A stretch of 64,000 nucleotides of DNA from NCBI GenBank assembly GCA_964395275.1, contig CAYNBQ010000002.1, positions 16,731 through 80,730 on the forward strand, read 5' to 3'. The stretch is from an uncultured Verrucomicrobiota bacterium. Lineage in GTDB: Bacteria; Verrucomicrobiota; CALLYA01; CAYNBQ01. A model generated the notes under the pieces. That model searched no databases, was not told the origin of the DNA, and saw nothing but the letters and a program-made list of their open reading frames with translations. Positions 1 to 64,000 of the stretch are shown here, in pieces (the stretch's first letter is position 1; each line of letters opens with the position of its first letter). Both the position numbers and the translations under genes were made by a program.

Positions 1-238
1 GGTATCCGCGCCCGTAGACCGATTCGACGATCTCGCGCACCTCGGTTCCGTTGCCTCCGTTGTCGGAAACGAGCAGGTCGATCCGGCCGTAGTCCTGCGC
101 CCGGACCGACCGCAGCGCCCGCGGCAGGGAATCGAGACGCCGGTAGACCGGGACCGCAAGGGTCACCAGCGGCGCTTCCCGCGCCCCGGCCCGGGTTGCG
201 CCGCCCGGAAGGTCGTCTGATGGGGGCGAACTAGGCAT
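1..238 (-). CDS. Glycosyltransferase family 2 (N-terminal part; 3' end beyond window)
   Basis: Reverse-strand translation from ATG at 238 gives MPSSPPSDDLPGGATRAGAREAPLVTLAVPVYRRLDSLPRALRSVRAQDYGRIDLLVSDNGGNGTE, a GT2 N-terminal signature (D..DN). ATG overlaps the upstream stop in an ATGA arrangement. Not listed in the ORF track because it runs off the edge. Confidence 0.6.
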   Translation of the reverse strand, partial: MPSSPPSDDLPGGATRAGAREAPLVTLAVPVYRRLDSLPRALRSVRAQDYGRIDLLVSDNGGNGTEVREIVESVYGRGY

Positions 239-920
239 CTTCCCGTTCCGGCGAGGGCCGCGGTTTGATCACCTTCGCCGGGATTCCGGCGGCGATCGTC
301 TCCGGCGGAATGAAGCCGGTGACCACCGAACCGGCGCCGACGACGGCGCCCTCGCCGATCTCGGCGCCGGAGAGGACGACGACCCCGGCCCCCAGCCAGG
401 CATGATCCCCGATCCGGATGTCGCCCTTCACGCGGAGTCCCTGCCCGGAGATCGGGCGTCCCCGATCGAAACGATGATCGTGGGGGAACAGGAAAGAGCC
501 GGGACCGATCTCGACGTCGGAGCCGATTTCGATCCCGCCCGCGTGGGCGCTGAGGAAACAGCGGGGCTGCAGATGGGTGTCCTCTCCGATCCGGATCGTC
601 CCCCCTACCCCCGTTTCCAGAACGACGTCCATGTGAAGATCGACCCGGTCCCCGATGGAGATCCCGCCCCCTCCCCGGTACCGGTAGATCACCACCCGGT
701 CTCCGACGAAGACCTTCCGGCCCCATTCGATCCGCTCGTGGTGAATCCGGGCGCTGGGCGCGATGTAGAGGGGCGCATGCTCGCGCGCGAGATCCCGCAT
801 CCCTCGGAACGGGGGCGCGAACCATCCGGCGAACCATGCCGCGCATCGCCCGGGCCGGCTGCGGCCGCATCGCCGCAACCAGAACCGCGTCCAGCGCGCG
901 CGCAGGGAGGACGGCGTCAT
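231..920 (-). CDS. Hexapeptide-repeat (LbH) sugar O-/N-acetyltransferase
   Basis: ORF 231..977, trimmed to ATG at 920 (MTPSSL...). Repeated [LIV]G-x-x-x-x hexapeptides (IGDRVDLH, IGEDTHL, IGSDVEIGPGS, IGDHAWLGAGVVVLSGAEIGEGAVVGAGSVV). ATGA overlap with upstream deacetylase stop. Confidence 0.8.
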   Translation of the reverse strand: MTPSSLRARWTRFWLRRCGRSRPGRCAAWFAGWFAPPFRGMRDLAREHAPLYIAPSARIHHERIEWGRKVFVGDRVVIYRYRGGGGISIGDRVDLHMDVVLETGVGGTIRIGEDTHLQPRCFLSAHAGGIEIGSDVEIGPGSFLFPHDHRFDRGRPISGQGLRVKGDIRIGDHAWLGAGVVVLSGAEIGEGAVVGAGSVVTGFIPPETIAAGIPAKVIKPRPSPEREDA

Positions 921-1684
921 GATTTTTCTCCTTCCGGCCCGCCCGCGGCGTCGCGCACCTCCGGCGGCAGCGGCCACGGATCCACGACCGGCCGGCCGGA
1001 CCCGAGCAGATCCGGCACCGTCACGAAACTCAGCTTCCCGGCGCTGCGCGCCAGGAAACGATCGAGGGCCTCAAGCATGACGCGGCGTTGCGGCAGAGGC
1101 GTCTGCAGGAGCGCGGGCTCCCCCGCCCCGGCCGGTTCTCCCGGTTCCGGGATCTCGAGACGGTCGTGCAGGAGCACGATCGCTCCGGGGGCGATCCTCC
1201 GCAGCAGCCTTCTCTCGAGATGTTCCGCGTCGGGATCCCACCAGTCCCCCGAATCGATGTTCCAGCCGACGATCCGATACCCCAGCAGCGCGGCGTCCCA
1301 TCGCCCCCCGGCGGTCTGCCGACCGAAGGGCGGACGGAAGAGACGCGTGCCGTGCCGCCCGAGGAGCTCCGCGCATCTGCGGATCTGTTCGCGGCGAACC
1401 TTTCCCGGGATCGCCGTCCAGCAGGGATGATCCCAGGAATGATTCCCCACGGCATGACCTTCGGCGGCGGTTCTCGCGACGATTTCGGGAGCCTCCCGCG
1501 CCCGGATTCCGAGCATGAAGAAGGTCGCCCGCGCGCCGTGACGCTTGAGGATGTCCAGCAGTTCCGCCGTCGATTCCGCGTCCGGTCCGTCGTCGAACGT
1601 CAACGCGACCCAGGGACGATCCGTTCGAACGCGGACGACCGTCCCGGGCGCAAGGAGGGGAAACCGCCGCACGGGACGTCTCAC
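917..1684 (-). CDS. Polysaccharide deacetylase (NodB homology domain)
   Basis: ORF 917..1684. ALTFDDGPD...HGARATFFMLG...GHAVGNHSWDHP motifs are typical of the CE4/NodB family. GTG start preceded by AGGAGGGG RBS at 1691-1699 on the minus strand. Confidence 0.8.
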   Translation of the reverse strand: MRRPVRRFPLLAPGTVVRVRTDRPWVALTFDDGPDAESTAELLDILKRHGARATFFMLGIRAREAPEIVARTAAEGHAVGNHSWDHPCWTAIPGKVRREQIRRCAELLGRHGTRLFRPPFGRQTAGGRWDAALLGYRIVGWNIDSGDWWDPDAEHLERRLLRRIAPGAIVLLHDRLEIPEPGEPAGAGEPALLQTPLPQRRVMLEALDRFLARSAGKLSFVTVPDLLGSGRPVVDPWPLPPEVRDAAGGPEGEKS

Positions 1685-1690
1685 GGAACC

Positions 1691-1699
1691 TCCCCTCCT
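1691..1699 (-). promoter_or_regulatory. Shine-Dalgarno sequence (AGGAGGGGA) 6 nt upstream of the deacetylase GTG start
   Basis: Reverse complement of tcccctcct lies in the 21-nt gap between the GT2 stop and the deacetylase start. Confidence 0.5.
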
Positions 1700-1705
1700 G
1701 CGCGG

Positions 1706-2599
1706 TCACACGGGGGGCACACGGTGAAGAACGCTTCCCTGGAGAAGGCCCAGCAGCCAGCCGAATCGCCAGCACCAGGCGAGCCGCGCCTCCGGATCGA
1801 GGAGCTTGCGCGTCTCGCGCGCCAGGCGTTTCCACTTGCGGAGGTATTCGCGCCAGGGACGACGCCCCGGCGGTTCCCCCCGTCCGTAGCGGCGATAGAT
1901 CAGTTCGTTGTACCGGGCCCATCGACGGGCCTGCCGCATCGCGCCGCCGCATCCGTCCCGGTAGCGCACGTGGAGCACGGCGTCCGGAGCGAATCCGAGC
2001 GTTCCGCCGGCCGTCTGCGCCCGGATGCAGTAGTCGGTGTCTTCGAGCATGCGCAGCGATTCGTCGAAGCCGCGGATCTCCTCGTGCAGCGCCCGTCGCA
2101 CGCCCAGACCGCTCCCCCCCGCATGCGGCAGGTACGGCGGATACCAGAGCCGTTGCACGCCGTCGTTCTGGGGGTTGGAACGGGCGCGCGCGACCCGTCG
2201 GGAATTCAGCCGTTCGGTCTCGAATCGGCTCGCCGCCAGCTCGTGTCTTCGAAGCGCCCCGGCCATCGCCGCGATCCATCCCTCGGCCGGAACGTCGTCC
2301 GCATCGCAGAAGACCAGGAACTCCCCCCGCGCGGCGCGGGCGCCCGCGTTGCGCGCGTGGGCCGCTCCGCGCCGCCCCGATGCGTCGATCCTCCGCAGGC
2401 CCGGCAGGCGGTCGACGTAGGCCCCGACGGTTTCCGCGGTATCGTCCGTCGAACCGTTGTCCGCCACGACGATCTCCCAGGGTTCGCCCCATCGCTGCAG
2501 GGTCAGCGCCTCGAGGAGTTCCCCGAGGGACCGCGCGGCGTTGCGGCAGGGAACGACCACGCTCAGGATCACGGGGGCGGATGGACCGTCCGTCGTCAA
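1706..2599 (-). CDS. Glycosyltransferase family 2
   Basis: C-terminal 297 aa of ORF 1706..3421. PVILSVVVPCRNAARSL...VADNGSTDDT...FCDADD are GT2 DXD motifs. Proposed TTG start at 2597-2599 overlaps the SDR stop (TTGA). The upstream part of the track ORF is a G/R-rich spurious extension. Confidence 0.7.
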   Translation of the reverse strand: MTTDGPSAPVILSVVVPCRNAARSLGELLEALTLQRWGEPWEIVVADNGSTDDTAETVGAYVDRLPGLRRIDASGRRGAAHARNAGARAARGEFLVFCDADDVPAEGWIAAMAGALRRHELAASRFETERLNSRRVARARSNPQNDGVQRLWYPPYLPHAGGSGLGVRRALHEEIRGFDESLRMLEDTDYCIRAQTAGGTLGFAPDAVLHVRYRDGCGGAMRQARRWARYNELIYRRYGRGEPPGRRPWREYLRKWKRLARETRKLLDPEARLAWCWRFGWLLGLLQGSVLHRVPPV

Positions 2600-3327
2600 G
2601 TCGGTTTTCTCGCGGGGCGGATGGTGATGTCCGTGATCTCCGCCGTGCGCGGCAGGTTCACCGCGGCCAGGACGACGGACGCCACGTCCGCCGGCTGGAT
2701 CAGGCGTTCGGGACGGTAGGGCCTCCCTTCGAGCCGCACGACCTCCTCCTGCATCGGCGTCGCGGTCCGCCCCAGATAGATCGTGGTCACCCGGATCCCC
2801 GACTCGTTCACCTCGTTCCTCAGGCTCTCGGCGAGGGCCTTCATTCCCTGTTTCGCCGCCGCATAGGCGCCGACCCCGGCCGGCGCGTGCAGGGCGACCG
2901 TCGAGTTCACGAAGATCACGTCTCCGCCGGCCGCCTCGAGCCGCGGCAGCAATAGGCGGGTCAGAACGTAGGGAGCGCGCACGTGGATTCGATACTGTTC
3001 GTCCATCCTGTCCGCCGGAACCTCTTCGATCGCACCGCGGACGAAGGTTCCCGCTCCGTGGAAAAGCAGGTCGAGCCGGTCCGAGTCCCGGCTGACCCGG
3101 TCCGCCGCCTCGGCGGGACCTTCCGGATCGAGGAGATCCAGGGCAAGGATCGTCCGTTCGCCGCCCCGTTTCGATATTTCCTCGCCCACTTCGGAGAGGC
3201 GTTCGAGGTTGCGGCCCAGGAGATAGACGTGAAAACCCTCCGCCCCGAGGGCCGCGGCCGTGGCCGCGCCCACCCCGCTGCTGGCGCCCGTAACCAGCGC
3301 CGTGCGCCGCGTTCGTTTCTCCGTCAC
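2596..3327 (-). CDS. Short-chain dehydrogenase/reductase (SDR) family oxidoreductase
   Basis: C-terminal part of ORF 2596..4470. TALVTGASSGVGAATAAAL is a Rossmann TGxxxGxG motif, with YAAAK catalytic Y-x-x-x-K. GTG start at 3325-3327 overlaps the upstream stop (GTGA). Confidence 0.75.
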   Translation of the reverse strand: MTEKRTRRTALVTGASSGVGAATAAALGAEGFHVYLLGRNLERLSEVGEEISKRGGERTILALDLLDPEGPAEAADRVSRDSDRLDLLFHGAGTFVRGAIEEVPADRMDEQYRIHVRAPYVLTRLLLPRLEAAGGDVIFVNSTVALHAPAGVGAYAAAKQGMKALAESLRNEVNESGIRVTTIYLGRTATPMQEEVVRLEGRPYRPERLIQPADVASVVLAAVNLPRTAEITDITIRPARKPT

Positions 3328-4664
3328 GGCATCCGTCCTTTCTCCTCCGCGCGCGGAGCGGATCCCGGCTCGATCTCCCGCAACAGACCCGCTTCGACGA
3401 GCCGTTCGGCCGCATGCGCAATCGATGCGAAGGGCATTCCGGACCGTTCCCCGATCTCCAGGAGAGAATGCCGCCCGTCGGAGAGGTTCAACGTCCAGAG
3501 CAGGGCCATGCGATCGTCCCCGCCGTCCGGCGACCCGCCGATCGAGCCGTACAACCCGCGCCGGCCGAGCTGCGGTTCGCATTTCGGGGAGAGATTGAGA
3601 TACGTCCGGTCTCCTTCGAGGATTTCGAAGGTCTCCAGGCAGACCCTGAGGCTGTCCTCCAGCGCCTCGGGACGCACGAAATCGAGATCGTCCGCGGACG
3701 TGTGGTACTGGGGATACTCGCCGAAGGGGGTCCGCATCAGGCAACCGACCGGCAGATCGAACCCGGGGGAACCGTACTGGCGTTCGTCGTACCCGTAGGG
3801 GCTGAAAGCGCGGATCTCGTGCGGACGGCCCGAGGTGCGCAGCACGTGGGCGACGGCCCGGTCGATCGAGGCGTCCCCGCGCCGGCTTCTCTTGTAGGTC
3901 GCCGCGCCCGGGTCTCCGACGCCGGCAAGGACCAGTCCGTGTCGGATCCGCGCGGCGCGCTCCTCGTTCCGGGCCAGCCAGGTGATCGAGCCGATCGTTC
4001 CGGGAATGAAGAGAAAGCGGTACGAACGGCGCCGGGGCGCGGCCGCAAGGATCCGCGCGAGGGAGACCGCGACGGTGATTCCCGAAAGATTGTCGTTGCC
4101 CAGGGAGGGATGACAGACGTGAACGGAAACCAGGACCTCGTTCTCTTCCGCGCCCCGGATGAAGCACTCCCCGTAGGTCAGGGAACCGGGTTCCAGCGTG
4201 CTGTCGATGCAGATCTCGTATTCCCCCTCGGGAAGGGAACGCCGCTGTCGGTCCGCAAGACAGAATCCCCAGTCCTCCCGATAGTAGGACGTGCGGTACG
4301 GAATCCAGTCGGGGTGTTCCGGATCGCTGTGCAGGTGCTTCTCGAGTTCGCCTTTCGAAATCCGGCGACGCACGGGGATGCTGTAGCCGACGACGTGGAG
4401 GTTCGAATCGCGGAAATCCACGATCCGCCGTCCCGCGGGATCGAGAATCCAGGCGCCGCGGATGTTCCACTCCTTCGGAACCGTCCAGTCGAAGACGGCC
4501 GTTCCCGTAGGAACCTCGACGATCTTCAGGGGGATCTCCCCGCCGATCCTGCGCAGGGTCTCCCGCACGCCGTCTCCGGTGATGCTGCGGCAGATCGGGA
4601 AGAGCGACCGCATGCGATCGTGCATCCGCGCCCCTTCGCCCTCGGACGGCTGCAGCCGGATCAT
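3324..4664 (-). CDS. Aminopeptidase-like (DUF4910/DUF2172-type) protein with degenerate M28 motif, sugar-cluster associated
   Basis: C-terminal 446 aa of ORF 3324..5288, starting MIRLQPSEGEG at ATG 4662-4664. HVCHPSLGNDNLSGITVAVSLARIL resembles the M28 zinc-binding loop (DDNASG) but is degenerate. ATGA overlap with the upstream gene. Confidence 0.55.
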   Translation of the reverse strand: MIRLQPSEGEGARMHDRMRSLFPICRSITGDGVRETLRRIGGEIPLKIVEVPTGTAVFDWTVPKEWNIRGAWILDPAGRRIVDFRDSNLHVVGYSIPVRRRISKGELEKHLHSDPEHPDWIPYRTSYYREDWGFCLADRQRRSLPEGEYEICIDSTLEPGSLTYGECFIRGAEENEVLVSVHVCHPSLGNDNLSGITVAVSLARILAAAPRRRSYRFLFIPGTIGSITWLARNEERAARIRHGLVLAGVGDPGAATYKRSRRGDASIDRAVAHVLRTSGRPHEIRAFSPYGYDERQYGSPGFDLPVGCLMRTPFGEYPQYHTSADDLDFVRPEALEDSLRVCLETFEILEGDRTYLNLSPKCEPQLGRRGLYGSIGGSPDGGDDRMALLWTLNLSDGRHSLLEIGERSGMPFASIAHAAERLVEAGLLREIEPGSAPRAEEKGRMP

Positions 4665-5230
4665 GATCCCCCTCTTCCCCGTCGCCGTCGGACGGCGTCG
4701 ACCCGGAAATCCGGGTAGGAACGGTCCCTGTCGGAGATCACGCGGACCTCCTCCGGCCAGACGACGCCGAACGCCGGGTCGTTCCATCGGACGCCCCGCG
4801 CCGATTCCGGATGGTAGAACTCCGACATCTGATAAAAGACCTCGGTGTCGTCTTCCAGGGTCAGGAACCCGTGCGCGAGACCTTCCGGTATGTACAGCAT
4901 GCGCAGGGGCCGCGCAGAGAGTCGTACGGCGAAATAGCTGGTGAACGTGGGGGAATCGGGACGCAGGTCGACGATGACGTCGTGAATCGAACCGCGGACG
5001 CACCGGACCAGTTTGATCTCCCCGTGGGGATCGGCCTGGTAATGCATTCCGCGCAGAGTGCCGCGCCGGCGGTTGTAGGAGAGGTTGCACTGCACGAATC
5101 GGTCGCACAGTCCGCGCTCGCGGAATTCGCGTTCGCACCACATGCGCGCGAAAAAGCCGCGTTCGTCTTCCATCGGTTCGGCTTCGACGACGTACGCCCC
5201 GGCGAGAGGGGTTTCGCGGAAGAGCATCAT
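4661..5230 (-). CDS. dTDP/CDP-4-dehydro-6-deoxyhexose 3,5-epimerase-like cupin (RmlC family)
   Basis: ORF 4661..5230. RmlC-like cupin sequence (GFFARMWCEREF...GTLRGMHYQ...IPEGLAHGF...YHPESARGVRWNDPAFGV). Confidence 0.75.
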   Translation of the reverse strand: MMLFRETPLAGAYVVEAEPMEDERGFFARMWCEREFRERGLCDRFVQCNLSYNRRRGTLRGMHYQADPHGEIKLVRCVRGSIHDVIVDLRPDSPTFTSYFAVRLSARPLRMLYIPEGLAHGFLTLEDDTEVFYQMSEFYHPESARGVRWNDPAFGVVWPEEVRVISDRDRSYPDFRVDAVRRRRGRGGS

Positions 5231-6531
5231 CCCAGGATTTCGATCTCCGGAATCGCCACCAGGAACCGTCCGCCCCAGCTCCGGACATGATCCAGATGGG
5301 CCATGATTTCCTCTCGCAGGTTCCAGGGGAGAATCATCACGCAGTCCGGACGGGTTTCCCGGATCCGCGAAGGATCATGGATGGGGATCCCCGTTCCCGG
5401 CAGGTAACGCCCCTGTTTCTCCGGGTTCCGATCCACGGTGTAATCGAGGAAGTCCCGGCCGATCCCGCAGTAGTTCAGCAGGGTGTTCCCCTTGGCCGGG
5501 GCCCCGTAGCCGACGATCGTCGATCCGGCGTTCTTCAACTCGATCAGCGTCGCCAGCAGATCCCGTTTCCTGCGTTTCACGCGCTCCGAGAAGGCCCGGT
5601 ACGTTTCCATCTCCCGCAGCCCGCGGTCGATCTCCCGTTGTCGAAGTTCCGCGACCCGCGGCGTCCTCCGCCGGGCCTTCTCCCCCTCCCTGCAGGCGAA
5701 GATCCGCAGGGATCCCCCGTGCGTTGGCAGTTCCTCCACGTCGAAGATGCGCAATCCGAGTTCCGCGAACACCCGTTCGACGGTCAGAAAGGAGAAATAC
5801 GAGAAATGTTCGTGATAGATCGTGTCGAACTGCCCCTGGTCGATCAACCGCATCAGGTGGGGGAACTCGAGCGAGGCCACCCCGTCGGCGGCCAGCAGGA
5901 TGCGGATGCCTTCGACGAAATCCCGCAGATCCGGCACGTGCGCCAGGACGTTGTTCCCGATCCAGAGATCCGCCGGTCCTCCTCCATCGAGAAGTTCCCG
6001 GGCCGCCACGCTCCCGAAAAAGCGTACGAGCGTCGGAACGCCGCGCGCGACCGCGGCTTTCGCCACGTTGGCGGCCGGTTCCACCCCCAGCACGGGAATC
6101 CCGGCCCGGACGAAGTACTGCAAAAGGTATCCGTCGTTGCTGGCGACCTCGATCACCCGGCTCTTCGATCCCAGGTCGAAGCGCCGGATCGCCCCCTCGG
6201 CGAAACGCCGCGCGTGTTCCAGCCAGCTCTCCGAGTACGACGAAAAATAGGCGTATTCCCCGAAGATCCTGCCGGGATCCTCGAATTCCCCGACCTGCAC
6301 CAGGAAACATTCCGAACAGACCCGCGCGTGCAGCGGATAGAAGATCTCGGCACGGGCGAGATCCTCTTCGGTGCGATAGGAATTCGCCAGAGGCGACATT
6401 CCCAGGTCCACGAACGTCTCCCGCAACGCCGAACCGCAGAAGCGGCATCGATCCCTTCCCCTGCCCTGCACGCGCCCTTTTCCCTCGGCGTTCAAGATCG
6501 GGATCCGTCCTCCGGGGGTCCCCCGATCCAT
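5227..6531 (-). CDS. SAM-dependent C-methyltransferase (TylCIII/NDP-hexose C-methyltransferase-like) with N-terminal zinc ribbon
   Basis: C-terminal 434 aa of ORF 5227..6888 from MDRGTPGG. CRFCGSAL...CSECFLVQ zinc ribbon, class I methyltransferase fold (VIEVASNDGY) and a C-terminal C-methyltransferase domain. The 5' part of the track ORF is spurious. The exact start is uncertain; a GTG about 57 nt downstream is possible. Confidence 0.7.
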   Translation of the reverse strand: MDRGTPGGRIPILNAEGKGRVQGRGRDRCRFCGSALRETFVDLGMSPLANSYRTEEDLARAEIFYPLHARVCSECFLVQVGEFEDPGRIFGEYAYFSSYSESWLEHARRFAEGAIRRFDLGSKSRVIEVASNDGYLLQYFVRAGIPVLGVEPAANVAKAAVARGVPTLVRFFGSVAARELLDGGGPADLWIGNNVLAHVPDLRDFVEGIRILLAADGVASLEFPHLMRLIDQGQFDTIYHEHFSYFSFLTVERVFAELGLRIFDVEELPTHGGSLRIFACREGEKARRRTPRVAELRQREIDRGLREMETYRAFSERVKRRKRDLLATLIELKNAGSTIVGYGAPAKGNTLLNYCGIGRDFLDYTVDRNPEKQGRYLPGTGIPIHDPSRIRETRPDCVMILPWNLREEIMAHLDHVRSWGGRFLVAIPEIEILG

Positions 6532-7544
6532 CGGAACCGTTCGTCGATTTTCCCATCGTCCAGGAGACGTTCCAGCTGTTTCAGCCGCGTGTAGAGGGGG
6601 GATTCGAACGTCTCCCGGTCGAGCCGCCGGATCTGGAAGATGCGCAACAACTCGGCGGCGACGGTGTCGATGCGGTGATTGCATCGGAAATCCGGGAGCC
6701 GGGCCGCGATCTTGGCGAAGGAGACCCGGTAGCTCCGGTTGTCCGCCGAGGGCGGGCCGAAGGTCGTCTCGCACTCCGGGAAGACCGAGGCGACGATCCG
6801 CGCGATCTCGCGGACCCGGAAGTTCTGTTCGTCGTCGCCGACGTTGAAGATCTCTCCGCAGACATCTTCCGCCGGCGCCGCCAGGCAACAGGCGACCGCC
6901 TGGGCGATGTCCCGCAGATCGACCAGGGGACGCCAGGGACTTCCGTCGCTGATCATGCGCACGACATGTTCCACCCAGGCATGTCCCGCAAGATTATTGA
7001 GCACGAGATCGAACCGCATCCTCGGCGAAGGCCCGTAGGCCGTCGCGTTCCGGAGCAGGACCGGACAGAAACGATCGTCGGCCATCTCCCGCAGGGCGCG
7101 CTCGACCCGGAGCTTGCATTCGGCATAGACGGTCTGGGGCCGCGGTTCGGATTCCTCCGTCTTGACCTCGTCGCCGCCGGCCCCGTAGACGCTGCACGAC
7201 GAACTGTACACGAAGCGGCGGACGCCCGCCTCCTTCGCCGCACGCGCCAGCTTCACCGAGGCCTCGCAGTTGATTTCGCGGGTCACCTCGGGACGGAGCT
7301 GACCGAGCGGATCGTTCGACAACTCCGCCAGATGGACGACCGCGTCGAATCCGAGGAGGTCCGAGGGCGTCAGATCCCGGGTGTCGGCTCGGCGCACCGG
7401 CGGAACGCCCACCGGCTCCTCCACGAAGGCCGCCTCGCGGAAATAGCCGGCGTCGATCCCTTCGACCTCGTGACCGCACCCCACCAGGTGCGGCCCCAGC
7501 ATCGACCCGATGTAGCCCTCGGCACCGGTCAGAAGGATTTTCAT
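6492..7544 (-). CDS. NAD-dependent nucleotide-sugar epimerase/dehydratase (extended SDR)
   Basis: ORF 6492..7544. MKILLTGAEGYIGSML is a GxxGxxG motif, with YAECK catalytic YxxxK. UDP-glucose 4-epimerase-like, not a canonical 4,6-dehydratase. Confidence 0.8.
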   Translation of the reverse strand: MKILLTGAEGYIGSMLGPHLVGCGHEVEGIDAGYFREAAFVEEPVGVPPVRRADTRDLTPSDLLGFDAVVHLAELSNDPLGQLRPEVTREINCEASVKLARAAKEAGVRRFVYSSSCSVYGAGGDEVKTEESEPRPQTVYAECKLRVERALREMADDRFCPVLLRNATAYGPSPRMRFDLVLNNLAGHAWVEHVVRMISDGSPWRPLVDLRDIAQAVACCLAAPAEDVCGEIFNVGDDEQNFRVREIARIVASVFPECETTFGPPSADNRSYRVSFAKIAARLPDFRCNHRIDTVAAELLRIFQIRRLDRETFESPLYTRLKQLERLLDDGKIDERFRWIGGPPEDGSRS

Positions 7545-7580
7545 TGCGTCACGAACCGATCCGAAACCATGGCTGCGATC

Positions 7581-8352
7581 CTACCAGATCTTCCACGGCG
7601 CTTCCCCGCGATTCCAGAGTTCCTCGAGCATGTTCTTTTCCTTCAGCGTGTCCATGCAGGACCAGAACCCGTAGTGCCGATACCCCATCAGTTCCCCGTC
7701 GTGAGCGAGCCGCTCGACCGGCTCCCGTTCCCATATGGTGTCGTCGCCGTCGATATAGTCAAGCACTTTACGGGACAGGACGAAGAATCCGCCGTTGATC
7801 CAGCCTTCCCCCGCTTCGGGCTTCTCGTAGAACTCCGAGATGCGGTCCCCGTCGAAACGGATCCGGCCGAAGCGCGCCGGGTTCCGGACCGTCGTCACCG
7901 TCGCCAGCTTTCCGTGGGAGAGATGGAATCTCCAGAGGGAGCGGATGTCGATGTCCGCAACGCCGTCTCCGTAGGTGAACATGAAGGGCTCGTCCGGATC
8001 CAGCCAGTCCGCCAGGCGCTTCAGACGGCCCGCGGTCTGCGTGTAGAGGCCCGTATCCACGAGGTGCACCGTCCAGTCGGGACGGTCGTCCCCGTGGATC
8101 TCGACCGAACCGGCCGCCAGATCGACGGTCATGTCGTTGTTGATCTCGAGGTACTCGGCGAAGTAGCGCTTGATCACGTGTCCCTGGTATCCGAGGGCGA
8201 TGATGAATTCGCGCACGCCGTGGGCCGCGTAGATCCGCATGATGTGGGAAAGAATCGGCCGGCCGCCGATCTCGATCATGGGCTTGGGACGGGCCACCGT
8301 TTCCTCGGAGATCCGCGATCCGAATCCCCCCGCCAGTATCACGGCCTTCACG
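7581..8352 (-). CDS. rfbF: Glucose-1-phosphate cytidylyltransferase
   Basis: C-terminal 257 aa of ORF 7581..8606 from GTG at 8350-8352 (VKAVILAGGFGSRISEET...). A near-full-length RfbF signature, including the C-terminal GFWSCMDTLKEKNMLEELW. GTGA overlap with the sulfotransferase stop. Confidence 0.8.
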
Positions 8353-9439
8353 ACGCCTTCTCCTCTCCGTTTTTTCGCCCGCCCCCGGCGGCAGGCCCGG
8401 GCCCCTCTCTTCCCGACATGTCCCGGACCGCCCTGCGCAGACGATTGCGAAACCCCCGCGGCCCGGTTTGCGCCTCCAGGCTGCGGATCACTTCCTCCGG
8501 CAGTTCGTCCCGCAGCGCGCGGAAGGCCCGCCGGCGCCGGTTCCTCGACGGCGAAAGCAGGGTTGCCGGCGGCAGGGTCCAGCGCACGGCCGGCGACGAC
8601 GCCCACCAGCCCGGCTCCGCGTACCCGAGTTCGTTCAACAGATCCCCCGCCTGAAGGTGAACGCGATAACGCATCCCGGCCGTAAGCGATTCCTCCCAGC
8701 CGCCGGCCCGTCCCTTCCGGAAGAAGCCATCCGGCAGTTCGGTTCCCCCCGCGCTCTTGCCGCGGAGTTTCATTCGTTCAAACTCGTGTTCCCGGAGAAT
8801 GCGTTCCGCCTCCGGCCGGCCGACGGGCAGGCCGACGAAGTCGAAAAGCCCCCGGAGAACCTCGGTCCCGTTCTCGAGGAGATCCTCGTACCGGACCTCC
8901 ATGTACCGATCGCCGAAGCGCCGCGCCTTGCCGGCCTCCCTCGCGAAGGACGCCCAGGTCCAGGCCGCCTTCTCGACCTCGGAGGGGGCCCAGCGGCTGC
9001 CCCATCCCCTCGAGGCGGCCAGCAGCGAGGCGACCACGTCCCGGCCGTCGCGGATCACGTGCACGAAACGCACGTCCGGCCGGAGCCGGTCGATGTGTTC
9101 GGTGTGTCCCGAGTATCCGGGATGCTTGTCCACGAGGACCTCCGCGTCCGGGTTCGAGGCCAGCACCCGCGCGTAGGCGTCCCGCAGAAATCCCCGCAGA
9201 TACTCGAGAAACTCCGTTTCGCTCCAGAGCAGGGGCAATCCGAGCGGTCCGCCCTGCTCCTTCAGTTCGCATTGTTCCTCCCAGGAACGCATCCACGGAA
9301 CCGTATAGAGATTGAAGAGCATCAGCTCGGCCGAGGTGCAGACGCGCGGATGCGCCCCGAGCATCGACTGCACCCAGGTCGTTCCGCTCCGGGGCGCCCC
9401 AATCACCACCACCAGGCGGACGTCTTCCGCGGGGTTCAT
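8348..9439 (-). CDS. Sulfotransferase family protein (PAPS-dependent)
   Basis: ORF 8348..9481, trimmed to ATG at 9439 (MNPAEDVRLVVVIGAPRSGTTW). PRSGTTW is a 5'-PSB motif and RDGRDVVASL a 3'-PB-like motif. ATGA overlap with the wzt stop. Confidence 0.75.
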   Translation of the reverse strand: MNPAEDVRLVVVIGAPRSGTTWVQSMLGAHPRVCTSAELMLFNLYTVPWMRSWEEQCELKEQGGPLGLPLLWSETEFLEYLRGFLRDAYARVLASNPDAEVLVDKHPGYSGHTEHIDRLRPDVRFVHVIRDGRDVVASLLAASRGWGSRWAPSEVEKAAWTWASFAREAGKARRFGDRYMEVRYEDLLENGTEVLRGLFDFVGLPVGRPEAERILREHEFERMKLRGKSAGGTELPDGFFRKGRAGGWEESLTAGMRYRVHLQAGDLLNELGYAEPGWWASSPAVRWTLPPATLLSPSRNRRRRAFRALRDELPEEVIRSLEAQTGPRGFRNRLRRAVRDMSGREGPGPAAGGGRKNGEEKAS

Positions 9440-10728
9440 CCGCGCTCGGTTCCCGGCGGATCCGTTCCGCCGTTTTCCCATCGGTAATCCACGAAGACCC
9501 CCGGTTGGCCCGGGGCGGGGATGATCCCCGTTCCGTAGTAGTCGCCGGCCTCGGTTGTCAACACCCCCGCCTCGGTGACCCAGTCCAGGGGGCGTTCCCC
9601 CTTTTCAGCGAAGAGATCGTAGACGTATCTGCCGGCCTTCAGCGGCCAGCGGTCGAGCACGCATTCGGTCGCGCCCCGGCCCGGCGGGAGGCGCAGGACC
9701 CTGCCGATGGCGCGGCTGCGGCAGGTGAACATCCGCCCGCCGTCGGGCGTCGCGAAGGCGATCCCGATGCCGACGTCATCCAGTCCGTCGGGGGCCCGGC
9801 ATTCGTAATGGATCCGGATCCGGACGGGGGACCCGGAAATCAGGGTCGTGGTGGCCGTTTCGCTGGCGGAATCGATGAACTCCACCCGGAGGAAGCGGAA
9901 ATCCTCGCCCCCCTGCCGGTCCTCTCTCGCGCCCAGGTCGGTTTCGAAGGAATCCTCGACCGTGCGCAGGTAATGCGTCACGGCGTCGCGCGCCGCGCCT
10001 TCGAAGACCAGCCGTCCCGAGTCCAGGACGATCGCGCGGGTGCAGAGCGACTGCACGGCGAGCATGTTGTGGCTGACGAACAGGACCGTCCGCCCGGATC
10101 GGGCCACGTCTCCCATCTTGCCCAGGCAACGCCTCTGGAAGGAGGCGTCGCCGACGGCCAGGACCTCGTCGACCAGGAGGATCTCCGGTTCCAGATGCGC
10201 GGCCACCGCGAAGGCGAGCCGCACGTACATGCCGCTCGAATACCGCTTCACGGGCGTGTCGAGAAAGCGGTTGATCTCGGCGAAGGCCACGATCCGGTCG
10301 AATTTCGCGGCGATCTCCTCGCGCGTCATGCCGAGGACCGCCCCGTTGAGAAAGATGTTCTCCCGCCCCGTCAGTTCGGGATGGAAACCGGTCCCCACCT
10401 CCAGGAGGGAACCGACCCGCCCGCGGATCGTCGCCCGTCCCGCGGAGGGTTCCGTGATGCGCGAAAGAATCTTCAGCAACGTGCTCTTTCCCGCGCCGTT
10501 GCGGCCGATGATCCCCAGCACCTCGCCCCGGGGCACGTCGAAGGTCAGGTCCTTCAAGGCCCAGAGACGCTCCCCAGGAAGCGTTCCACGCACCGCGATC
10601 GCGATGTTGCGCACCGGGGAACGGACGAATCGCCTCAGGGAATCCCTGAGGCTTCGCGAGGCCTCCCGCCGGGCCCCGATTCGATACCATTTCCCGAGGC
10701 CGTCGACCGAGATGGCCGGAAGGTTCAT
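9436..10728 (-). CDS. wzt: Polysaccharide ABC exporter ATP-binding protein (Wzt/TagH type) with C-terminal glycan-binding domain
   Basis: ORF 9436..10728. Walker A GRNGAGKST, ABC signature YSSGM, Walker B LLVDEVLAVGD, plus about 170 aa of C-terminal extension. Confidence 0.85.
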   Translation of the reverse strand: MNLPAISVDGLGKWYRIGARREASRSLRDSLRRFVRSPVRNIAIAVRGTLPGERLWALKDLTFDVPRGEVLGIIGRNGAGKSTLLKILSRITEPSAGRATIRGRVGSLLEVGTGFHPELTGRENIFLNGAVLGMTREEIAAKFDRIVAFAEINRFLDTPVKRYSSGMYVRLAFAVAAHLEPEILLVDEVLAVGDASFQRRCLGKMGDVARSGRTVLFVSHNMLAVQSLCTRAIVLDSGRLVFEGAARDAVTHYLRTVEDSFETDLGAREDRQGGEDFRFLRVEFIDSASETATTTLISGSPVRIRIHYECRAPDGLDDVGIGIAFATPDGGRMFTCRSRAIGRVLRLPPGRGATECVLDRWPLKAGRYVYDLFAEKGERPLDWVTEAGVLTTEAGDYYGTGIIPAPGQPGVFVDYRWENGGTDPPGTERG

Positions 10729-10759
10729 GGCGCGGATCGCCGGTTGCGCCGGGCCCCCT

Positions 10760-11644
10760 TCAAAGGAGGTCCACGATCGTTCGTTCCGTTCTCCGGAAGA
10801 TCATCATCCCGCTGAGCAGCAGGACCAGTACGATGGCCGCCGAGGCGAGCATCAGGATTCCGGGCGCGGTGCCCTTGCCGTAGACCGACCATCGGAACCC
10901 TTCGATCACCCAGAACATCGGGTTGAGTTTGTAGATCCAGAAGAGATGAGGAATCCGGTCGGCCACCGCGCCGGCCGTATAGACGACCGGGGTGGCGAAC
11001 TTCCAGACCTCGAGACCGTTCCGAACGGCGAATCGAAGGTCGCGATAGCGTACGGCGAGCGTGGCGCCCCACAGGCCCACCGCGAGGGCCGTCGCCATGG
11101 CCAGCAGAACGAAGACCGGGATCATCAGGAGTTCCCAACCCTGGATCACCACTTCGCCCCGGGCGACGTAGTACGCCATCATCCCCACCAGGACGATCAT
11201 CCGGGCCCCGAGATCGACGAGACCCGCGATGACCGCGCTGAAGGGAATGACCAGCCGCGGGAAATAGACCTTGGAAATGACCGGCATCGCCGCCACCAGG
11301 CTGTTCACCGACGCGTTGGCCGCCTGCGCGAAGTATCCCCACGGCAGCAGCGCCGTGTAGACGAAAAGCTGGTAGGGAACGCCGTCGCTCGAAAGGCGCG
11401 CCAGCTTTCCGAAGATGATCGTGAAGACGACCATGTCGATGATCGGCTGGATCAGGATCCAGAGCGGCCCGAGCGCCATCTGGCGATAGCGGGCCTTGAT
11501 GTCCCGCATCGTCAGGAACCACAGAAGTTCCCGGTACTGCCAGAGTTCGCCGAGCCCGAGGTTCGCCCAGCCCCGCGTGGGTTGGATCCGGATCGTCGGG
11601 GTCGCTTCCGCGGCTCGCCCTTCTGTCGTTGCGGTCGTGTTCAT
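10760..11644 (-). CDS. wzm: ABC-2 type polysaccharide exporter permease (Wzm/KpsM)
   Basis: ORF 10760..11644. ABC-2 permease signature (RDIKARYRQMALGPLWILIQP...) with 6 predicted TM helices. Confidence 0.85.
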   Translation of the reverse strand: MNTTATTEGRAAEATPTIRIQPTRGWANLGLGELWQYRELLWFLTMRDIKARYRQMALGPLWILIQPIIDMVVFTIIFGKLARLSSDGVPYQLFVYTALLPWGYFAQAANASVNSLVAAMPVISKVYFPRLVIPFSAVIAGLVDLGARMIVLVGMMAYYVARGEVVIQGWELLMIPVFVLLAMATALAVGLWGATLAVRYRDLRFAVRNGLEVWKFATPVVYTAGAVADRIPHLFWIYKLNPMFWVIEGFRWSVYGKGTAPGILMLASAAIVLVLLLSGMMIFRRTERTIVDLL

Positions 11645-11687
11645 TCGAAATTCCGCTCTGGATCCCGGCGCGGGGGATCGCCCGATT

Positions 11688-12650
11688 CTACCCGTTCTGC
11701 GACGGCGGGCGATGCTTCAGAAACCAGTCGCAGGTCCGACGCAAGCCCTCGTCGAAGGAGGTCGAGGCCTCGAATCCGAAGCGTTCCCGGGCCCGGGTGA
11801 CGTCGAGACATCGGCGCGGCTGCCCGTTGGGTTTGTCCCGGTCCCATTCGATGCTCCCTTCGAACCCGGTCAGTTCCCGGATCGTTTCCGCCAGATCCCG
11901 GATCGAGATCTCCATTCCCGAGCCGAGGTTCACCGGTTCCGCTTCGTCGTATCGTTCCGCGGCCAGCAGGAGGCCCTCGGCGCAGTCCTCCACGTAGAGA
12001 AACTCGCGCGTCGGACTCCCGTCGCCCCAGAGAACCACCGAATCGCGGCCTTCTTCGCGGGCTTCGACGAACTTGCGGATCATCGCCGGAATGACGTGGC
12101 TCGTTTCCAGATCGAAGTTGTCCCGCGGTCCGTAGAGATTCACCGGCAGCAGGTAGATCGCGTTCATCCCGTACTGCCGGCGGTAGCTCTGCGCCAGCAC
12201 GAGAAGCATCTTCTTCGCCAGGCCGTAGGGGGCGTTCGTCTCCTCGGGATACCCCTTCCAGAGATCTTCCTCGCGGAAGGGCACCGGCGTGAATTTCGGA
12301 TAGGCGCAGATCGTCCCGACCAGGACCACCTTCTCCACCCCCGTCCGGCGGGCCGCCTCGATCAGGTGCACCCCCATCTCCAGGTTGTCGTGCGCGAACA
12401 ACCCCGGGTTCTCCCGGTTCGCCCCGATTCCGCCGACCCGCGCCGCTAGGTGAAAAACGATCTGCGGACGGGTCTCCTCGAAGAGACGAAACGTCGCCTC
12501 CTGGGAGGTCAGGTCCCATTCCCGGCTTCGAGGGACCAGCACGTCCCGGGCGCCCCGTTTGCGCAGTCCCTCCACCAGATGCGATCCGAGAAACCCGGAT
12601 CCGCCCGTGACCATCACGCGCAAGTCGCCCCAGCCGTTCCGCATCTTCAT
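11688..12650 (-). CDS. fcl: GDP-L-fucose synthase (GDP-4-keto-6-deoxy-D-mannose 3,5-epimerase/4-reductase)
   Basis: C-terminal 320 aa of ORF 11688..13025 from [25 protein letters not shown]. Fcl family (...[15 protein letters not shown]...PYGLAKK). ATGA overlap with the gmd stop. Confidence 0.85.
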
Positions 12651-13726
12651 CGGGGATCCCCCTGCCCGGCGGCCACCGCGGCGGAGGAGATCTTCTCGCG
12701 TTCGGCCAGCCGCGCGTCCGCGTCGGTCATGATCGCCACCAGCTGTTCGAAGTCGACGGTCGGTTTCCAGCCGAGTTTCGAGCGGATCTTCGATGCGTCT
12801 CCCTGCAGCAGATCCACTTCGCTCGGACGGAAATACCGGGGATCGATCTCGATGAGAACCCGTCCCGTCTTCCGTTCGAGACCCCGTTCCTCCGCTCCCT
12901 CCCCTTCCCACACGAGGGGCAGACCGACCCTCTCGAAGGCGAGTTCGCAGAACTCGCGTACGCTGTGGGTCTCGCCGGTCGCCACCACGTAATCGTCCGG
13001 TTCGTCCGCCTGGAGGATCCGCCACATCGCCTCGACGTAGTCCTTCGCGTATCCCCAGTCCCGGCGCGCGTCCAGGTTCCCCAGGTACAGCCGGTCCTGC
13101 AGCCCGTAACGGATCCTCCCGGCCGCCCTCGTGATCTTCCGCGTGACGAAGGTCTCCCCGCGCCGGGGCGACTCATGGTTGAAGAGGATGCCGTTGGCCG
13201 CGAACATCCCGTAGGCTTCGCGATAGTTCCTCGTGACGAAGAAGCCCAGGGCCTTGGCCGCCGCATACGGGCTGCGCGGGTAGAAGGGCGTCGTTTCGGT
13301 CTGAGGCGTCTCCAGAACCTTCCCGTACAGCTCCGACGACGAGGCCTGGTAGAAGCGCGCATCCAGCCCCAGTTCGCGCATGGCTTCCAGGATCCGGATC
13401 ACCCCCACCCCCGTCACCTCCGCGGTATATTCCGGGATCTCGAAGGACACCTTGACGTGACTCTGTGCGCCGAGGTTGTAGACCTCGTCGGGCCGCACCG
13501 TTTTCAGGATCCGGTTCAACGAGGAGGCGTCGTTCAGATCGCCGTAGACGAGATTCAGACGCCGGCGGACCACATGGGGATCCTGGTAGATGTGGTCGAT
13601 GCGCGACGTGTTGAACGAAGACGACCGCCGGACGATTCCCCAGACCTCGTACCCCCTGGCCAGCAGAAGTTCCGCCAGGTACGATCCGTCCTGGCCGGTG
13701 ATTCCCGTCACCAACGCCTTCTTCAC
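12647..13726 (-). CDS. gmd: GDP-mannose 4,6-dehydratase
   Basis: ORF 12647..13792, trimmed to GTG at 13724-13726 ([22 protein letters not shown]). Canonical Gmd sequence (...[11 protein letters not shown]...SPYAAAK...[11 protein letters not shown]). Confidence 0.9.
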
Positions 13727-13797
13727 GATCGATCGACCATTCTCTCCGAATCCGGGTCGCGCGGACCCGCGAGACAAAGCTACCGCACGCACGGAAG

Positions 13798-13825
13798 ATC
13801 GGGGCTGCCGCGCAACCCCCGATCG
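13798..13825. other. Inverted repeat (gatcgggg...ccccgatc, 8-bp stem, 12-nt loop) in the ~400-bp gap between the wzc-like stop and the gmd start
   Basis: Seen directly. It sits about 70 nt upstream of the gmd start, next to a GCGGTAG ops-like heptamer on the coding strand. Confidence 0.25.
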
Positions 13826-14123
13826 CCCGCTTCATTTCTCACCATGCCGATTCCGTCCGGAGGCCTGCGGACGAACCCGTTCCAGGCCGTCCTGCCGCAA
13901 TCCGGCTCCTTCAACCGCCCTCCCGGACCGGGGTTCCCCGCCAGGAGGAACCGAGAATAACAGTCGCCGCACAGGCCGTCGCCAGTCAACCGGAATCCCC
14001 CTTTCCCCCCGCCGCCCGGAGAACCGCCTACCGGAGAACGCTTTCGTCCGGAGGGATGATCCGCAATCGCCGGTCGCGACATCACGTTTCCGGCGGGTCG
14101 CTCCCGGCAAACGCCCCGGGACC

Positions 14124-16409
14124 TCACGAAGGAGCCGAAACCTCCTTCTCGTCGGCCTCCGCCGCGGTCGTCGAGGCCGGCGTCTCCCTGCTCGAACGCC
14201 TCTTCTTCCTCTTGCGGACCCGCCGCTTCCGACGTTCGCCGTCGCCGTAGTAGGAATCGTGATAATAGGCGTAGTAATAGTAATAGGCGCCCGAGTTGAC
14301 GTTGATCCGGTTCAGAACGGCTCCGGCGATCCGCGCCCGCGCGTCGATCAGCCGGTTGATCGTGCGCACGATCAGCTTCTTGCGCACCTTGCCGAACTGC
14401 ACGATGAGCATCGTCGCATCGACCCGCCGGCTCAGGATCAGCGAATCGGCCACCGCGCTGATCGGCGGCGTATCCAGCAGCACCCTGTCGAACGATTCTC
14501 CCACCTCGGCCAGGAACCGGGCCATCTCCTGCGATGCCAGCAGTTCCCCCGGGTTCGGAACCGTGGCGCCCACCGTGCAGAGCCAGAGGTTCTCGATTCC
14601 CGTCGGTTGACAGACGTCCGTGACGGCCGATTTCCGTCCCTGAAGGTAGTCCGACAGGCCGCCCGAACGGGATACGCCGAAAATCCTGTGCAGCGACGGA
14701 CGCCGGAGATCCGCATCGACCAGCAGCGTCCGGGAACCCGCCTGGGCATAGGCGATCGCGAGGTTCGAAGAGATCAGGGACTTCCCCTCGCCCGGTCCCG
14801 CGCTGGTGATCACGATCCGGCGGCAGGCGGCCTCGTCGTCCTCCTCGAAACCGAGGGCCGCGCGCAGCGTCCGGAAGGACTCCGCGGCGGTCGTCTGGGA
14901 ATGCTTTTCGACGAGCCGGTCACGTTCCTCGTCCGGCAGGTTGTCCACGGCCGGAATCAATCCGAGGAACGGCACGCTCAGAACCTTTTCGATGTCCTCC
15001 TGGGACTTGATCCGGTCGTCGAAGGCGTTGAGCAGGAAGATCAACCCGAGCCCGCTGAGCAGGCCGAATCCCGTCGAGGCGAGGATGATCCGGGGACGGT
15101 CCGGTTTCGTCGGGCGCGCCGGGGGGCGGGCTTCGGAGACGATCTGGACGTTGTTGACCTCCATCTCGCCCGCGATCTCCGCCTCCTCCATCCGTTTCAG
15201 CACGGCGTTGTAAAGGGCCTCGAGCGTGTTCGCGCGGCGCTGGAGGATGTCGAATTCGACCCGTTTGCGGTCGATCTCCATCGCCTTGCGCTCGGTTTCC
15301 CGGAGGGTGCGGGTCAGCTCCTCTTCGCGCGCCCGGACCATCTCGTAATCCGCGCGGGCCCGTTGCAGGAGCTTTTCCGCCTCGGACCGGAGCTGCTGTC
15401 GGACCTTTTCCAGTTCGGCCTTGGCCTCGATGACGTCCGGATGCTTGTCCAGAAACCGTTCCTGCAACCGCGCCAGGGCCGCTTCCCGGTCGTTGACCTG
15501 CACCCGCAGCCTTTCCAGGGTGGCCGCGCCCGGAATTCCCGCCGGGATGGAATCGAGACCTCCGCCCGCGGCCAGGAGGCGGCTCAGTTCGTTGTAGGTG
15601 TTCTCCTTCTTGATCAGTTCCGTGCGGGCCTGGGTGACGGCGCTGTTCAGCTGGCGCAGTTCCTGCAGAACGATGTCCTTGCGATCCTCCAGGGAGATCG
15701 TCTTCTGCTCCGCCTTCAGATCCTCCAGGGCCATCTCGCGCTGGGCGACCTGGGCCTCGAGATTGGTCGCCATGCTCGCCAGCCAGCTCAATCCCTCGTG
15801 CGCCCGCGTCATCCGGTTCTGCAGGTTCTGCTCGACGTAGTTGCGCAGCAGGGAATTGGCGATCGTCGCCGCCAGCACGGCGTCCGCCGACTGGGCGTAG
15901 ACGTCGATCAGCTGGCTGTTGGCCACCGGACGGATCCGGATCGAATCCCGAATGAGCTGGCGGTCCCGCGCCCGGCGTCCCGCGTCGGTCGAAAGGTCCG
16001 GACCGAGATGGAAGAGCCGTTCGAAGAATCCCCGGTCGATGTTCGGATAGTTCTTCCGGACCCGTTCGATTTCCTGCTGCACCTCCGGATCGTCCAGCAC
16101 GAGATCGACCATCGCGCCGCTCTGCAGGATGCGCAGCTGGCTGTTGAAGAACTGGTTGAACTGCTGCGGGGTGGCGGGTTCCGGCACGCTGCCCTTGATG
16201 TCGGCCGGACGGGGAGGATTCATCAGGATTTCCAGCTGCGCCACGGCCACGTATTCCGGAACGGCCATCACGCAGTAGGCGACCGACAGCGCCACGGCCA
16301 GGAAGAGCGTTACCCCCAGGATCCAGATCCGCTCCCGGATGATCCGCAGGTAGTCGTACAACGACAGCCCCGGCTCCGGCACGTAGTAACGTTCCGCTTC
16401 CGCCGGCAT
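14124..16409 (-). CDS. Polysaccharide co-polymerase / BY-kinase fusion (Wzc/GumC-like) with Tyr-rich C-terminal tail
   Basis: ORF 14124..16508. N-terminal Wzz/PCP domain (TM, long coiled coil, second TM). C-terminal P-loop kinase domain with Walker A SAGPGEGKS and VLLDTPPIS. Tail SGAYYYYYAYYHDSYYGDG followed by a Lys/Arg-rich end. Start is either ATG 16409 (RBS-like GGAG upstream) or GTG 16508. Confidence 0.8.
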   Translation of the reverse strand: MPAEAERYYVPEPGLSLYDYLRIIRERIWILGVTLFLAVALSVAYCVMAVPEYVAVAQLEILMNPPRPADIKGSVPEPATPQQFNQFFNSQLRILQSGAMVDLVLDDPEVQQEIERVRKNYPNIDRGFFERLFHLGPDLSTDAGRRARDRQLIRDSIRIRPVANSQLIDVYAQSADAVLAATIANSLLRNYVEQNLQNRMTRAHEGLSWLASMATNLEAQVAQREMALEDLKAEQKTISLEDRKDIVLQELRQLNSAVTQARTELIKKENTYNELSRLLAAGGGLDSIPAGIPGAATLERLRVQVNDREAALARLQERFLDKHPDVIEAKAELEKVRQQLRSEAEKLLQRARADYEMVRAREEELTRTLRETERKAMEIDRKRVEFDILQRRANTLEALYNAVLKRMEEAEIAGEMEVNNVQIVSEARPPARPTKPDRPRIILASTGFGLLSGLGLIFLLNAFDDRIKSQEDIEKVLSVPFLGLIPAVDNLPDEERDRLVEKHSQTTAAESFRTLRAALGFEEDDEAACRRIVITSAGPGEGKSLISSNLAIAYAQAGSRTLLVDADLRRPSLHRIFGVSRSGGLSDYLQGRKSAVTDVCQPTGIENLWLCTVGATVPNPGELLASQEMARFLAEVGESFDRVLLDTPPISAVADSLILSRRVDATMLIVQFGKVRKKLIVRTINRLIDARARIAGAVLNRINVNSGAYYYYYAYYHDSYYGDGERRKRRVRKRKKRRSSRETPASTTAAEADEKEVSAPS

Positions 16410-16553
16410 CGCCGGCACGACTCCGTCCAGGGCGTCGCCTCGATTCTCACTCACTCCCGCAACTCCTTCGCGACCTCTCGATCCGCGTTTCCGCCGACCC
16501 CGATCCACCCGGCCGGCGCATGCGCCGGCCCGGGGAAAACCGCCGGCGAACCC

Positions 16554-17288
16554 CTAGAAGAAGGTTTCCGGAACCCTCACGATATCGCCCGGCGTCAACT
16601 GCAGATCCTCCTGATCGCCGTTCACGATCCGGTCGAAGTTGACCTTGATCCGACGGCGCTTCCCGTCCTCGCCGATGCGCGTGACCTGGATCCGGGTTCT
16701 CGCGGCCGTTTCGGTGAACCCGCCGGCCGCCGCGATCAGGTCCATCAGCCCGATCGATTTCCTCCCGGGCGGCAGCGTCACCGGCCCCGGTTTCCGGACT
16801 TCGCCGAAGACGGGAATCGACAGCATGCTGACCGTTCCCTGCCTCGGCTGGATCTCCACGGTCACCTGGGGATTCTTCAGATATCCGTCGGCGAGCTGCT
16901 GCGCCAGGGTCTGTTCGATCTCGTACTTCGTCTTCCCGATCACGAAGACCCGGCCGATCAGGGGAAGGTTGATCGTTCCGTCCGTGTCGACGATCGGGTT
17001 CCCGTTCAGCCGGGCCTCCTGGAAAACCCTCACGGAGACGACGTCCCCGGCGCGGACCCGGTAGAGTTCCGTCGTATCCGGCGTTTCCGTCGGATTGCCG
17101 GTCTGTGCGCCCGGTTCCGCGCCCGACTCGACGACGGCGGCCTCCCCGTCCGCGCCTCCCGTCGGCGCGCCCTGCGCCGGAACCGAGGGAGGAAGGTCCT
17201 CAGAGACGCAGGATGCGAGCAGACAGGCCAGAACGGTCGCTGTCAGCACCGACGACGACATACGGCGGAAACAATCGATCTTCGTCAT
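16554..17288 (-). CDS. Polysaccharide export lipoprotein (Wza/GumB family, SLBB domain)
   Basis: C-terminal 244 aa of ORF 16554..17723 from MTKIDCFRRMSSSVLTATVLACLLASC (lipobox). YRVRAGDVVSVRVF...NPIVDTDGTINLPLIGRV is the polysaccharide-export N-terminal domain, with C-terminal GDIVRVPETFF. Confidence 0.8.
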   Translation of the reverse strand: MTKIDCFRRMSSSVLTATVLACLLASCVSEDLPPSVPAQGAPTGGADGEAAVVESGAEPGAQTGNPTETPDTTELYRVRAGDVVSVRVFQEARLNGNPIVDTDGTINLPLIGRVFVIGKTKYEIEQTLAQQLADGYLKNPQVTVEIQPRQGTVSMLSIPVFGEVRKPGPVTLPPGRKSIGLMDLIAAAGGFTETAARTRIQVTRIGEDGKRRRIKVNFDRIVNGDQEDLQLTPGDIVRVPETFF

Positions 17289-17487
17289 GGTTCTTGCCCC
17301 GATGCGCGGGGGAGATCCTCCCGCCCGGCTTCCGTGGTTCTCTCGCCCGCCCTCCGGGCCCGGTTCCGTCCGATTGAAATATCCGCCTTCCGAATCCCTC
17401 CGCCGGCGATGCATCCCGCGCGTCGACGGCGTCAAAGATAACATCGGCCCATGCGTCGTCAACGGTGAAAGGGCGGGCCCGAAAGGC

Positions 17488-19449
17488 CTACTCCCGCGCG
17501 ACTTCCAGTCTGTGGGGCGGGACGATCCGAAAGGCGTTGACCGCCTCGATGTATCCCTCCGGATGACCTGTGTCGTAACGGCGCCCCTGCGTTTCATAGG
17601 CCAGGAAGCCCTCGCGGCGGCGGATCTCGTCGAGGGCCGTCGTGAGCTGGAATTCCCCTCCCTCGCGGCGGTCCGTGCGGACCATTTCCTCGAGAACCTC
17701 GAAGATCGAGGCATTGAGAACATACTGCCCGAAGATCGTGTAGTACTCCCCGGGACCGAGTTCCTCGCACCGCAGGTATTCCCGGGCGTAGTCGATCGTC
17801 GGCTTCTCGGCGAAGCGGGTCACCCGGTGGATCGCGGGATCCGCTTCGGACCGTTCCACCGATACCGTGCCGAACTGTTCGATCCGTTCTTCCGGCGTCC
17901 GCTGGACGGCCAGCGTGTTGGCCTGGTGGCGTTCGTACATGTCGAGGAGCTGCCGCGCGCAGGGCACCTGCGACTCGGATACGTAGACGTGGTCCCCCAG
18001 CATCAGCAGGAAGGGTTCGTCGCCGACCCATTCCCGCGCGGTCAGGACCGCGTGGCCGAATCCCTCCTGCCGTTCCTGAACGATGAAGGTCAGTCGGCGC
18101 CCGATCTCGGGAAGACGGTCGAACTGCTCGCGGGCGGCCGGGGAAAGGTCCCCGGACCCGTCGATCGGCGACTGGAAATACCGCAACAGATCCTCTTCGT
18201 CCCCGGGACGGGTGATGATGCAGATCTCCTCGATTCCGGATTCGAGGGCCTCTTCGATGATGATCTGCAGGACGGGTTTCACGACGCCCGTTCGATCCAC
18301 CACCGGGAACATCTCCTTCTGCACGCCCTTGGTCACCGGGTAGAGCCTCGTGCCGGATCCGGCTGCGGGGATCACCGCCTTGCGCACCCGCCGGCCGGCC
18401 GGGATCCGGATCTTCAACCCCTCCAGCCCCAGTTCCGTCCACAGGATTTCGACGACGCGATCCTGGGCCTCCTCGTCTTCCACCAGGAACTGGGCGCATC
18501 CGTCCCCCTGGGACCCGACGCCCTTGCCTCCGAGCACATGGGGCCGGATGCGGGGATCGGCCAGGACCCTGTGCAGAACGGGCGCTTCGAGTTCCCTGGG
18601 GCATGCGGGGATCATGGCCCGGTCGAAAGCGGCCTGGGCCCGGTCCATCAGGGCGCCGACGGCGCGCAGATCCCCGCGTTCGATCGCCTCGCGGGCCTGC
18701 CGGACGATCTCCCGGTTCTCGGCCCCGAGATAGCGGCGAACGGCCTCCGGGACGGGTCCTTCCGCGTTCGGATAACATGCGTTGAGATCGGCGAGGATCC
18801 GGAGCGTGTCCTTGCCCGCCTTCAGGTCCACCACGACGAGAAAGAGATCCGCCCCGGGCGTGATCGTCTCCACCAGGATGTTTTCCCCGTCGAACGTCAG
18901 AAGGGTCGGCCGGTTCCCGTATGCGCAGGCCTGGTCGAGCCGTCCGCATCGCGACGGCGTCAGGATCTCGCCCCGGTAGGCCTTCTCCATCTCGCCCCGG
19001 ATGGTCATGCGCAGCTCGTAGAGACGGTTGAACGCGCGCGCCACCAGCACGCAGATCGCCGCGGACGACGACAACCCCTTCTTCATCGGCAGGTCGGTCC
19101 GGTAATTGTCGATCTCGATCCCGCGCACCCGGTGTTCGACGAGGATTTCGTGGGCCACGCCCGCCGCGTAACTGAAGAAATCCCCCCGGGAAGCCGCCTC
19201 CCGCAGGGCCCGCTCTTCCATCGGAACGTCGAAAGGCTTCGTCCGGGTTCCGTCCGGCAGCGTGGATCGCAGAATGAAACGGTCCGGATGCGGACGCACC
19301 TTCGCGTAGATGCCCTGATTCGTTCCGGTGACGATGGCGTAGCCCGGCTCGATCGACTCGTCCACGCGCCGGTAGCCCGCGGCCCAGTCCGAATGTTCCC
19401 CGAAAAGGCAGAGCCGGCCGGGGACGAAGAGTTGCACTTCCTCAGGCAT
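17488..19449 (-). CDS. Bifunctional sugar-1-kinase (GHMP family) / UTP-sugar-1-phosphate uridylyltransferase (GalU-like) fusion
   Basis: ORF 17488..19449. N-terminal GHMP-kinase domain (PGRLCLFGEHSDWAAGY, PMKKGLSSSAAICVLVARAF) and C-terminal nucleotidyltransferase domain (RKAVIPAAGSGTRLYPVTKGVQKEMFPVVD..., strongly GalU-like). Confidence 0.8.
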   Translation of the reverse strand: MPEEVQLFVPGRLCLFGEHSDWAAGYRRVDESIEPGYAIVTGTNQGIYAKVRPHPDRFILRSTLPDGTRTKPFDVPMEERALREAASRGDFFSYAAGVAHEILVEHRVRGIEIDNYRTDLPMKKGLSSSAAICVLVARAFNRLYELRMTIRGEMEKAYRGEILTPSRCGRLDQACAYGNRPTLLTFDGENILVETITPGADLFLVVVDLKAGKDTLRILADLNACYPNAEGPVPEAVRRYLGAENREIVRQAREAIERGDLRAVGALMDRAQAAFDRAMIPACPRELEAPVLHRVLADPRIRPHVLGGKGVGSQGDGCAQFLVEDEEAQDRVVEILWTELGLEGLKIRIPAGRRVRKAVIPAAGSGTRLYPVTKGVQKEMFPVVDRTGVVKPVLQIIIEEALESGIEEICIITRPGDEEDLLRYFQSPIDGSGDLSPAAREQFDRLPEIGRRLTFIVQERQEGFGHAVLTAREWVGDEPFLLMLGDHVYVSESQVPCARQLLDMYERHQANTLAVQRTPEERIEQFGTVSVERSEADPAIHRVTRFAEKPTIDYAREYLRCEELGPGEYYTIFGQYVLNASIFEVLEEMVRTDRREGGEFQLTTALDEIRRREGFLAYETQGRRYDTGHPEGYIEAVNAFRIVPPHRLEVARE

Positions 19450-19494
19450 CGCGCCGCTTCCTCCCGATCCGGCCGATCCGAACCGTCCGTCGCA

Positions 19495-20553
19495 TCACGT
19501 CGCCTCCGGCACGGGGGTTTCCCAGACGCGCAGCCCCATGCGGCTCAGGTAGATGGGAATGCTCTGGAAGAGGGGGTTTTCCTCCTTGATCCGCGAGATC
19601 ATGGCGCGTTTCGAGGCGGCCTCCGGACCGCAGAGGATGGAAACGGATCCGCCGTCTCCTCCGGCGCCGTTGACCTTCCATCCCACGGCGCCGTGTTCGC
19701 GGGCGATCTCGATGATCCTGTGCGCGTCGGCGCTGACCAGGTCCGGATGCAGATTCGCCTGCGCCTCGGTGTTCTCGATCATCGACTTCCCCAAGGCCAG
19801 GAAGTCTCCCGTCAACAGCGCGTCCTTCGCCTTGTCCGCCGTCCGCCTCAGCGCCTCCAGGCGGGGAGCGTCCGGTCCCTCCCCTTCCAGATCCCGGATG
19901 ACCTTCTCGTGGACCTTCGAAGAACTGTGCGCCTTGCCCGCGAAAATCAGCACCAGCCGCCGCTCGAGTTCCCACCAGATCGAGTTCGGCACATGAAGCT
20001 GCGAAACGACCGCCTGAGGATAACGCTCGATCTCGATGTAGCAGATCCCCCCGTAGGCCGAACAGAGTTGATCCTGGACTCCGCACTGCTGCTTGAGTTT
20101 CTCCGTCTCGATGGCGTGCGCCGTGCGGGCCACCTGGTGGGGCGTCATCGTCCCCGGCGTCAGCCGGTCCAGCGCCCCGATCAGGGCGACCGTGACCGCC
20201 GCCGACGTCCCGGTCGAGCAGCCTCCCGGCGCCTCGGAATAGATGTTGACCTCGATGGCCAGGTCTTCCGGCACGCCCATCATCTCGATCGCGGCCTCCA
20301 GCAGGGGGTGCTTGTCGTAGATGCCCGGTTCCTCCATGCCGACGACGAATCGTTCCCCGTAGTTCTCGGCGTGAACCACCACCCGTTCGCGGCTTCCGTC
20401 GTTCGGAAAGACCTTCATCTGGACCTCCGCATACGGATAGACCGCGATGTTGAAGATCCTTCCCCTCTCCGCGAACCAGGTGTCGGTCCAGCCCCCGTTG
20501 TCGCAGATCCTCATGGGCGCCACGGTGTTGACGATGCGAATCGGACTGCTCAT
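19495..20553 (-). CDS. GHMP-family sugar kinase (HddA / D-glycero-D-manno-heptose 7-phosphate kinase-like)
   Basis: ORF 19495..20553. APMRICDNGGWTDT and APGGCSTGTSAAVTVALIGAL are GHMP ATP-binding motifs. Confidence 0.75.
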   Translation of the reverse strand: MSSPIRIVNTVAPMRICDNGGWTDTWFAERGRIFNIAVYPYAEVQMKVFPNDGSRERVVVHAENYGERFVVGMEEPGIYDKHPLLEAAIEMMGVPEDLAIEVNIYSEAPGGCSTGTSAAVTVALIGALDRLTPGTMTPHQVARTAHAIETEKLKQQCGVQDQLCSAYGGICYIEIERYPQAVVSQLHVPNSIWWELERRLVLIFAGKAHSSSKVHEKVIRDLEGEGPDAPRLEALRRTADKAKDALLTGDFLALGKSMIENTEAQANLHPDLVSADAHRIIEIAREHGAVGWKVNGAGGDGGSVSILCGPEAASKRAMISRIKEENPLFQSIPIYLSRMGLRVWETPVPEAT

Positions 20554-20612
20554 GCGATCATCCTTCCCTTCCCGTCTTCGGAAATGCCTCGGCCCCGGCC
20601 GGGCGCGGCCTT

Positions 20613-21008
20613 CTACGCTTCATGGAGGCCGTCGTCGACGGTCGGCGATTCGGAACCTCCCCCGTCGTGCAGGACCGATTCCATATCCGCCTCGACCTGC
20701 TCCGGATCCTCGCCCCTTTCGACCCGATCCAGGGCCTCTTCGAACCGCGGATCGAATCTCTCCCCCGCCTCCCGGCCGATCTCGCGCATCATGCGGGCCA
20801 GGATCCGCCGATCCGCCGTCCCCTCGTTCGCCTCCGCGGAATCGGCCGGCGCGCTGTGCCCGCGCGCCGGGGTGAAGCGCGAGGGCCGACGTTCCAGCCT
20901 CGGACGCCCGCACCGCGGGCAGGAAGGCGGACCGTGCCCGCGGACGTTGCGCACCAGGAAGGAAAAGATCCGGTTGCAGGAAGCGCAGTAATACTCGTAG
21001 ATCGGCAT
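20613..21008 (-). CDS. FmdB-family zinc-ribbon protein
   Basis: ORF 20613..21032, trimmed to ATG at 21008. MPIYEYYCASCNRIF...CPRCG is a CxxC...CxxC ribbon. Confidence 0.7.
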   Translation of the reverse strand: MPIYEYYCASCNRIFSFLVRNVRGHGPPSCPRCGRPRLERRPSRFTPARGHSAPADSAEANEGTADRRILARMMREIGREAGERFDPRFEEALDRVERGEDPEQVEADMESVLHDGGGSESPTVDDGLHEA

Positions 21009-21117
21009 GGATCCTCTCTCCCGCCCGTGCAACTATCCCCTTCGCAACCCCCTGATTTCAAGCCCGCGCCGGACCCGCCATGTTCGGCCGCCGCTCCGAA
21101 TCCCGAGGAAATCCGCA

Positions 21118-22113
21118 ATGCAAGAGGAATCGCTTCCGCTGCGGCCTCCCGCGCTGCGTCCGGGAGACGTCATCGGCATCGCCGCCCCGGCGAAGCCCGT
21201 CGAGGCCGATACGGTTCGTCGGATCGAACGACGCCTCGAGGCCCTGGGATACCGCGTCCGTTTCGCGCCCGGCGTCACCGAACGCTGGGGATATCTCGCC
21301 GGCGACGACGAAACCCGCGCCCGATCCCTTTCGGAGCTTCAATCGGATCCCGAAATCCGCGCCGTCTTCTGTGCGGCCGGCGGGTACGGATCCACGCGGA
21401 TCCTCGACCGCATCGATTACCGGATCTTCGCGGAGGATCCCAAGATCTTCGTCGGCTACAGCGACATCACGGCGCTGCACGCGGCCGTCGGCGGGGAAAC
21501 GGGCCTCGTCACCTTTCATGCCCCCATGCCGATGACCTTCCTCGGATGGGAAAAGACCCCGCCCGATCCGCGAACCGAAACCGTTTTCTGGGAAACGCTG
21601 CAGGGGCGCCGGGGGAAAGGCGCGGTCATCGCCGCCGAATCGGACGACGCCGAACCGGTCCTCCGCGTGCCCGGCAGGGCCCGGGGACGTCTCGCAGGAG
21701 GAAACCTCTCGCTCCTGTGCGCGCTGATGGGCACGCCCTGGGAGGTCCCTTCGCGGGACCGCATCCTCTTTCTCGAAGACGTCGGGGAAGAACCCTACCG
21801 GATCGACCGCTACCTCTCCCAACTCCGGCTGGCGGGCAAACTGCGGGATGCGGCCGGAATCCTCCTGGGTTCGTGGTCCCGCTGTTCGCCGGAGTCGCCG
21901 GAACGCAGCCTGTCGATTCGCGAGGTGCTTCGGGACTACTTTGCGGACTCGCCGGTTCCCGTACTTGCCGGTTTTCCCGCGGGGCACCGGCGTCGAAACA
22001 TGACCCTTCCCCTGGGGATCCGCGTCGAACTCGACGCCGACGCCGGCGTCCTCCGTTTCCTGGAGGATCCGACGACGCCCCCGGCGGCCGGAGGCGATTC
22101 AGATCCCGCGTAG
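21118..22113 (+). CDS. ldcA: LD-carboxypeptidase (peptidase S66, muramoyltetrapeptide carboxypeptidase)
   Basis: ORF 21007..22113, trimmed to ATG 21118 (MQEESLPLRPPALRPGDVIGIAAPA). S66 core motifs (FCAAGGYGS...GYSDITALH...GGNLSLL). Confidence 0.75.
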   Translation: MQEESLPLRPPALRPGDVIGIAAPAKPVEADTVRRIERRLEALGYRVRFAPGVTERWGYLAGDDETRARSLSELQSDPEIRAVFCAAGGYGSTRILDRIDYRIFAEDPKIFVGYSDITALHAAVGGETGLVTFHAPMPMTFLGWEKTPPDPRTETVFWETLQGRRGKGAVIAAESDDAEPVLRVPGRARGRLAGGNLSLLCALMGTPWEVPSRDRILFLEDVGEEPYRIDRYLSQLRLAGKLRDAAGILLGSWSRCSPESPERSLSIREVLRDYFADSPVPVLAGFPAGHRRRNMTLPLGIRVELDADAGVLRFLEDPTTPPAAGGDSDPA

Positions 22114-23121
22114 CGGACCGATCGATTCGATCACGTCCGCCGGTTTCGCGAAGAAACCGTAGAGCCCCCCGGTGTGCAGGAAGACGATCCGTGCGCCGAA
22201 CGTCCGGGGATCCTTCGCAAGTTCCCCCAGCAGACCGAAGAACGCCTTCCCCGTGTACACGGGGTCGAGCACGATCCCCTCTTCCCGCGCCAGTTCGGCG
22301 ATCGCGCGGATTTCCTCCGGACGGCTCAGGGCGTAACCCCGCCCCACGTACCCGTCCCGGACGTCCACGTCGGACGGCTCGACACGGATTCCCAGGCCGT
22401 AGCGATCGGAGCAGGCGTTCGCGATCGAGGGGACGATCCGCCGGAATTCCTCCGCGGTGTCGCAGACGTTCACTCCGACGATCCGGATCCGGTCCAGCCC
22501 GAGGAGTTTCCGCCCGAGAATCAGGCCGGCGCCGGTTCCCCCGGAGCCCACGGCGTGAACGACGACCGCCTCGCGAATCCCGCGGGAATCGAACTGCTCG
22601 GCCAGTTCCCGCATCGCCGCGACGTACCCCCAGGCACCCACCGCATCGCTTCCCCCCGAAGGCGTCCAGTAAGGGCGCCGGCCCTCGGAACGGAGCCGCG
22701 CCAGGATCTCGTCCCGGATCTCCTCCAGCCGTTCCGCGTAGTCCCCGGCCCCGACGAACCGGATCCGCGCCCCCAGCAGATGATCCAGCAACAGGTTCGC
22801 CTGCACATCTTCCGCCGCGGAGGGGGAATCGCCCCGCAACAGGAGAACGGCCTCGAATCCGGCCCGACGGGCCGCCGCCGCCGTCGCCCGGCAATGGTTC
22901 GACTGAATCCCTCCGCAGGTGACGATCGTGTCGGCGCCGATCCGGCGCATTTCCGCCAGATGGAACTCCAGTTTCCGCACCTTGTTGCCGGAAAGCGCCG
23001 ATCCGGTGAGATCGTCGCGCTTGATCCAGAGATCCACGCCGAGCCGGTCCGAGACCCGATCGAGGCGTTCCAGCGGCGTCGGCGTGCGCGCCAGGGATTC
23101 ACGCAACGGGAATTCGATCAC
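22099..23121 (-). CDS. PLP-dependent ACC deaminase / D-cysteine desulfhydrase family protein
   Basis: ORF 22099..23121. DDLTGSALSGNKVRKLEF and TCGGIQSNHCRATAAAA are PLP fold-type II motifs. Confidence 0.8.
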   Translation of the reverse strand: MIEFPLRESLARTPTPLERLDRVSDRLGVDLWIKRDDLTGSALSGNKVRKLEFHLAEMRRIGADTIVTCGGIQSNHCRATAAAARRAGFEAVLLLRGDSPSAAEDVQANLLLDHLLGARIRFVGAGDYAERLEEIRDEILARLRSEGRRPYWTPSGGSDAVGAWGYVAAMRELAEQFDSRGIREAVVVHAVGSGGTGAGLILGRKLLGLDRIRIVGVNVCDTAEEFRRIVPSIANACSDRYGLGIRVEPSDVDVRDGYVGRGYALSRPEEIRAIAELAREEGIVLDPVYTGKAFFGLLGELAKDPRTFGARIVFLHTGGLYGFFAKPADVIESIGPLRGI

Positions 23122-23235
23122 GGCGCATCCTCCCGGAAACGGACGGGCATGGCGGAGAGAGAAAGGCCGCGCGGCCCGGATTTCTCCGGTTCCGCGCGGC
23201 CTCGAATCGACATCCGACCGCTTGAAACGGTCTTC

Positions 23236-23940
23236 CTACCCGCGCCGGCGGCGGAACAGGGCCAGGCCCGCAACGCCCAGAAGCGCCATCGTGGCCGGTT
23301 CCGGAACGTTCGAGACGCCCGGCGTATCGACCGCGTCGGCCGAGGCCGGATCGAACTCGCCGATCCGCCAGGCCGAGAAATCGGCGCCGTTCGACAGGCG
23401 ATACGCGTGGGCCGGCACGTAGCTTCCGTCCGGTCCCAGGGCGTCCGCGTAGTACTTGTCTCCCGTATCGACCGTTTCGATCAGGGAGATGGCGTCGATG
23501 ACGTCCGCCCACGGCGTCACGTCCAGCACGCCGTCGTCGTCCGTGTCGAGATCGTCCCCGTTGCTCCCCGCAAACTCCGAAACGAGCATGTGGGTCACGT
23601 TGTCGCTGTTCTCGAAGTTGATGCTCGTGGTGAGATCCACCTGGGCGGGAGCCAGGCTGAACGTGCTCTCGGCCGCGAGGAAGAATCCGTCGCTCGGAAT
23701 CGACAGACCCGCCAGACCGATCACCGCTTCGATCACACCGCTGCCGCCCGAGCCGTCTCCGATGACCAGGTAGGTCAGGTCATCCAGCGAGTCGCCCGGC
23801 GTACCCGCGATTTCGAAGTACTCGTCGTTGTCCGTTCCCGCCTGGTCGATCCGGATCTCGTTGATCTGGATCGCCGCGGGGGCGGAAACCGCGATCGCAA
23901 CGACCAGCAGTGCCATGAGCGTGAGATGCCTTTTCATCAT
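23236..23940 (-). CDS. Secreted lamin-tail-domain (LTD) protein with C-terminal PEP-CTERM sorting signal
   Basis: ORF 23236..23940. Signal peptide, LTD-like IQINEIRIDQAGTDNDEYFEIAG, and C-terminus VPEPATMALLGVAGLALFRRRRG (PEP motif, TM helix, Arg cluster). Confidence 0.75.
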   Translation of the reverse strand: MMKRHLTLMALLVVAIAVSAPAAIQINEIRIDQAGTDNDEYFEIAGTPGDSLDDLTYLVIGDGSGGSGVIEAVIGLAGLSIPSDGFFLAAESTFSLAPAQVDLTTSINFENSDNVTHMLVSEFAGSNGDDLDTDDDGVLDVTPWADVIDAISLIETVDTGDKYYADALGPDGSYVPAHAYRLSNGADFSAWRIGEFDPASADAVDTPGVSNVPEPATMALLGVAGLALFRRRRG

Positions 23941-24085
23941 AGCGCCTTTTCATGCCTCCCTGTTTTGTGCGGAATATCCGCCTGGAACATCACCCTTCAG
24001 CGGGCTCCACGCCGCCGGACACGTATCATACGCGCTTCGACCCCCGATGCAAGGGCAAACCCGGCGGCGGCCCTTCCCCCGGAGG

Positions 24086-24799
24086 TCATGCCGGGCTCGA
24101 TCCGTTCACCGCGCGGGAGAACGCCTCGCGCAGGGTCCGGGCCGTCGCGCATCCGCCCGCCGGGAACGCCCCGTCGCGAAGGAGCCAGATCGGGGAGATC
24201 CCGGCGCGTCGGGCGCCGATGACGTCGTCCCGGTAGCTGTCCCCGATATGCACCGTCTCCTCCGGACGCACGCCCATCTCGCGCAACGCCGCGTGAAAGA
24301 TCGCCGGATGGGGCTTTTCGACGCCGATCTCGCACGAAATGACGATCGCGTCGAAATAACCGATCAACCCCAGGCCTTCCAGGAGCCCGCGCAGCCGGGA
24401 ATCCCAGTTGGAAACGAGGCCGACGGCGCAGCCGCGATCCCGGGCCTCCCGGAGAACCTCCACGGCGCCCTCTTCCAGATGCCAGAGCGCGGGGTCTGCG
24501 AACATCTCGTACAATTCCAGGAAACAGGGTTCGGGATCGTCCATTCCGCCGACCCGCTCGAGCGTGCGGTAGACGATGCGCCGCCAGTACCGCATTCCCT
24601 CCTGGTCGGCGGTTTCGTGCACCAGCCCCGCGTCGTGGACCTCTTCCCAGGTCTCGCGGAAGGCCCGCTCCATCCGCGCCGGTTCGACGCGCAACCCGTG
24701 CCGGGCCGCCACCCTCGCATAGATCGCCCCCGGACTCGGGCGGGTATGCAGAAGGGTTCCCCCCGCATCGAAGGTGATGGCCGCCGTCTCCTTGCTCAT
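24086..24799 (-). CDS. HAD-family hydrolase
   Basis: C-terminal 237 aa of ORF 24086..25189 from MSKETAAITFDAGGTLL (DxG motif I), then LVSNWDS and GDSYRDDV (motifs II-IV). Confidence 0.75.
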   Translation of the reverse strand: MSKETAAITFDAGGTLLHTRPSPGAIYARVAARHGLRVEPARMERAFRETWEEVHDAGLVHETADQEGMRYWRRIVYRTLERVGGMDDPEPCFLELYEMFADPALWHLEEGAVEVLREARDRGCAVGLVSNWDSRLRGLLEGLGLIGYFDAIVISCEIGVEKPHPAIFHAALREMGVRPEETVHIGDSYRDDVIGARRAGISPIWLLRDGAFPAGGCATARTLREAFSRAVNGSSPA

Positions 24800-24896
24800 T
24801 GCGCTCCAGCGTAGTATGGATTGCGGACACGTCTCAACTCCCGCGGGTTCCGGCCGTTTCCACGGGCAAACGGTTTCCTCCGCGGACATCCCACCG

Positions 24897-25433
24897 ATGA
24901 TATCGACCCCGCAAATCCCCGACGGCGACGACGCCCGGCCCCGAATCGACCCGGGGTCCGACGAACGCCTCATGCGACGGGCGCTCCTCCTGGCCGCCGA
25001 GGCCGGAGAAGACGGCGAGGTCCCCGTCGGCGCCGTGATCTGGCGCGAGGGGCGGATTCTCGCGTCCGCCCACAACCAGGTGGAACGGTTGCAGGACGCC
25101 ACCGCCCACGCGGAAATCCTCGCCCTCACCCAGGCCTCCGCGGCCCTGGGCGACTGGAGGCTGGAGGACTGCATCCTGGTCGTCACCAAGGAGCCCTGCG
25201 CGATGTGCGCGGGGGCGATCGTGAAGGCCCGGATCCGACGTCTCGTCTACGGCGCGCCCGATCCCCGAGAGGGGGGCGCCACCGTCTTTGGAATCTTCGA
25301 CTGGCCGGGGATGAACCACCGGGTCGAAGTCCGGGGAGGGGTTCTCGCGGAGGAGTGCGCCGAACTGCTCCGGACCTTCTTCCGCAACCGGCGCAGGGAG
25401 CCCGGATCCCCGGAACCGCGTATCGAACCGTGA
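24897..25433 (+). CDS. tadA: tRNA adenosine(34) deaminase
   Basis: ORF 24774..25433, trimmed to ATG 24897. HAEILAL...TKEPCAMCAGAI is the CDA zinc-binding motif. Confidence 0.75.
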   Translation: MISTPQIPDGDDARPRIDPGSDERLMRRALLLAAEAGEDGEVPVGAVIWREGRILASAHNQVERLQDATAHAEILALTQASAALGDWRLEDCILVVTKEPCAMCAGAIVKARIRRLVYGAPDPREGGATVFGIFDWPGMNHRVEVRGGVLAEECAELLRTFFRNRRREPGSPEPRIEP

Positions 25434-25509
25434 CGCCCTTCGCGCCGCGCGGCGGGCGGCGATCCTTGGCCGACCCGCGCCGTCTCTGTACACTGGCAAC
25501 GCCATTTCG

Positions 25510-25515
25510 AAGGAG
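25510..25515 (+). promoter_or_regulatory. Shine-Dalgarno (AAGGAG) for sppA
   Basis: aaggagcagaacg ATG; 7-nt spacing. Confidence 0.5.
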
Positions 25516-25522
25516 CAGAACG

Positions 25523-26608
25523 ATGTCCGATCCGTCCCGTCCCCCGCCCCCTCCGGTTCGAAGTCCCGCGCCGACGCCGGCCGCTCCCCCGCCGCGACGC
25601 CGGCGCAGCGGATGCCTGCTGACGATGCTGCTGGTTCTTCTTCTCATCAGCCTGGGAGTCAACCTGCTTCTCTCCGGGGATCGGATCGCCGGACAGAGTT
25701 GGAAGGTTCCCGTTCTCCGCGGGCGGGACCTGACCGAGGAGACCATCGAAGGCGATCCGGAGGCGACCGCGAAGATCGCCGTCATCCCCGTCAGCGGCAT
25801 CATCCGCGGCGCCCTTCTCGACGGCCGGGATTCGGCGGCCTGGGTCTGCCGCCAGATCCAGCGGGCGATGGACGACGACGATGTCGTGGGAATTCTCCTC
25901 GAGGTCGACACGCCGGGGGGCGAGGTCGCCGCGTCGGACATGATCTACGACCAGCTCCGGCGCGCCGCGGAGAAGAAGAAGGTTCTGGCCTGGATGGGAT
26001 CGCTCGCCACTTCGGGCGGCTACTATGTCTCGGCCGCCTGCGACGAAATCATGGCGATGCCGATGACGTCGACGGGAAGCATCGGCGTGATCCTCGTGCT
26101 CTTTCGATACGGCGAACTCATGAACAAGATCGGCGTCCAGCCCCGGATCTTCGCCGCGGGGCGGTACAAGGATCTCTTCAGCGGATTACGCGAAGAGGAT
26201 TTCTCGGAAGAAGAAAAGGCCATCATCCGGAGCCGGGTGCAGGTTGCGTACGACCGTTTCGTCGAGATCGTCGCCGAGGCGCGCGGACTCCCGGAAGAAA
26301 CCCTCCGGGAAGACATCGCCGACGGCAGGATCTTCTCGGCCGAGGAGGCCCGGGAGATGCAACTGATCGATGCGATCGGCTATCGGGAAGACGCCGTCGA
26401 ACGCCTTCGGAAACTCGCGGGGGCGCCGGATGCGCGGCTGATTCGTTACGATCGGGGGTTCTCGATCCGCAACCTGCTGCATGCCGCGGGCGGAGGCTCG
26501 ACCGTTCGCGTGGAACTGGGGGCCGGCTGCGGATTCGCCCTGCGGCCGGGCGCACTCTACTACCTGCCCCTGGAAACCGCCCGCGCCGCCTGGATCGAGC
26601 CGGAATAA
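25523..26608 (+). CDS. sppA: Signal peptide peptidase SppA (S49, 36K type)
   Basis: Frame of ORF 24821..26608 from ATG 25523, with AAGGAG RBS at 25510-25515. N-terminal TM, then VDTPGGEVAASDMIYDQL...GSLATSGGYYVSAACD. Confidence 0.8.
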   Translation: MSDPSRPPPPPVRSPAPTPAAPPPRRRRSGCLLTMLLVLLLISLGVNLLLSGDRIAGQSWKVPVLRGRDLTEETIEGDPEATAKIAVIPVSGIIRGALLDGRDSAAWVCRQIQRAMDDDDVVGILLEVDTPGGEVAASDMIYDQLRRAAEKKKVLAWMGSLATSGGYYVSAACDEIMAMPMTSTGSIGVILVLFRYGELMNKIGVQPRIFAAGRYKDLFSGLREEDFSEEEKAIIRSRVQVAYDRFVEIVAEARGLPEETLREDIADGRIFSAEEAREMQLIDAIGYREDAVERLRKLAGAPDARLIRYDRGFSIRNLLHAAGGGSTVRVELGAGCGFALRPGALYYLPLETARAAWIEPE

Positions 26609-26684
26609 CCTCCGGGGACGCGGATCGCGGCCGGCCGGGCCGCACGAGGACGGAACCGACGGGACCCCGACGACGAGGATGCGG

Positions 26685-27665
26685 ATGACGATGATTCGAC
26701 AGGACGAGAGAGCCTGGGCGCTGCCGGCCGCGCTGGTCGCGCTCGCCCTGGTGACGACGATCGCCGTGGAATGGCACCGGATCGCGCGTTCCGAGGTCGA
26801 CGCGTCGTCCCGCCTTCTCGAAAGGGTGCAGATCCGCTGGGCGCTCGACGCCGTTCGTCCGGGCGTCGTCCTGGCCCTCGCGTCGGATCCGACCCCGGGA
26901 GCGGACGGTCCCGACGATCCCTGGCTTCAGACCCCGGAGGACCCCGTTTTCCTCGGCGGCGTCGCGCTGCGTCTCTCCCTCCACGCCGAGGACGACCGCT
27001 GGGACATGAACAACCTCGGATTCCAACCGGACGATCCCGCCGTGCGACCCCCCGCCCGATGCTGGCGGGATCTGAAGACGTTGCTCGGATGGAATCGTTC
27101 CGACGGCATGGCGTCCGCCGTGATCGACTGGATCGATCCGGACGGAAAGGGCGCCTCGGAGAACGGCTGGTACCTGGATCTTCCCGAACCGCGTCTCTGC
27201 AAGAACCGCCCTCTGGATCTTCTCTCGGAACTCCTCCGCGTGCGCAGTTTCGCGCCGATCCTGCTCCGGGGCGGCGTCGATCCGGCAACCGGCCGGGAGA
27301 TTCTCCCCCTGGACCGGGTGGCCACCGTCCTGCCGCGTCTCCGAACGGGAACGGCGGCGCCGGTCAACGTCAACCTCGCGTCCGAAGACCTCCTGCGGGG
27401 TCTCGTGGGACTCGACCGCCTGCGGGCGGCCGACCGGATCCTGCGGCGGCGCGAGGCGGCGCCTTTTCTCGCCGAAGAGGATCTGCGCCAGACCCTGGGG
27501 CCCGCGATCTGGGATTCCCTCTCGCCCTGGATCTCGGTGGGAAGCGAATGGATCCGGGTGGAGGCCGTCGCCGATCTCCACGGCGCCCGGCGCCGGCTCA
27601 CGGCGCTGGTCCACCGGCCCGGGGGCGGTGCGCCGGTTTTCCGGAGATGGTGGGTGCACGGATGA
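26685..27665 (+). CDS. gspK: Type II secretion system minor pseudopilin GspK
   Basis: ORF 26481..27665, trimmed; candidate ATGs at 26679, 26685 and 26691. N-terminal TM AWALPAALVALALV, GspK-specific SAVIDWIDPDGKG motif and PVNVNLASEDLLRGLVGL HhH-like motif. Confidence 0.7.
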   Translation: MTMIRQDERAWALPAALVALALVTTIAVEWHRIARSEVDASSRLLERVQIRWALDAVRPGVVLALASDPTPGADGPDDPWLQTPEDPVFLGGVALRLSLHAEDDRWDMNNLGFQPDDPAVRPPARCWRDLKTLLGWNRSDGMASAVIDWIDPDGKGASENGWYLDLPEPRLCKNRPLDLLSELLRVRSFAPILLRGGVDPATGREILPLDRVATVLPRLRTGTAAPVNVNLASEDLLRGLVGLDRLRAADRILRRREAAPFLAEEDLRQTLGPAIWDSLSPWISVGSEWIRVEAVADLHGARRRLTALVHRPGGGAPVFRRWWVHG

Positions 27666-29074
27666 AGCGCAGGATCGTCACCTTGCACGCGCGCCGGTAC
27701 CTCGAAAGCCGCCGGGCCGCCGCCGTCGCCGTCTTCGAAGACGCCGTCGAATTCGCGGTCGCCGAGAAGGGCGAACGGATCCGGAAATCGGGCCGCCTGG
27801 AAGGCCCGACCGACGAGGTCTCCGCGGCAGGCCGTCTGCAGCGCGCCTTTGCGGCGATCGCGGAATTCCAGCCGCCCCTGGTCGTCGGCGTGATGCCGGC
27901 CCACCATGTGCCGCTGCGGCGGTTGACCCCGCCTTTCCGGGACGCGAAACGCCTGGCGCGAACCCTCGATTCCCTCCTGGAAATCCATCTTCCCTTCGAC
28001 CTGGATGCCGTCAAGACCGATCACATCCTCGTGACCCGCGGCAACCGCGTCGAAGGAGACGTCCTGTCGATCGCGTGCCCGGCCGATCCGGCGCGGCGGA
28101 CGGCGGCCCGCATCGCCGCCCAGGGAGAGGCCCCGTCCATTCTGGATCACGAGCTCGTCGCCCTTTTCAACTACGCCCGATTCCGCGGCGTTCCCGCGGG
28201 GATCTGGTCCGTCGTCCGGGTCGGGAAGACCCGTTGCGCATGGGTCTTCGGTGAAGACGACCGCCTCCTCGGGGGCCGCGCCCTGCTTCTGGAAGATCCG
28301 GAGGGCCTTCCGGCGGAATGGGAACGCAGCCGGCTCGCGATCCCCGAGACCCGGAGCTGGCAGGCGACGGACGAAACGGTCCGTCTCCTCGGGGATCCCG
28401 GGGGACTCGATCCCTGCGCCCGCGCCATGCGGGAAACCCTGGGATTCCTGCCCGCCGTGATGAACCCGCCCGCCGAGGAATCGGTCGCGGCCGTCGCGTG
28501 CGGCGCGGCGCTGCGGGGGACCGGACGGGGGATCGCCGTCGATCTTCTGCCGACTCCGCCGCAGGCCCGCCCGGCGTTCCGGCCGATCCGGCAGGCGATA
28601 TGGGCAACGGCGGCCGCGGCCCTCTTCGTCCTGTTGATCCCCGTCGTCGGATCCCTGGGGAGAGGCGCCCTGGCCGTGCCCCGCCTGCGGGCCGTGAACC
28701 GCGCCCTCCTCGAGACCGCGCAACGCGCGGGCGTTCCCTCGCCACCCCCGGCCCAGGAGGTCTACGCCCTGCGCCGGGCCCTCGACGGGGCCCTCCGGCG
28801 ATCCGAATTGTATGCGCCCCTGGACGCGCCCCCGGTTTCGGATCGGCTCGACCGGCTCGTCACCGCCCTGCCGCGGAACGTCCGGATCGAACGGATCTCC
28901 CTGGCGCCCCGCCGCGTCGTTCTCCGGGCTGCACCGGCCGATCCCGCAGCGGCCCCCGCCTACGCGGACGCCCTGCGGCGCGCCTTCGATTCGGTTTCGA
29001 TCAAGACCCTGCCGGGATCCGGCGCCCTCGCCCGGTTCGAGATCGTCGTCGGCCGGGAGGTTCCGGCCCCATGA
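27662..29074 (+). CDS. gspL: GspL-like type II secretion/T4P assembly protein (cytoplasmic actin-like domain - TM - periplasmic domain)
   Basis: Frame of ORF 26771..29074 from ATG 27662 (ATGA overlap with gspK stop). About 310 aa cytoplasmic domain, single TM IWATAAAALFVLLIPVVG, and a 130-aa periplasmic domain. Confidence 0.6.
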   Translation: MKRRIVTLHARRYLESRRAAAVAVFEDAVEFAVAEKGERIRKSGRLEGPTDEVSAAGRLQRAFAAIAEFQPPLVVGVMPAHHVPLRRLTPPFRDAKRLARTLDSLLEIHLPFDLDAVKTDHILVTRGNRVEGDVLSIACPADPARRTAARIAAQGEAPSILDHELVALFNYARFRGVPAGIWSVVRVGKTRCAWVFGEDDRLLGGRALLLEDPEGLPAEWERSRLAIPETRSWQATDETVRLLGDPGGLDPCARAMRETLGFLPAVMNPPAEESVAAVACGAALRGTGRGIAVDLLPTPPQARPAFRPIRQAIWATAAAALFVLLIPVVGSLGRGALAVPRLRAVNRALLETAQRAGVPSPPPAQEVYALRRALDGALRRSELYAPLDAPPVSDRLDRLVTALPRNVRIERISLAPRRVVLRAAPADPAAAPAYADALRRAFDSVSIKTLPGSGALARFEIVVGREVPAP

Positions 29075-29598
29075 ACATGTCGATTCGCACCGCCGGAGGA
29101 CGGGCGATTCTGGTCGCCGCGGTCGTTCTGATCGGAGCGATCCTTTCCGTCCGCGCGGTGGAACGGCGTCTCGACCGCGTCCGCACGGCCCTGGTCGAAC
29201 GGAGCCGGGACCTGGAGGAGGCGCGGCGGCTTGCCGGCGAAATCCTGGACGTCAACGGGCTCGAAGAGGCGGTCGTGCGGTCGGCGCGCGCCCTGCCCGC
29301 AGGATACAATCCCGCGGCCCGGCTCCGGTCGATTCTGCGGGAGCGCATCGGCAGCCCCGTCCCCGAGGAGGGCGTTCAATCGACCGGCAGCGAGCGCCTT
29401 CCCTCCGGCATCCTGCGCGAATCGCTGCGGGTCGAAATCCGGTCCATCCCCCTCGAACAGGCCCTCGGGATCTTCTATGATCTCGACCGGCTCGACGCCC
29501 CGATCGGCGTACAGCGCCTCGAGTTGACCGCGGGCGACGAACCGCCCCGATTCGATCTGGTTCTCGAAATCGTGGCCTTCGTTCCGCCCGCTTCCTGA
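29071..29598 (+). CDS. gspM: GspM-like type II secretion protein
   Basis: Frame of ORF 28318..29598 from ATG 29071 (ATGA overlap). MNMSIRTAGGRAILVAAVVLIGAIL is an N-terminal TM, followed by a periplasmic domain. Size and position match GspM. Confidence 0.55.
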   Translation: MNMSIRTAGGRAILVAAVVLIGAILSVRAVERRLDRVRTALVERSRDLEEARRLAGEILDVNGLEEAVVRSARALPAGYNPAARLRSILRERIGSPVPEEGVQSTGSERLPSGILRESLRVEIRSIPLEQALGIFYDLDRLDAPIGVQRLELTAGDEPPRFDLVLEIVAFVPPAS

Positions 29599-29610
29599 AT
29601 CGCAGAAGAC

Positions 29611-30396
29611 ATGTTTTCCACCCTACGAGAAATCGCCCGCCGCCGGGAGATGCTGAGCACCCTGATCGTTCGGCATCTGAAGATCCGCTACAAGAACAGC
29701 ACGCTCGGGTTCCTCTGGACGGTGCTGAACCCGATCTTCATGGCGATCATCTACTGGTTCTTCATCAGCAAGGTCGCCCGGGCCCCGGTGCCGATCGGCG
29801 CGCTGCTCGTCGGCGTCTTCGCATGGAACTACACGGTCATGTCCGTCATGGATTCCACGGGGGCGGTGATCGGCAATGCCAACCTCGTGAAGAAGGTCGC
29901 CTTCCCGCGCGAAATCCTCCCCCTGTCGGTTTCGATCGCGGGACTGATCAACTTCCTCCTGTCGCAGATCGTCGTCCTGCTTTTTCTGCTGGCGACCCGC
30001 ACGGCGCCCAGTCCCTGGGTCGTCCTCTTCCCGTTCATCGTGCTGGCGCATTTCTGTCTCTGCCTCGGGCTGTCGTTCATCGTCTCGTGCGCCAACGTCT
30101 ATTTCCGGGACACCGAGCACCTGGTGGGGGTTCTCCTCTCGGCCTGGTTCTTCATGAGCCCGGTGATGTACGCGATCGACCAGGTGAAGGGCCTGCCCCG
30201 ACCGTGGTTCTTCATCTACTGCATGAACCCGGTTGCGGGAATCGTGAGCGCCTATCGCGCGGTTCTCCTGCCCGGAAAGACCCTGCCGCCCGATCCTGTG
30301 CCCTGGGCCGTTTCGTTCGCCCTCTGCGGGGCGATCCTTCTCGCCGGATACGCGATCTTCCGCCGCGCCCAGGCGAACTTCGGAGACGTCCTCTGA
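29611..30396 (+). CDS. wzm: ABC-2 type polysaccharide exporter permease (Wzm/KpsM), second copy
   Basis: ORF 29611..30396. Wzm signature (LIVRHLKIRYKNSTLGFLWTVLNP...) with 6 TM helices. Confidence 0.85.
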   Translation: MFSTLREIARRREMLSTLIVRHLKIRYKNSTLGFLWTVLNPIFMAIIYWFFISKVARAPVPIGALLVGVFAWNYTVMSVMDSTGAVIGNANLVKKVAFPREILPLSVSIAGLINFLLSQIVVLLFLLATRTAPSPWVVLFPFIVLAHFCLCLGLSFIVSCANVYFRDTEHLVGVLLSAWFFMSPVMYAIDQVKGLPRPWFFIYCMNPVAGIVSAYRAVLLPGKTLPPDPVPWAVSFALCGAILLAGYAIFRRAQANFGDVL

Positions 30397-31628
30397 TGTC
30401 CACGGCGATCGAAGTCGAGAACCTCGGCAAACTCTACCGGATCCAGGGCCGCACCGTTCCCACCCTGAAAACGACCGTCATCGACCGCCTGCGGCGCCGC
30501 GCCCGCAAACCCTTCTGGGCCCTGCGGCACGTGACATTCCGCGTCCCGAAGGGAATCACCTTCGGGGTCATCGGGGCGAACGGTTCCGGCAAGAGCACGT
30601 TGCTCGGCCTGATCGCCGGGACCCTGACCCCCACGGAGGGGTCCATACGCGCCGAGGGGAAGATCTCGACGCTGCTCGAACTCGGCGCGGGATTCCACCC
30701 GGAACTCACCGGACGGGAGAACGTCTTCCTGAACGCCGCGATCCTCGGGATCCCCCGCGAAGAGATCCGCAAACGCTTCGACCGCATCGTGGAGTTTTCG
30801 GGGCTCTCGGAGTTCATCGACACCCCGGTCAAGTTCTATTCATCCGGCATGTACGTGCGCCTCGGCTTCGCCGTCGCCATCGAGATGGATCCGGACATCC
30901 TGCTGATCGACGAGGTCCTGGCCGTCGGCGACGAATCGTTCCAGATGAAGTGTCTCGACAAGATCCAGCAGTTCCAGAGGGAAGGCAGGACGCTGCTGAT
31001 CGTCTCCCACTCCATGCCGGTCATCGAGGACGTCTGCGACGAGGTCATCCTCCTGGATCACGGGCACAAGGAAAACCAGGGAAAAGCCGGAGAGGTCGTC
31101 GCCGAATACCTCCGGATCACCCTCGGGCGCGACAGCCATCTCAACATCGAGGAACACGGCAGCCGCGACGTCGAGATGGTGTCGGTCCGGTTCGAGGACG
31201 GCGCCGGCCGAGAGACCCGGCAGTTCGAGGACGGCGGCGCGATGCGCGTGCGGATCCGCTACCGGGCCCGACGCCGGGTGGAACGTCCCGTCTTCGGCTT
31301 TTCCGTCAAACGGGCCGACGGAACCCACATGTTCGGCACGAACACCCAGCTGATGAACGTCCCCATTCCCGCCGTCGAGGGCGCCGGAGAGGTCGTCCTC
31401 GATCTTTCTCCGCTGCATCTCCTGCGGGGCGGATACTATCTCTCGCTGTCGATCCATTCCTGGGATCACTCGATCCAGTACCATCGCCGGGAAGACTGGT
31501 ATTCCTTCAGCGTTCGGAACCGGTCCGGAGACGAGGGATTCGTCCGAATCCCCTGCCGCTGGGAATGGCGGCCCGACCGCGGCGGGGAACCGCCGCCGCA
31601 GGAAGAGGAAGAAGACCATCATGAGTGA
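30396..31628 (+). CDS. wzt: Polysaccharide ABC exporter ATP-binding protein (Wzt/KpsT) with C-terminal carbohydrate-binding domain, second copy
   Basis: Frame of ORF 29823..31628 from ATG 30396 (TGATG overlap). Walker A GANGSGKST, YSSGM, Walker B LLIDEVLAVGD, and a C-terminal extension. Confidence 0.85.
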   Translation: MSTAIEVENLGKLYRIQGRTVPTLKTTVIDRLRRRARKPFWALRHVTFRVPKGITFGVIGANGSGKSTLLGLIAGTLTPTEGSIRAEGKISTLLELGAGFHPELTGRENVFLNAAILGIPREEIRKRFDRIVEFSGLSEFIDTPVKFYSSGMYVRLGFAVAIEMDPDILLIDEVLAVGDESFQMKCLDKIQQFQREGRTLLIVSHSMPVIEDVCDEVILLDHGHKENQGKAGEVVAEYLRITLGRDSHLNIEEHGSRDVEMVSVRFEDGAGRETRQFEDGGAMRVRIRYRARRRVERPVFGFSVKRADGTHMFGTNTQLMNVPIPAVEGAGEVVLDLSPLHLLRGGYYLSLSIHSWDHSIQYHRREDWYSFSVRNRSGDEGFVRIPCRWEWRPDRGGEPPPQEEEEDHHE

Positions 31629-32085
31629 ACCTTTCGAGATCCGGGCGGACGGCGTCGATGTGCAGGCGATCATGGAAGAGATCCGGCGCACCGTGGAACG
31701 AAAGCGCGCCGAGGGGGTTTACGACGACGACCGGATCGCGCGGGCGGAGCGGATGAATTTCCAGGAGCTGAAGGACGAGGATTCCTTCTTCGATTTCTAC
31801 ATGTCCAGCCTTCACCACGTCCACCTGGTCGACATCAACGATTTCCCGATCCGCACCCACCGCGGGATCTTCGGAAAACCGATCGTCCTGCTGAAGAAGA
31901 CGATCTGGAAACTGCTGCGCTTCTACACGTACCGCATGTTTTCCCAGCAGAATCAGATCAACGGCCAGGTCATCAACGCCCTGGACGGACTGAACCGCAA
32001 GCTCAACCGGCGCACGGCCGAAATCGAGGCGCGCATCGCCCGCCTCGAAGAACGCCTGGGAACCGACGGCGAACCCGATGAGTGA
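31621..32085 (+). CDS. Hypothetical protein (coiled-coil C-terminus) coupled to the wzt and glycosyltransferase genes
   Basis: ORF 31621..32085. 8-nt overlaps at both ends (ATGAGTGA). Ordinary amino-acid composition; C-terminal RRTAEIEARIARLEERL. Confidence 0.5.
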   Translation: MSEPFEIRADGVDVQAIMEEIRRTVERKRAEGVYDDDRIARAERMNFQELKDEDSFFDFYMSSLHHVHLVDINDFPIRTHRGIFGKPIVLLKKTIWKLLRFYTYRMFSQQNQINGQVINALDGLNRKLNRRTAEIEARIARLEERLGTDGEPDE

Positions 32086-33268
32086 ACCGCGCCGACTCGC
32101 CTTCGTCACGCCGCGTTACGCGGACCGGCGCGCCGTCGGAGGCGCCGAAACCGCCGTGCGCCTCCTGGCCGAACATGCGGCCGCGCGGGGTCATTCCGTC
32201 GAACTGCTCACGACCTGCGCGGTGGACCACGTCACCTGGAAGAACGAACGCCGGCCCGGCAGCGTCCGGCGCAACGGGATCACCGTCCGTTTCTTCCCGA
32301 CCCGCGTGGACCGGGACCTGTCGACCTATCTCCGGATCCAGAGAAAGATCGACCTGGGCCTGGAACTGACCGACGAGGAGGAAGAGACCTGGATCGGCGA
32401 AAGCGTCCACAGCGACGACCTCTACGCCTACCTCCGCCGGAACCTCGACCGTTTCGACGCCTTTCTCTTCGCGCCCTATCTCTTCGGCACCACGATGCGG
32501 GGCGTGACGCTGACGGGAAGGAAGAGCGTCCTGATCCCCTGTCTGCACGACGAACCGTTCGCCCGCTTGCGCATCACCCGGCGGCTTTTCGAAGAGGCCG
32601 GATGGGTGATGTTCCATACCCGTCCGGAACGCGAACTCGCCGAACGGATCTGCGGCGCCGACCCGGCCCGGGCGTCCGTCGTCGGAATCGGGTTCGACCC
32701 CTTCCCGGCCGACGGACCGCGGTTCCGAAAGCAGTACGCGATCGACGGCCCCCTGATGCTCTACTGCGGCCGGCGCGAGGGCGGCAAGAACGTCCCCCTG
32801 CTCATCGATTATTTCACCACATGGGCCGAACGCAACGACGGCGATACGCGCCTGGCGCTCGCGGGATCCGGCGCCGTGGCGATTCCCTCGAACATGGCGG
32901 GCCGGATCATCGACCTGGATTACCTCCAGGAACAGGAGAAGCGCGACGCCATGGCCGCCGCGGACGTTCTCGTCCAGCCCTCGGTCAACGAGAGCCTCAG
33001 CATCGTCCTGATGGAAGGCTGGCTGGCGGGAACCGCCGCCCTCGTTCACGCCGGCTGCGCCGTCACCCGGGACCACTGCATCCGTTCGAACGGGGGACTC
33101 TTCTTCGCCGACTATCCCGAGTTCGAGGAATGCGCCAACCGGCTGATCGGCGATCCGGCCCTTCGCGAAGCCCTTGCGCGCGGCGGGCAACGCTACGTCC
33201 GCGAGGAATACTCCTGGGACCGCGTGATGGACCGGTTCGAGGAATCCCTGGAGGCCCGGGACGTCTGA
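32078..33268 (+). CDS. Glycosyltransferase family 4
   Basis: ORF 32078..33268. GT-B fold with VQPSVNESLSIVLMEGWLAGTAALV, the E-x7-E motif. Confidence 0.8.
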   Translation: MSEPRRLAFVTPRYADRRAVGGAETAVRLLAEHAAARGHSVELLTTCAVDHVTWKNERRPGSVRRNGITVRFFPTRVDRDLSTYLRIQRKIDLGLELTDEEEETWIGESVHSDDLYAYLRRNLDRFDAFLFAPYLFGTTMRGVTLTGRKSVLIPCLHDEPFARLRITRRLFEEAGWVMFHTRPERELAERICGADPARASVVGIGFDPFPADGPRFRKQYAIDGPLMLYCGRREGGKNVPLLIDYFTTWAERNDGDTRLALAGSGAVAIPSNMAGRIIDLDYLQEQEKRDAMAAADVLVQPSVNESLSIVLMEGWLAGTAALVHAGCAVTRDHCIRSNGGLFFADYPEFEECANRLIGDPALREALARGGQRYVREEYSWDRVMDRFEESLEARDV

Positions 33269-34347
33269 TGGGAATTCGCGCCATTCACCAGGTGCTCGCG
33301 GGCTTCGCCTACGGCGACGCCCAGTCGAACGAGGCCCTCGTCCTGCAAAGGATCTTCCGGGACTGGGGGTTGCAGAGCGAGATCCTCTGCGAACGGTCCC
33401 GGATCCTGCCCAGCGTGGCCCGCCTCGCCCGGCCGCTGGAGGCCTACCGTCCGGAGGATCCCGCCCGGGAAGCCCTTCTGCTGCATTTCGCCATCGGTTC
33501 GCCGGCCAACCGCTGGTTCGCCCGGCATCGCGGGCCGAAGATCCTCCTCTATCACAACATCACCCCCGCGTCCTACCTGCGCGGAATCAACGAGGAGATC
33601 GCGCGTCTTCTCGAGGAAGGGCGGGCCGACCTCGCCGGCCTCCGCGGCGTTCCCGACGTCGTTCTGGCCGACAGCGGCTACAACGCCCGCGAACTCGACG
33701 AGCTCGGGTACCGCGACGTCCGCGTCTTCCCCCTGGCGATCGACCTCGCCGCCTTCGATCGCCGCCCCGATCCGTCCGTCCGGAGGGATTTCCCCCCCGA
33801 CCGGATCATCTGGCTCTTCGTCGGACGCGTGGTTCCCAACAAGCGGCACGACGATCTCCTGCGGGCCTTCGCCGCCTACCACCACCATGTGCGTCCCGAT
33901 TCCCGCCTGGTGATCGTCGGCTCGGCCGGCGGCACCGAGATCTATCTCGCGATCCTGCGGGCCTACGCCCAGCGCCTCGAAATCGCCGAAGACATCCATT
34001 TTCTCGGCAGCATCCCCTTCTCCGAACTCGTCGCGCACTACCGGATCGCCGACGTCTTCGTCTGCATGAGCGAACACGAGGGCTTCGGCGGCCCTCTGAT
34101 CGAATCGATGTACCTGGACCTCCCCGTCATCGCGCGGGCGGCGGCGGCGGTTCCGGAAACGATGGGCGACGCCGGGATCCTGCTGAAGGATCCCGATCCC
34201 TTCTACACGGCCGAGATCGCGGAACGACTCGTCGCGGACTCGGATCTGCGCCGGGGGGTTCTGGAACGACAACGCCGGCGGGTCCGCGATCTCCTGGACC
34301 GGGATATCGCGTCCGAGATCCGGGGGCATCTCGCTGCGATCCTGTAG
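33268..34347 (+). CDS. Glycosyltransferase family 4
   Basis: Frame of ORF 32602..34347 from ATG 33268 (TGATG overlap). VCMSEHEGFGGPLIESMYLDLPVIA is the GT4 motif. Confidence 0.8.
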   Translation: MGIRAIHQVLAGFAYGDAQSNEALVLQRIFRDWGLQSEILCERSRILPSVARLARPLEAYRPEDPAREALLLHFAIGSPANRWFARHRGPKILLYHNITPASYLRGINEEIARLLEEGRADLAGLRGVPDVVLADSGYNARELDELGYRDVRVFPLAIDLAAFDRRPDPSVRRDFPPDRIIWLFVGRVVPNKRHDDLLRAFAAYHHHVRPDSRLVIVGSAGGTEIYLAILRAYAQRLEIAEDIHFLGSIPFSELVAHYRIADVFVCMSEHEGFGGPLIESMYLDLPVIARAAAAVPETMGDAGILLKDPDPFYTAEIAERLVADSDLRRGVLERQRRRVRDLLDRDIASEIRGHLAAIL

Positions 34348-34505
34348 GCTGCCGCCCCTCTTTTCTGGATCTCCGTCCGCGATGAGGCTATCGTTCGCGC
34401 GCCCGATGCCGCCGCCGACGCAGGCCGGAATCGCCGGATTCACGCGGCGGTTCGGCGCCCCGTCCGGCCCCGGGATCCGGACCGCCGAACCGAGGAGGTC
34501 GTCGA

Positions 34506-35195
34506 GTGAAGCTCTCGATCATCGTGCCCGTACTGAACGAAGAGGCCACGTTGCGCACGCTTCTGGAACGGGTGAACGCCGTCGAATTGCCCCTGGAAAA
34601 GGAGATCATCGTCGTCGACGACGGATCGACCGACCGAACCGCCGAAATCGCCGAGGAAGCCGCACGTTCGCTTCCCGTCCGCATCATCCGGCATCCGGAA
34701 AACCGCGGAAAGGGAGCGGCCGTGCGCACCGGGTTCGCCGAAATGACCGGGGATTTCGTCGTCATCCAGGACGCGGACCTCGAATACGATCCGGCCGAAT
34801 ACGTCCAGCTCATGCGGCCGCTGATCGACGGGGTCGCCGACGCCGTCTACGGGGCCCGCTTCCTTGGCGGCCCGCATCGGGTCCTCTATTTCTGGCACTA
34901 CGTCGGCAACCGGTTCCTGACGCTGGTCACCAACGCGCTTTTCAACATCAACCTCAACGACATGGAGACCTGCTACAAGGCCATGCGGACCGACATGGCC
35001 CGGCGGCTGCGATTGAAGTGTTCCCGGTTCGGCATCGAACCGGAAATCACCGCCCAGCTGGTCAAGAAGGGCGCCCGGATCTACGAGACCCCGATCTCCT
35101 ACTACGGCCGGACCTACGAGGAGGGGAAAAAGATCCGCTGGCACGACGCGCTCTCGGCCCTGGGCGTTCTCATCCGCGAACGATTTACGGCTTGA
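34506..35195 (+). CDS. Glycosyltransferase family 2 (polyprenol-phosphate glycosyltransferase, DPM1/GtrB-like, soluble)
   Basis: ORF 34506..35195 with GTG start. LSIIVPVLNEE...VVDDGSTDRT...IQDADLEYDP. Confidence 0.8.
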   Translation: MKLSIIVPVLNEEATLRTLLERVNAVELPLEKEIIVVDDGSTDRTAEIAEEAARSLPVRIIRHPENRGKGAAVRTGFAEMTGDFVVIQDADLEYDPAEYVQLMRPLIDGVADAVYGARFLGGPHRVLYFWHYVGNRFLTLVTNALFNINLNDMETCYKAMRTDMARRLRLKCSRFGIEPEITAQLVKKGARIYETPISYYGRTYEEGKKIRWHDALSALGVLIRERFTA

Positions 35196-35299
35196 TTCCC
35201 GCCGGCGCTTCGTCAGCATACGGGCCTTTCGACCGGGTCGGCGGCCGCGATCCGGGATCGGAAATCTTTCGAACGCCCCTTTTGCCCGAGGAGAAGAAC

Positions 35300-36583
35300 A
35301 TGGCGAAAAGCATCGAGAAGGTCGGCGTCGTCGGGCTCGGATACGTCGGGCTGCCCCTGGCCGTGGCCTTCGCCCGCCACATGCCCGTGGTCGGCTTCGA
35401 CATCAGCGAAAAACGCGTCGCGCAGCTCCGCGCCGGGGAGGACCTCACCGGGGAAACCTCCGCGGACGACCTGCGCAATCCGAACCTTTTCCTCACCTCC
35501 GAGGCGTCCCGCCTGCGCGGATGCGACGCGATCATCGTGGCCGTGCCGACGCCCGTCACGCGGGCGCGGGAACCCGATCTGACCGCCCTTCGTTCCGCCA
35601 CCGAGATCGTGGCGCGGCAGATCACCCCGGGCACCGTCGTCGCCTACGAGAGCACGGTCTACCCCGGCGTCACCGAGCGCATCTGCCTGCCGATCCTCGA
35701 GGAGAAATCCGGCCTGAAACTCGGCCAATTCCATCTGGGCTACTCGCCGGAACGGATCAACCCGGGCGACCGCGAACACACCGTCGACCGGGTCGTCAAG
35801 GTCGTTTCCGCATCCGATCCGGAAACGCTCGAAACGCTGGCCGAACTCTACGGCAAGGTCGCCAAGGCCGGCGTACACAAGGCCCCGAACATCATGACCG
35901 CCGAGGCGGCCAAGGTGATCGAGAACATCCAGCGCGACCTGAACATCGCCCTGATGAACGAGTTGTCCATGATCTTCCGGCTCCTCGGGATCCGGACCCG
36001 CGACGTCCTCGACGCGGCGGCGACCAAGTGGAATTTCCACCGGTACACGCCGGGGCTCGTCGGCGGCCATTGCATCGGCGTCGATCCCTATTACCTGACC
36101 TATCGATCCCTGGAACTCGGACATCATCCCCGGGTCATTCTCTCCGGGCGGGACGTCAACGACGGCATGGGACGTTACGTGGCGGATCTGACCCTGAAAC
36201 GCCTCAGCGAGGCCGGCAAGGTCCTGAGCCGCAGCACCGCCTACGTCATGGGGCTCACCTTCAAGGAGAACGTTCCGGACATGCGCAATTCGCGCGTCGT
36301 CGACGTCATCGGCCGGCTGCGGGAGTTCGGGGTCGACGTCGTGGGCTGGGATCCCCTGCTCGCCGACGAGGACGTCCGATCCGAATTCGGGATCGAGAAC
36401 GTGCCGCTCGAGAAGATCCGGAAGTTCGACGTCGCCGTGGTCTCGTGTCCGCACGACGCCTTTCGTTCGATCGACCTGGAAACCCTGGCGCAACGCATGC
36501 AGCCCCCCGTTCTGATCGACATCAAGGGGCTCTACGACCCCGACGACGCGATCCGCGCCGGTTTCCTCTACGAATGCCTCTAG
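35300..36583 (+). CDS. UDP-N-acetylhexosamine 6-dehydrogenase (nucleotide-sugar dehydrogenase, WbpA/TviB/WecC-like)
   Basis: Frame of ORF 34382..36583 from ATG 35300, with GAGGAG RBS at 35288-35293. VGVVGLGYVGLPLAVAF is a Rossmann motif; GGHCIGVDPYYL has the catalytic Cys. Confidence 0.85.
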   Translation: MAKSIEKVGVVGLGYVGLPLAVAFARHMPVVGFDISEKRVAQLRAGEDLTGETSADDLRNPNLFLTSEASRLRGCDAIIVAVPTPVTRAREPDLTALRSATEIVARQITPGTVVAYESTVYPGVTERICLPILEEKSGLKLGQFHLGYSPERINPGDREHTVDRVVKVVSASDPETLETLAELYGKVAKAGVHKAPNIMTAEAAKVIENIQRDLNIALMNELSMIFRLLGIRTRDVLDAAATKWNFHRYTPGLVGGHCIGVDPYYLTYRSLELGHHPRVILSGRDVNDGMGRYVADLTLKRLSEAGKVLSRSTAYVMGLTFKENVPDMRNSRVVDVIGRLREFGVDVVGWDPLLADEDVRSEFGIENVPLEKIRKFDVAVVSCPHDAFRSIDLETLAQRMQPPVLIDIKGLYDPDDAIRAGFLYECL

Positions 36584-36650
36584 CCCCCGCGCGGCATTCC
36601 GCATCCGGACGGACCGGGAAGGGACGAGCAAGGGGGAATCTCCCGGCGAT

Positions 36651-36959
36651 ATGAAGACGGACCAACCCATCCGCGGCGCCGAAGGCGGCGTCCTTCTCGA
36701 CGTCCGGCTCGTTCCGCGCGCGAGAAGGGACGAGGTCGAGGGGATCTACGGCGACAGCCTCAAGATCCGCGTGGCCGCCCCTCCCGTCGAGGGACGCGCG
36801 AACGAGGCCCTGCTCCGTTTCCTGGGCAGGAAACTCGGCGTGTCCCGGTCCCGTTTCGAGATCCGCAGGGGACGCACCTCCCGCCGCAAGCTCGTCTGGA
36901 TCGACGGCGTCGACGAGGAGGCCGTGCGTCGCGCCCTGGGCCTCGCACAGCGGGGCTGA
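36651..36959 (+). CDS. DUF167 (YggU) family protein
   Basis: ORF 36651..36959. LLDVRLVPRARRDEVEGIYGDSLKIRVAAPPVEGRANEAL is a YggU signature. Confidence 0.7.
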   Translation: MKTDQPIRGAEGGVLLDVRLVPRARRDEVEGIYGDSLKIRVAAPPVEGRANEALLRFLGRKLGVSRSRFEIRRGRTSRRKLVWIDGVDEEAVRRALGLAQRG

Positions 36960-36965
36960 CCTCCC

Positions 36966-36980
36966 CCGCGGCCGCCGCGG
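36966..36980. terminator. GC-rich hairpin (ccgcgg-ccg-ccgcgg) between the convergent DUF167 and isomerase genes
   Basis: 6-bp perfect stem with 3-nt loop in the 42-nt convergent intergenic region. No U-tract. Confidence 0.25.
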
Positions 36981-37001
36981 CGGCGGCGGACGCACGCCGG
37001 A

Positions 37002-38411
37002 TCAGCCGAGATGCCGGGCGACGTCCCACCCGAGGTAGGTGGCCATCGCCTCTTCGACGGCGTCGGCGACCTCTCCGCGGGTGGCCGCCACGTGATGCTC
37101 GAACCCGTTCTCGCAGATGTAGCGGAGCAGGCCCTGGAACCCCGGGATGCGCACCACCCCGTAGCCGCCGAAGGTCGAAAGAGGATCGTCGGTGAACTCG
37201 CCCTGCCCCACGTAGGCCGCAATCTCGCCCCGCACGTCGTCGGTGGAAACCCGGCAGAAGGTGAATCCGCCCGGCCGGATCCGACCCACGATCGTCCCGT
37301 AGCTCTTCGCCTTGCCGACCGTTCCGGCGATGATCTCCTGGAAATCCATGTGGTGTTCCTGCAGGAAATCCTTCGGCAGATTCGAACAGTGGAAGACCAC
37401 TCCCCGATCGGGATCGTCCCCGTAGTTGTTGTTCCAGTCCAGGAGGGCCGCCGGTCCTCCCGAGGCGCTCTGCAGGGCGCACATCCCGATCAACCCCGCG
37501 ATGTCCGTTTCGCAGGCGCTCGGGCGCATCGAGTTCGACATCATGCTCATGACCGTGCAGGGGACGACGCCGTAGTACTCCTCGATCGACGTCCAACACT
37601 GGATGGCCGTGGCCGAAAGGTCGTTCTCGGTCATCCATTCCTCGATCACCACCGCGAGTTTCGCCATGCGGACGAGACTTTCGTCCGGCACCCCGTCGAC
37701 GCTCGTGTAGGAGCGCACGGATTCGAGCTTTTCCCGGACGCTATTCGCCCCGTCGTCCATCGAGGTCGCCCGGCCGAAGATCTCCGAGAGATCGATGGTC
37801 TCCACGCTGATGCCCGCCGATTCCAGGATCTTCTCGCTGAAGCGCACCGTGTTGAACGACGCCGGCCGCGCGCCGATCACGCCGAGCCGCATGCGCCGCA
37901 GGGTCCTGACCACGCGGCAGACGGCGGCGAACCGGCGCAGATCCTCCCGGAAGGAGGCGCTCTGCGGATCGACCGTGTGCAGATCGGTCAGCGAATAGGC
38001 GATGCCGTACTGGCGCAGGTTGTTGCAGACGGACATCTTGCCGCAGAAGCTGTCCCGCCGATCGCGGATCGTCATCCGGTCTCGATCGTCGGCGAAGGCG
38101 TGCACCAGGACGGGAACCTCCAGATCGGAATAGCGGATGGCGTTGGCCACGGCGCGTTCGTCGCCGAAATTCGGCAGCGTGACGAGGATCCCCATGATGT
38201 CGTCGCGCCGCTCGCGAAAGAGATCCCCGCAGCGTTTCGCTTCCGCGAGGCTCTCGACGGCGCCCATCTTGGTTTCGTCCTCGCCGACGATGACCGGTTC
38301 GAACCCCTCTTCTTCGAGCACGTCGAGAATGGTCTGCCGCCCCGTGGCGCAGAGATGATCCGGAAAGAACCCGCGGTTTCCCACGATGACGCCGATCGGA
38401 AGCTTTTCCAT
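37002..38411 (-). CDS. L-fucose/L-arabinose isomerase family protein
   Basis: ORF 37002..38495, trimmed to ATG 38411 (MEKLPIGVIVGNRGFFPDHL). FucI/AraA-like fold over its full 469-aa length. Confidence 0.65.
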   Translation of the reverse strand: MEKLPIGVIVGNRGFFPDHLCATGRQTILDVLEEEGFEPVIVGEDETKMGAVESLAEAKRCGDLFRERRDDIMGILVTLPNFGDERAVANAIRYSDLEVPVLVHAFADDRDRMTIRDRRDSFCGKMSVCNNLRQYGIAYSLTDLHTVDPQSASFREDLRRFAAVCRVVRTLRRMRLGVIGARPASFNTVRFSEKILESAGISVETIDLSEIFGRATSMDDGANSVREKLESVRSYTSVDGVPDESLVRMAKLAVVIEEWMTENDLSATAIQCWTSIEEYYGVVPCTVMSMMSNSMRPSACETDIAGLIGMCALQSASGGPAALLDWNNNYGDDPDRGVVFHCSNLPKDFLQEHHMDFQEIIAGTVGKAKSYGTIVGRIRPGGFTFCRVSTDDVRGEIAAYVGQGEFTDDPLSTFGGYGVVRIPGFQGLLRYICENGFEHHVAATRGEVADAVEEAMATYLGWDVARHLG

Positions 38412-38538
38412 GCTGCGGATCTCCGCGCGCCGCCCCGCCGAATCGGGACCGGCACGTCGGCCGGAAGCATACGAAGGTTCTTTGGAATCTCTCAACGCAT
38501 TTCGGTAGGCTCGGCGGAACCGGGGAGAGGAGATCCCG

Positions 38539-39255
38539 ATGCGCTACGAAACCCTGCGCAGAGCCGTCTGCGAAGCCAACCGTACGTTGTGGAAAGCCCG
38601 CCTGGCGCCCCTGACCTGGGGCAACGTCAGCGCGGCGGACGCCGACGCGGGCGTCCTGGCGATCAAGCCGAGCGGGGTCCCCTACGAAGACCTCGAACCG
38701 GAGATGATTCCCGTCGTCTCGATCCGCGACGGGACGCCGGTGGAAGGCGATCTCCTTCCCTCGTCGGACACTCCCGCGCATCGCCTTCTCTACCGCCGTT
38801 TCCCCGGAATCGGAGGGATCGCCCACGCGCATTCCCCGTATGCGACCGCCTGGGCGCAGGCCCGCCGCCCGATTCCCTGCCTCGGAACGACCCATGCCGA
38901 CGCCTTCCGCGGAGAGATCCCGGTCACCCGGCCGCTGCGGGAGGCCGAGATCGCGGCGGACTACGAAGAGGAAACGGGAAAGGTGATCGCCGAGCTTTTC
39001 GAAGCCCCCTCCGCTCCGGATCCGATGGAAATGCCGGCCGTTCTCGTGGCCTCCCACGGCCCCTTCACCTGGGGACGATCGGCCCGCGAGGCCGTCGTTC
39101 ATGCGATCACCCTGGAGGAGATCGCGCGCATGGCCGTGCTCACCTTCCGGATCGCGCACGACACGCCGCCGATCCCGGACGTTCTCCTGGAGCGTCACTT
39201 CACCCGCAAACACGGCCCGGGATCCTACTACGGGCAGCGCGGAGAAACCGGCTGA
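38539..39255 (+). CDS. L-ribulose-5-phosphate 4-epimerase / class II aldolase family (AraD/FucA-like)
   Basis: ORF 38539..39255. TWGNVSAAD...VLAIKPSGVPYEDL...PSSDTPAHRLLYRRFPGIGGIAHAHSPYATAWAQ is very AraD-like. Confidence 0.8.
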   Translation: MRYETLRRAVCEANRTLWKARLAPLTWGNVSAADADAGVLAIKPSGVPYEDLEPEMIPVVSIRDGTPVEGDLLPSSDTPAHRLLYRRFPGIGGIAHAHSPYATAWAQARRPIPCLGTTHADAFRGEIPVTRPLREAEIAADYEEETGKVIAELFEAPSAPDPMEMPAVLVASHGPFTWGRSAREAVVHAITLEEIARMAVLTFRIAHDTPPIPDVLLERHFTRKHGPGSYYGQRGETG

Positions 39256-39280
39256 GACGCCGGCCGCCGGCGATCTCCGT

Positions 39281-41257
39281 TCAGTAGGGCAACTGGATGA
39301 CGGATTTCGAGATCAGGGTGAATCCGATCGCCAACATGCCCGTCAGTCCGAGACCGCAGGTGGCGCCCGCCGTGAGCACCGGCACGTACCGGCGCCACTT
39401 GTCGCGGCCGAACCGGGGTTGGAAGACGTAGTGGCCGAGAAGGGCCCCGGCGAAGAGCAGGACCTGGTTGTGCGGCCAGGCGCCGATCCCGGTCAGCAGC
39501 CCGTAGAAGAGGAAGAGCGGCCCGTTGAAGATCATGAAGAGGGCGTAGAGCCCCAGCCCGCCGCCGAGACCGAGGGCGATGTATCCGGGCTTGATGGCGT
39601 CGAACAGCAGCGAGTTGCCGGTGCGGGTTCCCGTCGCCCAGAGGCACTGCCAGTACGCCTGGATGCCCCACATCTTGGCCGCGTAGGGATAGGCCGCCGA
39701 CGGAATCTGGTTGAGCTTCCACAGGAAGGAACAGAAGAGGACGCTGGTGATCAGCAGCAGGGGGAAGATCAGCAGTTCCACCTTGATCAGGCTGGTGAAC
39801 TTCGTCCGGGTCAGGGTGAGTTCCCGGAAGGTCTGGGTCATCCATCCGTAGTCGGCCAGGGGGACGGGAGCGAACCAGATGGCGATGCCGTTGTACCCGA
39901 GCATCCGCGTGCTGAGGATGAACGACGCCTCCCGGAAATAGCTGAACTGCACCGGTTGCCCCGTCAGGCCGACCATCCGCGCCGAAATGTACGAGTTGAA
40001 CGGCGTCCAGACCAGGGCGTAGAAGACCAGCAGCCACCACGGAAACGTCGGAACGAGACGGTGGCAGAGGTAGACGAGCGACAGGGCCGCCGTGAGCCAG
40101 ACGCCCACCGCCAGGAGGACGGGGATGTCGCCCCGTTCCTTCGAACCCCGCTGGATCTTGCGTTTCTCGCCCCGCCGCAGGAGGGCGTGCGCCGCGGATC
40201 CGATCCCGATGAAGGCGATCGTCAGGGTCGTTCCGATCCGGATGGACATCCAGAGGTCGAGATCGTTGGCGATGTACGTCTGGATGGTGTCCATCCCCGG
40301 TTTCCACGAGGTCAGGATGTCGTGGTTGTAGAGAATGGGGTTGAGAACGATCATCGTGCCGATCGAGGCGATCGTGGCGCCGATGACCAGCCGGAAGGGA
40401 AGAACGAATCCGATCAGGATGAAGAGAAGGTTCGTCCCCAGCCCGACCAGGGCCGCCGGCAGGATTCCCTGGGTCTTCTGCGTCAGGTCGATGAAGGGGA
40501 TCGGAAGGATCTGCACCGGCTTGTTCATGATACCGCCGGTGATCGTCGGCAGCACGACGTAGACGATCCCGAAGACGATGCCGATGGCGGTGCCCGTGGT
40601 GAAGACGCGCCAGCGCCAGGTTTCCTTCGGCTCGTAGGATTCGGCCAGGGCCGTGGCGCCCTGCGCCGCGATCGGGGCCATCGGGAAGGGCAGCTGCTCG
40701 ACGTCGCTGGTGATCCGGAAGAGGGTGTAGCCGAGGCAGAACATCACGATGCGCCCGAGCAGGCCGCTCAACACGATCACGCCGATCGCCGGGAGCCATT
40801 CCCGGCTGAAGATCGTCCGCAGCAGGTAGACCGGCGAACCCCGCGGCGGGGCGATCCACGGGTTCTGGCTGAGTTCGCCGACGATTCCGAACTGCTCGGC
40901 CTGGATCGACTGCACCAGGAACTGGTTCCAGAGGATCTGGAAGAAGGGGCCGCCCGATACCACCAGCCCGCCGGCGAGCGCGAAGAGGACCACGATCTCC
41001 TGCCGGGTCAGACGCGTGAAACAACGGCGCGAGACCTCCGTGAAGAGAATCACCGTGACCCACTGCGCGGCCGTGTGCATCCCCTGTTCCGATCCCGCCA
41101 CCAGCGTCAGATAGATCGCGCCGGGCAACATGACGAAGGCCAGGAAAAGGCCCCCGATGACCGACTTCATGTTGAAGCCGTCCCGGTACGGTTCCCGGGC
41201 CTCCTGGAAGGCGGCCGACCCCCATTCCTGCAGCAGTTCTTCCTGAATCGACGGCAT
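39281..41257 (-). CDS. Polytopic integral membrane protein of unknown function (paralog of 46609..48570), third gene of the giant-protein operon
   Basis: ORF 39281..41257 (658 aa). At least 14 hydrophobic segments, rich in W, F, Y and G, with no recognisable catalytic motif. RBS GGGAGAAGAG lies 17 nt gap after the upstream stop. Confidence 0.7.
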   Translation of the reverse strand: MPSIQEELLQEWGSAAFQEAREPYRDGFNMKSVIGGLFLAFVMLPGAIYLTLVAGSEQGMHTAAQWVTVILFTEVSRRCFTRLTRQEIVVLFALAGGLVVSGGPFFQILWNQFLVQSIQAEQFGIVGELSQNPWIAPPRGSPVYLLRTIFSREWLPAIGVIVLSGLLGRIVMFCLGYTLFRITSDVEQLPFPMAPIAAQGATALAESYEPKETWRWRVFTTGTAIGIVFGIVYVVLPTITGGIMNKPVQILPIPFIDLTQKTQGILPAALVGLGTNLLFILIGFVLPFRLVIGATIASIGTMIVLNPILYNHDILTSWKPGMDTIQTYIANDLDLWMSIRIGTTLTIAFIGIGSAAHALLRRGEKRKIQRGSKERGDIPVLLAVGVWLTAALSLVYLCHRLVPTFPWWLLVFYALVWTPFNSYISARMVGLTGQPVQFSYFREASFILSTRMLGYNGIAIWFAPVPLADYGWMTQTFRELTLTRTKFTSLIKVELLIFPLLLITSVLFCSFLWKLNQIPSAAYPYAAKMWGIQAYWQCLWATGTRTGNSLLFDAIKPGYIALGLGGGLGLYALFMIFNGPLFLFYGLLTGIGAWPHNQVLLFAGALLGHYVFQPRFGRDKWRRYVPVLTAGATCGLGLTGMLAIGFTLISKSVIQLPY

Positions 41258-41274
41258 CGGCTCTTCTCCCGGAC

Positions 41275-44200
41275 TCAGGCTTCCTCTTCTTCGATCTTCC
41301 CGGAGAGGATGTCTTCGGTGCGGCTGTAGTAGATGTCCTTCTCCTTGTCAGGCAGAACGCGCCAGAGCAGGATGGTCTTGCGCAGGCGGTTGAAGAACTC
41401 CCGGTTCGTCCGGCGCCAGGCCGTCTCCTCGCCGCTGATCCGGCGGATCGCCAGGCGGAAGGTCAGTTTCCCCTCGATCACGTCCGAAGGCAGGGAGATC
41501 AGTTCCACGTCCTGTTGCACACCGAAGTCGTAGGGCGCCAGGCGGCACCGGAAGGAGATCACCGCGAGGCCCTCTTCGATATCGTCGCGGAACCGGACGT
41601 TCTCGGCGCAGAAATGCCCGACGGCCTCCTCGCGATGCGCCCGGAAATAGTCGACGAGATAGGCGTTGAAGGGATGGACCTGGTTCTCGTCGATGATGAA
41701 CGGCAGGTCGAGAATCCACCGGTCGCCCTCGGGATCTCCCACCTGCCAGGTCCGGGCGATGTCGGGGGTCGCCAGGCGGTGGGCCAGCGAGGCCGGGTAG
41801 AGACTCGATCCGATCGTCACCAGCATGACCATCGCCACCGCCAGGAAGGTCGACATCGACGAGTAGTTCAGCGTCAGGCCCGCCAGCCAGTGGTTCTTCG
41901 CCAGCGTGAAGGCGACCGCCTGCCCCAGAAGATATCCGGCGATGGCCCCCAGCACCGCGTAGACGCAGGATTCGGCGATGAACAGACTGGAGATGTGGAC
42001 CGGGGAAAGGCCGACCGAACTGTAGGTGTGAATCTCCTTCTGCCGTTCGTAGACCGATCCGAGCATCGTGTTGAAGATGATCAGTCCGGCGATGAGAAGC
42101 GGGATCGCCATCGTGCCCAGGCCGGAGAGCGAACTCGCCCCGATCGAGTTGAAAAGCATCGCCGTCTCGCCCGGCTTTTCCCCCACGTAGATCGCCAGCG
42201 ACCAGCCCGACAGCAGTTTCTCGACGAACCCCCTCAGGTCCATCGATTCGTCCAGGGGCCGCGCCGCGATCGAACGCACCGTCCCCCCGCGCATCATCAG
42301 GGTCTTGAAGGGCAGCAGCGCGACCGCCGAGGCCGGGAAATAATCGTATTCCTCGAGCGCGGCCGCGGTCGTGCCCGTCTCCTCGTCTCGACGCACCTGT
42401 TCGGCCCTCCGGACGAGGAAACTCGCCGGGGTCAGCGGATCGTCGTTCAGATCGACGATGTCGTTCCAGCCCGGCAGGCCTTCCTCCGGCTGCGACCGGA
42501 CCAGCCCGATGACCGTAAGCCGTTCCCCGAAGAGCCGTACCGCCGCCGTCCCGAGCCGGTCCGGCGTGATCCCGATCGCCTCCGCAAGGCTGTCGGGCAG
42601 GATGCAGACCTTGCGATCCCCCGGTTCGAACCATCGCCCGGCCGTCAGGGCCCGCCCCACGCCCGTGATCCGGATCTCCTCCGGCTCGAGTCCCACGGCG
42701 CCGGCGATCTGCGTCATGCGCGTCGGTTCGTCGGCGTTCGAGATCTCCATGGCCAGGTATTCTTCCGGCCGCGCCGCCGTCAGCCACGCCCGCGCCGCGA
42801 CCACGAACCCCTCTTCGAAGGCGCGCCGGAACCGGCGGAACTCCGGTTCCTCCAGCGGCGCCCAGTCGAGGTTCCGGTAGAGCACCCCCCGGTACTCCGC
42901 CTTCCAGGGAAGCGGATAGCGGTTCATCCGCAGGTATCCCTGCACGGAGACGAAGGAGATCACCGTGAAGGTCAGGAGAATCAGCGCCACGCAGGTCAGC
43001 GTCGTCTTCATCTTCCGCCGGCGCATGTAGGAAACGCCGAGATTGAACGCGGTGAGCGCCGCCCCGAAGCGGTTCACGTCGCTGTAACGCAGCGCCACCA
43101 TCCCGGATTTCAGGCGGCGCAGTTCCCGGTTGAACTTCGACATCACCAGGGAGGTCACCACCACCGCGAGGGTGATGATCACGAACCCGAGAAAGATCAG
43201 CAGGGGCGTCATGGTGATTGCGAAGGCCGGGTGCACCATCGCCAGCAGCAGGAGTACGACGGCGAAGACACCCACCACGCCCGCGATCCGCGCGCGGATG
43301 TCCGCGAAGGCGAAGACGAGCCGTTCGGTGAAGAAGGCGAAGGGCAACGCCATCGCCAGGTAGAAGATCACCCCACGGACCACGTCGTTCGAGGTGCTGA
43401 TCACGTCGGGATACACCCGCGACGCGAAGGCCCACGCGTCCGAAGTCGCTTCCACGTACCGGCTCCAGAGCCGGTCCTTTCGGTAGTTCGCCGCCCGGTC
43501 CAGCGCCGCGCGGGCCTCCCGGTGCATTCCCGCCAGAAACTCGCTCACGATGCCGTGCCGCGTCAGGGCCGCAAGACGTTCCTCGTTCAGGTACCAGAGG
43601 TCCCGGGCCACCCGTTCCGGAACCTCCTTCATGACCCCGTGGACGGGGCGGAATCCGTACGTCGAACCCTTGTGATTCTCGATCACCGTCGAGACCAGCC
43701 GTTCCACCTCCTGCCGCCGCTTGCGCCAGGCGTGGTCCGTGCCTCCGTTCCGGGCCTCTTCCACGAGCGTCCGGAACGTTTCGCGGGCCTCCCGGAGATG
43801 CCGGAGCTCCTTCTCGGTCGGCGGGACGATGCCCCGGGAAAGCAGTTCTTCGGGATCCGCGTCAAGGATCTTCGAAAACAGCTCTTCCACGGTCTTCGGC
43901 TGCAGGCTTGCCGGCGCCCTCGCCAGGGCGTCGGGACCGCTTTCCGCCCGGTCGAGGCACCCCCGGACGGCGTAGCCGAGTTCGATCAGCGGCGTGGCGG
44001 CGTTGACCAGCACGAGCCGTTTGCCGACCAGCCCGAGGCTCATCGTCAGTTTGAACCGGTCGTCCGGCCTCGTGAAGATCACCACGCAGGGTTCGATGTA
44101 CGAGGTGGCGTACCGAGGAACCATCGGCAGCGAAAACCCGAAGAACTGCGGTTCGGCGTCGGTGCGCCCGTCCAGGATCTGCAGGTACTGCAGGGAGAGC

Positions 44201-46605
44201 AGGTAGCGCGGATCGACCAGATCCACCAGGGCCGTCGCGGAACAGTCGAAAAGCACGGCCGTGATCCCGAGGGCGGATCGCGAGGGGATGTGGATTCGAT
44301 GGAAGTTGTACTTCCGGTCCCCTTCCCCGCCGAGGTCGTGGGCCATGGTCACGTGCCCGGTTTCTTCGTCCAGGAGAAAGGCCTGGAGTTCGGCGCCGGC
44401 GGTCCAGAGGAACCCGGGGAACGAGAATCCCCCGTCCTCGTCGGCGATCGTCACGTGTTCGGTGTGGATTCCGTACAGGGGTTTCGGGAATCCCCGCAGA
44501 TAGGCCCCCTTCATTCCCCGTTCGGGACGGACCATCAGCAGGGCGCCGGGAACGGGCGTGTCCGCGATGAGGCTCTTGGCCTGTTCGAGACGGACGGCCC
44601 GGCCGTGGATGGCCGGGTAGAGACGGAACTTCTCGTAGATGTGCAGGTCGATGTCGACGTCGTCGGCCAGCATCCGGCAGATCGTCGCCGCCATGCGGCC
44701 GCCCAGGAGGAGGTTGTCGAGGTTCACCTGTTCGACCGTGTCTTCCGGCGTGTCGACGAGCCGGCGCGCGTCTTCGCAGGTCGCCACCGTGACGGCGGGG
44801 ATCGCCATCGAAACGATCTCGCTTTCGAAGGCGAAGGTCTCGCTGAAGAACGATTCCGCGCTGGTTCCCCGCTGCCCCGTGATCGTCTCGGCGAAGATCG
44901 CCGCCGCCGGCACGCCGAGCGCGTCGCCGAGGCCCGGTTGCCCCATTTCGGCGTCGCCGATGATGCGGCTGCGCAGGGCCCGTCCGAGCGGAACGTATTC
45001 GCGCTGGCGGTAGATGTCGCGGTTGTCCTCGTATCCCCCCCGGATGAAGAGGCCGACCTTGGGGGAGCCGCTGGTGAGATCGAACCCCACGAAGAGAACC
45101 GGCGAACGTTTCCGGGCCCGTTCCCGTTCGGAGACCCGCCGGAACAACGGGGCGCGGGGCCGATTCTTCCTGGCCTCTTTCACCAGGCGGTCCAGCTCCG
45201 GCGTGTGCTCGTATTTCTTCTGGAGACGGACGATGGCTTCGCGCGCCTTACGGCACAGGGCGATCTCCTCGGCCGCGCCCGGCCGGTTCCTCAGCTCCGG
45301 ATCGTTCCGGAGATCGCGGATGCGCGTGCGGAGATCCGCCAGGGCGCCCTTGAGGTCCCCCATGTCCCGGAAGGCGTTGCGCACCCCTTCGTAGGTTTCG
45401 ACGTAGGCGTTGGCCCGGTCCCATTCCGTGCTGAAGGGGGGAACCGCGAGAACCTCGATTTCCCGGCGGACCTTTTCCTCCTCCTCGCTCTTCGATTCGA
45501 GGCTCTCCCGGACGTCCGCATAGAGGTTCGTGATCGCCTCCAGCGTCGGGAATTCCCGCGCCAGACGTTCGAAATCCGGCAGGCGCGCCCGCAGCATCTT
45601 CTCTTCGAGGGGGATCGCCAGCAGTTTGCGATGATGGCCGCCGTTCGTGTTGGCCTCGCTGAACCAGCGAATGAAGTTGGCGGCCCCGCTCATGCCCAGG
45701 AAATGCGCGTCGGTGAATACGAAGAGGACCGTCCGGGCCGGCGGATCCTCCGCGAACTGCCGGGCGGTTTCCAGGAGGGCCGCGGCGTTCCCGGCGGCTT
45801 CCGCTCCCGGGGCGCGGTTCGGCACCACGGAAACGGCGTCGTAGTACGCGGAGAGAATCACCCTCTCGTTCGCATGGTCCGGATCCGACCCGGGCAGCAG
45901 TCCGATGACGTTGTGCGCCGTGACCGTTTCCCAGTGCGACCCGCCCCACAATCGCGCCCGCTCGCCCCGGCGGGCGGCTTGGCGCAGCTCCTCGGCCCGG
46001 TCCGCGCGGCGCAGCATGAAACGCGGATAGTCCAGGGGCGCCGACAGAAGAGCGCGCTCCATTTCGGTGCGTTCCACCACGCGCGGGGGCAGGAAGACGA
46101 CGGCGCGGATCCCCAGTCCGGCGACCCGGACCCAGAAATCCCCGTCGGCGAAATCCTGCACGAGGATGCCTCCCTCGACGTCGGTGCCGTCGAGGTCCTC
46201 GTACGATCCGGCGTAGATCAGCGGACCTTCGATTCCCTCCCGGGGGGTCTTCGGCGGAACGCCCGCATTGGGCCATAGGGCGTCGACTTCCAGATCCATC
46301 CCGCCGACCTGCAGGCGGCCCGGCGCGTCGGGGACCGGAACGGTGACGTCGAACTCCTGCACCACGACGCGGTTCGTGCCGAGAATCTCCCCCAGTTCGG
46401 CCCGGATGTGTTCGAAGGCGTTCGAGGAACCGACCGATCCCGGCATCCTCGATTCGTCCGAGGTGAGAATCCGCAGGGTTTCCTCGATCCGGGAGCGGTC
46501 GAAGGGCGGCGCGGGGGAACCGGCCCGGGCGGGACCCGCGTTCCCGAGCAGGACCAGGATCGCCGCCGAGAGCAGCGGCAGTCGGATGAGTGCACGGTTC
46601 CTCAT
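41275..46605 (-). CDS. Giant exported multidomain protein: signal peptide + degenerate M28-peptidase-like domain + long extracytoplasmic region + TM cluster + FtsX/MacB-fold permease module + C-terminal cytoplasmic domain
   Basis: ORF 41275..46605 (1776 aa). Signal peptide MRNRALIRLPLLSAAILVLLGNAGPARA. M28-like HNVIGLLPGSDP...RVILSAYYDAVSVVPNRAPGAEAAGNAAALLETARQF...VLFVFTDAHFLGMSG with metal ligands substituted. FtsX TM1 TLTCVALILLTFTVISF, then a periplasmic domain, then MLGSVYERQKEIHTYSSVGLSPVHISSLFIAESCVYAVLGAIAGYLLG, an FtsX/MacB TM2-3 signature. Starts 3 nt after the upstream gene's stop. Confidence 0.8.
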   Translation of the reverse strand: MRNRALIRLPLLSAAILVLLGNAGPARAGSPAPPFDRSRIEETLRILTSDESRMPGSVGSSNAFEHIRAELGEILGTNRVVVQEFDVTVPVPDAPGRLQVGGMDLEVDALWPNAGVPPKTPREGIEGPLIYAGSYEDLDGTDVEGGILVQDFADGDFWVRVAGLGIRAVVFLPPRVVERTEMERALLSAPLDYPRFMLRRADRAEELRQAARRGERARLWGGSHWETVTAHNVIGLLPGSDPDHANERVILSAYYDAVSVVPNRAPGAEAAGNAAALLETARQFAEDPPARTVLFVFTDAHFLGMSGAANFIRWFSEANTNGGHHRKLLAIPLEEKMLRARLPDFERLAREFPTLEAITNLYADVRESLESKSEEEEKVRREIEVLAVPPFSTEWDRANAYVETYEGVRNAFRDMGDLKGALADLRTRIRDLRNDPELRNRPGAAEEIALCRKAREAIVRLQKKYEHTPELDRLVKEARKNRPRAPLFRRVSERERARKRSPVLFVGFDLTSGSPKVGLFIRGGYEDNRDIYRQREYVPLGRALRSRIIGDAEMGQPGLGDALGVPAAAIFAETITGQRGTSAESFFSETFAFESEIVSMAIPAVTVATCEDARRLVDTPEDTVEQVNLDNLLLGGRMAATICRMLADDVDIDLHIYEKFRLYPAIHGRAVRLEQAKSLIADTPVPGALLMVRPERGMKGAYLRGFPKPLYGIHTEHVTIADEDGGFSFPGFLWTAGAELQAFLLDEETGHVTMAHDLGGEGDRKYNFHRIHIPSRSALGITAVLFDCSATALVDLVDPRYLLSLQYLQILDGRTDAEPQFFGFSLPMVPRYATSYIEPCVVIFTRPDDRFKLTMSLGLVGKRLVLVNAATPLIELGYAVRGCLDRAESGPDALARAPASLQPKTVEELFSKILDADPEELLSRGIVPPTEKELRHLREARETFRTLVEEARNGGTDHAWRKRRQEVERLVSTVIENHKGSTYGFRPVHGVMKEVPERVARDLWYLNEERLAALTRHGIVSEFLAGMHREARAALDRAANYRKDRLWSRYVEATSDAWAFASRVYPDVISTSNDVVRGVIFYLAMALPFAFFTERLVFAFADIRARIAGVVGVFAVVLLLLAMVHPAFAITMTPLLIFLGFVIITLAVVVTSLVMSKFNRELRRLKSGMVALRYSDVNRFGAALTAFNLGVSYMRRRKMKTTLTCVALILLTFTVISFVSVQGYLRMNRYPLPWKAEYRGVLYRNLDWAPLEEPEFRRFRRAFEEGFVVAARAWLTAARPEEYLAMEISNADEPTRMTQIAGAVGLEPEEIRITGVGRALTAGRWFEPGDRKVCILPDSLAEAIGITPDRLGTAAVRLFGERLTVIGLVRSQPEEGLPGWNDIVDLNDDPLTPASFLVRRAEQVRRDEETGTTAAALEEYDYFPASAVALLPFKTLMMRGGTVRSIAARPLDESMDLRGFVEKLLSGWSLAIYVGEKPGETAMLFNSIGASSLSGLGTMAIPLLIAGLIIFNTMLGSVYERQKEIHTYSSVGLSPVHISSLFIAESCVYAVLGAIAGYLLGQAVAFTLAKNHWLAGLTLNYSSMSTFLAVAMVMLVTIGSSLYPASLAHRLATPDIARTWQVGDPEGDRWILDLPFIIDENQVHPFNAYLVDYFRAHREEAVGHFCAENVRFRDDIEEGLAVISFRCRLAPYDFGVQQDVELISLPSDVIEGKLTFRLAIRRISGEETAWRRTNREFFNRLRKTILLWRVLPDKEKDIYYSRTEDILSGKIEEEEA

Positions 46606-46608
46606 CGG

Positions 46609-48570
46609 CTACTCGATGATCAGGACTCCCTCGATCGGGAAGAAGAAGTGGATCAACAACCAGGTGAACAGAATGAAGGCCTCGCCGAGAATCAGCCCGA
46701 GCGCCGCCGGATAGAGTTTCCGCCAGAGTTTCACGCCGCCGAGCCAGGTCACGACCGACTTGATCGACCATCCGAGGAAGACCGACCACCAGTAGCGGCC
46801 CATCGTCCAGGTCGTGTTCACCACGAACCCGAGCGGATGGAAAGGCCACCAGAGAAACTGCTTCCTCATGAACACCAGGAAGAGCGTGAACAATCCTCCC
46901 AGGGCCATGTCGGGATACTCGTTTCCGCGGAAATACTGGTTGCGATAGATCGGCGTCGACACGATGCCCGCGCACCAGCGCGCGGCGCCCCGCGTCCACC
47001 AGCCCAGGTTCGGGATCGCCGTGCGGTACATCACCCAGATGGACGGGATGTGGCAGGCGAGCATCGACACCAGGATCGCCAGCGTGATCATCAGGAACAG
47101 GACCCGGCGGTTCAGCTTCGCCGTATCCCCGATCTTGAAGGCCTGGAGGACCTGGGGCTGGATGCAGGTGGCCGCATCCACCAGGTTCCAGCCGATCATC
47201 GTCAGGGAGGTCACGTTCTGCCGGGAAAGATTCTCGGAGCCGAACGGGAGGAAGGCCATCTGGTGCGGGTAGACGCCGAACCAGTAGACGAACAGGCCGG
47301 TCTCCGAAATGATGCGCGTAAGCACCATGATCGCCAGGAAATACCAGCCGAACATGATCGCCGCCAGCCCGAGCGACAACCCCGCCGCCCAGCACCACGC
47401 CAGGATCCCCGCCATCCCGAAGACGATGCCGAAAACGGCCGCGCGGTAGCTGATCGGTTCGTCGGAATCGTCGATGCGTCGATCGTTCGTGAAGGCCTTG
47501 CGCAACACCGCCAGGAAATGCTTCCGCCCCATCCAGAGGTAGAAGAGACCGATCGCGGCCACGGACCCGATGTGCAGCGCGCGGAAATACTCCCCGTGCC
47601 GTTCCGCGCCCGCCGTGATGCGCACGATCTCCTGCACGTACCGGAAGAAGTAGAAGAAGACCAGGCTGAAGCCGACCTCCCAGGTCAGCATGTAGGCGAT
47701 GCCGATCATCCCGAAATAGAAGCCGATCGAGATCCGGTTCAGGACGTTCCAGGGACGATCCGAGAAGAGGTTCGCGAACCAGCGCGGATAGAGGTTGAAG
47801 TGCGGGAAGGACGGCGCGTAGGCGTGAATCCCGTTCACCAGGTAGACGATCACGGGAATCAGGAACGCGATCCAGAAGGCCCGTTTCCGGAAGAAGGGGG
47901 AGGCGCCCGTGCGTCCCGGTCCCTCGGCGGTCATGTCCAGGGGCACCTGGGCCAGGGGGAAGAGCAGGCGCTCGTTCTCGATCCATTGCTTGCGCAGCAC
48001 CACGCAGATGCAGATCGTCACGAAAAAGATCAGGAAGAGAAAGGGCGTCCAGACCGCCAGCGGACGCACCCAGAGGTGCCAGGGGATGTCGTGGAAGCCG
48101 GCCCCCTCCGGCAATCCTTCGAAAAGCCACCGCACCACGGGGGCGTTGGGATCCTTGGAAGGCACCAGCCAGTCGCGGATGTACCGGTGAAATCCGTTCA
48201 CCGGGTCCGCCCACTGGTTCTGAGGGGTCGCGTAGTAGATCGGACCGACCAGTCCCAGGTAGAGATAGGTCGCGAACTGCTGGCCCGGGATCCCGGACAT
48301 CACCACCAGCGTGCAGTAGACGAAGAGAAGCTCGCTGCGGCGCAACCCGCGCATCCGCGTGAAACGGCGGACGAGGAAATTGATCGCCAGAAGGACGAGC
48401 AACGGATAGAGGGCCGAGCGCGGCAGATGTCCCGTGCCGATGAGGTCATAGCGCAGGAAGGCCGAGAAACATCCGGCGACGGAGATGCCGACGACCAGCG
48501 CCAGCGCGAGGACTCCCACGGCTGCGGCACGCATCAGCGAGGTGCGTTCTTCCGCGCCGCGCTCCCTCAT
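46609..48570 (-). CDS. Polytopic integral membrane protein of unknown function (paralog of 39281..41257), first gene of the giant-protein operon
   Basis: ORF 46609..48570 (653 aa). N-terminal region aligns to the other copy (FTRMRGLRRSELLFVYCTLVVMSGIPGQQF versus FTRLTRQEIVVLFALAGGLVVSGGPFFQIL). At least 14 TM segments, W/F-rich. Confidence 0.7.
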   Translation of the reverse strand: MRERGAEERTSLMRAAAVGVLALALVVGISVAGCFSAFLRYDLIGTGHLPRSALYPLLVLLAINFLVRRFTRMRGLRRSELLFVYCTLVVMSGIPGQQFATYLYLGLVGPIYYATPQNQWADPVNGFHRYIRDWLVPSKDPNAPVVRWLFEGLPEGAGFHDIPWHLWVRPLAVWTPFLFLIFFVTICICVVLRKQWIENERLLFPLAQVPLDMTAEGPGRTGASPFFRKRAFWIAFLIPVIVYLVNGIHAYAPSFPHFNLYPRWFANLFSDRPWNVLNRISIGFYFGMIGIAYMLTWEVGFSLVFFYFFRYVQEIVRITAGAERHGEYFRALHIGSVAAIGLFYLWMGRKHFLAVLRKAFTNDRRIDDSDEPISYRAAVFGIVFGMAGILAWCWAAGLSLGLAAIMFGWYFLAIMVLTRIISETGLFVYWFGVYPHQMAFLPFGSENLSRQNVTSLTMIGWNLVDAATCIQPQVLQAFKIGDTAKLNRRVLFLMITLAILVSMLACHIPSIWVMYRTAIPNLGWWTRGAARWCAGIVSTPIYRNQYFRGNEYPDMALGGLFTLFLVFMRKQFLWWPFHPLGFVVNTTWTMGRYWWSVFLGWSIKSVVTWLGGVKLWRKLYPAALGLILGEAFILFTWLLIHFFFPIEGVLIIE

Positions 48571-48692
48571 GCCGTCTTTCGCTCCATGCTCGTCGACGAG
48601 GGCACAGCATTCCCCCTGTTAGCCGGTTTCCCGGACGTTCAAGCGCCTTCCCACCGGACCCGCGCGCACGACGGACTCAGCCACCGGGACGA

Positions 48693-48770
48693 TGGGGTGA
48701 GCGAGGGGACTCGAACCCCCGACCTTCAGGGCCACAACCTGACGCTCTAACCACCTGAGCTACGCCCACC
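48693..48770 (-). tRNA. tRNA-His (anticodon GTG) with genome-encoded G-1 and 3' CCA
   Basis: Reverse complement reads G-GTGGGCG-TA-GCTCAGGTGGTTAGAGC-G-TCAGG-TTGTGGC-CCTGA-AGGTC-GGGGGTTCGAGTCCCCT-CGCTCAC-C-CCA. The cloverleaf has a 7-bp acceptor stem, and an extra 5' G pairs with discriminator C73, which is specific to tRNA-His. Confidence 0.85.
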
Positions 48771-48887
48771 ACTGTACGCGAGAGCCTTCCCCCGGACCCT
48801 GCCGCCGGGGGGCCAAACCGGCGCCCATACTACGCGGGCGCTTCCCGCGGGTCAACAGGCTGCGTCCGCTTCCCCTCTTTCCTCCCT

Positions 48888-50084
48888 TTACAACGGAAGC
48901 CGGTTCAGTTCGAACAGCGGAAGAAGGATGGCCAGCGCCACGAAAAGGAAGACGATTCCCATCACGATGATCATGCCTGTCTCCAGGATCGTGCTCATCC
49001 GTTCGGTACGGGCCTCGATCACCGTCTCCAGAAGATCGGAACCGTGCGCCAGCAGCGAGGAGACCTCTCCGCTCGCCTCGCCCGCCCTGGCCAGATGATG
49101 GATCACCGGCGGCAGGGCCCCGCTTTCCTCCAGCGCGCGGGACAGGGGGATTCCGCTGCGCACACGGCCCGAAACCCCTTCCAGCCGAGCGGCCAGCGCC
49201 CGGTTGCCCACCGACGACCGGGCGATTTCCAGCGCCTCCGCCATCCGCACGCCGCCGCTGAGCAGCGAGGCGAGCGTCCTCGCATAACGGGCCGATTCGG
49301 CGTCGGAGAGCAGACGTCCCGCCAGGGGGATCCGGAGTTTCAGCCGGTCGATCTTCTCCCGCGCCGCCGGACGCGACGCCCAGCGTCGAAACCACAGGAC
49401 CCCCGCCGCCAGAAGAAGCAATCCCGGCAACCAGGCGGACGCCGCCAGCCGGCTCAGGGCCGCCACCACCCGCGTCGGCCACGGCAGTTCCCGGCCCAGC
49501 TCCGTGAAGAGGCCGAAGATCCTCGGCGCCACGAAGGTCAACAGGAACGTGAAGACCACCGCTCCGAATCCCAGCAGGATCGCCGGGTAGAGCATCGCGG
49601 TGCGGACGCGGTCCGCAAGGCGCGCCGAGCTCTCCAGTCCCTCCGCGGCCCGGTCCAGAACGGTCGGCAAGACCGCCGCCCGCTCGCCGGCCCGGAGCAG
49701 TCCCACGATTTCCCGGGGGAAGACATCGGGGAAGGCCGCCGCCGCGCTTCCGAGCGATTCCCCGCGCGAAACCGATTCGTGCAGCGAATGAACGATCGCC
49801 CTCAGTCCGGGATCTTCCACCTGGTCGGCCAGGGCGCGCAGGGCCTGGGCCAGCGGCATGCCGGCGCGCACCATGGCCGCCAGTTGCCGCAGGGCGAGGG
49901 CCAGATCCGCCCGCCCCACCTTCGCCCGCCGCCGCACGCGGGTGCCGCGCGCGGGACGCAACTCCTCCGGAAAGAGCCCACGGCGCACCAGCGTCTCGCG
50001 CGCCGCGCGTTCGCTCGGGGCCTCCACCGTGCCCCGGGCCGGAGATCCCGCCGAATCGAAAGCTCGGTAGTCGAACGAAGGCAT
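48888..50084 (-). CDS. gspF: Type II secretion system inner-membrane platform protein GspF
   Basis: ORF 48888..50084. MPSFDYRAFDSAGSPARGTVEAPSERAARETLVRRGLFP is the canonical GspF N-terminus. Two GspF repeats and three TM helices. Confidence 0.85.
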   Translation of the reverse strand: MPSFDYRAFDSAGSPARGTVEAPSERAARETLVRRGLFPEELRPARGTRVRRRAKVGRADLALALRQLAAMVRAGMPLAQALRALADQVEDPGLRAIVHSLHESVSRGESLGSAAAAFPDVFPREIVGLLRAGERAAVLPTVLDRAAEGLESSARLADRVRTAMLYPAILLGFGAVVFTFLLTFVAPRIFGLFTELGRELPWPTRVVAALSRLAASAWLPGLLLLAAGVLWFRRWASRPAAREKIDRLKLRIPLAGRLLSDAESARYARTLASLLSGGVRMAEALEIARSSVGNRALAARLEGVSGRVRSGIPLSRALEESGALPPVIHHLARAGEASGEVSSLLAHGSDLLETVIEARTERMSTILETGMIIVMGIVFLFVALAILLPLFELNRLPL

Positions 50085-50091
50085 CGGGGCT

Positions 50092-51783
50092 TCAGTCCTG
50101 ATCCCGCATCGTCACGCGCACCACTTCCGAAAGCGTGGTCAACCCCGCCCGCACCTTCTCCAGACCGTCGTCGCGCAGGGTGCCCATGCCCCGGCGCGAC
50201 ATCAGCTCCCGCAAGGCCGCCTCCCCCTCCCCGTCGTGCACCATGCGGCGCACGTCGCGGTCGAAGGAAATCAGCTCGAACAACCCGATCCGCCCGAGGT
50301 ACCCGGTTCCGCCGCATCGGTCGCATCCGCGCCCCCGCCGCGGGCGCAGCCCGGCCGACTCCTCCGCGGTCAGGCCGATCGCGCGCGCCAGGTCGGGATC
50401 GACCGGGACCTCCTCCGCGCATTCCGGGCAGATCCTCCGGACCAGCCGCTGGGCCAGCACCGCAAGAAGACAGGCCGACAGGAGAAAGGATTCCACGCCC
50501 ATGTCGATCAGGCGCGTGATCGCCGAAACCGCGTCGTTCGTGTGCAGCGTCGAGAGCACCTGGTGTCCCGTCAGCGAGGCCCGCACCGCGATCGCCGCCG
50601 TTTCCAGGTCGCGCATCTCCCCGATCAGGATCACGTCCGGATCCTGCCGCAGCACGTGCCGTAGCCCCTGCGCGAAGGTCAGGCCGATCTGCGGTTTCAC
50701 CTCGATCTGCCCGATCCCCCCGATCTGGTACTCGACCGGTTCCTCGATCGTGATGATGTTGCGGCGCCTGTCGTGGATGTGCCGGATGGCCGAGTACAGG
50801 GTCGTCGTCTTCCCGCTGCCCGTGGGCCCCGTCACCAGGAGCAGCCCGTGGGGCATGCGCAGGAGGCGGTCGATGGTCCGGAAGATGCCTTCCGGCATTC
50901 CCAGGGCCTCGAGCGAATAGAGCATCGAGGCCGGATCCAACAGCCGCAGGACGACCCGTTCCCCGAAGGTGGTCGGCACCGTCGACACCCGGATGTCGAT
51001 CTCGCGGTCCCCGATCCGGATCCGCGCCTTGCCGTCCTGCGGAAGCCGCTGCTCGGCGATGTCCAGATCCGCCATGATCTTGATCCGGCTGACGATGCCC
51101 GGATACATCGACCGCGGCGGGGCGTTCTGTTCCTGAAGAACCCCGTCCACGCGGAACCGCACGCGCAGCTCCCGTTCGTACGGTTCGATGTGGATGTCGC
51201 TGGCCCGCGAGCGGACCGCGCGGAGAATCATCGTGTCGACGACCTCCACCACCGGCCCTTCGTCCGAACGACCGAGCAGATCCGCCTCCGTTTCGACGGA
51301 GGCGCTTCCCTCCTCCGGAAACTCCGGTCCGCTTTCCTCGGGGCTCAAGCCCGCGGCCTCGTAATAGAAACGGTTGATCGCCGAACGCAACGCCGACGGT
51401 CCCGCGACCACCACTTCGACCGGGGATTCCAGAAGAAGACCCGCGTCGTCGATCGCCGCCGTGTCCAGCGGATCCGCCATGGCCACGATCACGCGGCCAC
51501 CCGCGCGCCCGATCGGCAGGAGAAGATGTCTCCTGGCGAACCCGATCGGAATTCGCGCGACGAGTTCCTCCGGCACCGGCGCGCGATCGAGGGGCGGCGC
51601 CGGATCGAGGCGCAACGCCGCGGAAAGAGCCGATACGTACCGCTCCTCGTCCAGAACCCCCCCGGCGGCGAGCGCCTCGGGCAACCCGCCGGGCGCCTCC
51701 GCGCCCCGGCCGCGGAGCACTTCCTCGATCTGGTCGCGCGTGCAGACCCCGTCGCGCACGAGAATCTCGGCGATCGCCGACAT
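50092..51783 (-). CDS. gspE: Type II secretion system ATPase GspE
   Basis: ORF 50092..51783. Walker A GPTGSGKTTT, Asp box, Walker B VILIGEMRD, His box TLHTN, and the tetracysteine CPEC...CDRCGGTGY. Confidence 0.9.
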   Translation of the reverse strand: MSAIAEILVRDGVCTRDQIEEVLRGRGAEAPGGLPEALAAGGVLDEERYVSALSAALRLDPAPPLDRAPVPEELVARIPIGFARRHLLLPIGRAGGRVIVAMADPLDTAAIDDAGLLLESPVEVVVAGPSALRSAINRFYYEAAGLSPEESGPEFPEEGSASVETEADLLGRSDEGPVVEVVDTMILRAVRSRASDIHIEPYERELRVRFRVDGVLQEQNAPPRSMYPGIVSRIKIMADLDIAEQRLPQDGKARIRIGDREIDIRVSTVPTTFGERVVLRLLDPASMLYSLEALGMPEGIFRTIDRLLRMPHGLLLVTGPTGSGKTTTLYSAIRHIHDRRRNIITIEEPVEYQIGGIGQIEVKPQIGLTFAQGLRHVLRQDPDVILIGEMRDLETAAIAVRASLTGHQVLSTLHTNDAVSAITRLIDMGVESFLLSACLLAVLAQRLVRRICPECAEEVPVDPDLARAIGLTAEESAGLRPRRGRGCDRCGGTGYLGRIGLFELISFDRDVRRMVHDGEGEAALRELMSRRGMGTLRDDGLEKVRAGLTTLSEVVRVTMRDQD

Positions 51784-51787
51784 CCGT

Positions 51788-53796
51788 TCACCTCGGCCAG
51801 CGAACCGGTTCCCCGGGGATCTCCTCCACCCCCTCCGGAGGGAATACCGGGGTCGGCGAGGGTCCCGATCCGTCCGATTCCTCCCGGGTGAAGAGCCCCC
51901 CGGCCTGATGTTCCTGCATCATCCGGTCCTTCGCCGCCCGGGCCTCGGCCGGGGAACGGATGATGTGCGGGGTGATCAGGATCAACAGGTTCGTGCGTTC
52001 GACCACCTTCGCGCTGCCCCGGAAGAAGAATCCCACCACCGGAATGTCCCCGAGCAACGGGATCTTCCGGCGGCTCGACACCTCCTGGTCCTTCAGCAGC
52101 CCGCTGATGACGATCGTCTCGCCGTCCGCAACCGTCACCGTGTTCTTCACCTGCCTGCGGGCGATCGTCGGCGTGTACATCAGGTCGCCCGTCTGTTCGC
52201 TGATCACCGCTTCCACCGTCGGATTCAGCTCGAGCTGGACATGGTCGCCCTGGGTGATGTGGGGCTTGATCTTCAACTTGATGCCGACGCTCACCCGTTC
52301 GATGTTCTGGATGATGTCCCGCGCGGTTCCGGCCCCCGAGGCGACGGTGGACTGCAACACCGGGATCTCCTCGACGACGTCGAAACTCGCCTCGGTGTTG
52401 TTCTGCGCCCAGAGGCTCGGGTTCGACAGGATCCGCACCTTGCCCAGCTTCTCCAGGGCCCGGATCAGCAGGGGAACCATCGGAACCTGGTTGCCCTCGG
52501 CGTCGGTCCGATAGCCCCGCGCGATTCCGAAGGCGACCCCCTCGGGAAAGATCTGCTGCGTGATCAGATCCGCCGCCGTGTTGCCCGAGGGCGAGAGATT
52601 CGTGAACCCGAGAAAGGTGTTCACCCCCATCTTCGGCAATTCCGTCGTCGCAAGGTCGACCGTCACGTCCTTCTCGTTGCGGGTGGTCACCTCCGCGATC
52701 AGCACGTCCACCAGCACCTGGTCCTGTTCGACGTCGAGTTGCTTGACGAGATCCCGGATGACCTCGAACTCCTTCGGCGGGGCGTCGACCACCAGGGCGC
52801 TGCTTCCCGGAAGGAAATCCACCGCCGTGTCCTTGACCGCCTCCTTGCCGAGCTTCTTCGACAGAAGCGTCGTGAGCATCTCGGCCGTCTTTTCCGGATC
52901 GAGATAGTTCAGCGGAATCGCGTTCAACCGGCTCTTGCCGGGCGGCGTTTCCACGTCGAGCCGTTCCACGATGCTGCGGATGTGTTCGATCTCCGGTGGG
53001 GTGCCGACGACCAGCAGCGCGTTGCTCCGTTCCTCCGCCACGATCTTGACCTCGAGCGGCAGCTCGCTCGACCCGGCCTGCCCCAGCGCGACGCTGCGGC
53101 GGATCCGTTCCTCGGGGGTCAGGTCGAGCCGCAGGACCTTGTTCAACTGGTCGGCGATGTCCCGCACGGGGGCGTGCTCCAGCGGGACGATCTCGAGGAT
53201 GCGCCCCGCGCCCGGCTGATCGAGGTCCCGGATGATCGCGAGAAGCCGTTCCACGTTCTCCGCCGTGTCGGTGATCAACAGGCGGTTCGACCCGGGAAAG
53301 GCCCGGATGGAATTCTCGCCCATCTCCGCCAGCGATTCGAGCGCGCCGGCCAGTTCCCCGGCCGGAACGTTGCGCGCCGCGTAGATCCGCGTGACCAGGC
53401 CGGTCGGCCGACCCTCCTCTTCGCCGGAGACCACGGGACCGCCGATCGTGATTCCCCGCTTCTTCGGCAGGACCCGGACCGCGTTCTCCCCTTCGACGAC
53501 CGCCAGTCCCCGGGCCTCGAGCGCCGCCACGGCCAGGGGATAGACCTCCGACGCCGGGATCCGGTCGGGCGAAATCAGGGTGATCGAGCCCGTCGCTTCC
53601 GAATCGACGATGAACCGCCGGCCCGTGATCCGGCTCACCAGCTTGAGGAACACCCGCAGATCGACCTCGTCGAAGGAGATGTCGACCAGCGCGGGCGTCT
53701 CCGGCCCGGGCGCCGCTTCCGACGCCGGTTCCACGGCCCGGACGGCGGGGGCGGCCAGCACGAACGCCGCAAGAAACAGTCGCGGAACTCGTCTCA
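51788..53796 (-). CDS. gspD: Type II secretion system secretin GspD
   Basis: C-terminal 669 aa of ORF 51788..54673 from MRRVPRLFLAAFVLAAPAVRA. N0-N3 domains, then the secretin domain (NPSLWAQNNTEASF...VVERTNLLILITPHIIRS). The 5' part of the track ORF is spurious. Confidence 0.85.
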
Positions 53797-53886
53797 TGAA
53801 TCTCCGTTCTCCGAACGACGCGCCCGGAGTCGGTCCTTTCCCCGAACGATCGGTGTCCCCCACCCTAGCGGGAAGCCGAAAGCTGT

Positions 53887-54660
53887 TCAACGGGAGATCC
53901 CGCGCGAGGAGTTCCGCACGAATTCCGCCAGCCGGTCGATTTCCTCGAGGGAGGGTAGTTCCTCCAGGATCCTGCGGACCGCCTCGTCGATCGCCAGCCC
54001 TTCCCGGTACAGGATCTTGTAGGCGTGCCGCAGGGCGTTGCGAACCTCCGGGGGAACCCCGGCGCGTTCCAACCCCACCCGGTTGATGCTGCGCACCTCC
54101 GCCGGATGCCCGTCGGCCATCATGTAGGGCGGGATGTCCTGGGTGATCTTGGAGCATCCGCCGATGATCGCCAGCCGCCCGATCCTCACGAACTGGTGCG
54201 CCGCCGTCAGTCCGCCGATGATCGCCCGGTCCTCGACCACCACATGCCCCGCCAGCGTTCCGCAGTTCGCGATGATCACGCCGTCGCCCACGACGCAGTT
54301 GTGGGCGATGTGCGCCACCGCCATGATGTGACAGTTCGAGCCGACGACCGTCTTCTCCCCGTCGCCCGTGGCCGAGTTCACCGTCACGTATTCGCGAAGG
54401 GTCGTCCCGTCCCCGATCTCCACGAAGGTCGTTCCGCCCCGGTACTTCAGGTCCTGCGTCTGGCTGCCGATCGAGGCGAAGGGAAAGATCTCGCAGCCCG
54501 ACCCGATCGTCGTATGCCCTTCGATGACGACGTGGGAATGCAGGCGGCAGCCCGCCCCGAGCCGTACGTGTTCGCCGATCACGCAGTACGGACCGATCTC
54601 GACCCCTTCCCCCAGCTCCGCCCCCGGGGAGACCACCGCCGTCGGGTGTATCGTCGTCAT
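53887..54660 (-). CDS. lpxA: Acyl-ACP--UDP-N-acetylglucosamine O-acyltransferase
   Basis: C-terminal 257 aa of ORF 53887..56769 from [29 protein letters not shown]. Hexapeptide repeats and the LpxA C-terminal helical domain. ATGA overlap with the upstream stop. Confidence 0.85.
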
Positions 54661-55979
54661 CGATCCCCCGCATCCACCAGCGCGAACATCAGTTCGGCTT
54701 CCGAAACCAGTTCCCCGTCCACGGTGATCCTTCCCTTCACCTTCCCGGTCCTGCCGCGCACCTTCAGCATCTCCGCCTCGATGATCAGACGGTCCCCGGG
54801 CGTCACCGCGCGCCGGAACTTCGCGTTGCTGATCGACATGAAATAGGCCAGCTTGCGCTGGTTGCCCGCCTTGCCCAGCAGCAGCACCCCCCCGACCTGC
54901 GCCATCGCCTCGATCTGCAGAACCCCCGGCATGATCGGATGCCCCGGGAAATGCCCCTGGAAAAAGGGTTCGTTGATCGTCACGTTCTTCAGTCCCACCG
55001 CGCGGTCTTCGTCCTGCCGGACCTCCAGCATCCGGTCGACCAGCAGGAACGGGTAGCGATGCGGCAGCACGCCCATGATCCCCTGGGTATCCAGGGATTC
55101 GTCCCCCGCGGGAACGGGAACGGACGCCTCCTCGATTTCCTTCCGGCCCTGAATGCTCTCCTTCAGCAGCCGGGCCAGTTCCACGTTCGGCGGATGCCCG
55201 GGCTTGATCGCGACGACATGGGCCTTCAGCGGTCCGCCCAGCAGATAGAGGTCGCCGACCATGTCGAGGATCTTGTGGCGAACGAATTCGTCCGGGTAAC
55301 GCAGGGCCTCCTTGCTCAGGATGGCGTCGTCCCGGACCACCACCGCGTTGTCCAGGCTGCCGCCCCGGATCAGCCCCTTCTCCATCAGGGTCGCCACTTC
55401 GTCGTAGAAACAGAAGGTGCGCGCCGGGGCCAGTTCCTCCCGGAAGGTCCTCTCGTTCACGTCGAGGCTCAGGTACTGCGCGTCCAGGGCCGCCGTCCCG
55501 TAGCTGATCGTGCAGGAGATGCGGAACTCCTCCGCGGGCAGGGCCACCATCGTGACCCCGTCGCGGCTCATCGACACCGTCCGGCGCAGCTCCAGCACGC
55601 GGCGCGGTTCGTCCTGTTCCTGCACCCCCGCCTCGTTCAGCGCGTTGAAAAACGGAAGACTGCTTCCGTCGCCGACGGGAGGTTCGCCCTCGTCGAGTTC
55701 CACCAGGAGGTTGTCGATTCCAAGGCCGCTGGCCGCCGCCATGACGTGTTCGACCGTGTGCACCCGGACCTCGCCGAGCCCGATCGTCGTTCCCCGGCGC
55801 ACGTCCACCACGTTGTCGATCTTCGCCGGAACACAGGGCCGGCCCGGAAGATCCGCCCGGACGAACAGGACGCCCGTGTTCGGCGGGGCCGGCCGGAACG
55901 TCGCCGTCGCCCGCATTCCGGTGTGCAGCGCGATGCCGGTCACGCTGACCTCGCGCGCGATCGTTTTCTGATTCGCCAT
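54657..55979 (-). CDS. lpxC: Bifunctional UDP-3-O-acyl-GlcNAc deacetylase / 3-hydroxyacyl-ACP dehydratase (LpxC-FabZ fusion)
   Basis: ORF 54657..56066, trimmed to ATG 55979 ([21 protein letters not shown]). LpxC domain (HTVEHVMAA...[12 protein letters not shown]) followed by a FabZ hot-dog domain ([19 protein letters not shown]). Confidence 0.85.
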
Positions 55980-56320
55980 GATTTCCCCCGGATCGGCCGC
56001 CGACGCGGCGTCCGAAAAGCGTTCCACAAGGATTTCCGATTCCCCCGACCGAAGCCTCCATAGCACGGGACCGACCGCGGCACAAGATCCTCCGCGGCCC
56101 GCCGTCGTCCTGCCCGGCGGCGCGCGAACCCGTCCGATCCGGCGATCCCGGAACCGCTCCCTGCTTGTCCGGGGGGCGATTCGATGGTTCGATCGGTGCC
56201 ATTCGTTCGCGATGGATCTCCCGGTCCCCGCGTCTCCCGGCGACGCCGTCGCCGGCGCAGGACGGGATCCGCCGCAAACCCAGCAACCGGGTCCGCGGGG
56301 AGAGACCCGGGTACGGAGAG

Positions 56321-56326
56321 AAGGAG
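56321..56326 (+). promoter_or_regulatory. Shine-Dalgarno (AAGGAG) for the Gfo/Idh/MocA oxidoreductase, first gene of the mla-associated operon
   Basis: aaggag ATG. Confidence 0.45.
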
Positions 56327-57412
56327 ATGCCGGATACGGTCGGGTTCGCCATCATCGGTTGCGGAAACATCGCGGAAATCCATGCCCGCGCCATCGGGGA
56401 CGTTCCCGGCGCCCGCCTGGCCGCCGTGTACAGCCGGACGCGCTCGAAGGCCGAGAGAATCGCCGCCCTCGGCCGGGAGACGTTCGTCGGCGGAGACCTC
56501 GACTCGACGGTCTCGCGTTCCGACGTCGATGTCGTCGTCGTCGCCACGCCCAGCGGCGCCCACCTCGAGCCGGCCCTGGCGGCGGCCGCGGCGGGGAAGC
56601 ATCTCCTGATCGAGAAACCGATCGAGATCACCGTCGAACGGGTCGACCGCATTCTCGATGCCGCCCGCCGCGCCGGCGTCCGCGTCGGCGCCGTGTTCCA
56701 GTCCCGCTTCGGCCGGGGCGCCCGGGCCCTGAAAGACGCCGTCGACGCGGGCCGCTTCGGCCGGATCACCCTGGCCGACGCCTACGTCAAGTGGTTTCGT
56801 CCGCAGTCCTACTACGACGGCGGCGACTGGCGGGGAACCCGGCGATGGGACGGAGGCGGCGCGATCATGAACCAGTCGATCCACGCCGTGGATCTTCTCC
56901 AGTGGCTCGTCGGAATGCCGGACCGGATCATGGCCTTCGCCGCGGCGCTCGCGCACGAAAGGATCGAGGTCGAGGATACGGCCGTCGCCGTTCTCCGCTT
57001 TCCCGGCGGGGCCCTGGGGGTCCTCGAGGGCGCCACGTCGAGTTATCCCGGCTGGGCGAAGAGGATCGAGATCTCCGGCGACGAAGGATCCGTGATCCTC
57101 GAAGACGACCGCATCCTCGCCTGGGATTTTCTCCGTGCCTCCCCGCAGGACGAGACGATCCGCCGCACCTCGGAAACCGACGCCATCGGGGGCGGCGCCT
57201 CGGATCCGATGGCGATCGACATCGAGGGACACCGCCGGCAGATCGAGGACATGGTCGGGGTCGCGCGCGAAAACCGCGAACCCCGCATTCCCGGGGCCGA
57301 AGGGCGAAACGCGGTTCTGCTCATCGAATCCCTCTATCGCTCGGCCGAGGAAGGACGCCCCGTGGAGATCCCCCGGAAAGAATCCGGCGCCGGGGACCGG
57401 AGCGCGTCATGA
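56327..57412 (+). CDS. Gfo/Idh/MocA-family NAD(P)-dependent oxidoreductase
   Basis: ORF 56165..57412, trimmed to ATG 56327 with AAGGAG RBS at 56321-56326. [16 protein letters not shown] is a Rossmann motif; the EKP motif LLIEKPIE follows. Confidence 0.8.
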
Positions 57413-58938
57413 AGGTCGGGGGGGTGTGGCGATACCTCGGCTGCGGATGGGCGGTCGTCTCCGTCTTCGCCGCCGCGCCGGCGCATGCGCAGGAGCGGGT
57501 TCCGGATCCCGCACAAGCGACCGGCCGGATCCGCGGCGGCGGGGCCGCCGTCGCGGGCGCCGACCGGATGCGGTACATCGTCGACACCTCGATCCGCCTC
57601 GGCATTCGGCCGGAGACGACGGGTCCGTCGATCGCGGGATTCTACCGGGAACGCCTCACCTTTCTCGAGCTGGACGCCGCGCCCGCGTCGGGACCGATCC
57701 AGCTCGATCGCGTCTCCCAGTTGCTCTACGCGGGAGGATACCTGCCTCCCCTCGACGGATGGTCCCTGGGACTCGTCGGCGGCGTCGCCGGCGCGCGCGC
57801 CGCGGATACGATCGGGGAATACCGGGTCGGATTCGTCGGACCGGGGCTCGTCCTGAACCTGCCCGCCCGGGGCATCGAAGCGGAATGCATCGCCGCACCG
57901 GCCTTCGACACCCGGGGGGTCGACACCGACGCATGGTACCTTCTCGACATGGCGTGGACCCCGTCGTTCGCGTCGGGTTGGATCACCCTGGATCTCCGCT
58001 ACGAGGGTCTCGGCGACCCGTCCCCGTCGGGCGGCGCGTGGGAGGGCGGCGCCGTGCTGCATCTGATGCCGAACCGGCCCCGCTCGGTGGATCTCGCCTT
58101 GCGCTACGTGTCGGTCGAAGACCAGCCCCTCTTCTCCTTCGACGACGACGGATGGGGATTCTGGATCGAACTCCAGGCGGACCCCTCTTCCGACGGGACC
58201 GGCCCCGGGGATTCCGAGGGCGCCGCCGGCTCCCTCCTCGCCTCGGGATCCCTGCGTCTGGGCCTCGGCGACGACGGGTACACCTCGCGGTTCGGAGCGC
58301 GCGCCTTCTGGCGCGCCCCCGGAAGAAACTACGGATTCCACGTGGACTACTGCGCGCGCACCGACGTTTCCGACGACCCCATCGGCATGTTCGCCGTCTC
58401 CCTCGGACCCGCCCTGGAGTTCGCGACGCCGCCCCCGCCCCTCGAAGGTCCCGAGCGGATCCTCGTCGGCCTGGAGTTTCTCCATCGCAGCGATCACGCC
58501 CTCGACGCCGACCCCGGGCGGCTCGCCGCGTCGGGCCACTACACCGATCTCGGTTCCATGGTCGAACATACGAACATCAACATCGTCCCGCGGCTTTTCC
58601 TCACCACCTCCGGCTGGCATTCCCCGGATCTCTTCCGCACCGCCGATCCTCCCCGCTGGTCCGTCCGGCTGGCGGCCGGATACCGGCTCGGCACGAACAG
58701 CGCGGACCCGGGGTTCGCCGGCAGCGCCGGCCTGCGGATCAATTTCCTGAGACGGGAAAACCTGACCGGCTATCTCCGGGGCATCCTCGGCACGGGTCGG
58801 GAGACGCCCGAGACCGCCGCGGAGATCGGGCTGGAATCCGGACCGTGGCTTTTCTATCTGTCGTGGAGCGATCCCGACCTCGATGCGAATCTCGGGGATC
58901 CGCTCGAGGGTACCGTGGGAATCGGTTTCCGCCTTTGA
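57409..58938 (+). CDS. Hypothetical secreted / outer-membrane-like protein
   Basis: Frame of ORF 55978..58938 from ATG 57409 (ATGA overlap). Signal peptide [29 protein letters not shown]. Gly/aromatic-rich with alternating hydrophobic pattern; C-terminus ...GTVGIGFRL. Confidence 0.55.
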   Translation: MKVGGVWRYLGCGWAVVSVFAAAPAHAQERVPDPAQATGRIRGGGAAVAGADRMRYIVDTSIRLGIRPETTGPSIAGFYRERLTFLELDAAPASGPIQLDRVSQLLYAGGYLPPLDGWSLGLVGGVAGARAADTIGEYRVGFVGPGLVLNLPARGIEAECIAAPAFDTRGVDTDAWYLLDMAWTPSFASGWITLDLRYEGLGDPSPSGGAWEGGAVLHLMPNRPRSVDLALRYVSVEDQPLFSFDDDGWGFWIELQADPSSDGTGPGDSEGAAGSLLASGSLRLGLGDDGYTSRFGARAFWRAPGRNYGFHVDYCARTDVSDDPIGMFAVSLGPALEFATPPPPLEGPERILVGLEFLHRSDHALDADPGRLAASGHYTDLGSMVEHTNINIVPRLFLTTSGWHSPDLFRTADPPRWSVRLAAGYRLGTNSADPGFAGSAGLRINFLRRENLTGYLRGILGTGRETPETAAEIGLESGPWLFYLSWSDPDLDANLGDPLEGTVGIGFRL

Positions 58939-60353
58939 AGACCCGAAACGCCATTCTGCTCTTCGCCTTCTGCGGGGCCGCATCGGGGTTTGCCGACGGG
59001 CTTCCGGCGGCCGATCCCGCGCCTCCGCCGCCCTCCTTCGCATGGGGCGGCGTCTGGCCCATCTACGAACGCGACGCCGAACAGACCTCCTGGCTCGGAC
59101 CCTTCTTCCAGCAGTGGCGCACCGGGGAAAAGGAGGGCTGGGCCCTGCGGCCGCTTTTCGCACGATTCTCAGACGGGGATCGGGAAGGATGGGACCTCCT
59201 CTTTCCCGTCGCCCTGTACCGATCGTACGACGATTTCCACCGCTACCAGGTCCTCTTCCTCTTCCACCGCAAGGTCCGTTCGGACCCGCAGACGGCGGAC
59301 GTCCGGACCACGCTTTTTCCGGTCTATTTCTCCCGGCGCTCCGTGGATCCCGACTACGATTATCTCGCGGTCTTCCCGATCGCCGGAACCATCCGGCACC
59401 GCTTCTTCAACGATTCCCTTTCCTTCGTCCTCTTCCCCGTCTACGCCCGGTTCGTGCGCAAGGGCATCGCCACGACCTACTATCTCTGGCCGTTCGTGTC
59501 CCGCGGTCCCCGGGGAGCCGGACGCACCGGCTGGTCCTTCTTCCCCTTCTTCGGCCTGCGCCAGAGCGACGGGGTCCGACGGGGATTCTACTTCTGGCCG
59601 ATCGTCACCTGGCGGGAAACCGCGGGCGGTTCGAAACACGCGGCGATCCTCCCGATCGTATCCAGCACGGAATCCCCCCAGAGTCGCAGCCTGACGATCC
59701 TGTGGCCCTTCTTCCGATGGCAACGGGTCGATCTGCCCGAATACCGGGAATTCGGGGCCCCCTGGCCCTTCGTGGTCTTCGGACGGGGGGAACGGAAGAG
59801 CCGCCAACGGGTCTGGCCGATCGTCAACTCCTACGTCAGCCGCGACATGCGCAAGGCGACGTTCGCATGGCCCTTCTGGATCGAACGGACCACGAGCCGG
59901 GCCGACGGCCTGCGCCGCACCCGGAGGATGCTCCTGATCTTCGCCACCGAGGAACTCGACCCCCGCCCGCCGCCCGGAAAACCGGCCCACACCGCCACGA
60001 TCTGGCCCCTTCTCTGCTGGCGGAAATCCCCCGCCGGACGGGTCGAATGGCAGATCCCCGCCCCGATCTCCGGGATCCTTCCCCGCAGTCGAACCGTCCG
60101 CAGGAACTACTCCCCCTTCTTCCAGTGGATTCACAGCCGGACGACGCCCGACGGCGGGCGCGATTTCGAACTGCTCTGGGGGCTCTGGCGATCGCGCCGG
60201 ACATCCCGTTCCTCCCAGTGGAGCCTCGCCGGTTCCCTGATCCAGAGGACCACCATCCGGACGCCCCGAGGTCGCAGATCCCGCTGGCGGCTTCTCTATG
60301 GCATGATCGACACCGGACGATCCGGGGATCCCCCGGGGAAGACGAAGCACTGA
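58935..60353 (+). CDS. Hypothetical exported tandem-repeat protein (about 16 copies of a ~23-aa hydrophobic-W/F-P-[IFV] repeat)
   Basis: Frame of ORF 57135..60353 from TTG 58935 (TTGA overlap). Signal-peptide-like KTRNAILLFAFCGAASGFA. Repeats YYLWPFVSRG, FYFWPIVTWRE, LTILWPFFRWQR, GAPWPFVVFGRG, QRVWPIVNSYVSR, TFAWPFWIERT, TATIWPLLCWRK. Start codon uncertain. Confidence 0.5.
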   Translation: MKTRNAILLFAFCGAASGFADGLPAADPAPPPPSFAWGGVWPIYERDAEQTSWLGPFFQQWRTGEKEGWALRPLFARFSDGDREGWDLLFPVALYRSYDDFHRYQVLFLFHRKVRSDPQTADVRTTLFPVYFSRRSVDPDYDYLAVFPIAGTIRHRFFNDSLSFVLFPVYARFVRKGIATTYYLWPFVSRGPRGAGRTGWSFFPFFGLRQSDGVRRGFYFWPIVTWRETAGGSKHAAILPIVSSTESPQSRSLTILWPFFRWQRVDLPEYREFGAPWPFVVFGRGERKSRQRVWPIVNSYVSRDMRKATFAWPFWIERTTSRADGLRRTRRMLLIFATEELDPRPPPGKPAHTATIWPLLCWRKSPAGRVEWQIPAPISGILPRSRTVRRNYSPFFQWIHSRTTPDGGRDFELLWGLWRSRRTSRSSQWSLAGSLIQRTTIRTPRGRRSRWRLLYGMIDTGRSGDPPGKTKH

Positions 60354-60355
60354 CG

Positions 60356-61132
60356 ATGGTCGGACGAATCACCACATGCAGACTCTGGCTCTGCCGATGG
60401 CTCGCCTCGATGGGCGAGGTCGTTTCCCTCTTCTTCCGCGCCATGGCCAGAATCAGCCTGCGCGGCAACCACCGCCGCCGCCTGATGGAACAACTGGCGG
60501 AAATCGGGTTCGCCACCGTGCCGATGGCCTGCCTGGTCTCCCTCTTCATCGGCGGCGTTCTCTCCCTGCAGACCGGCCACCTGCTGGCCCGACACGGCGC
60601 CCTTTCCGGCCTCGGCGGACTTGTCGGCATGAGCGTCGCCCTGGAACTGTCGCCCGTAATGATGGCCATCCTCCTGGCCGGCCGCATGGGATCGGCCATG
60701 ACCGCCGAACTCGCCTCGATGAGCATCTACGACGAGGTCGACGCCCTGCGCATGATGCGCCTGGACCCGATCCGGTTTCTGGCCACCCCCCGGATCCTCG
60801 CGTCGATGCTGTGCATGCCGGTGCTGGCGATCATCAGCGACGTCATCGGCTGGACCGGCGGCGCCGTCGTCGCCCGGTTCAACACCGCCACCCAGCTTCC
60901 CTTCGGTCTCTACTACCAGGGACTCTCCAGCGCCGTCTCGTTTCCCGACGTGCTGCGGGGTCTCGTCAAGTCGTTCGCCTTCGGCATCATCATCTCGTCC
61001 ATCTGCTGTTCGATCGGCCTGAACGCCCGCGGCGGTCCGCGCGAGATCGGCACCTCGGTCACCCGGGCGGTCGTCCTGTCGATCGTCTCGGTGCTGATCT
61101 CCGACTACATCATCACGAGGATTCTGCTCTGA
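60356..61132 (+). CDS. mlaE: Mla/MCE-type ABC transporter permease
   Basis: Frame of ORF 58883..61132 from ATG 60356. MlaE signature (EQLAEIGFATVPMACLVSLFIGGVLSLQTG...LELSPVMMAILLAGRMGSAMTAELASM). Confidence 0.85.
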   Translation: MVGRITTCRLWLCRWLASMGEVVSLFFRAMARISLRGNHRRRLMEQLAEIGFATVPMACLVSLFIGGVLSLQTGHLLARHGALSGLGGLVGMSVALELSPVMMAILLAGRMGSAMTAELASMSIYDEVDALRMMRLDPIRFLATPRILASMLCMPVLAIISDVIGWTGGAVVARFNTATQLPFGLYYQGLSSAVSFPDVLRGLVKSFAFGIIISSICCSIGLNARGGPREIGTSVTRAVVLSIVSVLISDYIITRILL

Positions 61133-61914
61133 TGAAACCGCGCCGACCCTGCCCTCCCTGCGCCCTCGAGGAGATCGTGCTCGAGGCGAACGGCCTGGTG
61201 CGCCGGTTCGGATCGAACCTCGTGCTGGACCATGTCGACCTGCGGATCCGACGCGGCGAATGCTACGTCATCATGGGGCCCAGCGGCGCCGGCAAGAGCG
61301 TCCTGCTGCGCCACCTCGCCGGCCTGGCGGAACCGGACGAGGGCACCGTGTGCATCCTCGGCGCGGACATCCACTGCATCGACGAGGAAAACCGTCCCCC
61401 GCTGTCGATCGTCTTCCAGTCGGCCGCCCTGCTGAATTCGCTCACGGTCGGGGAAAACGTCGGTCTGGCGATGATCGAACGCAACGAACCGATCGAAGAG
61501 GTCCGGCGCGTCGTCCGGCAGAACCTGGAACTGGTCGGCTTGCCGGACGTCGAGGACTACATGCCGCCGGAGCTGAGCGGCGGAATGCGCAAACGCGTCG
61601 CCATCGCCCGCGCCCTCTCCATCTCCTCGGAGATCATCTTCTACGACGAACCGACCTCGGAACTCGACCCGATCACCGCCGCGCGGATCGCGGAACTCAT
61701 GGACCGGCTTCAGAAACGCCTCCGCCGCACGGCGGTCGTCGTGACGCACGACCGCGACCTGGCCTATTTCCTCGCCGACCGCGTCGGAATCCTTCACGGA
61801 GGCCGCATCATCTGCGAAGGTTCGCCCGACGAGGTCTGGGCGTCCCGTCAACCCGAGATCAGGGAGTTCCTCGACGTCCACATCGGAACTCTCTCCGCCG
61901 GGAGGCGACAGTGA
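61132..61914 (+). CDS. mlaF: Mla/MCE-type ABC transporter ATP-binding protein
   Basis: Frame of ORF 60376..61914 from ATG 61132 (TGATG overlap). Walker A GPSGAGKS, signature LSGGMRKRVAIARAL, Walker B IIFYDEPTSELD. Confidence 0.85.
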   Translation: MKPRRPCPPCALEEIVLEANGLVRRFGSNLVLDHVDLRIRRGECYVIMGPSGAGKSVLLRHLAGLAEPDEGTVCILGADIHCIDEENRPPLSIVFQSAALLNSLTVGENVGLAMIERNEPIEEVRRVVRQNLELVGLPDVEDYMPPELSGGMRKRVAIARALSISSEIIFYDEPTSELDPITAARIAELMDRLQKRLRRTAVVVTHDRDLAYFLADRVGILHGGRIICEGSPDEVWASRQPEIREFLDVHIGTLSAGRRQ

Positions 61915-62933
61915 AACAGATCGAATCCATCAAAGTCGGTACGTTCTTCGTCCTCGGCATGGTGCTCCTGGCCGCCATCTTCGAACTGGTCGCCGGCCGG
62001 ACCACCCTTCTGCGGGGATACACCCTTCACACCTGGTTCGACTCCACCCTCGAACTCAAGACGGGGGACCCGGTGCGCCTGGCCGGCGTCATCGTCGGCG
62101 ACGTCGAATCCATCGAACTGGAACCCGAAAGCGTCCACGTCGTCCTCAAGATCCAGCCGGAGGTCCGGATCCGGGCCGACGCCGTGGCCAGCATCCGCAT
62201 GACCGGTCTGCTCGGGCAGAACTACATCTACATTTCCCTCGGCAGCCCGGAGGCCCCCGTGCTCGCCGACGGCGACCGCCTCGCATCCATGCCCGCCATG
62301 GATCTCGTGCAGACCATCCAGCGCCTCGGCGAGATTTCCGGACTCGTCGGCGACCTGCGCAGCACCCTGACCGGACCCACCGGCCTCCTCGGCCGCGCCT
62401 CCGCCCTGCTCGCCCCCGACGGGAACCTCGCCCTGACCCTCGCCAACGCCGAGGCCGTCACCGCCGCCCTGCGCGACGGACGCGGCACCGCCGGCCGGTT
62501 GATCCAGGACGACGCCCTCTACTCGGCCGCGGAATCCACCCTCGCGCAGTCCTCCCGGTTGCTCGCCGGAATCCGGGAGGGCCGCGGCACCCTGGGCCGC
62601 CTCGTCACCGACGAGACCCTCTACGAAGACACGGATTCGACGGTCCGCAAGGTGGGAGACGTCGCCGACGCCGTCGCATCTTCCCGGGGAACACTCGGGC
62701 TCCTGCTCCACGACGACCGTCTCTACGTCAACGCCGCCGACGCCGCCGGGAATCTCAATGCCATCCTGGCGAAGATCGTCCGGGGCGAAGGGGTCCTCGG
62801 GAAGGCCATGCAGGACGAGGACTTCGCACGCGAGGTGCGCACCGCCCTGCAGAGCATCACGCAGGCCAGCGAGGAGGTCGAAACCCAGGGGCCCCTCGCC
62901 GTCCTCGGACTGCTCATGGGAACGGCCTTCTGA
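61911..62933 (+). CDS. mlaD: MCE-domain substrate-binding protein
   Basis: Frame of ORF 61260..62933 from GTG 61911 (GTGA overlap), with GGGAGG RBS upstream. N-terminal TM, MCE domain, then a long helical C-terminal region (340 aa). Confidence 0.8.
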   Translation: MKQIESIKVGTFFVLGMVLLAAIFELVAGRTTLLRGYTLHTWFDSTLELKTGDPVRLAGVIVGDVESIELEPESVHVVLKIQPEVRIRADAVASIRMTGLLGQNYIYISLGSPEAPVLADGDRLASMPAMDLVQTIQRLGEISGLVGDLRSTLTGPTGLLGRASALLAPDGNLALTLANAEAVTAALRDGRGTAGRLIQDDALYSAAESTLAQSSRLLAGIREGRGTLGRLVTDETLYEDTDSTVRKVGDVADAVASSRGTLGLLLHDDRLYVNAADAAGNLNAILAKIVRGEGVLGKAMQDEDFAREVRTALQSITQASEEVETQGPLAVLGLLMGTAF

Positions 62934-62958
62934 TCCGGCCGCGCCCTCCCGCCGCGGC

Positions 62959-64000
62959 TCATTCGTCCGGCAGGGGCGCTCCGTACACATCGAAGAGACG
63001 GCGGATCACTCCCCCGAGGATCCGGCTCGGAGACGACGCCCCCGCCGTGATCCCCACCGTCAGCGGACGCGTCGCGTCGAGCCATCCGCTCGTCACCGCC
63101 TCGCTCCGGGTCTCGAGGTCGTAATGCCGGATCTCGTCCCGGGAGATCAGGCAGTCGGCCGATTCCACGAAATAGGCGGGACAGCGTTCCATCGCGATCT
63201 CCACCAGGTGCGACGTGTTGCTGCTGTTGTAACCGCCCACGATCAGCATGAGATCCGGATTCCGGTCGAGCAGTTCCGTGGTGGCGTCCTGGCGCTCCTG
63301 CGTGGCGCCGCAGATCGTCTCGTAATACCGGAACCGCTTCGGCAACTCCTCCTCCCCGTAGCGGTCGATCATCGCCTGCCGGATGCGGCGGCCGACCTCC
63401 TCGGATTCCCGGCCGAGCATCGTCGTCTGGTTCGCCAGCCCGATGCGTTCCAGGTGGCGGTTCGGATCGAACCCGGGAGACAACGCCCCCTCGAACCGTT
63501 CCCGGAACCGCCGCGCGTCCGCTCCACGCCGGATCGCATCGCAGACGATCTCCGTCTCTTCCAGATCCCGCACCACGACGTAGTGCCCCGAGTCCGGCGT
63601 CGCGCCGACCGCCCGGGAACTCGTTGCCAGGGTTTCCTCGTGACGCGCCCGGCCGTGGATCAGGGTCGTGAACGAGGCCTCCGCATACTGCCGAACCCGG
63701 CGCCAGACGCTCACCACGTCGCCGCAGGTGGTGTCCACCAAGTGACAACCGATCCGCTGCAACCGGTCCAGCATCTCCTTCGGCGCCCCGAAGGCCGGGA
63801 TGATCACCACGTCTTCCTCGCCGATCCGGGAGAGTTCATCCCCCGAACCGCGAGAATCGAGGAAACGGATCCCCAGTTCCCGCAGCCGCTGGTTCACGTC
63901 CGGGTTGTGGATGATCTCCCCGAGAATGAAGATCCGGCGCCCCTCGAAATGCCGACGGGTCGCGTAGGCCAGTTCGATCGCCCTCTCCACCCCGTAACAG
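62959..64000 (-). CDS. ispH: 4-hydroxy-3-methylbut-2-enyl diphosphate reductase (partial; N-terminus beyond window)
   Basis: ORF 62959..63990 continues in frame to the window edge (CYG-VERAIELA matches the IspH GFCAGVERAI region). FILGEIIHNPDV, GGYNSSNTSHL and the C-terminal half are typical of LytB/IspH. Confidence 0.8.
   Translation of the reverse strand, partial: CYGVERAIELAYATRRHFEGRRIFILGEIIHNPDVNQRLRELGIRFLDSRGSGDELSRIGEEDVVIIPAFGAPKEMLDRLQRIGCHLVDTTCGDVVSVWRRVRQYAEASFTTLIHGRARHEETLATSSRAVGATPDSGHYVVVRDLEETEIVCDAIRRGADARRFRERFEGALSPGFDPNRHLERIGLANQTTMLGRESEEVGRRIRQAMIDRYGEEELPKRFRYYETICGATQERQDATTELLDRNPDLMLIVGGYNSSNTSHLVEIAMERCPAYFVESADCLISRDEIRHYDLETRSEAVTSGWLDATRPLTVGITAGASSPSRILGGVIRRLFDVYGAPLPDE

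Follow-up and report, generated by a model that had tools for sequence, protein, structure and literature searches.

Introduction

Whether one bacterial protein may take a free sugar to its UDP-sugar in two consecutive steps, and on which sugar it would act, is the question raised by a fusion gene in the window (the whole stretch of DNA analysed, 64,000 nucleotides from an uncultured Verrucomicrobiota bacterium). The original prediction, made from the sequence alone, had read this gene as a sugar-1-kinase followed by a GalU-type nucleotidyltransferase. Few enzymes are known that carry a free sugar to an NDP-sugar on a single polypeptide (FKP/FKGP and GKUP), and chemoenzymatic glycan synthesis draws heavily on them. 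FKP combines a GHMP anomeric sugar kinase and a sugar-1-phosphate nucleotidyltransferase and forms the NDP-sugar in two steps; its 949-aa chain begins with the pyrophosphorylase, ends with the kinase and includes a long helical linker as well as a beta-helix subdomain (PMC11982464). Zebrafish GKUP (glucuronokinase/putative UDP-glucuronate pyrophosphorylase) is a natural combination of a GHMP kinase and a short bacterial-type nucleotidyltransferase, and forms a UDP-sugar (PMC3938481). These two were the only natural kinase/pyrophosphorylase examples named, with none reported for xylose, in a study of a two-enzyme UDP-sugar salvage by GalK and Glc-1-P uridylyltransferase of Solitalea canadensis, from which GalK-GPUT chimeras were engineered (PMC11267548). 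In the literature we found no paper characterising a kinase-first GalK-like/GalU-like fusion, and no biochemistry on any member of the family described here.

Results

Reading frame and domain organisation

The ORF read of the window gave an uninterrupted frame of 653 aa from ATG to TAG, which fills exactly the interval listed in Table 1. Pfam recognised both domains in this frame, GHMP_kinases_N (E 1.2e-9) spanning aa 95-178 and NTP_transferase (E 2.1e-28) spanning aa 357-638, and the motif KAVIPAAGSGTRLYPVTK...KEMFPVVD, quoted earlier for the second half, was present. The gene thus encodes a single protein made of a galactokinase-like sugar kinase and a GalU-like enzyme, in line with the claimed GHMP-GalU fusion, with no frameshift or stop between the domains. 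A scan for promoters and terminators around the gene gave nothing above background; its sole promoter-like match fell in the interval separating the fusion from the Wza-like gene, and its sole terminator-like match inside the ORF.

Table 1. Coordinates of the fusion gene, its parts and its neighbours in the window.
Feature	Position	Strand	Evidence
Wzc-like chain-length/tyrosine-kinase protein (Wzz, GNVR, ParA/CbiA P-loop)	14124..16508	(-)	Pfam
Wza-like polysaccharide export lipoprotein (Poly_export + SLBB), 200 nt downstream of fusion	16554..17288	(-)	Pfam
Fusion gene: GalK-like GHMP kinase + GalU-like uridylyltransferase	17488..19449	(-)	ORF, domains, full-length homologs
GalU-type nucleotidyltransferase domain, aa 354-641	17527..18390	(-)	NCBIfam, Pfam, Foldseek, YngB contact mapping
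Short interdomain linker, aa ~346-353, ~8 residues	18391..18414	(-)	Gap between domain boundaries
Kinase domain, aa 1-345	18415..19449	(-)	Alignment, profile vs PDB, AF2 model, Foldseek
Ribosome-binding-like GGGAGGAAG, 7 nt upstream of fusion ATG	19457..19465	(-)	Read from sequence
Stand-alone GHMP kinase, HddA/WcbL/fucokinase type, 352 aa, 45 nt upstream of fusion	19495..20553	(-)	Pfam, GGWTD motif
Zn-ribbon protein, head of same-strand gene run	20613..21032	(-)	Pfam; syntenic in L003

The kinase half is closest to galactokinases

The GHMP motifs reported for the N-terminal half (aa ~1-345) were recovered, with PF00288 scoring 38.7 bits (cutoff 22.3). Motif II (P-x-x-x-G-L-x-S-S-A) was present, and GLSSSAA (G125-L-S-S-S-A-A131) was invariant across 25 homologs together with P10-G11-R12, G17-E18-H19, D21-W22 and C168-G-R-x-D172-Q173. 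The segment G307-G-K-G-x-G-S-Q-G-D-G317 was mostly invariant in the same 25, Q314 being replaced by Gly in one.

Searches by profile and by structure led to the same relatives. With the kinase-half profile, the Pyrococcus galactokinases 1S4E and 2CZ9 were the best matches in the PDB (1.8e-14), and mevalonate kinases came third (7e-8). When a kinase-only AF2 model (pTM 0.81) was compared by Foldseek, all 50 listed matches were GHMP kinases, in keeping with the two-domain GHMP fold, ranks 1-13 were all galactokinases, and mevalonate kinases appeared from rank 14. In the profile alignment PGRVNLIGEHTDY matched the family pattern PGRxCLFGEH[ST]DW, and the galactokinase N-terminal signature G-R-x-N-L-I-G-E-H-x-D-Y was found as PGRLCLFGEHSDWAAGY, aligned to PGRVNLIGEHTDYTYGY of 1S4E. 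The catalytic-base motif C-G-x-x-D-Q was likewise found, CGRLDQ aligning to CGILDQ of 1S4E/2CZ9 (PfGalK Asp151); the role of this Asp is documented for D217 of yeast Gal1p. We take R12, E18, H19, D21 and D172 to be the galactokinase positions for galactose binding and the catalytic base.

With galactokinases (P. furiosus 1S4E, L. lactis 1PIE, human GALK1) the fusion has in common PGRxxLxGEHxD[YW] as motif I, GLSSSA as motif II, CGxxDQ around the catalytic Asp and, at a TM of about 0.72, the fold, but it is only ~20% identical to them, has an unusual motif III (GGKGVGSQGDG) and carries an attached transferase. It also fell below all curated galactokinase cutoffs (TIGR00131, 37.1 vs 226.65; PRK03817, 45.5 vs 443; PF10509, 16.9 vs 23.1), the NCBIfam galactokinase models scoring at most 45.5 against cutoffs of 226-499, and by sequence HMM alone mevalonate-kinase and galactokinase models scored about equally. 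In the profile sequence alignment the galactokinase Tyr stretch (S-E-Y-N-x-R-R; Tyr200 in the "SSEY" of PfGalK) had no counterpart in the family, its place being occupied by an invariant D-L-x-x-x-K-(D)-T. Because of this replacement, recognition of C3/C4 may differ from that of galactose.

None of the FKP and fucokinase models or structures matched the kinase half; FKP matched the stand-alone neighbour kinase only. Neither GNPSD nor GGWTD occurred in this half in the alignment of 25 homologs; we take the former to mark the Arabidopsis glucuronokinase type and the latter the fucokinase type to which the FKP kinase presumably belongs. The kinase half is therefore a GHMP kinase nearest to galactokinases in both sequence and structure, and not a mevalonate, homoserine, glucurono- or fucokinase, which agrees with the earlier expectation that it would fall outside the mevalonate and homoserine types.

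The transferase half is of the GalU type

The best NCBIfam model for the C-terminal half was GalU TIGR01099 (1e-57, aa 355-636), with 195.7 bits against an equivalog cutoff of 326.8. This half was 30-35% identical to solved UGPases, and the assignment to the GalU type was upheld by superposition on GalU-UDP-glucose structures, Foldseek giving UDP-glucose-bound H. pylori GalU (3JUK) at E 1.6e-24 and a target TM of 0.88. It carries the loop G-x-G-T-R-x-x-P-x-T-K, Q458/G463, D486-H487, G527 and E548-K549-P550. When mapped onto the YngB contact list (PMC7961091), residues A363, G364, K378, E379, Q458, G463, D486 and K549 corresponded to YngB A13, G14, K28, E29, Q105, G110, D133 and K192, and the mapped uridine, Mg and phosphate contacts were invariant or nearly so in the fusion family. 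Three of the four glucose contacts of YngB were also kept (G172 as G527, E191 as E548, V204 as I572). The fourth, YngB D134, is replaced by His487, which was invariant among the 25 homologs; none of 40 divergent fused representatives had Asp there, the residue being H, T, Q, V, Y or F.

Like bacterial GalU/UGPase (H. pylori 3JUK, B. subtilis YngB 7B1R), this half has the fold (TM up to 0.88), the nucleotide loop, the Mg-binding Asp, the EKP lysine and most sugar contacts; it differs in its score below the TIGR01099 cutoff, in the change of Asp134 to His487 and in two family-specific insertions, one of 5 residues after VVD and one of about 10 after EKP. Judged from these residues, it is a GalU-type UTP:sugar-1-phosphate uridylyltransferase with all nucleotide, Mg and phosphate positions intact. 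His487 was considered as a sign of an acidic sugar and rejected, since G-D-H presumably also occurs in ADP-glucose pyrophosphorylases, which use glucose-1-phosphate.

The fusion is a widespread family

Full-length relatives, drawn from more than 120 protein clusters, were found in no fewer than 542 species-representative genomes, mainly of Poribacteria, Chloroflexota and the PVC phyla, at 52-58% identity and in one case 71%. Carriers include the cultured Pontiellaceae strain B1224 (L053) and complete Poribacteria genomes such as OZ242351.1 and OY762266.1. The active-site motifs of both halves were invariant in an alignment of 24 full-length homologs (53-71% identity). A matching ORF was present in each of the 82 related loci analysed (median 640 aa), and the interdomain junction ...RVRKAVIPAAG was kept in all of them, in independent assemblies from many phyla. 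The kinase came first in 40/40 fused representatives classified, and the predicted reversal with respect to the fucokinase fusion was confirmed, FKP and zebrafish GKUP both starting with the pyrophosphorylase and ending with the kinase. The fusion thus belongs to a large, conserved, automatically annotated family and is not peculiar to the source genome.

Related arrangements of the same domains were also observed. In one unfused pair (L089/L090) the kinase gene (41% identity) is directly followed by the transferase gene (32% identity), the end of the one overlapping the start of the other, and the transferase shares the insertions and the LGDH motif of the fusion family. In a single observation the same kinase subfamily (46% identity) was fused to a GalE domain (curated GalE model 375 bits, cutoff 262). 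A stand-alone member sits among GT7, GT11, GT25 and GT92 genes, which we take to be mostly galactose-handling families. The transferase half of this clade was never found alone.

Genomic neighbourhood

A second GHMP kinase and EPS export genes had been described beside the fusion, and Pfam supported both. The stand-alone kinase scored 89.5 bits with the NCBIfam HddA model (cutoff 600), and its best solved structures were WcbL and HddA (about 5e-21). The start codon of the Wza-like gene was set at MTKIDCF, the beginning of a lipoprotein-like signal peptide. The stand-alone kinase and the EPS-export neighbours recurred only in the locus of the 71%-identical relative (L003) and were absent from the other 81 loci analysed; this association is lineage-specific and not family-wide.

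The fusion gene is usually solitary among housekeeping genes. Clustering of the ORFs of the 82 loci gave no partner gene common to the whole family, and no transporter, glycosidase or GalE was found in these loci as a conserved neighbour hinting at the sugar. The clusters obtained reflected lineage-specific synteny (e.g., in Poribacteria) or opposite-strand shadow ORFs of the fusion gene, and the neighbourhood was rejected as a clue to the sugar. A UDP-xylose-synthase/ArnA-like SDR gene directly adjoins the fusion in four PVC genomes (4/80 loci), is truly orthologous in these loci only and scores below every NCBIfam cutoff; it was kept just as weak support for another sugar.

Discussion

Proposed function

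From the domain identities, catalytic residues, conservation and domain order, which were observed directly, we infer both activities, their coupling, the use of UTP and the sugar. We propose, with a probability of about 0.65, that the fusion is a bifunctional salvage enzyme converting a free neutral hexose to hexose-1-phosphate and then to UDP-hexose. The N-terminal galactokinase-like domain would transfer a phosphate from ATP to the anomeric hydroxyl of the free hexose, giving alpha-hexose-1-phosphate, which the C-terminal GalU-like domain would convert with UTP to UDP-hexose and pyrophosphate. On this reading the two halves go back to neighbouring genes, a kinase followed by a transferase. 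A true GalE occurs elsewhere fused to this kinase subfamily; for this reason galactose is our leading candidate, at somewhat less than even odds, followed by glucose or another neutral hexose. Given GalE and a reversible transferase, such an enzyme would link galactose and glucose-1-phosphate independently of GalT. Across the family the fusion behaves as a stand-alone, housekeeping-like gene; in the source genome, where it lies at the edge of a surface-polysaccharide locus, it probably also feeds that locus.

Alternative explanations

The strongest competitor, which we consider improbable yet worth keeping in view, retains both steps and changes the substrate to a pentose (xylose or arabinose), an N-acetylhexosamine or a uronic acid, with a product such as UDP-Xyl, UDP-GalNAc or UDP-GlcA. 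The sugar pocket does depart from the canonical one, both in the missing Tyr motif of galactokinases and at His487, where the residues H/T/Q/V/Y of divergent fusions suggest several specificities, and pairs of bacterial GalK and Glc-1-P uridylyltransferase can salvage xylose (PMC11267548). The UDP-xylose-synthase/ArnA-like neighbour of the four PVC genomes points the same way, but was seen in just 4 of 80 loci. Against such a substrate, the residues E18/H19, whose galactokinase counterparts bind the C6 hydroxyl, do not vary in the fusion family; plant galacturonokinase presumably lacks that Glu, and plant arabinokinase the Glu-His pair. The glucuronokinase and fucokinase motifs are missing from the kinase half, and the His presumably present at the D134 position of ADP-glucose pyrophosphorylases, which use glucose-1-phosphate, would leave room for a hexose.

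The two halves could instead be uncoupled, the GalU-like half being an ordinary UDP-glucose pyrophosphorylase fed by phosphoglucomutase and the kinase-like half having a regulatory, sensing or unrelated catalytic role. Purely regulatory galactokinase paralogs exist (e.g., yeast Gal3p), bona fide UGPases are closest to the transferase half, and both the usual position of the gene alone amid housekeeping genes and its unusually strong conservation across phyla (52-58% identity) would fit such a role. We think this distinctly less probable than a change of substrate. Every catalytic and ATP-binding motif of the kinase is invariant, which argues for an active kinase; this kinase and this type of transferase also occur side by side as overlapping genes, and the kinase is found fused to GalE, a pattern typical of consecutive pathway steps; and the transferase differs from housekeeping GalU by its family-specific insertions and its altered sugar-contact residue.

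We hold it very unlikely that the N-terminal half has a non-sugar substrate, as a mevalonate or homoserine kinase would, and that no sugar salvage takes place at all. The best single NCBIfam match of this half was indeed TIGR00549 (51.3 bits, against 45.5 for galactokinase), and automatic names of relatives in the sources include 'mevalonate kinase', but the score is far under the cutoff of 163 and galactokinases came first in both profile and structure searches. By comparison with mevalonate kinases, R12, D21 and CGRxDQ appear to be galactokinase features. Nor would it make sense for GalE or a sugar-1-phosphate nucleotidyltransferase to be fused to a mevalonate kinase. Finally, an artefactual ORF, produced by frameshift or misassembly of two adjacent genes such as the unfused kinase and transferase genes known in other organisms, is effectively refuted by the uninterrupted architecture and conserved junction in 82/82 loci from independent assemblies.

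Comparison with known enzymes

The proposed salvage enzyme for neutral hexoses resembles FKP in joining a GHMP sugar kinase and a sugar-1-phosphate nucleotidyltransferase in a single polypeptide. Unlike FKP, which uses GTP and fucose, it is kinase-first and GalK-like, with a compact GalU-type transferase, a linker of ~8 residues and a total of 653 aa. Zebrafish GKUP differs in its N-terminal pyrophosphorylase domain and its glucuronokinase-type kinase, and is known from eukaryotes only; the kinase half of the fusion belongs to neither of the two subfamilies, fucokinase and glucuronokinase, found in FKP and GKUP. A parallel in design is the GalK-uridylyltransferase chimera recently built by hand for such activity (PMC11267548). 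Chimera and fusion share the kinase-linker-transferase order and, as predicted, the same chemistry, but the Solitalea enzymes come from separate natural genes joined artificially, whereas the fusion is natural and its activity is predicted.

Significance

The fusion overturns no concept, and its chemistry could be foreseen from its domains. If the proposed function is true, it would be a third, independently evolved architecture for the kinase/pyrophosphorylase logic, and the family would offer compact candidate biocatalysts, possibly varied in sugar specificity. A more far-reaching and speculative reading, which we hold to be doubtful, is that the family is the main, so far unrecognised route from free sugar to its UDP form in several large, mostly uncultured phyla, including Poribacteria, Anaerolineae, Planctomycetota, Kiritimatiellia, Lentisphaerota and Sumerlaeota. 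In one version a single protein would take the place of the Leloir steps for galactose, independently of GalT, and in another the family would act, as anomeric kinase and pyrophosphorylase, on a sugar for which no salvage enzyme is known. The H/T/Q/V/Y residues at the sugar-contact position would then represent a radiation of specificities, and family members would be ready-made catalysts for one-enzyme UDP-sugar synthesis. For the organisms themselves, the proposed function, if true, could explain how a hexose is recycled or catabolised without the classical Leloir transferase in many polysaccharide-degrading uncultured phyla.

Domain Organization of the Fusion

The fusion is encoded by one 653-aa open reading frame, in which Pfam places GHMP_kinases_N at residues 95-178, preceded by a weak galactokinase signature (residues 8-26), and NTP_transferase at residues 357-638, as expected for the two-domain polypeptide of the original prediction. 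Its best NCBIfam model overall was GalU TIGR01099 (195.7 bits, residues 355-636), and models for mevalonate kinase (51.3 bits) and for galactokinase (45.5 bits) gave weak matches to the kinase half; all three scores fall below the curated cutoffs.

Coordinates of the fusion and of other features in the window and in related loci
Feature	Position	Strand	Remarks
Fusion gene	17488..19449	-	Single ORF, ATG to TAG, 653 aa
Ribosome-binding-like sequence GGGAGGAAG	7 nt upstream of fusion ATG	-	Read from sequence
Stand-alone GHMP kinase	19495-20553	-	352 aa; ends 45 nt upstream of fusion; GGWTD motif
Surface-glycan locus	4661-13025	-	Downstream of Wzc-like gene
Epimerase	11688-13025	-	
Wzm ABC-2 permease	10760-11644	-	
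Wzt ATPase	9436-10728	-	Wzt_C domain
Sulfotransferase	8348-9481	-	
Second NTP_transferase	7581-8606	-	Nucleotidyltransferase
SDR epimerase/dehydratase-family gene	6492-7544	-	
C-methyltransferase	5227-6888	-	
RmlC-like 3,5-epimerase	4661-5230	-	
PEP-CTERM protein	23236-23940	-	C-terminus VPEPATMALLGVAGLALFRRRRG
Long ORF	41275-46605	-	1776 aa
tRNA-His(GTG)	48693-48769	-	
SDR gene beside fusion, L046	7943-8938		
SDR gene beside fusion, L027	7941-8882		
SDR gene beside fusion, L070	5008-5982		
SDR gene beside fusion, L071	1567-2565		
GalE-kinase P0202, L085	8001-10163		MFC1760909.1, 720 aa
HldE-like/kinase/transferase operon, L089	2271-10809		

The transferase half shares 30-35% identity with bacterial UGPases of solved structure (YngB, 2e-44; H. 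pylori GalU, 8e-41), and in a full-length model (pLDDT 84) it superposes on UDP-glucose-bound H. pylori GalU with a TM of 0.88. When the published contact residues of YngB (PMC7961091) were transferred by sequence alignment, the uridine contacts (A363, G364, K378, E379, Q458, and G463) proved conserved, as did D486 (the Asp that binds Mg), K549 (the Lys at the diphosphate), and, of the four glucose contacts, G527, E548, and I572. The fourth, Asp134 of YngB, corresponds to His487, which is invariant in the fusion's clade (alignment of 25 members); in 40 more divergent fused representatives the residue here is one of H, T, Q, V, Y, or F, never Asp, a variability which hints that sugar specificity may have diversified across the fusions. 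The alignment with YngB also revealed family insertions of 5 residues after VVD and ~10 residues after EKP.

A profile built from 11 kinase halves, searched against all PDB sequences, matched best the galactokinases of P. furiosus (1S4E, 1.8e-14) and P. horikoshii (2CZ9, 1e-11), with Leishmania mevalonate kinase (7e-8) and homoserine kinase (4e-5) lower. In the profile alignment, PGRVNLIGEHTDYTYGY pairs with PGRxCLFGEH[ST]DWAGGY, and CGILDQ (Asp151 of PfGalK) with the family's CGRxDQ. When the kinase half was modelled by itself with AlphaFold (pLDDT 80, pTM 0.81) and compared with the PDB, galactokinases (Pyrococcus, Lactococcus, human, and Bifidobacterium) took ranks 1-13, the first mevalonate kinase rank 14, and the heptokinase WcbL rank 30. 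Residues R12, E18, H19, D21, D172, and Q173 are invariant across the family (25 members), and presumably match the anomeric-hydroxyl Arg and Asp of GalK and the Glu, His, and Asp holding the other hydroxyls; the catalytic-base role of Asp is known from yeast Gal1p (D217). Galactokinases thus came first in both searches, and on these comparisons the kinase does not fall within the mevalonate or homoserine kinases. Yet it is only ~20% identical to any galactokinase, an invariant D-L-x-x-x-K-(D)-T replaces the 'SSEY' stretch of PfGalK with its conserved galactose-contacting Tyr, which has no counterpart in the profile alignment, and motif III (GGKGVGSQGDG) is unusual. Therefore, the kinase half is not a GalK ortholog but a separate subfamily of the GHMP superfamily, on the side of the galactokinases.

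Related Architectures and Proposed Function

The kinase profile, run with HMMER against all 1.84 billion representatives, gave 498 clusters at E<=1e-30. Among the best 150, which were classified, 40 were kinase-then-transferase fusions and none had the reverse order; 54 were stand-alone kinases of ~350 aa, and the remainder were other architectures or fragments. Some other representatives carried eukaryote-type N-terminal domains (RING, SET, Ysc84).

Two human gut metagenome loci (L089 and L090) carry the pair unfused and in the same order: a stand-alone kinase (41% identical), whose stop overlaps the start of the next gene, and a separate 292-aa transferase (32% identical) that shares the family's insertions and LGDH motif. 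Their operon also holds an HldE-like protein (PfkB and cytidylyltransferase), with overlap or direct abutment among the operon's first three genes; further members are a 720-aa protein with a protein-kinase domain, a dNK/thymidylate-kinase-like gene, a GT9 heptosyltransferase, and a carbamoyltransferase. In P0202, from Planctomycetota, the kinase (46% identical, all motifs intact) is fused to a GalE domain that passes the curated model TIGR01179 (375 bits against a cutoff of 262), in a glycosyltransferase-rich locus adjoining GT2/GH2-like, GT4, hexapeptide acetyltransferase, and ABC exporter genes. In P0152 (719 aa), the kinase's partner is a glycosyltransferase-like DUF4422 domain at the C-terminus. 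On a 24-kb marine metagenome contig (L086), a stand-alone member lies amid GT7, GT11, GT25, and GT92 genes, families that mostly transfer or decorate galactose; this contig, which also encodes an XPG/FEN nuclease, a RING finger, DUF5760, and DUF5824, looks viral, of giant-virus type.

The best-supported reading, to which we assign a probability of about 0.65, is that the fusion is a coupled two-step enzyme from free neutral hexose to UDP-hexose, its domains joined from an ancestral operon. The kinase domain would phosphorylate the anomeric hydroxyl using ATP, and the GalU-like domain would convert alpha-hexose-1-phosphate and UTP into UDP-hexose and pyrophosphate; joining of the two genes may have prevented sugar-1-phosphate build-up. 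Galactose is favoured by the GalE fusion, by motifs of galactokinase type, and by the retained O6-binding Glu-His pair; given the missing Tyr motif and His487, the sugar may instead be glucose or another. A substrate of a different sugar class is unlikely; the same two departures would accommodate it, and the invariant hydroxyl-binding residues speak for a neutral hexose. Less probable again are uncoupled domains with a housekeeping UGPase as transferase half, a role that its UGPase similarity would fit, set against the recurrence of the pair in fused and unfused form. Action of the kinase half on a non-sugar is very improbable, mevalonate and homoserine kinases being matched below galactokinases in the profile search.

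Distribution and Conservation

A protein search yielded full-length relatives (637-659 aa) in at least 120 clusters, each with both Pfam domains, one 71% and the others 53-58% identical to the fusion, bearing only automatic names ('GHMP kinase', 'sugar phosphate nucleotidyltransferase', 'UTP-glucose-1-phosphate uridylyltransferase/mevalonate kinase'). With one genome scanned per species, at least 542 encode a relative, chiefly in Poribacteria and Chloroflexota/Anaerolineae, and further in Planctomycetota, Verrucomicrobiota, Kiritimatiellae (Pontiella), Lentisphaerae, Sumerlaeota, Latescibacteria, Fibrobacterota, Spirochaetota, Gemmatimonadota, and Omnitrophota. A matching ORF occurs in 82/82 related loci analysed (median 640 aa), and the 25-member alignment averages 70% identity per column, with a conserved interdomain junction, ...RVRKAVIPAAG. 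Therefore, a frameshift or misassembly joining the domains is ruled out, and an artefactual ORF can be dismissed.

Gene Neighborhood

The fusion lies in a same-strand run of Zn-ribbon, HddA/WcbL-like kinase, fusion, Poly_export/SLBB (Wza-like), and Wzz-GNVR-P-loop (Wzc-like) genes, the last two downstream of it, so that by Pfam the second GHMP kinase and EPS export genes are present as claimed. The neighbouring kinase is of HddA/WcbL heptokinase or fucokinase type (best structures WcbL and HddA, ~5e-21), its score of 89.5 falling well short of the HddA equivalog cutoff (600), and among the 82 loci it adjoins the fusion only in the window's own lineage. The run extends into a large surface-glycan locus, whose combined gene content suggests a sulfated, C-methylated deoxysugar polysaccharide with ABC-transporter export alongside Wza/Wzc. 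Near this locus is a protein with a PEP-CTERM sorting signal, which implies an exosortase system in the organism. Elsewhere, the sole Rfam or ARAGORN match in the window is tRNA-His(GTG), just downstream of which lies a very long, strongly coding-like ORF (GC3 0.87).

The gene arrangement around the fusion is shared with L003, the locus of the 71%-identical relative; beyond it, none of these neighbours recur in the other 81 loci, and no partner gene common to the family emerged when all flanking ORFs were clustered de novo. The EPS association is therefore lineage-specific, and the family as a whole has the character of a free-standing metabolic gene; the relative in L001 sits amid aconitase, peroxiredoxin, and polyamine genes. 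An SDR gene directly adjoins the fusion gene on the same strand in four PVC-group genomes, with dTDP-glucose dehydratase, UDP-xylose synthase, and ArnA as closest NCBIfam models, below all cutoffs.

Comparison With Known Fusions

The natural precedents, FKP (PMC11982464) and zebrafish GKUP (PMC3938481), have the pyrophosphorylase first and a fucokinase-type or glucuronokinase-type kinase, respectively, last, whereas here a kinase of the galactokinase-side subfamily comes first, the opposite of the Bacteroides-type order as originally noted. A 2024 paper on engineered GalK-uridylyltransferase chimeras named only FKP and GKUP as natural kinase/pyrophosphorylase examples, and stated that a natural bifunctional enzyme for xylose is not known (PMC11267548). 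No characterised kinase-first GHMP-GalU protein was found in the literature, an absence that is not proof since most subscription journals lay outside the search. The fusion is real, the original interpretation is supported, and it represents a third architecture among kinase/pyrophosphorylase salvage fusions. Its chemistry is predictable; its interest lies in the breadth of the family, its sugar specificity, and its direct biocatalytic relevance.

Follow-up and report, generated by a model that had tools for sequence, protein, structure and literature searches.

A probable split type II secretion system with its K-L-M genes in a conserved five-gene unit with a Wzm-Wzt polysaccharide exporter

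The canonical proteobacterial type II secretion system (T2SS) is encoded by gspC-O, as in the Pul system of Klebsiella and the Eps system of Vibrio. Work by Wu and colleagues in 1998 is said to have found pilG, pilH and pilI to be required for pilus biogenesis in Myxococcus xanthus. These ABC-transporter-like genes are counted among the T4aP genes of Myxococcus (PMC6060248), and T4P activity in cyanobacteria is coupled to polysaccharide secretion (PMC9239167). The chlamydial T2SS, placed in a "generic" class, apparently lacks minor pilins and GspLM (Denise et al. 2019, PMC6668835). Here we describe a five-gene unit, K-L-M-wzm-wzt, found in a 64-kb stretch of DNA (the window), and show which genes it comprises, how they are spaced and that the unit is conserved. 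In the literature that we searched, we found no report of an association between K/L/M and wzm-wzt.

Layout of the K-L-M-wzm-wzt run

The plus-strand run (Table 1) opens with a tadA-like gene, which holds the same position in a relative (locus L002), and continues with an sppA-like gene that ends just before gspK (70-nt gap); the order sppA-K-L is kept in L001 and L002. The window is 67% GC and contains many spurious ORFs, and the reading frames of the K-L-M-wzm-wzt run are backed by GC3 frame analysis and codon-usage gene calling. A start of gspK at 26685 gives a protein as long as the NCBI-derived one (326 aa), and a second in-frame ATG lies at 26679.

Table 1. Genes of the plus-strand run and the gspDEF locus in the window.
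Feature	Coordinates	Strand	Description	Evidence
tadA-like gene	24972..25433	+	tRNA adenosine deaminase	MafB19-deam 1e-35, dCMP_cyt_deam_1 2e-29
sppA-like gene	25625..26608	+	signal peptide peptidase (S49)	Pfam Peptidase_S49 1.8e-43
gspK	26685..27665	+	T2SS minor (tip) pseudopilin	T2SSK/GspK HMM matches
gspL-like gene	27662..29074	+	470 aa	family profile, AF2, Foldseek
gspM-like gene	29071..29598	+	175 aa	family HMM, AF2, Foldseek
wzm	29611..30396	+	ABC-2 type polysaccharide exporter permease	PF01061 ABC2_membrane 2e-17, NF050109 Wzm/RfbD 2.6e-12
wzt	30396..31628	+	ABC exporter ATPase with C-terminal Wzt_C carbohydrate-binding domain	PF00005 1.3e-19, PF14524 Wzt_C 2.4e-29
hyp154	31621..32085	+	154-aa conserved hypothetical, coiled-coil C-terminus	family HMM
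GT4 genes (two)	32078-33268, 33268-34347	+	glycosyltransferases	Glyco_trans_1_4 / Glycos_transf_1
GT2 gene	34506-35195	+	glycosyltransferase	PF00535 7e-37
dehydrogenase gene	35282-36583	+	UDP-glucose/GDP-mannose dehydrogenase family enzyme	PF03721, PF00984, PF03720
gspF	48888-50084	-		Pfam T2SSF 3.7e-52
gspE	50092-51783	-		Pfam T2SSE 2.8e-134 + MshEN
gspD	51788-53761	-		Secretin + 3x Secretin_N + GspD N0

Read directly from the sequence, the gspK stop codon (TGA, 27663-27665) overlaps the L start codon (ATG, 27662) and the L stop codon (29072-29074) overlaps the M start codon (ATG, 29071), each within an ATGA, and the M stop codon (29596-29598) is followed by a 12-nt gap, ATCGCAGAAGAC, and then by the wzm ATG at 29611. 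The initial annotation had placed both ATGA overlaps, at 27662 and 29071, and the 12-nt gap correctly, and its description of the downstream genes as wzm-wzt-hypothetical-GT4-GT4-GT2-UDP-sugar dehydrogenase agrees with our Pfam and NCBIfam searches. Further along, wzm and wzt share 1 nt (TGATG at 30396), 8-nt overlaps join wzt to hyp154 and hyp154 to the first GT4 gene, and the two GT4 genes overlap by 1 nt. A separate promoter or a terminator splitting gspM from wzm had been named beforehand as counting against a single operon; our scan of 24-37.5 kb found no terminator-like site at this junction, and the 9 such sites in the scanned region compare with 7.2 expected, which is chance level. A promoter scan covering the sigma-70 type found no sigma-70-like site. 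From the spacing of the genes, we infer that K-L-M and wzm-wzt lie on one transcript.

The hyp154 product has no Pfam match. It matches (2e-35) the HMM of a family encoded directly after wzt in loci lacking K-L-M, an HMM that is contaminated by alternate-frame ORFs inside wzt. The same gene comes after wzt in L002 and L144, the latter a K-L-M-linked locus, and also where wzm-wzt is unlinked to K-L-M; orthologues of the second GT4 gene (GT4b) follow wzt in unlinked loci, L002 and L144. Other envelope genes in the window are those of a second wzm-wzt cluster, lpx and mla genes and a gene for a PEP-CTERM protein.

Identity of the K, L and M products and of the remaining T2SS genes

The product of gspK matches PF21687 (T2SSK_1st) at 2e-8 with 35.3 bits, above the gathering threshold (GA) of 26.2, and PF03934 (T2SSK) at 0.0019. 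Its match to NF037980 (T2SS_GspK, 1.6e-29) joins residues 14-323 of 328 to profile positions 5-305 of 307, and the score of 103 bits falls below the cutoff of 130 despite this full-length alignment. The N-terminal hydrophobic segment is without Glu5. Thus, of the three T2SS names initially given, gspK is upheld by HMM searches, with an NCBIfam score below cutoff, whereas L and M are not upheld by T2SSL and T2SSM searches: neither window sequence, searched by itself, has any Pfam or NCBIfam match. The names of these two genes do receive support from family profiles, structure and synteny.

The L protein has 83 homologues of similar length by phmmer. Among the 59 that were aligned, PilM_2 is matched by 36, T2SSL by nine, GspL_C by six and PilN by six, and the family profile matches the PDB entries for PilM (2ych, 1.5e-30, positions 7-289) and PilN (3jc8_N, 7.6e-6, positions 308-449). 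A Foldseek search with the AF2 model of L (pLDDT 91.9) recovers PilM (1e-14), and the GspL cytoplasmic domain follows through 4pht and 1yf5 (~1e-9 to 4e-10, TMt 0.64-0.68). Three parts make up the protein: a PilM/GspL actin-like domain in the cytoplasm, a single long TM helix and, in the periplasm, a ferredoxin-like domain of PilN/GspL type. The family profiles and the high-confidence model show L to be a PilM-TM-PilN fusion, which is the architecture of GspL.

In the M protein, an N-terminal TM helix leads into a coiled coil, and the C-terminal domain is ferredoxin-like (alpha-beta-beta-alpha-beta-beta). M matches the HMM of a ~165-aa family found after L in 45 loci (E 1.6e-7). Of 25 members of this family, three match Pfam T2SSM (best 4e-5) and two match T2SSM_b. 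Foldseek searches with the AF2 model (pLDDT 88.7) gave PilO as the best match, a weak one (3jc8_O, 2e-3; 2rjz, 1e-2, TMt 0.56), and the PulM C-domain (8ab1, 8a9x) also matched weakly at TMt 0.5-0.58; none of these matches has an E-value below 2e-3, and phage tail-terminator proteins rank among the PilO and PulM hits. Family profile, structure and synteny, together with these weak fold matches, place M as a GspM/PilO-type protein. The window is from a high-GC bacterium of the PVC group, probably of class Kiritimatiellia as judged from the closest named relatives of its L and M.

Pfam and NCBIfam searches bear out the earlier observation that gspDEF lies ~20 kb from K/L/M on the minus strand, at 48.9-53.8 kb, where it sits directly behind lpxC/fabZ-lpxA. 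The gspD product clears NCBIfam TIGR02517 (418 bits, cutoff 351), that of gspE has type_II_gspE as its best NCBIfam match (617 bits, cutoff 630), above PilB at 548 bits, and that of gspF scores best as GspF (343 bits, cutoff 424), above PilC. By these sequence scores, the window D/E/F genes are assigned to the T2SS type, not the T4P type. As had been noted initially, no pseudopilin genes precede gspK, upstream of which stand tadA and sppA; a six-frame search of the 64-kb window with the prepilin motif G[FM..][TS]L[..]E turned up no pseudopilin-like ORF, and genes for G-J, GspC and GspO were not found in the window. In PVC loci that have long flanks, gspDEF likewise lies >10 kb away from K-L-M. 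In three Hydrogenedentes loci (L027, L029 and L051) and in L064, gspD-E-F is followed by four prepilin-motif genes and then K-L(-M), and at 133.5 bits the K of L027 clears the GspK equivalog cutoff of 130. Because these orthologues occupy canonical gspDEFGHIJKLM operons, we regard K-L(-M) as real T2SS parts.

Conservation of the five-gene unit

The initial annotation had proposed checking the gspKLM-wzm-wzt junction in relatives, and it proved to be kept far more widely than expected: the five-gene unit is present in 57 loci, which form 44 clusters at 95% Wzm identity and 20 at 70% (median pairwise identity 57%). These loci belong mostly to Kiritimatiellia, Verrucomicrobiota and Lentisphaerae, by labels that stem from MAG submitters, so that the class breadth may be overstated. 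Among L-anchored loci of GTDB species representatives with at least 1.5 kb of downstream sequence, wzm-wzt directly follows M in 14/39, and four further cases lie on shorter or atypical loci. When metagenome loci were anchored on Wzm, M was directly upstream in 37 of the 69 informative ones, as were L and K where the DNA reaches that far. The M and wzm genes overlap at 25/56 junctions (23 by exactly 4 nt) and are 0-30 nt apart at 13/56, with a median spacing of 12 nt.

The relative L002 (41-47% identical) has the order tadA, sppA, (LacI), K, L, M, wzm, wzt, hyp, three GT4 genes, GT2, UGDH and DUF167, with a 4-nt overlap of M and wzm. The window Wzm is 66-67% identical to those of the close relatives L002 and L003 and 39-49% identical to Wzm encoded after M elsewhere, and the window Wzt is 78% identical to that of L002 and 53-58% identical to Wzt of K-L-M-linked loci. 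Linkage persists where L identity is no more than 34% and Wzm identity ~45%. The flanks are unrelated in L052, L058, L147 and L148, where they include IS30 or DDE transposases, a TPR or coiled-coil gene, an IAT_beta protein, a D12 methylase and Cas9, and several genomes have no glycosyltransferases adjoining wzm-wzt. The conserved unit is exactly five genes; only wzm-wzt joins K-L-M, and the glycosyltransferases are not part of it. K-L-M-wzm-wzt is a conserved operon in many lineages and not an accident of one genome.

Both halves of the unit are also found separately. K-L-M stands without wzm-wzt in 25 informative L-anchored loci (~64%), and wzm-wzt stands without K-L-M in 32 Wzm-anchored loci (~46% of Wzm orthologue loci), some of which have galE upstream and others window-like hyp154/GT4b downstream. 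As each occurs apart, each can be argued to be a self-sufficient module. In a neighbor-joining tree of Wzm, loci linked to K-L-M are scattered across most of the tree and fall to either side of its midpoint root, and the unlinked loci form three nested clades, a pattern that suggests old linkage with losses.

Interpretation and comparison with known systems

The explanation we favor, and which we hold to be probable, is that the T2SS is split and that its K/L/M sub-operon shares a transcript with a glycan ABC exporter. The T2SS would be encoded across several loci, with D-E-F (48.9-53.8 kb) providing the secretin, ATPase and platform, K (K/L/M, 26.7-29.6 kb) the tip minor pseudopilin, and L and M an inner-membrane assembly pair; the genes for the pseudopilins G-J, for GspC and for the prepilin peptidase would necessarily lie outside the window. 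The 4-nt ATGA overlaps would couple the translation of K, L and M, and one polycistronic message would run from K-L-M across the 12-nt spacer into wzm-wzt and then the genes for the exporter's glycan (hyp154, GT4, GT4, GT2 and UDP-sugar dehydrogenase). K/L/M and GspDEF would still form a working T2SS, tied to Wzm-Wzt by co-expression of two envelope export machines, not as one physical machine.

A conserved block with variable flanks is a usual sign of functional interaction, so pure co-expression may understate the link. Direct functional coupling, in which the T2SS needs the Wzm-Wzt glycan or the reverse, could take the form of periplasmic glycosylation of pseudopilins or substrates, of secreted enzymes kept on the surface by the exported glycan, or of a GspL/M scaffold for the ABC exporter in the inner membrane. 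We consider it unlikely, if worth serious thought. The 57 loci with their variable flanks, the overlap of M and wzm at nearly half of the junctions and the spread of linkage in the Wzm tree speak for it, as do a PMT_2-like GT-C membrane glycosyltransferase near K in several loci, itself a weak match (1e-4, below GA), and the precedents in which an ABC transporter or polysaccharide is tied to a type IV filament system (PMC6060248, PMC9239167). However, the adjacency is dispensable because ~64% and ~46% of loci lack the partner, and Hydrogenedentes keep the same K-L family in a plain T2SS operon. Similar frequencies of conservation are seen for other neighbors (upstream of K, 22 loci have a divergent TPR gene), and lineage synteny alone can therefore explain part of the signal. 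Chance or genome-specific packing, by contrast, is scarcely credible: some adjacency is expected in a window so dense in envelope genes, but the idea is contradicted by the recurrence of the junction in 57 loci (44 of them distinct at 95% Wzm identity), where the spacing stays tight and the flanks are unrelated.

The initial annotation had offered two readings, pseudopilins encoded elsewhere or K/L/M recruited to glycan export, and the distant gspDEF and the outgroup orthologues in canonical T2SS operons give the former better support. Complete recruitment with loss of protein secretion, for example as a secretin-dependent polysaccharide route fed by Wzm-Wzt, would fit the lack of pseudopilin genes near K in the window and most PVC loci and the >10 kb between K-L-M and gspDEF in PVC loci with long flanks. 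We judge it highly improbable, as the same window has a T2SS-type gspDEF, K keeps GspK domains, L and M keep the assembly-platform architecture, and many loci carry K-L-M without wzm-wzt; we also know of no ABC-dependent glycan pathway that uses GspK/L/M. That K/L/M belong to a type IV pilus or other type IV filament (PilM-N-O-like), or that L and M are unrelated membrane proteins, is improbable. The window L and M have no T2SSL or T2SSM match, the best sequence and fold matches of L are PilM and PilN, and the best fold match of M is PilO. Against this, the coupled neighbor is GspK, a T2SS-type minor pseudopilin, a single-chain PilM-TM-PilN is the GspL and not the T4aP architecture, other members of the L and M families match T2SSL, GspL_C and T2SSM, orthologues occur in gspDEFGHIJKLM order, and the window secretin, ATPase and platform score best as GspD, GspE and GspF. 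The recurrence of the five-gene unit in dozens of related uncultured bacteria of the PVC group suggests an unexplored connection of protein secretion with the export of surface glycans.

Like the canonical T2SS, the window system has HMM-recognizable GspD, E, F and K, an L with cytoplasmic actin-like, TM and periplasmic ferredoxin-like parts, an M with TM and ferredoxin-like parts, and translational coupling in the order K-L-M. Unlike it, the window system is split over at least three loci, without G-J, C or O in 64 kb, the T2SSL and T2SSM HMMs miss its divergent L and M, K-L-M is joined to wzm-wzt, and gspDEF lies behind lpxC/fabZ-lpxA. The PilM-PilN-PilO proteins of T4aP are the best sequence and fold match for L and, through PilO, the best fold match for M. 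However, PilM and PilN are separate in T4aP and one chain in the window L, as in GspL, and the partner gene is GspK, not pilP-pilQ, alongside a secretin, ATPase and platform of T2SS type.

The window exporter resembles the Wzm-Wzt O-polysaccharide exporter of the E. coli O9a type in its ABC-2 permease, its Wzt_C on the ATPase and the glycosyltransferase and nucleotide-sugar dehydrogenase genes that follow. O-antigen loci are typically hypervariable, whereas the orthologue group found here is 53-58% conserved (Wzt) across many lineages, is preceded by T2SS genes in the window and lacks adjoining glycosyltransferases in several genomes. The M. xanthus pilG/pilH/pilI genes are similar in that ABC-transporter genes are tied to genes of a type IV filament machine (PMC6060248). 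They differ in belonging to a T4aP instead of a T2SS, and the likeness is one of gene association. To our knowledge, no Wzt_C domain occurs in the pilG/pilH/pilI system. Finally, the chlamydial T2SS is likewise a T2SS of the PVC group that is only partly recognized by standard models, but the window has divergent K, L and M genes at a separate locus.

Gene layout and envelope genes of the window

Because the window has a GC content of ~67%, spurious frames fill its raw ORF lists; genes were called by codon-position GC together with a log-odds model of codon usage. The gspK gene and the gspL-like and gspM-like genes (hereafter K, L and M) lie in a plus-strand run that extends from ~24.97 kb to 36.96 kb. 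The initial annotation had described K, L and M as joined by ATGA overlaps and running tightly into wzm, and direct reading of the sequence bore this out: both junctions are ATGA overlaps, the M-wzm spacer is 12 nt, and overlaps of 1-8 nt run from wzm to the second GT4 gene. This spacing suggests that the genes are co-transcribed. A scan for terminators found none between M and wzm, and a promoter scan of the operon returned 0 promoters; both scans were uninformative, with terminator-like sites in the operon at chance level. As also proposed, gspDEF stand apart from K-L-M (minus strand, 48888-53761) and no pseudopilin gene precedes gspK, as the prepilin motif is absent from every ORF in all frames of the 64-kb window, so that none of GspG, H, I or J was found there. 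Neither GspC nor GspO was present among the annotated window genes, an annotation that covered part of the ORFs.

Genes of the plus-strand run and gspDEF in the window
Gene	Position	Strand	Basis or remark
tadA	24972-25433	+	in run
sppA	25625-26608	+	in run
gspK	26685-27665	+	T2SSK domain match
L (gspL-like)	27662-29074	+	profile/structure
M (gspM-like)	29071-29598	+	family HMM/structure
wzm	29611-30396	+	PF01061 2e-17
wzt	30396-31628	+	PF00005 1.3e-19; PF14524 2.4e-29
hyp154 (154-aa hypothetical)	31621-32085	+	in run
GT4	32078-33268	+	in run
GT4 (second, GT4b)	33268-34347	+	in run
GT2	34506-35195	+	in run
UDP-sugar dehydrogenase	35282-36583	+	in run
DUF167 gene	36651-36959	+	last gene of run
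gspD	51788-53761	-	T2SS type
gspE	50092-51783	-	T2SS type
gspF	48888-50084	-	T2SS type

The window is dense in envelope-biogenesis genes throughout. An lpxC/fabZ fusion gene and lpxA (53887-56027, minus strand) lie directly upstream of gspD-E-F on the same strand, and thus both halves of the T2SS adjoin lipopolysaccharide genes, one those of lipid A synthesis and the other a glycan ABC exporter. Three large genes (39281-48570, minus strand) follow gspF after a 317-nt gap, with 3 and 17 nt between them; they encode a 653-aa protein with DUF6785 and DUF6784, a 1776-aa protein with Peptidase_M28 and an FtsX-like permease, and a 658-aa protein without a Pfam match, and these proteins could be T2SS-associated or T2SS substrates. 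A second Wzm/Wzt pair (9436-11644, Wzt_C 2.8e-9) lies in a minus-strand cluster with 14124-16454 and 17488-20553, so at least two ABC-dependent glycan loci fall within 30 kb. Besides a Wzz/GNVR P-loop protein that is tyrosine-kinase-like, this large cluster encodes two GHMP kinases, one of them fused to a nucleotidyltransferase; N-terminal motifs, read by eye, suggest that genes of nucleotide-sugar (possibly CDP-sugar) pathways are present as well. Elsewhere, a small secreted protein (23236-23940, minus strand) carries a PEP-CTERM sorting motif at its C-terminus (7e-7) and occupies the same place in L002, a related locus, and genes for 509-aa and 472-aa proteins without Pfam matches are followed by MlaE, an ABC ATPase and MlaD (57409-62933, plus strand).

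Assignment of the secretion-system proteins

Of the three T2SS names that the initial annotation had given to K, L and M, profile searches upheld the first: GspK passes the Pfam profile T2SSK_1st (PF21687; 35.3 bits, GA 26.2), and neither L nor M matches any Pfam or NCBIfam model, T2SSL, GspL_C and T2SSM included. GspK scores 18.9 bits against PF03934, under its GA of 24.2, and aligns over its full length to the NCBIfam equivalog NF037980 (1.6e-29, 103.4 bits; cutoff 130), a cutoff that its orthologue in L027, a Hydrogenedentes locus, exceeds (133.5 bits). The GspK N-terminus, MTMIRQDERAWALPAALVALALVTTIAVEW, is predicted to form a prepilin-like hydrophobic helix and lacks Glu as the fifth residue of its hydrophobic segment. 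The length of K is 326-328 aa in the window and ~420-440 aa in most PVC loci, and two or three tandem GspK-like genes lie upstream of L in L013 (7143-9893), L035 (6738-9781), L087 (1072-4115) and L042.

Other evidence was needed for L and M because of the missing Pfam and NCBIfam matches. With L and K as queries, word-indexed searches for homologues returned only the window's own proteins and one 45% relative, and an exhaustive phmmer search yielded 83 L homologues of the same length. Among 59 of these that were aligned, Pfam matches were to PilM_2 (36/59), T2SSL (9/59), GspL_C (6/59) and PilN (6/59). The L family profile matches solved PilM over positions 7-289 (1.5e-30) and solved PilN over positions 308-449 (7.6e-6). 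The AF2 model of L (pLDDT 91.9) consists of an actin-like cytoplasmic domain (strand/helix domains, 1-290), one long helix (304-355) and a C-terminal ferredoxin-like domain (beta-beta-alpha-beta-beta, 407-464), and Foldseek matched it to PilM (1e-14) and the cytoplasmic domain of GspL (~1e-9 to 4e-10, TM-score 0.64-0.68). L therefore has the layout of GspL, in which one chain carries an actin-like domain in the cytoplasm, a single TM helix and a ferredoxin-like domain in the periplasm. A PilM-TM-PilN arrangement on one chain is the architecture of GspL, and by sequence L stands closer to PilM/PilN than to proteobacterial GspL.

M belongs to a family of ~165-aa proteins that, in 45 loci, are encoded from the L stop codon onward. 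A single-sequence phmmer search with M found only L002, L003 and L064, the wider family being found by a family HMM; 3 of 25 members match T2SSM (best 4e-5), and the family profile matched no PDB sequence. In the AF2 model (pLDDT 88.7), helices at 4-73 and 81-93 precede a beta-beta-alpha-beta-beta fold, so that M, encoded directly after L, combines an N-terminal TM/coiled-coil helix with a ferredoxin-like domain as GspM does. Foldseek gave weak matches of this model to PilO and PulM, and Akkermansia muciniphila Amuc_1100 (6kny, 6lad) is found beside them among its weak structural neighbours. Weak NCBIfam matches also connect the Amuc_1098 (secretin) and Amuc_1101 (PilM-like) families to the window GspD and the L protein of L027. 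Orthology of M to the gene after L in the Hydrogenedentes outgroup is unproven because hhalign gave a non-significant E of 0.07; the only locus for which it is supported is L064 (7.9e-8).

The remaining components point to a T2SS. The window GspD passes TIGR02517, the products of gspE and gspF have GspE and GspF as their best matches, slightly or moderately under the equivalog cutoffs, and for all three (secretin, ATPase and platform) the best match is GspD/E/F rather than PilQ/PilB/PilC. A profile search of genome contigs found nothing when seeded with L alone and 62 loci when seeded with a four-sequence L alignment; by the labels of the MAG submitters, these are mostly Kiritimatiellia, Verrucomicrobiota and Lentisphaerae/Victivallales, plus Hydrogenedentes. 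In three Hydrogenedentes loci (L027, L029 and L051) and in L064, gspD-E-F are followed by four genes with canonical prepilin N-termini and then by K-L(-M), which is the order of the textbook T2SS operon. The PVC loci have K-L-M alone, with canonical prepilin genes rarely adjoining and no gspD, gspE or gspF within 10 kb; the detachment seen in the window is therefore normal for the group and not a peculiarity of this DNA.

Conservation of the five-gene unit

The K-L-M-wzm-wzt junction recurs in relatives. L002, which is 41-47% identical and collinear with the window from a PALP gene to DUF167, has a 4-nt M/wzm overlap; it also carries two inserted genes, one for a LacI-family regulator (7897-8958) that separates sppA from gspK and one with an ASD1 domain that separates the PEP-CTERM and HAD genes. 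Its conservation could have been mere macro-synteny, an explanation that we set aside because distant loci keep the five-gene core with unrelated flanks. Among L-anchored loci, from GTDB species-representative genomes, wzm-wzt directly follow M in 14 of the 39 with enough downstream DNA and in four further loci that are shorter or atypical. Compared with the window, the linked loci share 53-58% identity in Wzt, 38-48% in Wzm and at most 34%, over part of its length only, in L. A Wzm-anchored scan of metagenomes gave 80 loci, with M directly upstream of wzm in 37, absent in 32 and the contig too short to tell in 11; where the contig of the 37 reaches far enough, L and K are also upstream. Across 56 junctions the distance from the M stop to the wzm start has a median of 12 nt, and an overlap is present at 25 junctions, measuring exactly 4 nt at 23. 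The linked loci, 57 in all, fall into 44 clusters at 95% Wzm identity and into 20 at 70%, and where gene calls are clean the unit is exactly five genes. No gene past wzt is conserved across them. The association of K-L-M with the exporter thus stood, and that with the glycosyltransferases, which the initial annotation had included, did not, as these lie outside the conserved element.

The flanks of the unit vary widely. In L052 (44% GC, on a 3.1-Mb Kiritimatiellae scaffold), it lies between a divergent upstream and a convergent downstream gene, with IS30-type transposase genes (6640-7554 and 15019-16035) beyond on both sides, each one or two genes from the unit; in L058 a coiled-coil gene precedes it and a DDE transposase (11987-13117) follows. 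These transposases might simply reflect genomes rich in IS elements; alternatively, they might be a sign that the block is mobile. The unit follows an IAT_beta protein in L147. In L148, divergent genes lie upstream, first an unannotated 92-aa ORF and then a gene for a 2-hydroxyacid dehydrogenase, whereas the downstream side has a D12 methylase and Cas9; the type II CRISPR-Cas locus (Cas9 and Cas1; 12957-16510) of this JGI metagenome contig is ~2.5 kb downstream of the unit.

Each half of the unit also occurs by itself. K-L-M are present without wzm-wzt in 25 informative loci, and an orthologue of Wzm-Wzt without K-L-M in 32. A Wzm NJ tree groups these 32 into three coherent clades, nested among linked loci; the NJ trees have long branches and no support values and show only the scatter of linkage, not event counts. 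In one of these clades galE precedes wzm, and in another hyp154 and GT4b of the window type follow wzt, so the glycan cluster is a self-standing module. The hyp154 protein of the window has a coiled coil at its C-terminus, and members of its family are encoded after wzt in many loci, with or without K-L-M upstream (L067, L072, L108, L121, L132, L133, L144, L145), often with a GT4b orthologue further downstream; because the family HMM is contaminated by alternate-frame ORFs inside wzt, only matches after wzt were counted. The hyp154 protein may be a dedicated partner of this exporter. On the other side of the unit, a divergent TPR gene lies beside K in 22 loci. A recurrent neighbourhood upstream of K (L028, L031, L045, L048, L049 and L058) encodes a PAS histidine kinase, a sigma-54 response regulator and a polytopic membrane protein of 575 aa whose match to PMT_2 (GT-C glycosyltransferase) is weak, and a divergent TPR protein is often present as well. 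As such K neighbours are fairly conserved too, part of the junction signal is lineage synteny.

Secretion, glycan export and their possible link

In a canonical T2SS, the GspL/GspM pair connects the periplasmic assembly with the ATPase and the platform. The best-supported reading, which we consider reasonably probable, is a multi-locus T2SS whose K-L-M genes are carried on the transcript of an exporter. The data establish what the genes are, how they are spaced and that the unit is conserved, and from these co-transcription, continued secretion and the kind of glycan are inferred. GspK, as the pseudopilus tip, and the GspL/GspM-type pair would still work in secretion with GspDEF encoded 20 kb away, with pseudopilins encoded elsewhere, and translational coupling would set the stoichiometry of K, L and M. 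The same transcript would also carry an ABC exporter, whose genes encode an ABC-2 permease and an ABC ATPase with a Wzt_C domain, for a lipid-linked glycan built by the products of the downstream GT4, GT4, GT2 and dehydrogenase genes. Judging from these adjacent genes, the exported glycan is probably an undecaprenyl-linked polysaccharide.

The main rival, which we regard as a tentative possibility, is a functional partnership of GspK-L-M with Wzm-Wzt, conserved in Kiritimatiellia and related PVC bacteria. Here the T2SS platform and tip pseudopilin could be linked mechanistically to the glycan exporter, either because pseudopilins or secreted enzymes are glycosylated or anchored to the glycan, or through a shared inner-membrane or envelope-spanning export complex. 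The five-gene block with its variable flanks favors this idea, as do precedents of ABC-transporter genes or polysaccharide secretion beside type IV filament systems (PMC6060248; PMC9239167); the separate occurrence of both halves and the share of lineage synteny in the junction signal are to be set beside them. Full recruitment of K, L and M to glycan export is unlikely, given that K-L-M also occur without the exporter and that gspDEF of T2SS type are retained in the window. Misassignment of the three genes, for which the failed Pfam searches with L and M might speak, is improbable in view of the GspK match, the single-chain layout of L and the T2SS-type gspDEF, and chance adjacency is similarly hard to credit for a junction found in so many clusters.

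A published neighbourhood analysis of type IV filaments reported no additional proteins systematically associated with any system, and minor pilins and GspLM are apparently absent from the chlamydial T2SS (Denise et al., PMC6668835). With GspL and GspM of the window lineage missed by standard HMMs and the loci split, automated tools would likewise call this T2SS incomplete or "generic", as in Chlamydiae (PMC6668835); the family alignments made here provide handles for finding divergent GspL and GspM. The description of Kiritimatiella glycovorans notes only that a T2SS is present, and for Kiritimatiellia and related bacteria, major degraders of sulfated polysaccharides, export of many sulfatases is predicted (PMC5148204), so the make-up and regulation of their secretion system bear on carbon turnover. 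A five-gene operon in dozens of lineages with unrelated flanks offers a testable link between protein secretion and surface-glycan export. Our search of full-text literature on T2SS or GspL with Wzt in Verrucomicrobia or Kiritimatiella found nothing relevant, including no description of a conserved operonic fusion. The T2SS and this type of glycan exporter are both known; their arrangement is what the papers searched do not describe, and a functional partnership, if true, would make it a hybrid of a kind not described for any T2SS.

Follow-up and report, generated by a model that had tools for sequence, protein, structure and literature searches.

A conserved three-gene module joining a giant type VII ABC-type permease with a pseudo-peptidase domain to two OPT-like membrane proteins

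In characterised members of the OPT/YSL superfamily, the fold is that of a proton-coupled elevator importer. To our knowledge, bacterial OPT-family proteins are essentially uncharacterised, and no member of the bacterial branch that includes the protein C described below has been studied experimentally. Among ABC systems of type VII, all those known to us to have been characterised work outward or in the periplasm, and we know of none that aids import. All characterised OPT members are cation-coupled (symport) importers, NPG and KIPPR are conserved motifs of the family, and fusions of OPT proteins with peptidases occur naturally (PMC3061005). The fold of Yellow Stripe 1 (YS1) was reported by its authors to be without structural homologues (PMC9691689), and Candida Opt4, an OPT member, has been reported as an importer of peptidoglycan fragments (PMC12284242).

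Representatives of both superfamilies are encoded side by side in the DNA analysed here, a stretch of 64 kb referred to as the window. The parts of this A-B-C locus are known, but their combination has not been described previously; our literature search found no paper on a giant MacB/FtsX-type protein with a dead aminopeptidase-like domain and an OPT-like pair.

The locus and its composition

The gap between A and B is 3 nt, and that between B and C is 17 nt and contains GGGAG (Table 1). A first-pass annotation of this DNA had proposed three tightly spaced minus-strand genes for proteins of 653, 1776 and 658 aa, separated by a 3-nt and a 17-nt gap, the latter with a ribosome-binding site, and located downstream of tRNA-His and gspDEF. 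The open reading frames lie exactly where they had been placed, both gaps were recovered, and the ARAGORN tRNA call and the gsp gene positions agree with the proposed order. A promoter scan gave a sigma-70-like match for tRNA-His at 48855-48827.

Table 1. Features of the A-B-C locus and domains of the protein B, in window coordinates
Feature	Position	Strand	Description
gspF, gspE, gspD	48888..54673	(-)	upstream of tRNA-His and gene A
tRNA-His (GTG)	48693..48769	(-)	ARAGORN; immediately upstream of gene A
gene A	46609..48570	(-)	653 aa polytopic membrane protein
gene B	41275..46605	(-)	1776 aa giant multidomain type VII ABC-type permease
B aa 1-28	46522..46605	(-)	putative cleavable signal peptide LLGNAGPARA/GS (cleavage at the slash), read from sequence
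B N-terminal M28 part	45646..46521	(-)	ligands replaced: H by Y254, D by A (E269 adjacent), EE by H301-F
B aa 321-520	45046..45645	(-)	charged insertion splitting the M28 fold; from composition
B aa 521-655	44641..45045	(-)	C-terminal half of the M28 fold; last zinc-ligand His replaced by D618
B aa 656-1065	43411..44640	(-)	periplasmic region without detectable family or solved-structure similarity
B aa 1066-1170	43096..43410	(-)	three long extra TM helices preceding the FtsX-type core; AF2, hydropathy
B aa 1171-1219	42949..43095	(-)	basic cytoplasmic segment, amphipathic 'elbow' helix, then TM1 of the MacB-type core
B aa 1220-1494	42124..42948	(-)	beta-rich periplasmic domain of MacB/LolC type between TM1 and TM2
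B aa 1495-1612	41770..42123	(-)	FtsX domain TM2-TM4, conserved coupling-helix motif SVYERxxEI...G..P
B aa 1613-1776	41278..41769	(-)	family-specific cytoplasmic alpha/beta domain, four or five strands and C-terminal helices
gene C	39281..41257	(-)	658 aa OPT/YSL-fold transporter homologue, strongly conserved

The coding signal is strong in A, B and C, with GC3 values of 0.89, 0.87 and 0.91, respectively. The overall GC of A and C (approx. 0.63-0.64) is 3-4 points below that of the neighbours, as the first-pass annotation had sensed, but this slight deficit falls entirely on codon positions 1 and 2, and GC3 is no lower than in the neighbours. Neither a repeat of the tRNA-His 3' end (att) nor any integrase or mobile-element gene was seen in the window. 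With native GC3 and no att repeat, the three genes carry no island signature; lower GC and the tRNA-His site thus lose their value as hints of foreign origin, the more so as the tRNA is linked to the module in only one other locus. Envelope genes are abundant around the locus (gspDEF, LpxC-FabZ, Wzm/Wzt, a sulfotransferase, and glycosyltransferases). Neither the operon nor the whole window encodes a MacB/LolD-type ATPase or a second FtsX protein, and the sole ABC ATPase in the window is of the Wzt type.

Domain architecture of the three proteins

Within the exported region of B, Pfam Peptidase_M28 gives a partial match (aa 232-313, 8.8e-10, 39.1 bits vs. a cut-off of 21.3), and a profile of the B family matches 2ek8 (8.6e-25), the transferrin receptor (1.4e-10), nicalin (2.8e-10), and nicastrin (1.2e-4). 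Alignment to YwaD (6hc6) and 2ek8 places Y254, A270, H301-F302, and D618 at the zinc and catalytic positions H, D, EE, and H; this comparison covered the His, Asp, Glu, and last His ligands (all but the fourth, the Asp179 equivalent) and the catalytic Glu. The replacement motifs YYD[SA], PGAE, [AG]H[FH], and DTPxDT are conserved among 32 B homologues, only two of which keep the first M28 His. Judged from its sequence, the PA/M28 domain of B is non-catalytic, a predicted pseudo-peptidase of the receptor type, and the earlier pseudo-M28 assignment stands, with the ligands replaced family-wide by another conserved set. These positions hold polar residues of their own (Y, D, E, H, D) and may form a different metal or ligand site. 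The segment that splits the fold (aa 321-520) consists of 38% D/E/K/R and is probably helical or coiled-coil. The region that follows the domain (aa 656-1065) has no match in Pfam, NCBIfam, or PDB; its C-terminal end is among the best-conserved parts of the family. Indeed, in an exhaustive search, which yielded 1360 relatives, the best stretch was query residues 670-1028, i.e., B aa 990-1348.

The membrane core of B matches Pfam FtsX (aa 1500-1608, 9e-14, 52 bits vs. a cut-off of 25.5) and has the four-helix type VII layout, in which TM1 and TM2 flank a large periplasmic domain and TM2 and TM3 are joined by a coupling helix; no other stretch of the FtsX domain is as strongly conserved as the motif of this helix. 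In the AF2 model, the extra TM helices occupy model residues 6-37, 43-64, and 74-109, and the elbow helix and TM1 occupy residues 119-136 and 138-158, with a positive-inside sequence. B is thus the permease component of an ABC mechanotransmission transporter of type VII (MacB/LolCE/FtsX class), which bears out the earlier recognition of an FtsX/MacB-type permease in an operon that lacks an ATPase. B is not, however, an equivalog of the cell-division protein FtsX, MacB, or LolCE, as its scores lie far under the respective NCBIfam cut-offs (27.3 vs. 250, 24.8 vs. 966, and 16.5 vs. 362). Its cytoplasmic C-terminal domain may be helix-grip, KA1-, or START-like.

The family of C comprises more than 2100 homologues or clusters, which are often labelled 'peptide transporter' in public records. 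Pfam OPT (PF03169) is matched by 6 of 32 family members (best 9.6e-14), whereas the C protein of the window has no match at E<=0.1, lacks NPG (only NPI occurs, at residue 306), and has no KIPPR-like motif. When its AF2 model (pLDDT 81, pTM 0.81) was searched with Foldseek, barley YS1 (HvYS1, 7wst/7wsr) alone was significant (1.7e-11, probability 1.0, TM 0.62-0.69; for 7wst_A, TMq 0.62 and TMt 0.67), the next match having E>0.02. On the strength of this model and its exclusive match, C can be assigned confidently to the OPT superfamily as a divergent member with the OPT/YSL fold. This is a confident match to a characterised transporter; a GT-C glycosyltransferase fold, which had been considered, is rejected for C, with no GT-C structure among its Foldseek matches. 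The 14 transmembrane segments proposed earlier are an approximation: the model has approx. 15 long helices plus several shorter or hairpin helices, and a crude hydropathy scan gives 10 strong peaks (the OPT criterion being about 16 transmembrane segments). Across phyla, the mean column identity of C is 56%, and approx. 120 columns are invariant or nearly so.

A Pfam search for DUF families in the two proteins of approx. 650 aa identified A as DUF6785 (1.5e-134, 449.7 bits vs. a cut-off of 25) plus DUF6784 (1e-27, 96.7 bits vs. 26.4), as are all 82 of its homologues. Similarity between A and C is undetectable by BLASTP (E 0.48); hhalign of A against the C family gives a probability of 94.7% (E 5.6e-8, 461 columns) and a common E(R)LxFPxA motif. 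At the profile level, A and C are remote paralogues, and from homology to C alone we infer that A is a divergent OPT-like protein; it contains neither NPG nor KIPPR. Thus, the first-pass annotation was right about the kinship of the outer proteins but not in confining it to the N-terminus, and its statement that no named family is represented holds only in part, as A belongs to two DUFs and C, by its YS1 fold match, to the OPT superfamily.

Conservation of the module

Adjacency of B and C, often with A, was found in at least 10 little-studied phyla, including Armatimonadota, Abditibacteriota, Planctomycetota, Latescibacterota, and Gemmatimonadota. Of the 53 loci that have enough flank, 26 carry B directly upstream of C; among fully flanked loci, B is at most 10 kb away in 31 of 41 and A in 17 of 41. 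At many loci, the B and C genes overlap or stand close together, often with fewer than 35 nt at the junction. The complete A-B-C order recurs in L003, L007, L008, L009, L018, L035, and L089, the last of which is the closest relative and the only one in which tRNA-His precedes the module. C genes with and without a linked B form separate clades, and in L001 a B-C pair occurs together with a second pair, in which A follows a B-like core. Members of the C and A families also occur without B (alone, as tandem pairs, or beside glycosidases or other genes), and none of the 362 retrieved proteins is a B-A or B-C fusion.

Genes for an ATPase of the LolD/MacB class and for a small FtsX permease adjoin the module in 13 related loci, while an ATPase is absent nearby from most; the orphan MacB-type ATPase that had been suspected has counterparts beside the module in related genomes, although none in the window. 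No conserved hydrolase gene, and no conserved periplasmic adaptor, outer-membrane partner, or lipoprotein carrier, accompanies the module across related loci, and the envelope-gene neighbourhood of the window is not kept in other genomes. PPIase/SurA-like genes adjoin OPT-like genes in L064 and L086. Taken together, the synteny supports A-B-C as a conserved, functionally linked module, as had been proposed, and speaks against chance juxtaposition. The module is widespread, as an ordinary housekeeping unit would be, but it is neither annotated as a module nor characterised.

Possible functions and related systems

The explanation that we favour, if only tentatively, is a coupled system of the inner membrane in which B is an ATP-driven periplasmic receptor and mechanotransmitter that serves C and A as OPT-type importers. 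The energy for B would come from a LolD/MacB-class ATPase whose gene lies elsewhere in the same genome, which is plausible because such ATPases adjoin the module in related loci. The repurposed peptidase pocket would bind a periplasmic, peptide-bearing substrate, ATP-driven motion of the periplasmic domains would present or release it to C and A, and these would import it (oligopeptides or cell-wall-derived peptides) via the proton gradient. The 'remodelling or export' suggested in the first-pass annotation is disfavoured because C is of the OPT type and all characterised OPT members import (PMC3061005). As both families occur without B, C and A are presumably able to work alone. Against capture and import stand the missing ATPase in the window and near most related loci, the lack of B-C or B-A fusions among the retrieved proteins, the outward or periplasmic action of every characterised type VII system, and the lack of an OPT score and motifs in this C; moreover, a nutrient importer would seldom show identity across phyla as high as that of C, which points to a more constrained, housekeeping-type role.

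More doubtful is a single physical machine, assembled from B and the OPT-like proteins and energised in two ways, with the dead aminopeptidase as substrate receptor. Here, a direct link would join a type VII ABC mechanotransmitter, driven by ATP, to an elevator transporter driven by protons, for transport or extraction; we know of no organism with a machine of this kind. If it exists, its function, in the envelope or in nutrition, would be a conserved one and might be essential for Armatimonadota, Abditibacteriota, Planctomycetota, Latescibacterota, Gemmatimonadota, and related phyla.

An unlikely alternative is export for envelope biogenesis, in which C and A would flip or export an envelope precursor across the inner membrane and B would extract it from the outer leaflet by means of ATP, as modelled by LolCDE and LptB2FGC, and hand it on via its periplasmic arm. 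The characterised relatives of the B core (MacB, LolCE, HrtB, FtsX, and YtrF) all act at the outward-facing side of the membrane, and the extreme conservation of C would be expected for a housekeeping step; the envelope-rich surroundings of the window, the PPIase/SurA-like genes beside OPT-like genes, and, tentatively, a START/Bet v1-like fold of the cytoplasmic domain of B (a fold that is often lipid-binding) point the same way. However, these surroundings are not kept elsewhere, a dedicated adaptor, outer-membrane partner, or carrier is not conserved beside the module, and the characterised OPT members are all importers (PMC3061005).

It is also rather unlikely that the genes are co-regulated but mechanistically independent, with A and C as ordinary OPT-type nutrient importers and B as a separate MacB-like pump or extractor; that their operon merely serves a shared physiology, e.g., scavenging of proteinaceous material, is no more probable. 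The B-less occurrences of A and C and the lack of fusions fit such independence, and the ATPase and small FtsX permease, where present, could complete an ABC transporter with B and without C. Nonetheless, the B-C adjacency and its short or overlapping junctions are kept across phyla, co-inheritance is clade specific, pairs are duplicated in L001, and co-regulation alone rarely preserves gene order over such distances.

A regulator resembling FtsEX-EnvC, in which the dead peptidase and the charged helical insertion would switch on a periplasmic hydrolase under ATP control, is improbable, as is the accompanying step in which C and A would take up released muropeptides or peptides. Both combine an FtsX-type core with a coiled-coil-like segment and a peptidase fold that is degenerate and catalytically dead, and the reported import of peptidoglycan fragments by Opt4 (PMC12284242) would suit the uptake step. 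However, FtsEX-EnvC consists of separate proteins with a dead fold of the LytM (M23) type and an adjacent ftsE, whereas B is a single polypeptide with a dead M28 fold and no linked ATPase or amidase gene; the module has no conserved hydrolase gene, and B scores 27 bits against the 250 of the FtsX equivalog. That the genes came together by chance or as an island acquired horizontally, as the position directly 3' of a tRNA gene and the lower GC of A and C might have suggested, is effectively refuted by GC3, the missing att repeat, and the widespread synteny.

Through conserved genetic coupling of an OPT protein to a type VII ABC system, with a pseudo-peptidase receptor in cis, both superfamilies would gain a new functional class. 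Two Pfam DUFs would also be assigned a role, as would a family of giant proteins that numbers more than 1300 members without a name. It may also explain peptide acquisition or envelope building in several poorly understood, environmentally abundant phyla. Direct testing is possible, as the module is present in the cultured Abditibacterium utsteinense LMG 29911.

Within the context of known systems, the exported domain of B resembles the transferrin receptor, nicalin, and nicastrin, which serve eukaryotic membrane complexes as receptor or gatekeeper subunits, in having a PA plus M28 fold that has lost its metal ligands within a membrane protein. Unlike these, B is bacterial and carries the domain in cis with a transporter core, and its M28 fold is interrupted by a 200-aa charged insertion. 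Compared with other type VII ABC systems (MacB, LolCDE, FtsEX, HrtBA, YtrEF, and YbbAP), B has no ATPase in its operon or window and adds approx. 1050 exported residues (the dead PA/M28 domain, the charged insertion, and the region of unassigned similarity), three TM helices, and an extra cytoplasmic domain; it is also kept beside a secondary-transporter homologue, an arrangement unknown for any characterised type VII system. With OPT/YSL transporters (TC 2.A.67; PF03169; HvYS1 7wst), C shares the YS1 fold and matches no other, A being the more divergent paralogue. C differs from them in its identity to YS1 of 13-14%, in the missing Pfam OPT match and NPG and KIPPR motifs, in its length of 658 aa without the long eukaryotic loops, and in being genetically tied to an ABC-type permease.

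Layout and surroundings of the locus

The three minus-strand genes of the module, here A, B and C, have exactly the positions assigned to them in the first-pass annotation; A and B are separated by 3 nt, and B and C by 17 nt with GGGAG inside. Since a class II aldolase gene converges on C from downstream, the transcription unit is A-B-C, to which the tRNA-His might possibly belong as well. The lower GC content previously noted by eye holds for the totals of A and C, which lie 3-4 points below those of the neighbours. It had been attributed only partly to hydrophobic codon use; however, the deficit is confined to codon positions 1 and 2 and is thus accounted for by hydrophobic residues, with GC3 (A 0.89, B 0.87, C 0.91) equal to or above that of neighbouring genes. 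Nothing suggests a foreign origin.

The LpxC-FabZ fusion next to gspD combines LpxC (aa 33-301) with a FabA/FabZ-like dehydratase (aa 334-457), and the secretin GspD has approx. 330 residues without a Pfam match before its N0 domain. The presence of a sulfotransferase within the polysaccharide-export cassette suggests a sulfated surface glycan. In the 733-aa ORF, the dehydrogenase domains start only at residue 313; this ORF is probably over-extended, or its 5' part represents another gene.

Coordinates of the module and of neighbouring features in the window
Feature	Position	Strand	Remark
Polysaccharide-export cassette	8348..11644	-	
Sulfotransferase	8348..9481	-	export cassette
Wzt-type ATPase with Wzt_C domain	9436..10728	-	export cassette
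ABC-2 permease	10760..11644	-	export cassette
Second ABC-2 permease	29611..30396	+	
ORF with UDP-glucose/GDP-mannose dehydrogenase domains	34382..36583	+	733 aa
Distinct high-GC3 ORF	34506..35195		within span of the 733-aa ORF
Class II aldolase gene	38539..39255	+	downstream of C
C	39281..41257	-	ORF, 658 aa
B	41275..46605	-	ORF, 1776 aa
A	46609..48570	-	ORF, 653 aa
tRNA-His	48693..48769	-	
Promoter-like site	48855-48827		upstream of tRNA-His
gspF, gspE, gspD	48888..54673	-	beyond tRNA-His
Secretin GspD	51788..54673	-	961 aa
LpxC-FabZ fusion	54657..56066	-	single 469-aa ORF directly upstream of gspD

Family assignment of the three proteins

Protein A matches DUF6785 (1.5e-134) and DUF6784 (1e-27) in Pfam; neither name was found in the searched literature, and the exact window proteins are unnamed in public sources. 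The similarity between A and C is not significant by BLASTP. Profile-profile comparison aligns the two families over 461 collinear columns (probability 94.7%, E 5.6e-8), including a common E(R)LxFPxA motif, so that A and C are, judging from these profiles, remote paralogues across most of their length.

Window C has no match in Pfam or NCBIfam. Its homologues comprise more than 2100 clusters with approx. 48% identity across phyla; many are labelled 'peptide transporter', some have weak PF03169 matches, and 6 of the 32 aligned family members reach Pfam OPT individually (best 9.6e-14). When the AlphaFold2 model of C, built on the 32-member alignment (pLDDT 81.3, pTM 0.81), was compared with the PDB by Foldseek, it matched barley Yellow Stripe 1 (YS1; 7wst/7wsr) alone (E 1.7e-11, probability 1.0, TM 0.62-0.69), all remaining matches having E>0.02. 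Neither A nor C had a match among PDB sequences at the sequence or profile level; for C, YS1 emerged by fold comparison alone. As a proton-driven symporter, YS1 operates by an elevator mechanism; its fold is, according to the YS1 authors, without structural homologues (PMC9691689). Because YS1 is the only fold match and family members score with OPT, C is placed in the OPT/YSL superfamily, of which it is, as modelled, a divergent bacterial member; the NPG and KIPPR motifs are absent from it. At the time of the family review, there was no biochemically characterised bacterial OPT protein (PMC3061005).

Protein B has, as judged by eye, a signal-peptide-like start, which is followed by a PA+M28 domain. 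Among solved structures, the B-family profile matches aminopeptidase 2ek8 (8.6e-25) and YwaD (2.7e-23) as well as non-catalytic receptors, i.e., the transferrin receptor (1.4e-10), nicalin (2.8e-10), and nicastrin (1.2e-4). In a residue alignment with YwaD/2ek8, B has other residues at the canonical metal-binding and catalytic positions (AHxDS replaced by AYYDA, GANDxxSG by GAEAAGN, GAEExG by DAHFLG, and HTPED by DTPED). The replacement residues are themselves kept in 32 homologues from other genomes (YYD[SA], PGAE, [AG]H[FH], and DTPxDT), which points to a putative binding site that has been repurposed instead of decaying. A 200-residue insertion, 38% charged, splits the M28 fold, and aa 656-1065 have no match in Pfam, NCBIfam, or PDB-profile searches. 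The structure model of aa 1061-1776 (pLDDT 85.6) starts with three long additional helices, followed by an amphipathic elbow helix and TM1, a periplasmic domain rich in beta structure, TM2-4 (with a short coupling helix), and an alpha/beta domain at the C-terminus. Foldseek relates this model to MacB (1.6e-10) and also to LolC/E, Spr0695, YtrF, HrtB, and FtsX; by its fold, the core of B is a type VII ABC permease. Within the FtsX domain, the family conserves the motif formed by TM2, the coupling helix, and TM3 most strongly, which argues that an ATPase presumably still docks at this site.

A word-indexed homologue search returned only 4 full-length relatives of B, whereas exhaustive HMMER with the family-specific middle (aa 321-1349) returned 1360 cluster representatives, 727 of them at E<=1e-30; the notion of B as a 'rare giant' was therefore discarded. 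Most representatives are 1450-1900 aa long, and the family is large and unnamed, the sole member name found being 'FtsX-like permease family protein'. The longest homologues (P0276, P0285, and P0310; 2769-3053 aa) carry 1100-1240 extra N-terminal residues, in which nothing but Big_5 Ig-like domains was recognised and which are uninformative.

Linkage in other genomes and the ATPase partner

Scanning species-representative genomes with the C-family alignment gave at least 564 positive genomes from groups including Armatimonadota, Abditibacteriota, Planctomycetota, Latescibacterota, Gemmatimonadota, Hydrogenedentota, Nitrospiraceae, Desantisbacteria, WS1, and Zipacnadia; Abditibacterium utsteinense LMG 29911 (Abditibacteriota) is a cultured carrier, with B and C at about 222.6-230.1 kb of NZ_NIGF01000003.1. 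For synteny, A, B, and C HMMs were run over the ORFs of 80 loci. Where the upstream flank was 5.5 kb or longer (53 loci), B immediately precedes C in 26, and among loci with both flanks (n=41), B is found within 10 kb in 31 and A in 17. The order A-B-C recurs in seven related loci (L003, L007, L008, L009, L018, L035, and L089), with C...A-B instead in Latescibacterota and Gemmatimonadota. Between the B stop and the first conserved C codon lie no more than 32 nt in 11 loci; in another 17, this distance is 95-190 nt. In a clustering of C sequences, B-linked clades stand apart from B-less clades, and the B-linked clusters include no B-less locus with full flanks except L067, in whose nearest relatives (98% identical) B follows C at a distance of over 6 kb, near the end of the examined flank. 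One contig (L001, 2094-13814) carries two consecutive pairs: an M28-FtsX giant (1538 aa) followed by a C-like protein (654 aa), and a B-like protein (1005-1008 aa) that lacks M28 and matches only the B membrane core (HMM positions 801-1366), followed by a DUF6785 protein (657 aa). Among 362 retrieved proteins, there was no Rosetta-stone protein fusing B to A or C.

Without B, the A and C families occur as tandem DUF6785 pairs, beside a GH2 glycosidase, or beside PPIase genes, and the neighbours of B-less C genes include no consistent partner. Tandem copies without B are seen in L087 (9001-12657), with a pair of adjacent DUF6785 genes, and in L030 (6009-10235) and L031, each with a pair of adjacent C-family genes. 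SurA/PpiD-like PPIase genes (Rotamase domains, approx. 550-570 aa) adjoin OPT-like genes in two unrelated loci (L064, 8245-9951; L086, 11060-12715), in one case preceding a C homologue, in the other following a DUF6785 gene. A HEAT and TPR repeat protein of approx. 350 aa, encoded immediately upstream of B-less C in L054 (8667-9737) and L082 (1870-2904), may be an alternative partner of the stand-alone C clade.

The 64-kb window contains no MacB/LolD-type ATPase, second FtsX, or further A-like or C-like gene, and its one clear ABC ATPase was rejected as the partner of B, being of the Wzt type and accompanied by an ABC-2 permease. In 13 related loci, the genes adjoining the module include those for an ABC ATPase and a small, atypical FtsX permease. 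The ectodomain of these permeases is SLBB, PqqD-like, or minimal, and the highest-scoring models for the ATPases are LolD, MacB, DevA, and FtsE, with scores that stay below equivalog cut-offs. The permease in L046 (13382-14518) has a PqqD-like ectodomain, and that in L048 (13435-14730) has SLBB domains, which are otherwise typical of polysaccharide-export proteins. These observations would fit a LolCDE-like heteromer in those lineages, in which B and the small FtsX combine with two ATPase subunits, and an ATPase for B encoded elsewhere in the present genome.

Possible function and relation to known systems

From the identities of the parts and the conserved linkage of A, B, and C, we infer a coupled import system, a reading held tentatively and at somewhat short of an even chance. 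B would draw its power from a LolD/MacB-class ATPase whose gene lies elsewhere, its dead-peptidase receptor and MacB-type periplasmic domain would capture and present a periplasmic peptide-bearing substrate, and OPT-fold C and A would import this substrate via the proton gradient. Import is favoured because characterised OPT members are importers without exception and natural OPT-peptidase fusions exist (PMC3061005), and because the receptor domain of B derives from a peptidase. The stand-alone paralogues of C and A, which imply that both are transporters in their own right, were also counted for import.

The main rival is an export or envelope-biogenesis machine, as proposed in the first-pass annotation. 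Known type VII ABC systems all act outward, C is unusually conserved (mean column identity of 56% in the 32-member alignment), and envelope genes surround the module in the window; however, this neighbourhood is not kept in other genomes, and such a machine appears unlikely. Ranking next, and also doubtful, is the explanation that A/C and B are independent but co-regulated transporters. An FtsEX-EnvC-like hydrolase regulator, with import of the product, is improbable. Chance juxtaposition or a mobile island is effectively excluded; the idea of an island at the tRNA was dropped given the native GC3, the lack of a second copy of the tRNA 3' end (att repeat) within the window, and a tRNA linkage confined to the closest relative (L089).

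In the searched literature, no description was found of the giant B architecture, of the two OPT-superfamily branches represented by DUF6785 and C, or of their conserved pairing, and searches for the FtsX+M28+OPT combination and for type VII orphan permeases gave nothing relevant. Because the module is widespread and present in a cultured species, it is directly testable. All components of the module fall in known superfamilies, and it appears that the conserved pairing of B with OPT branches is its most notable undescribed element.
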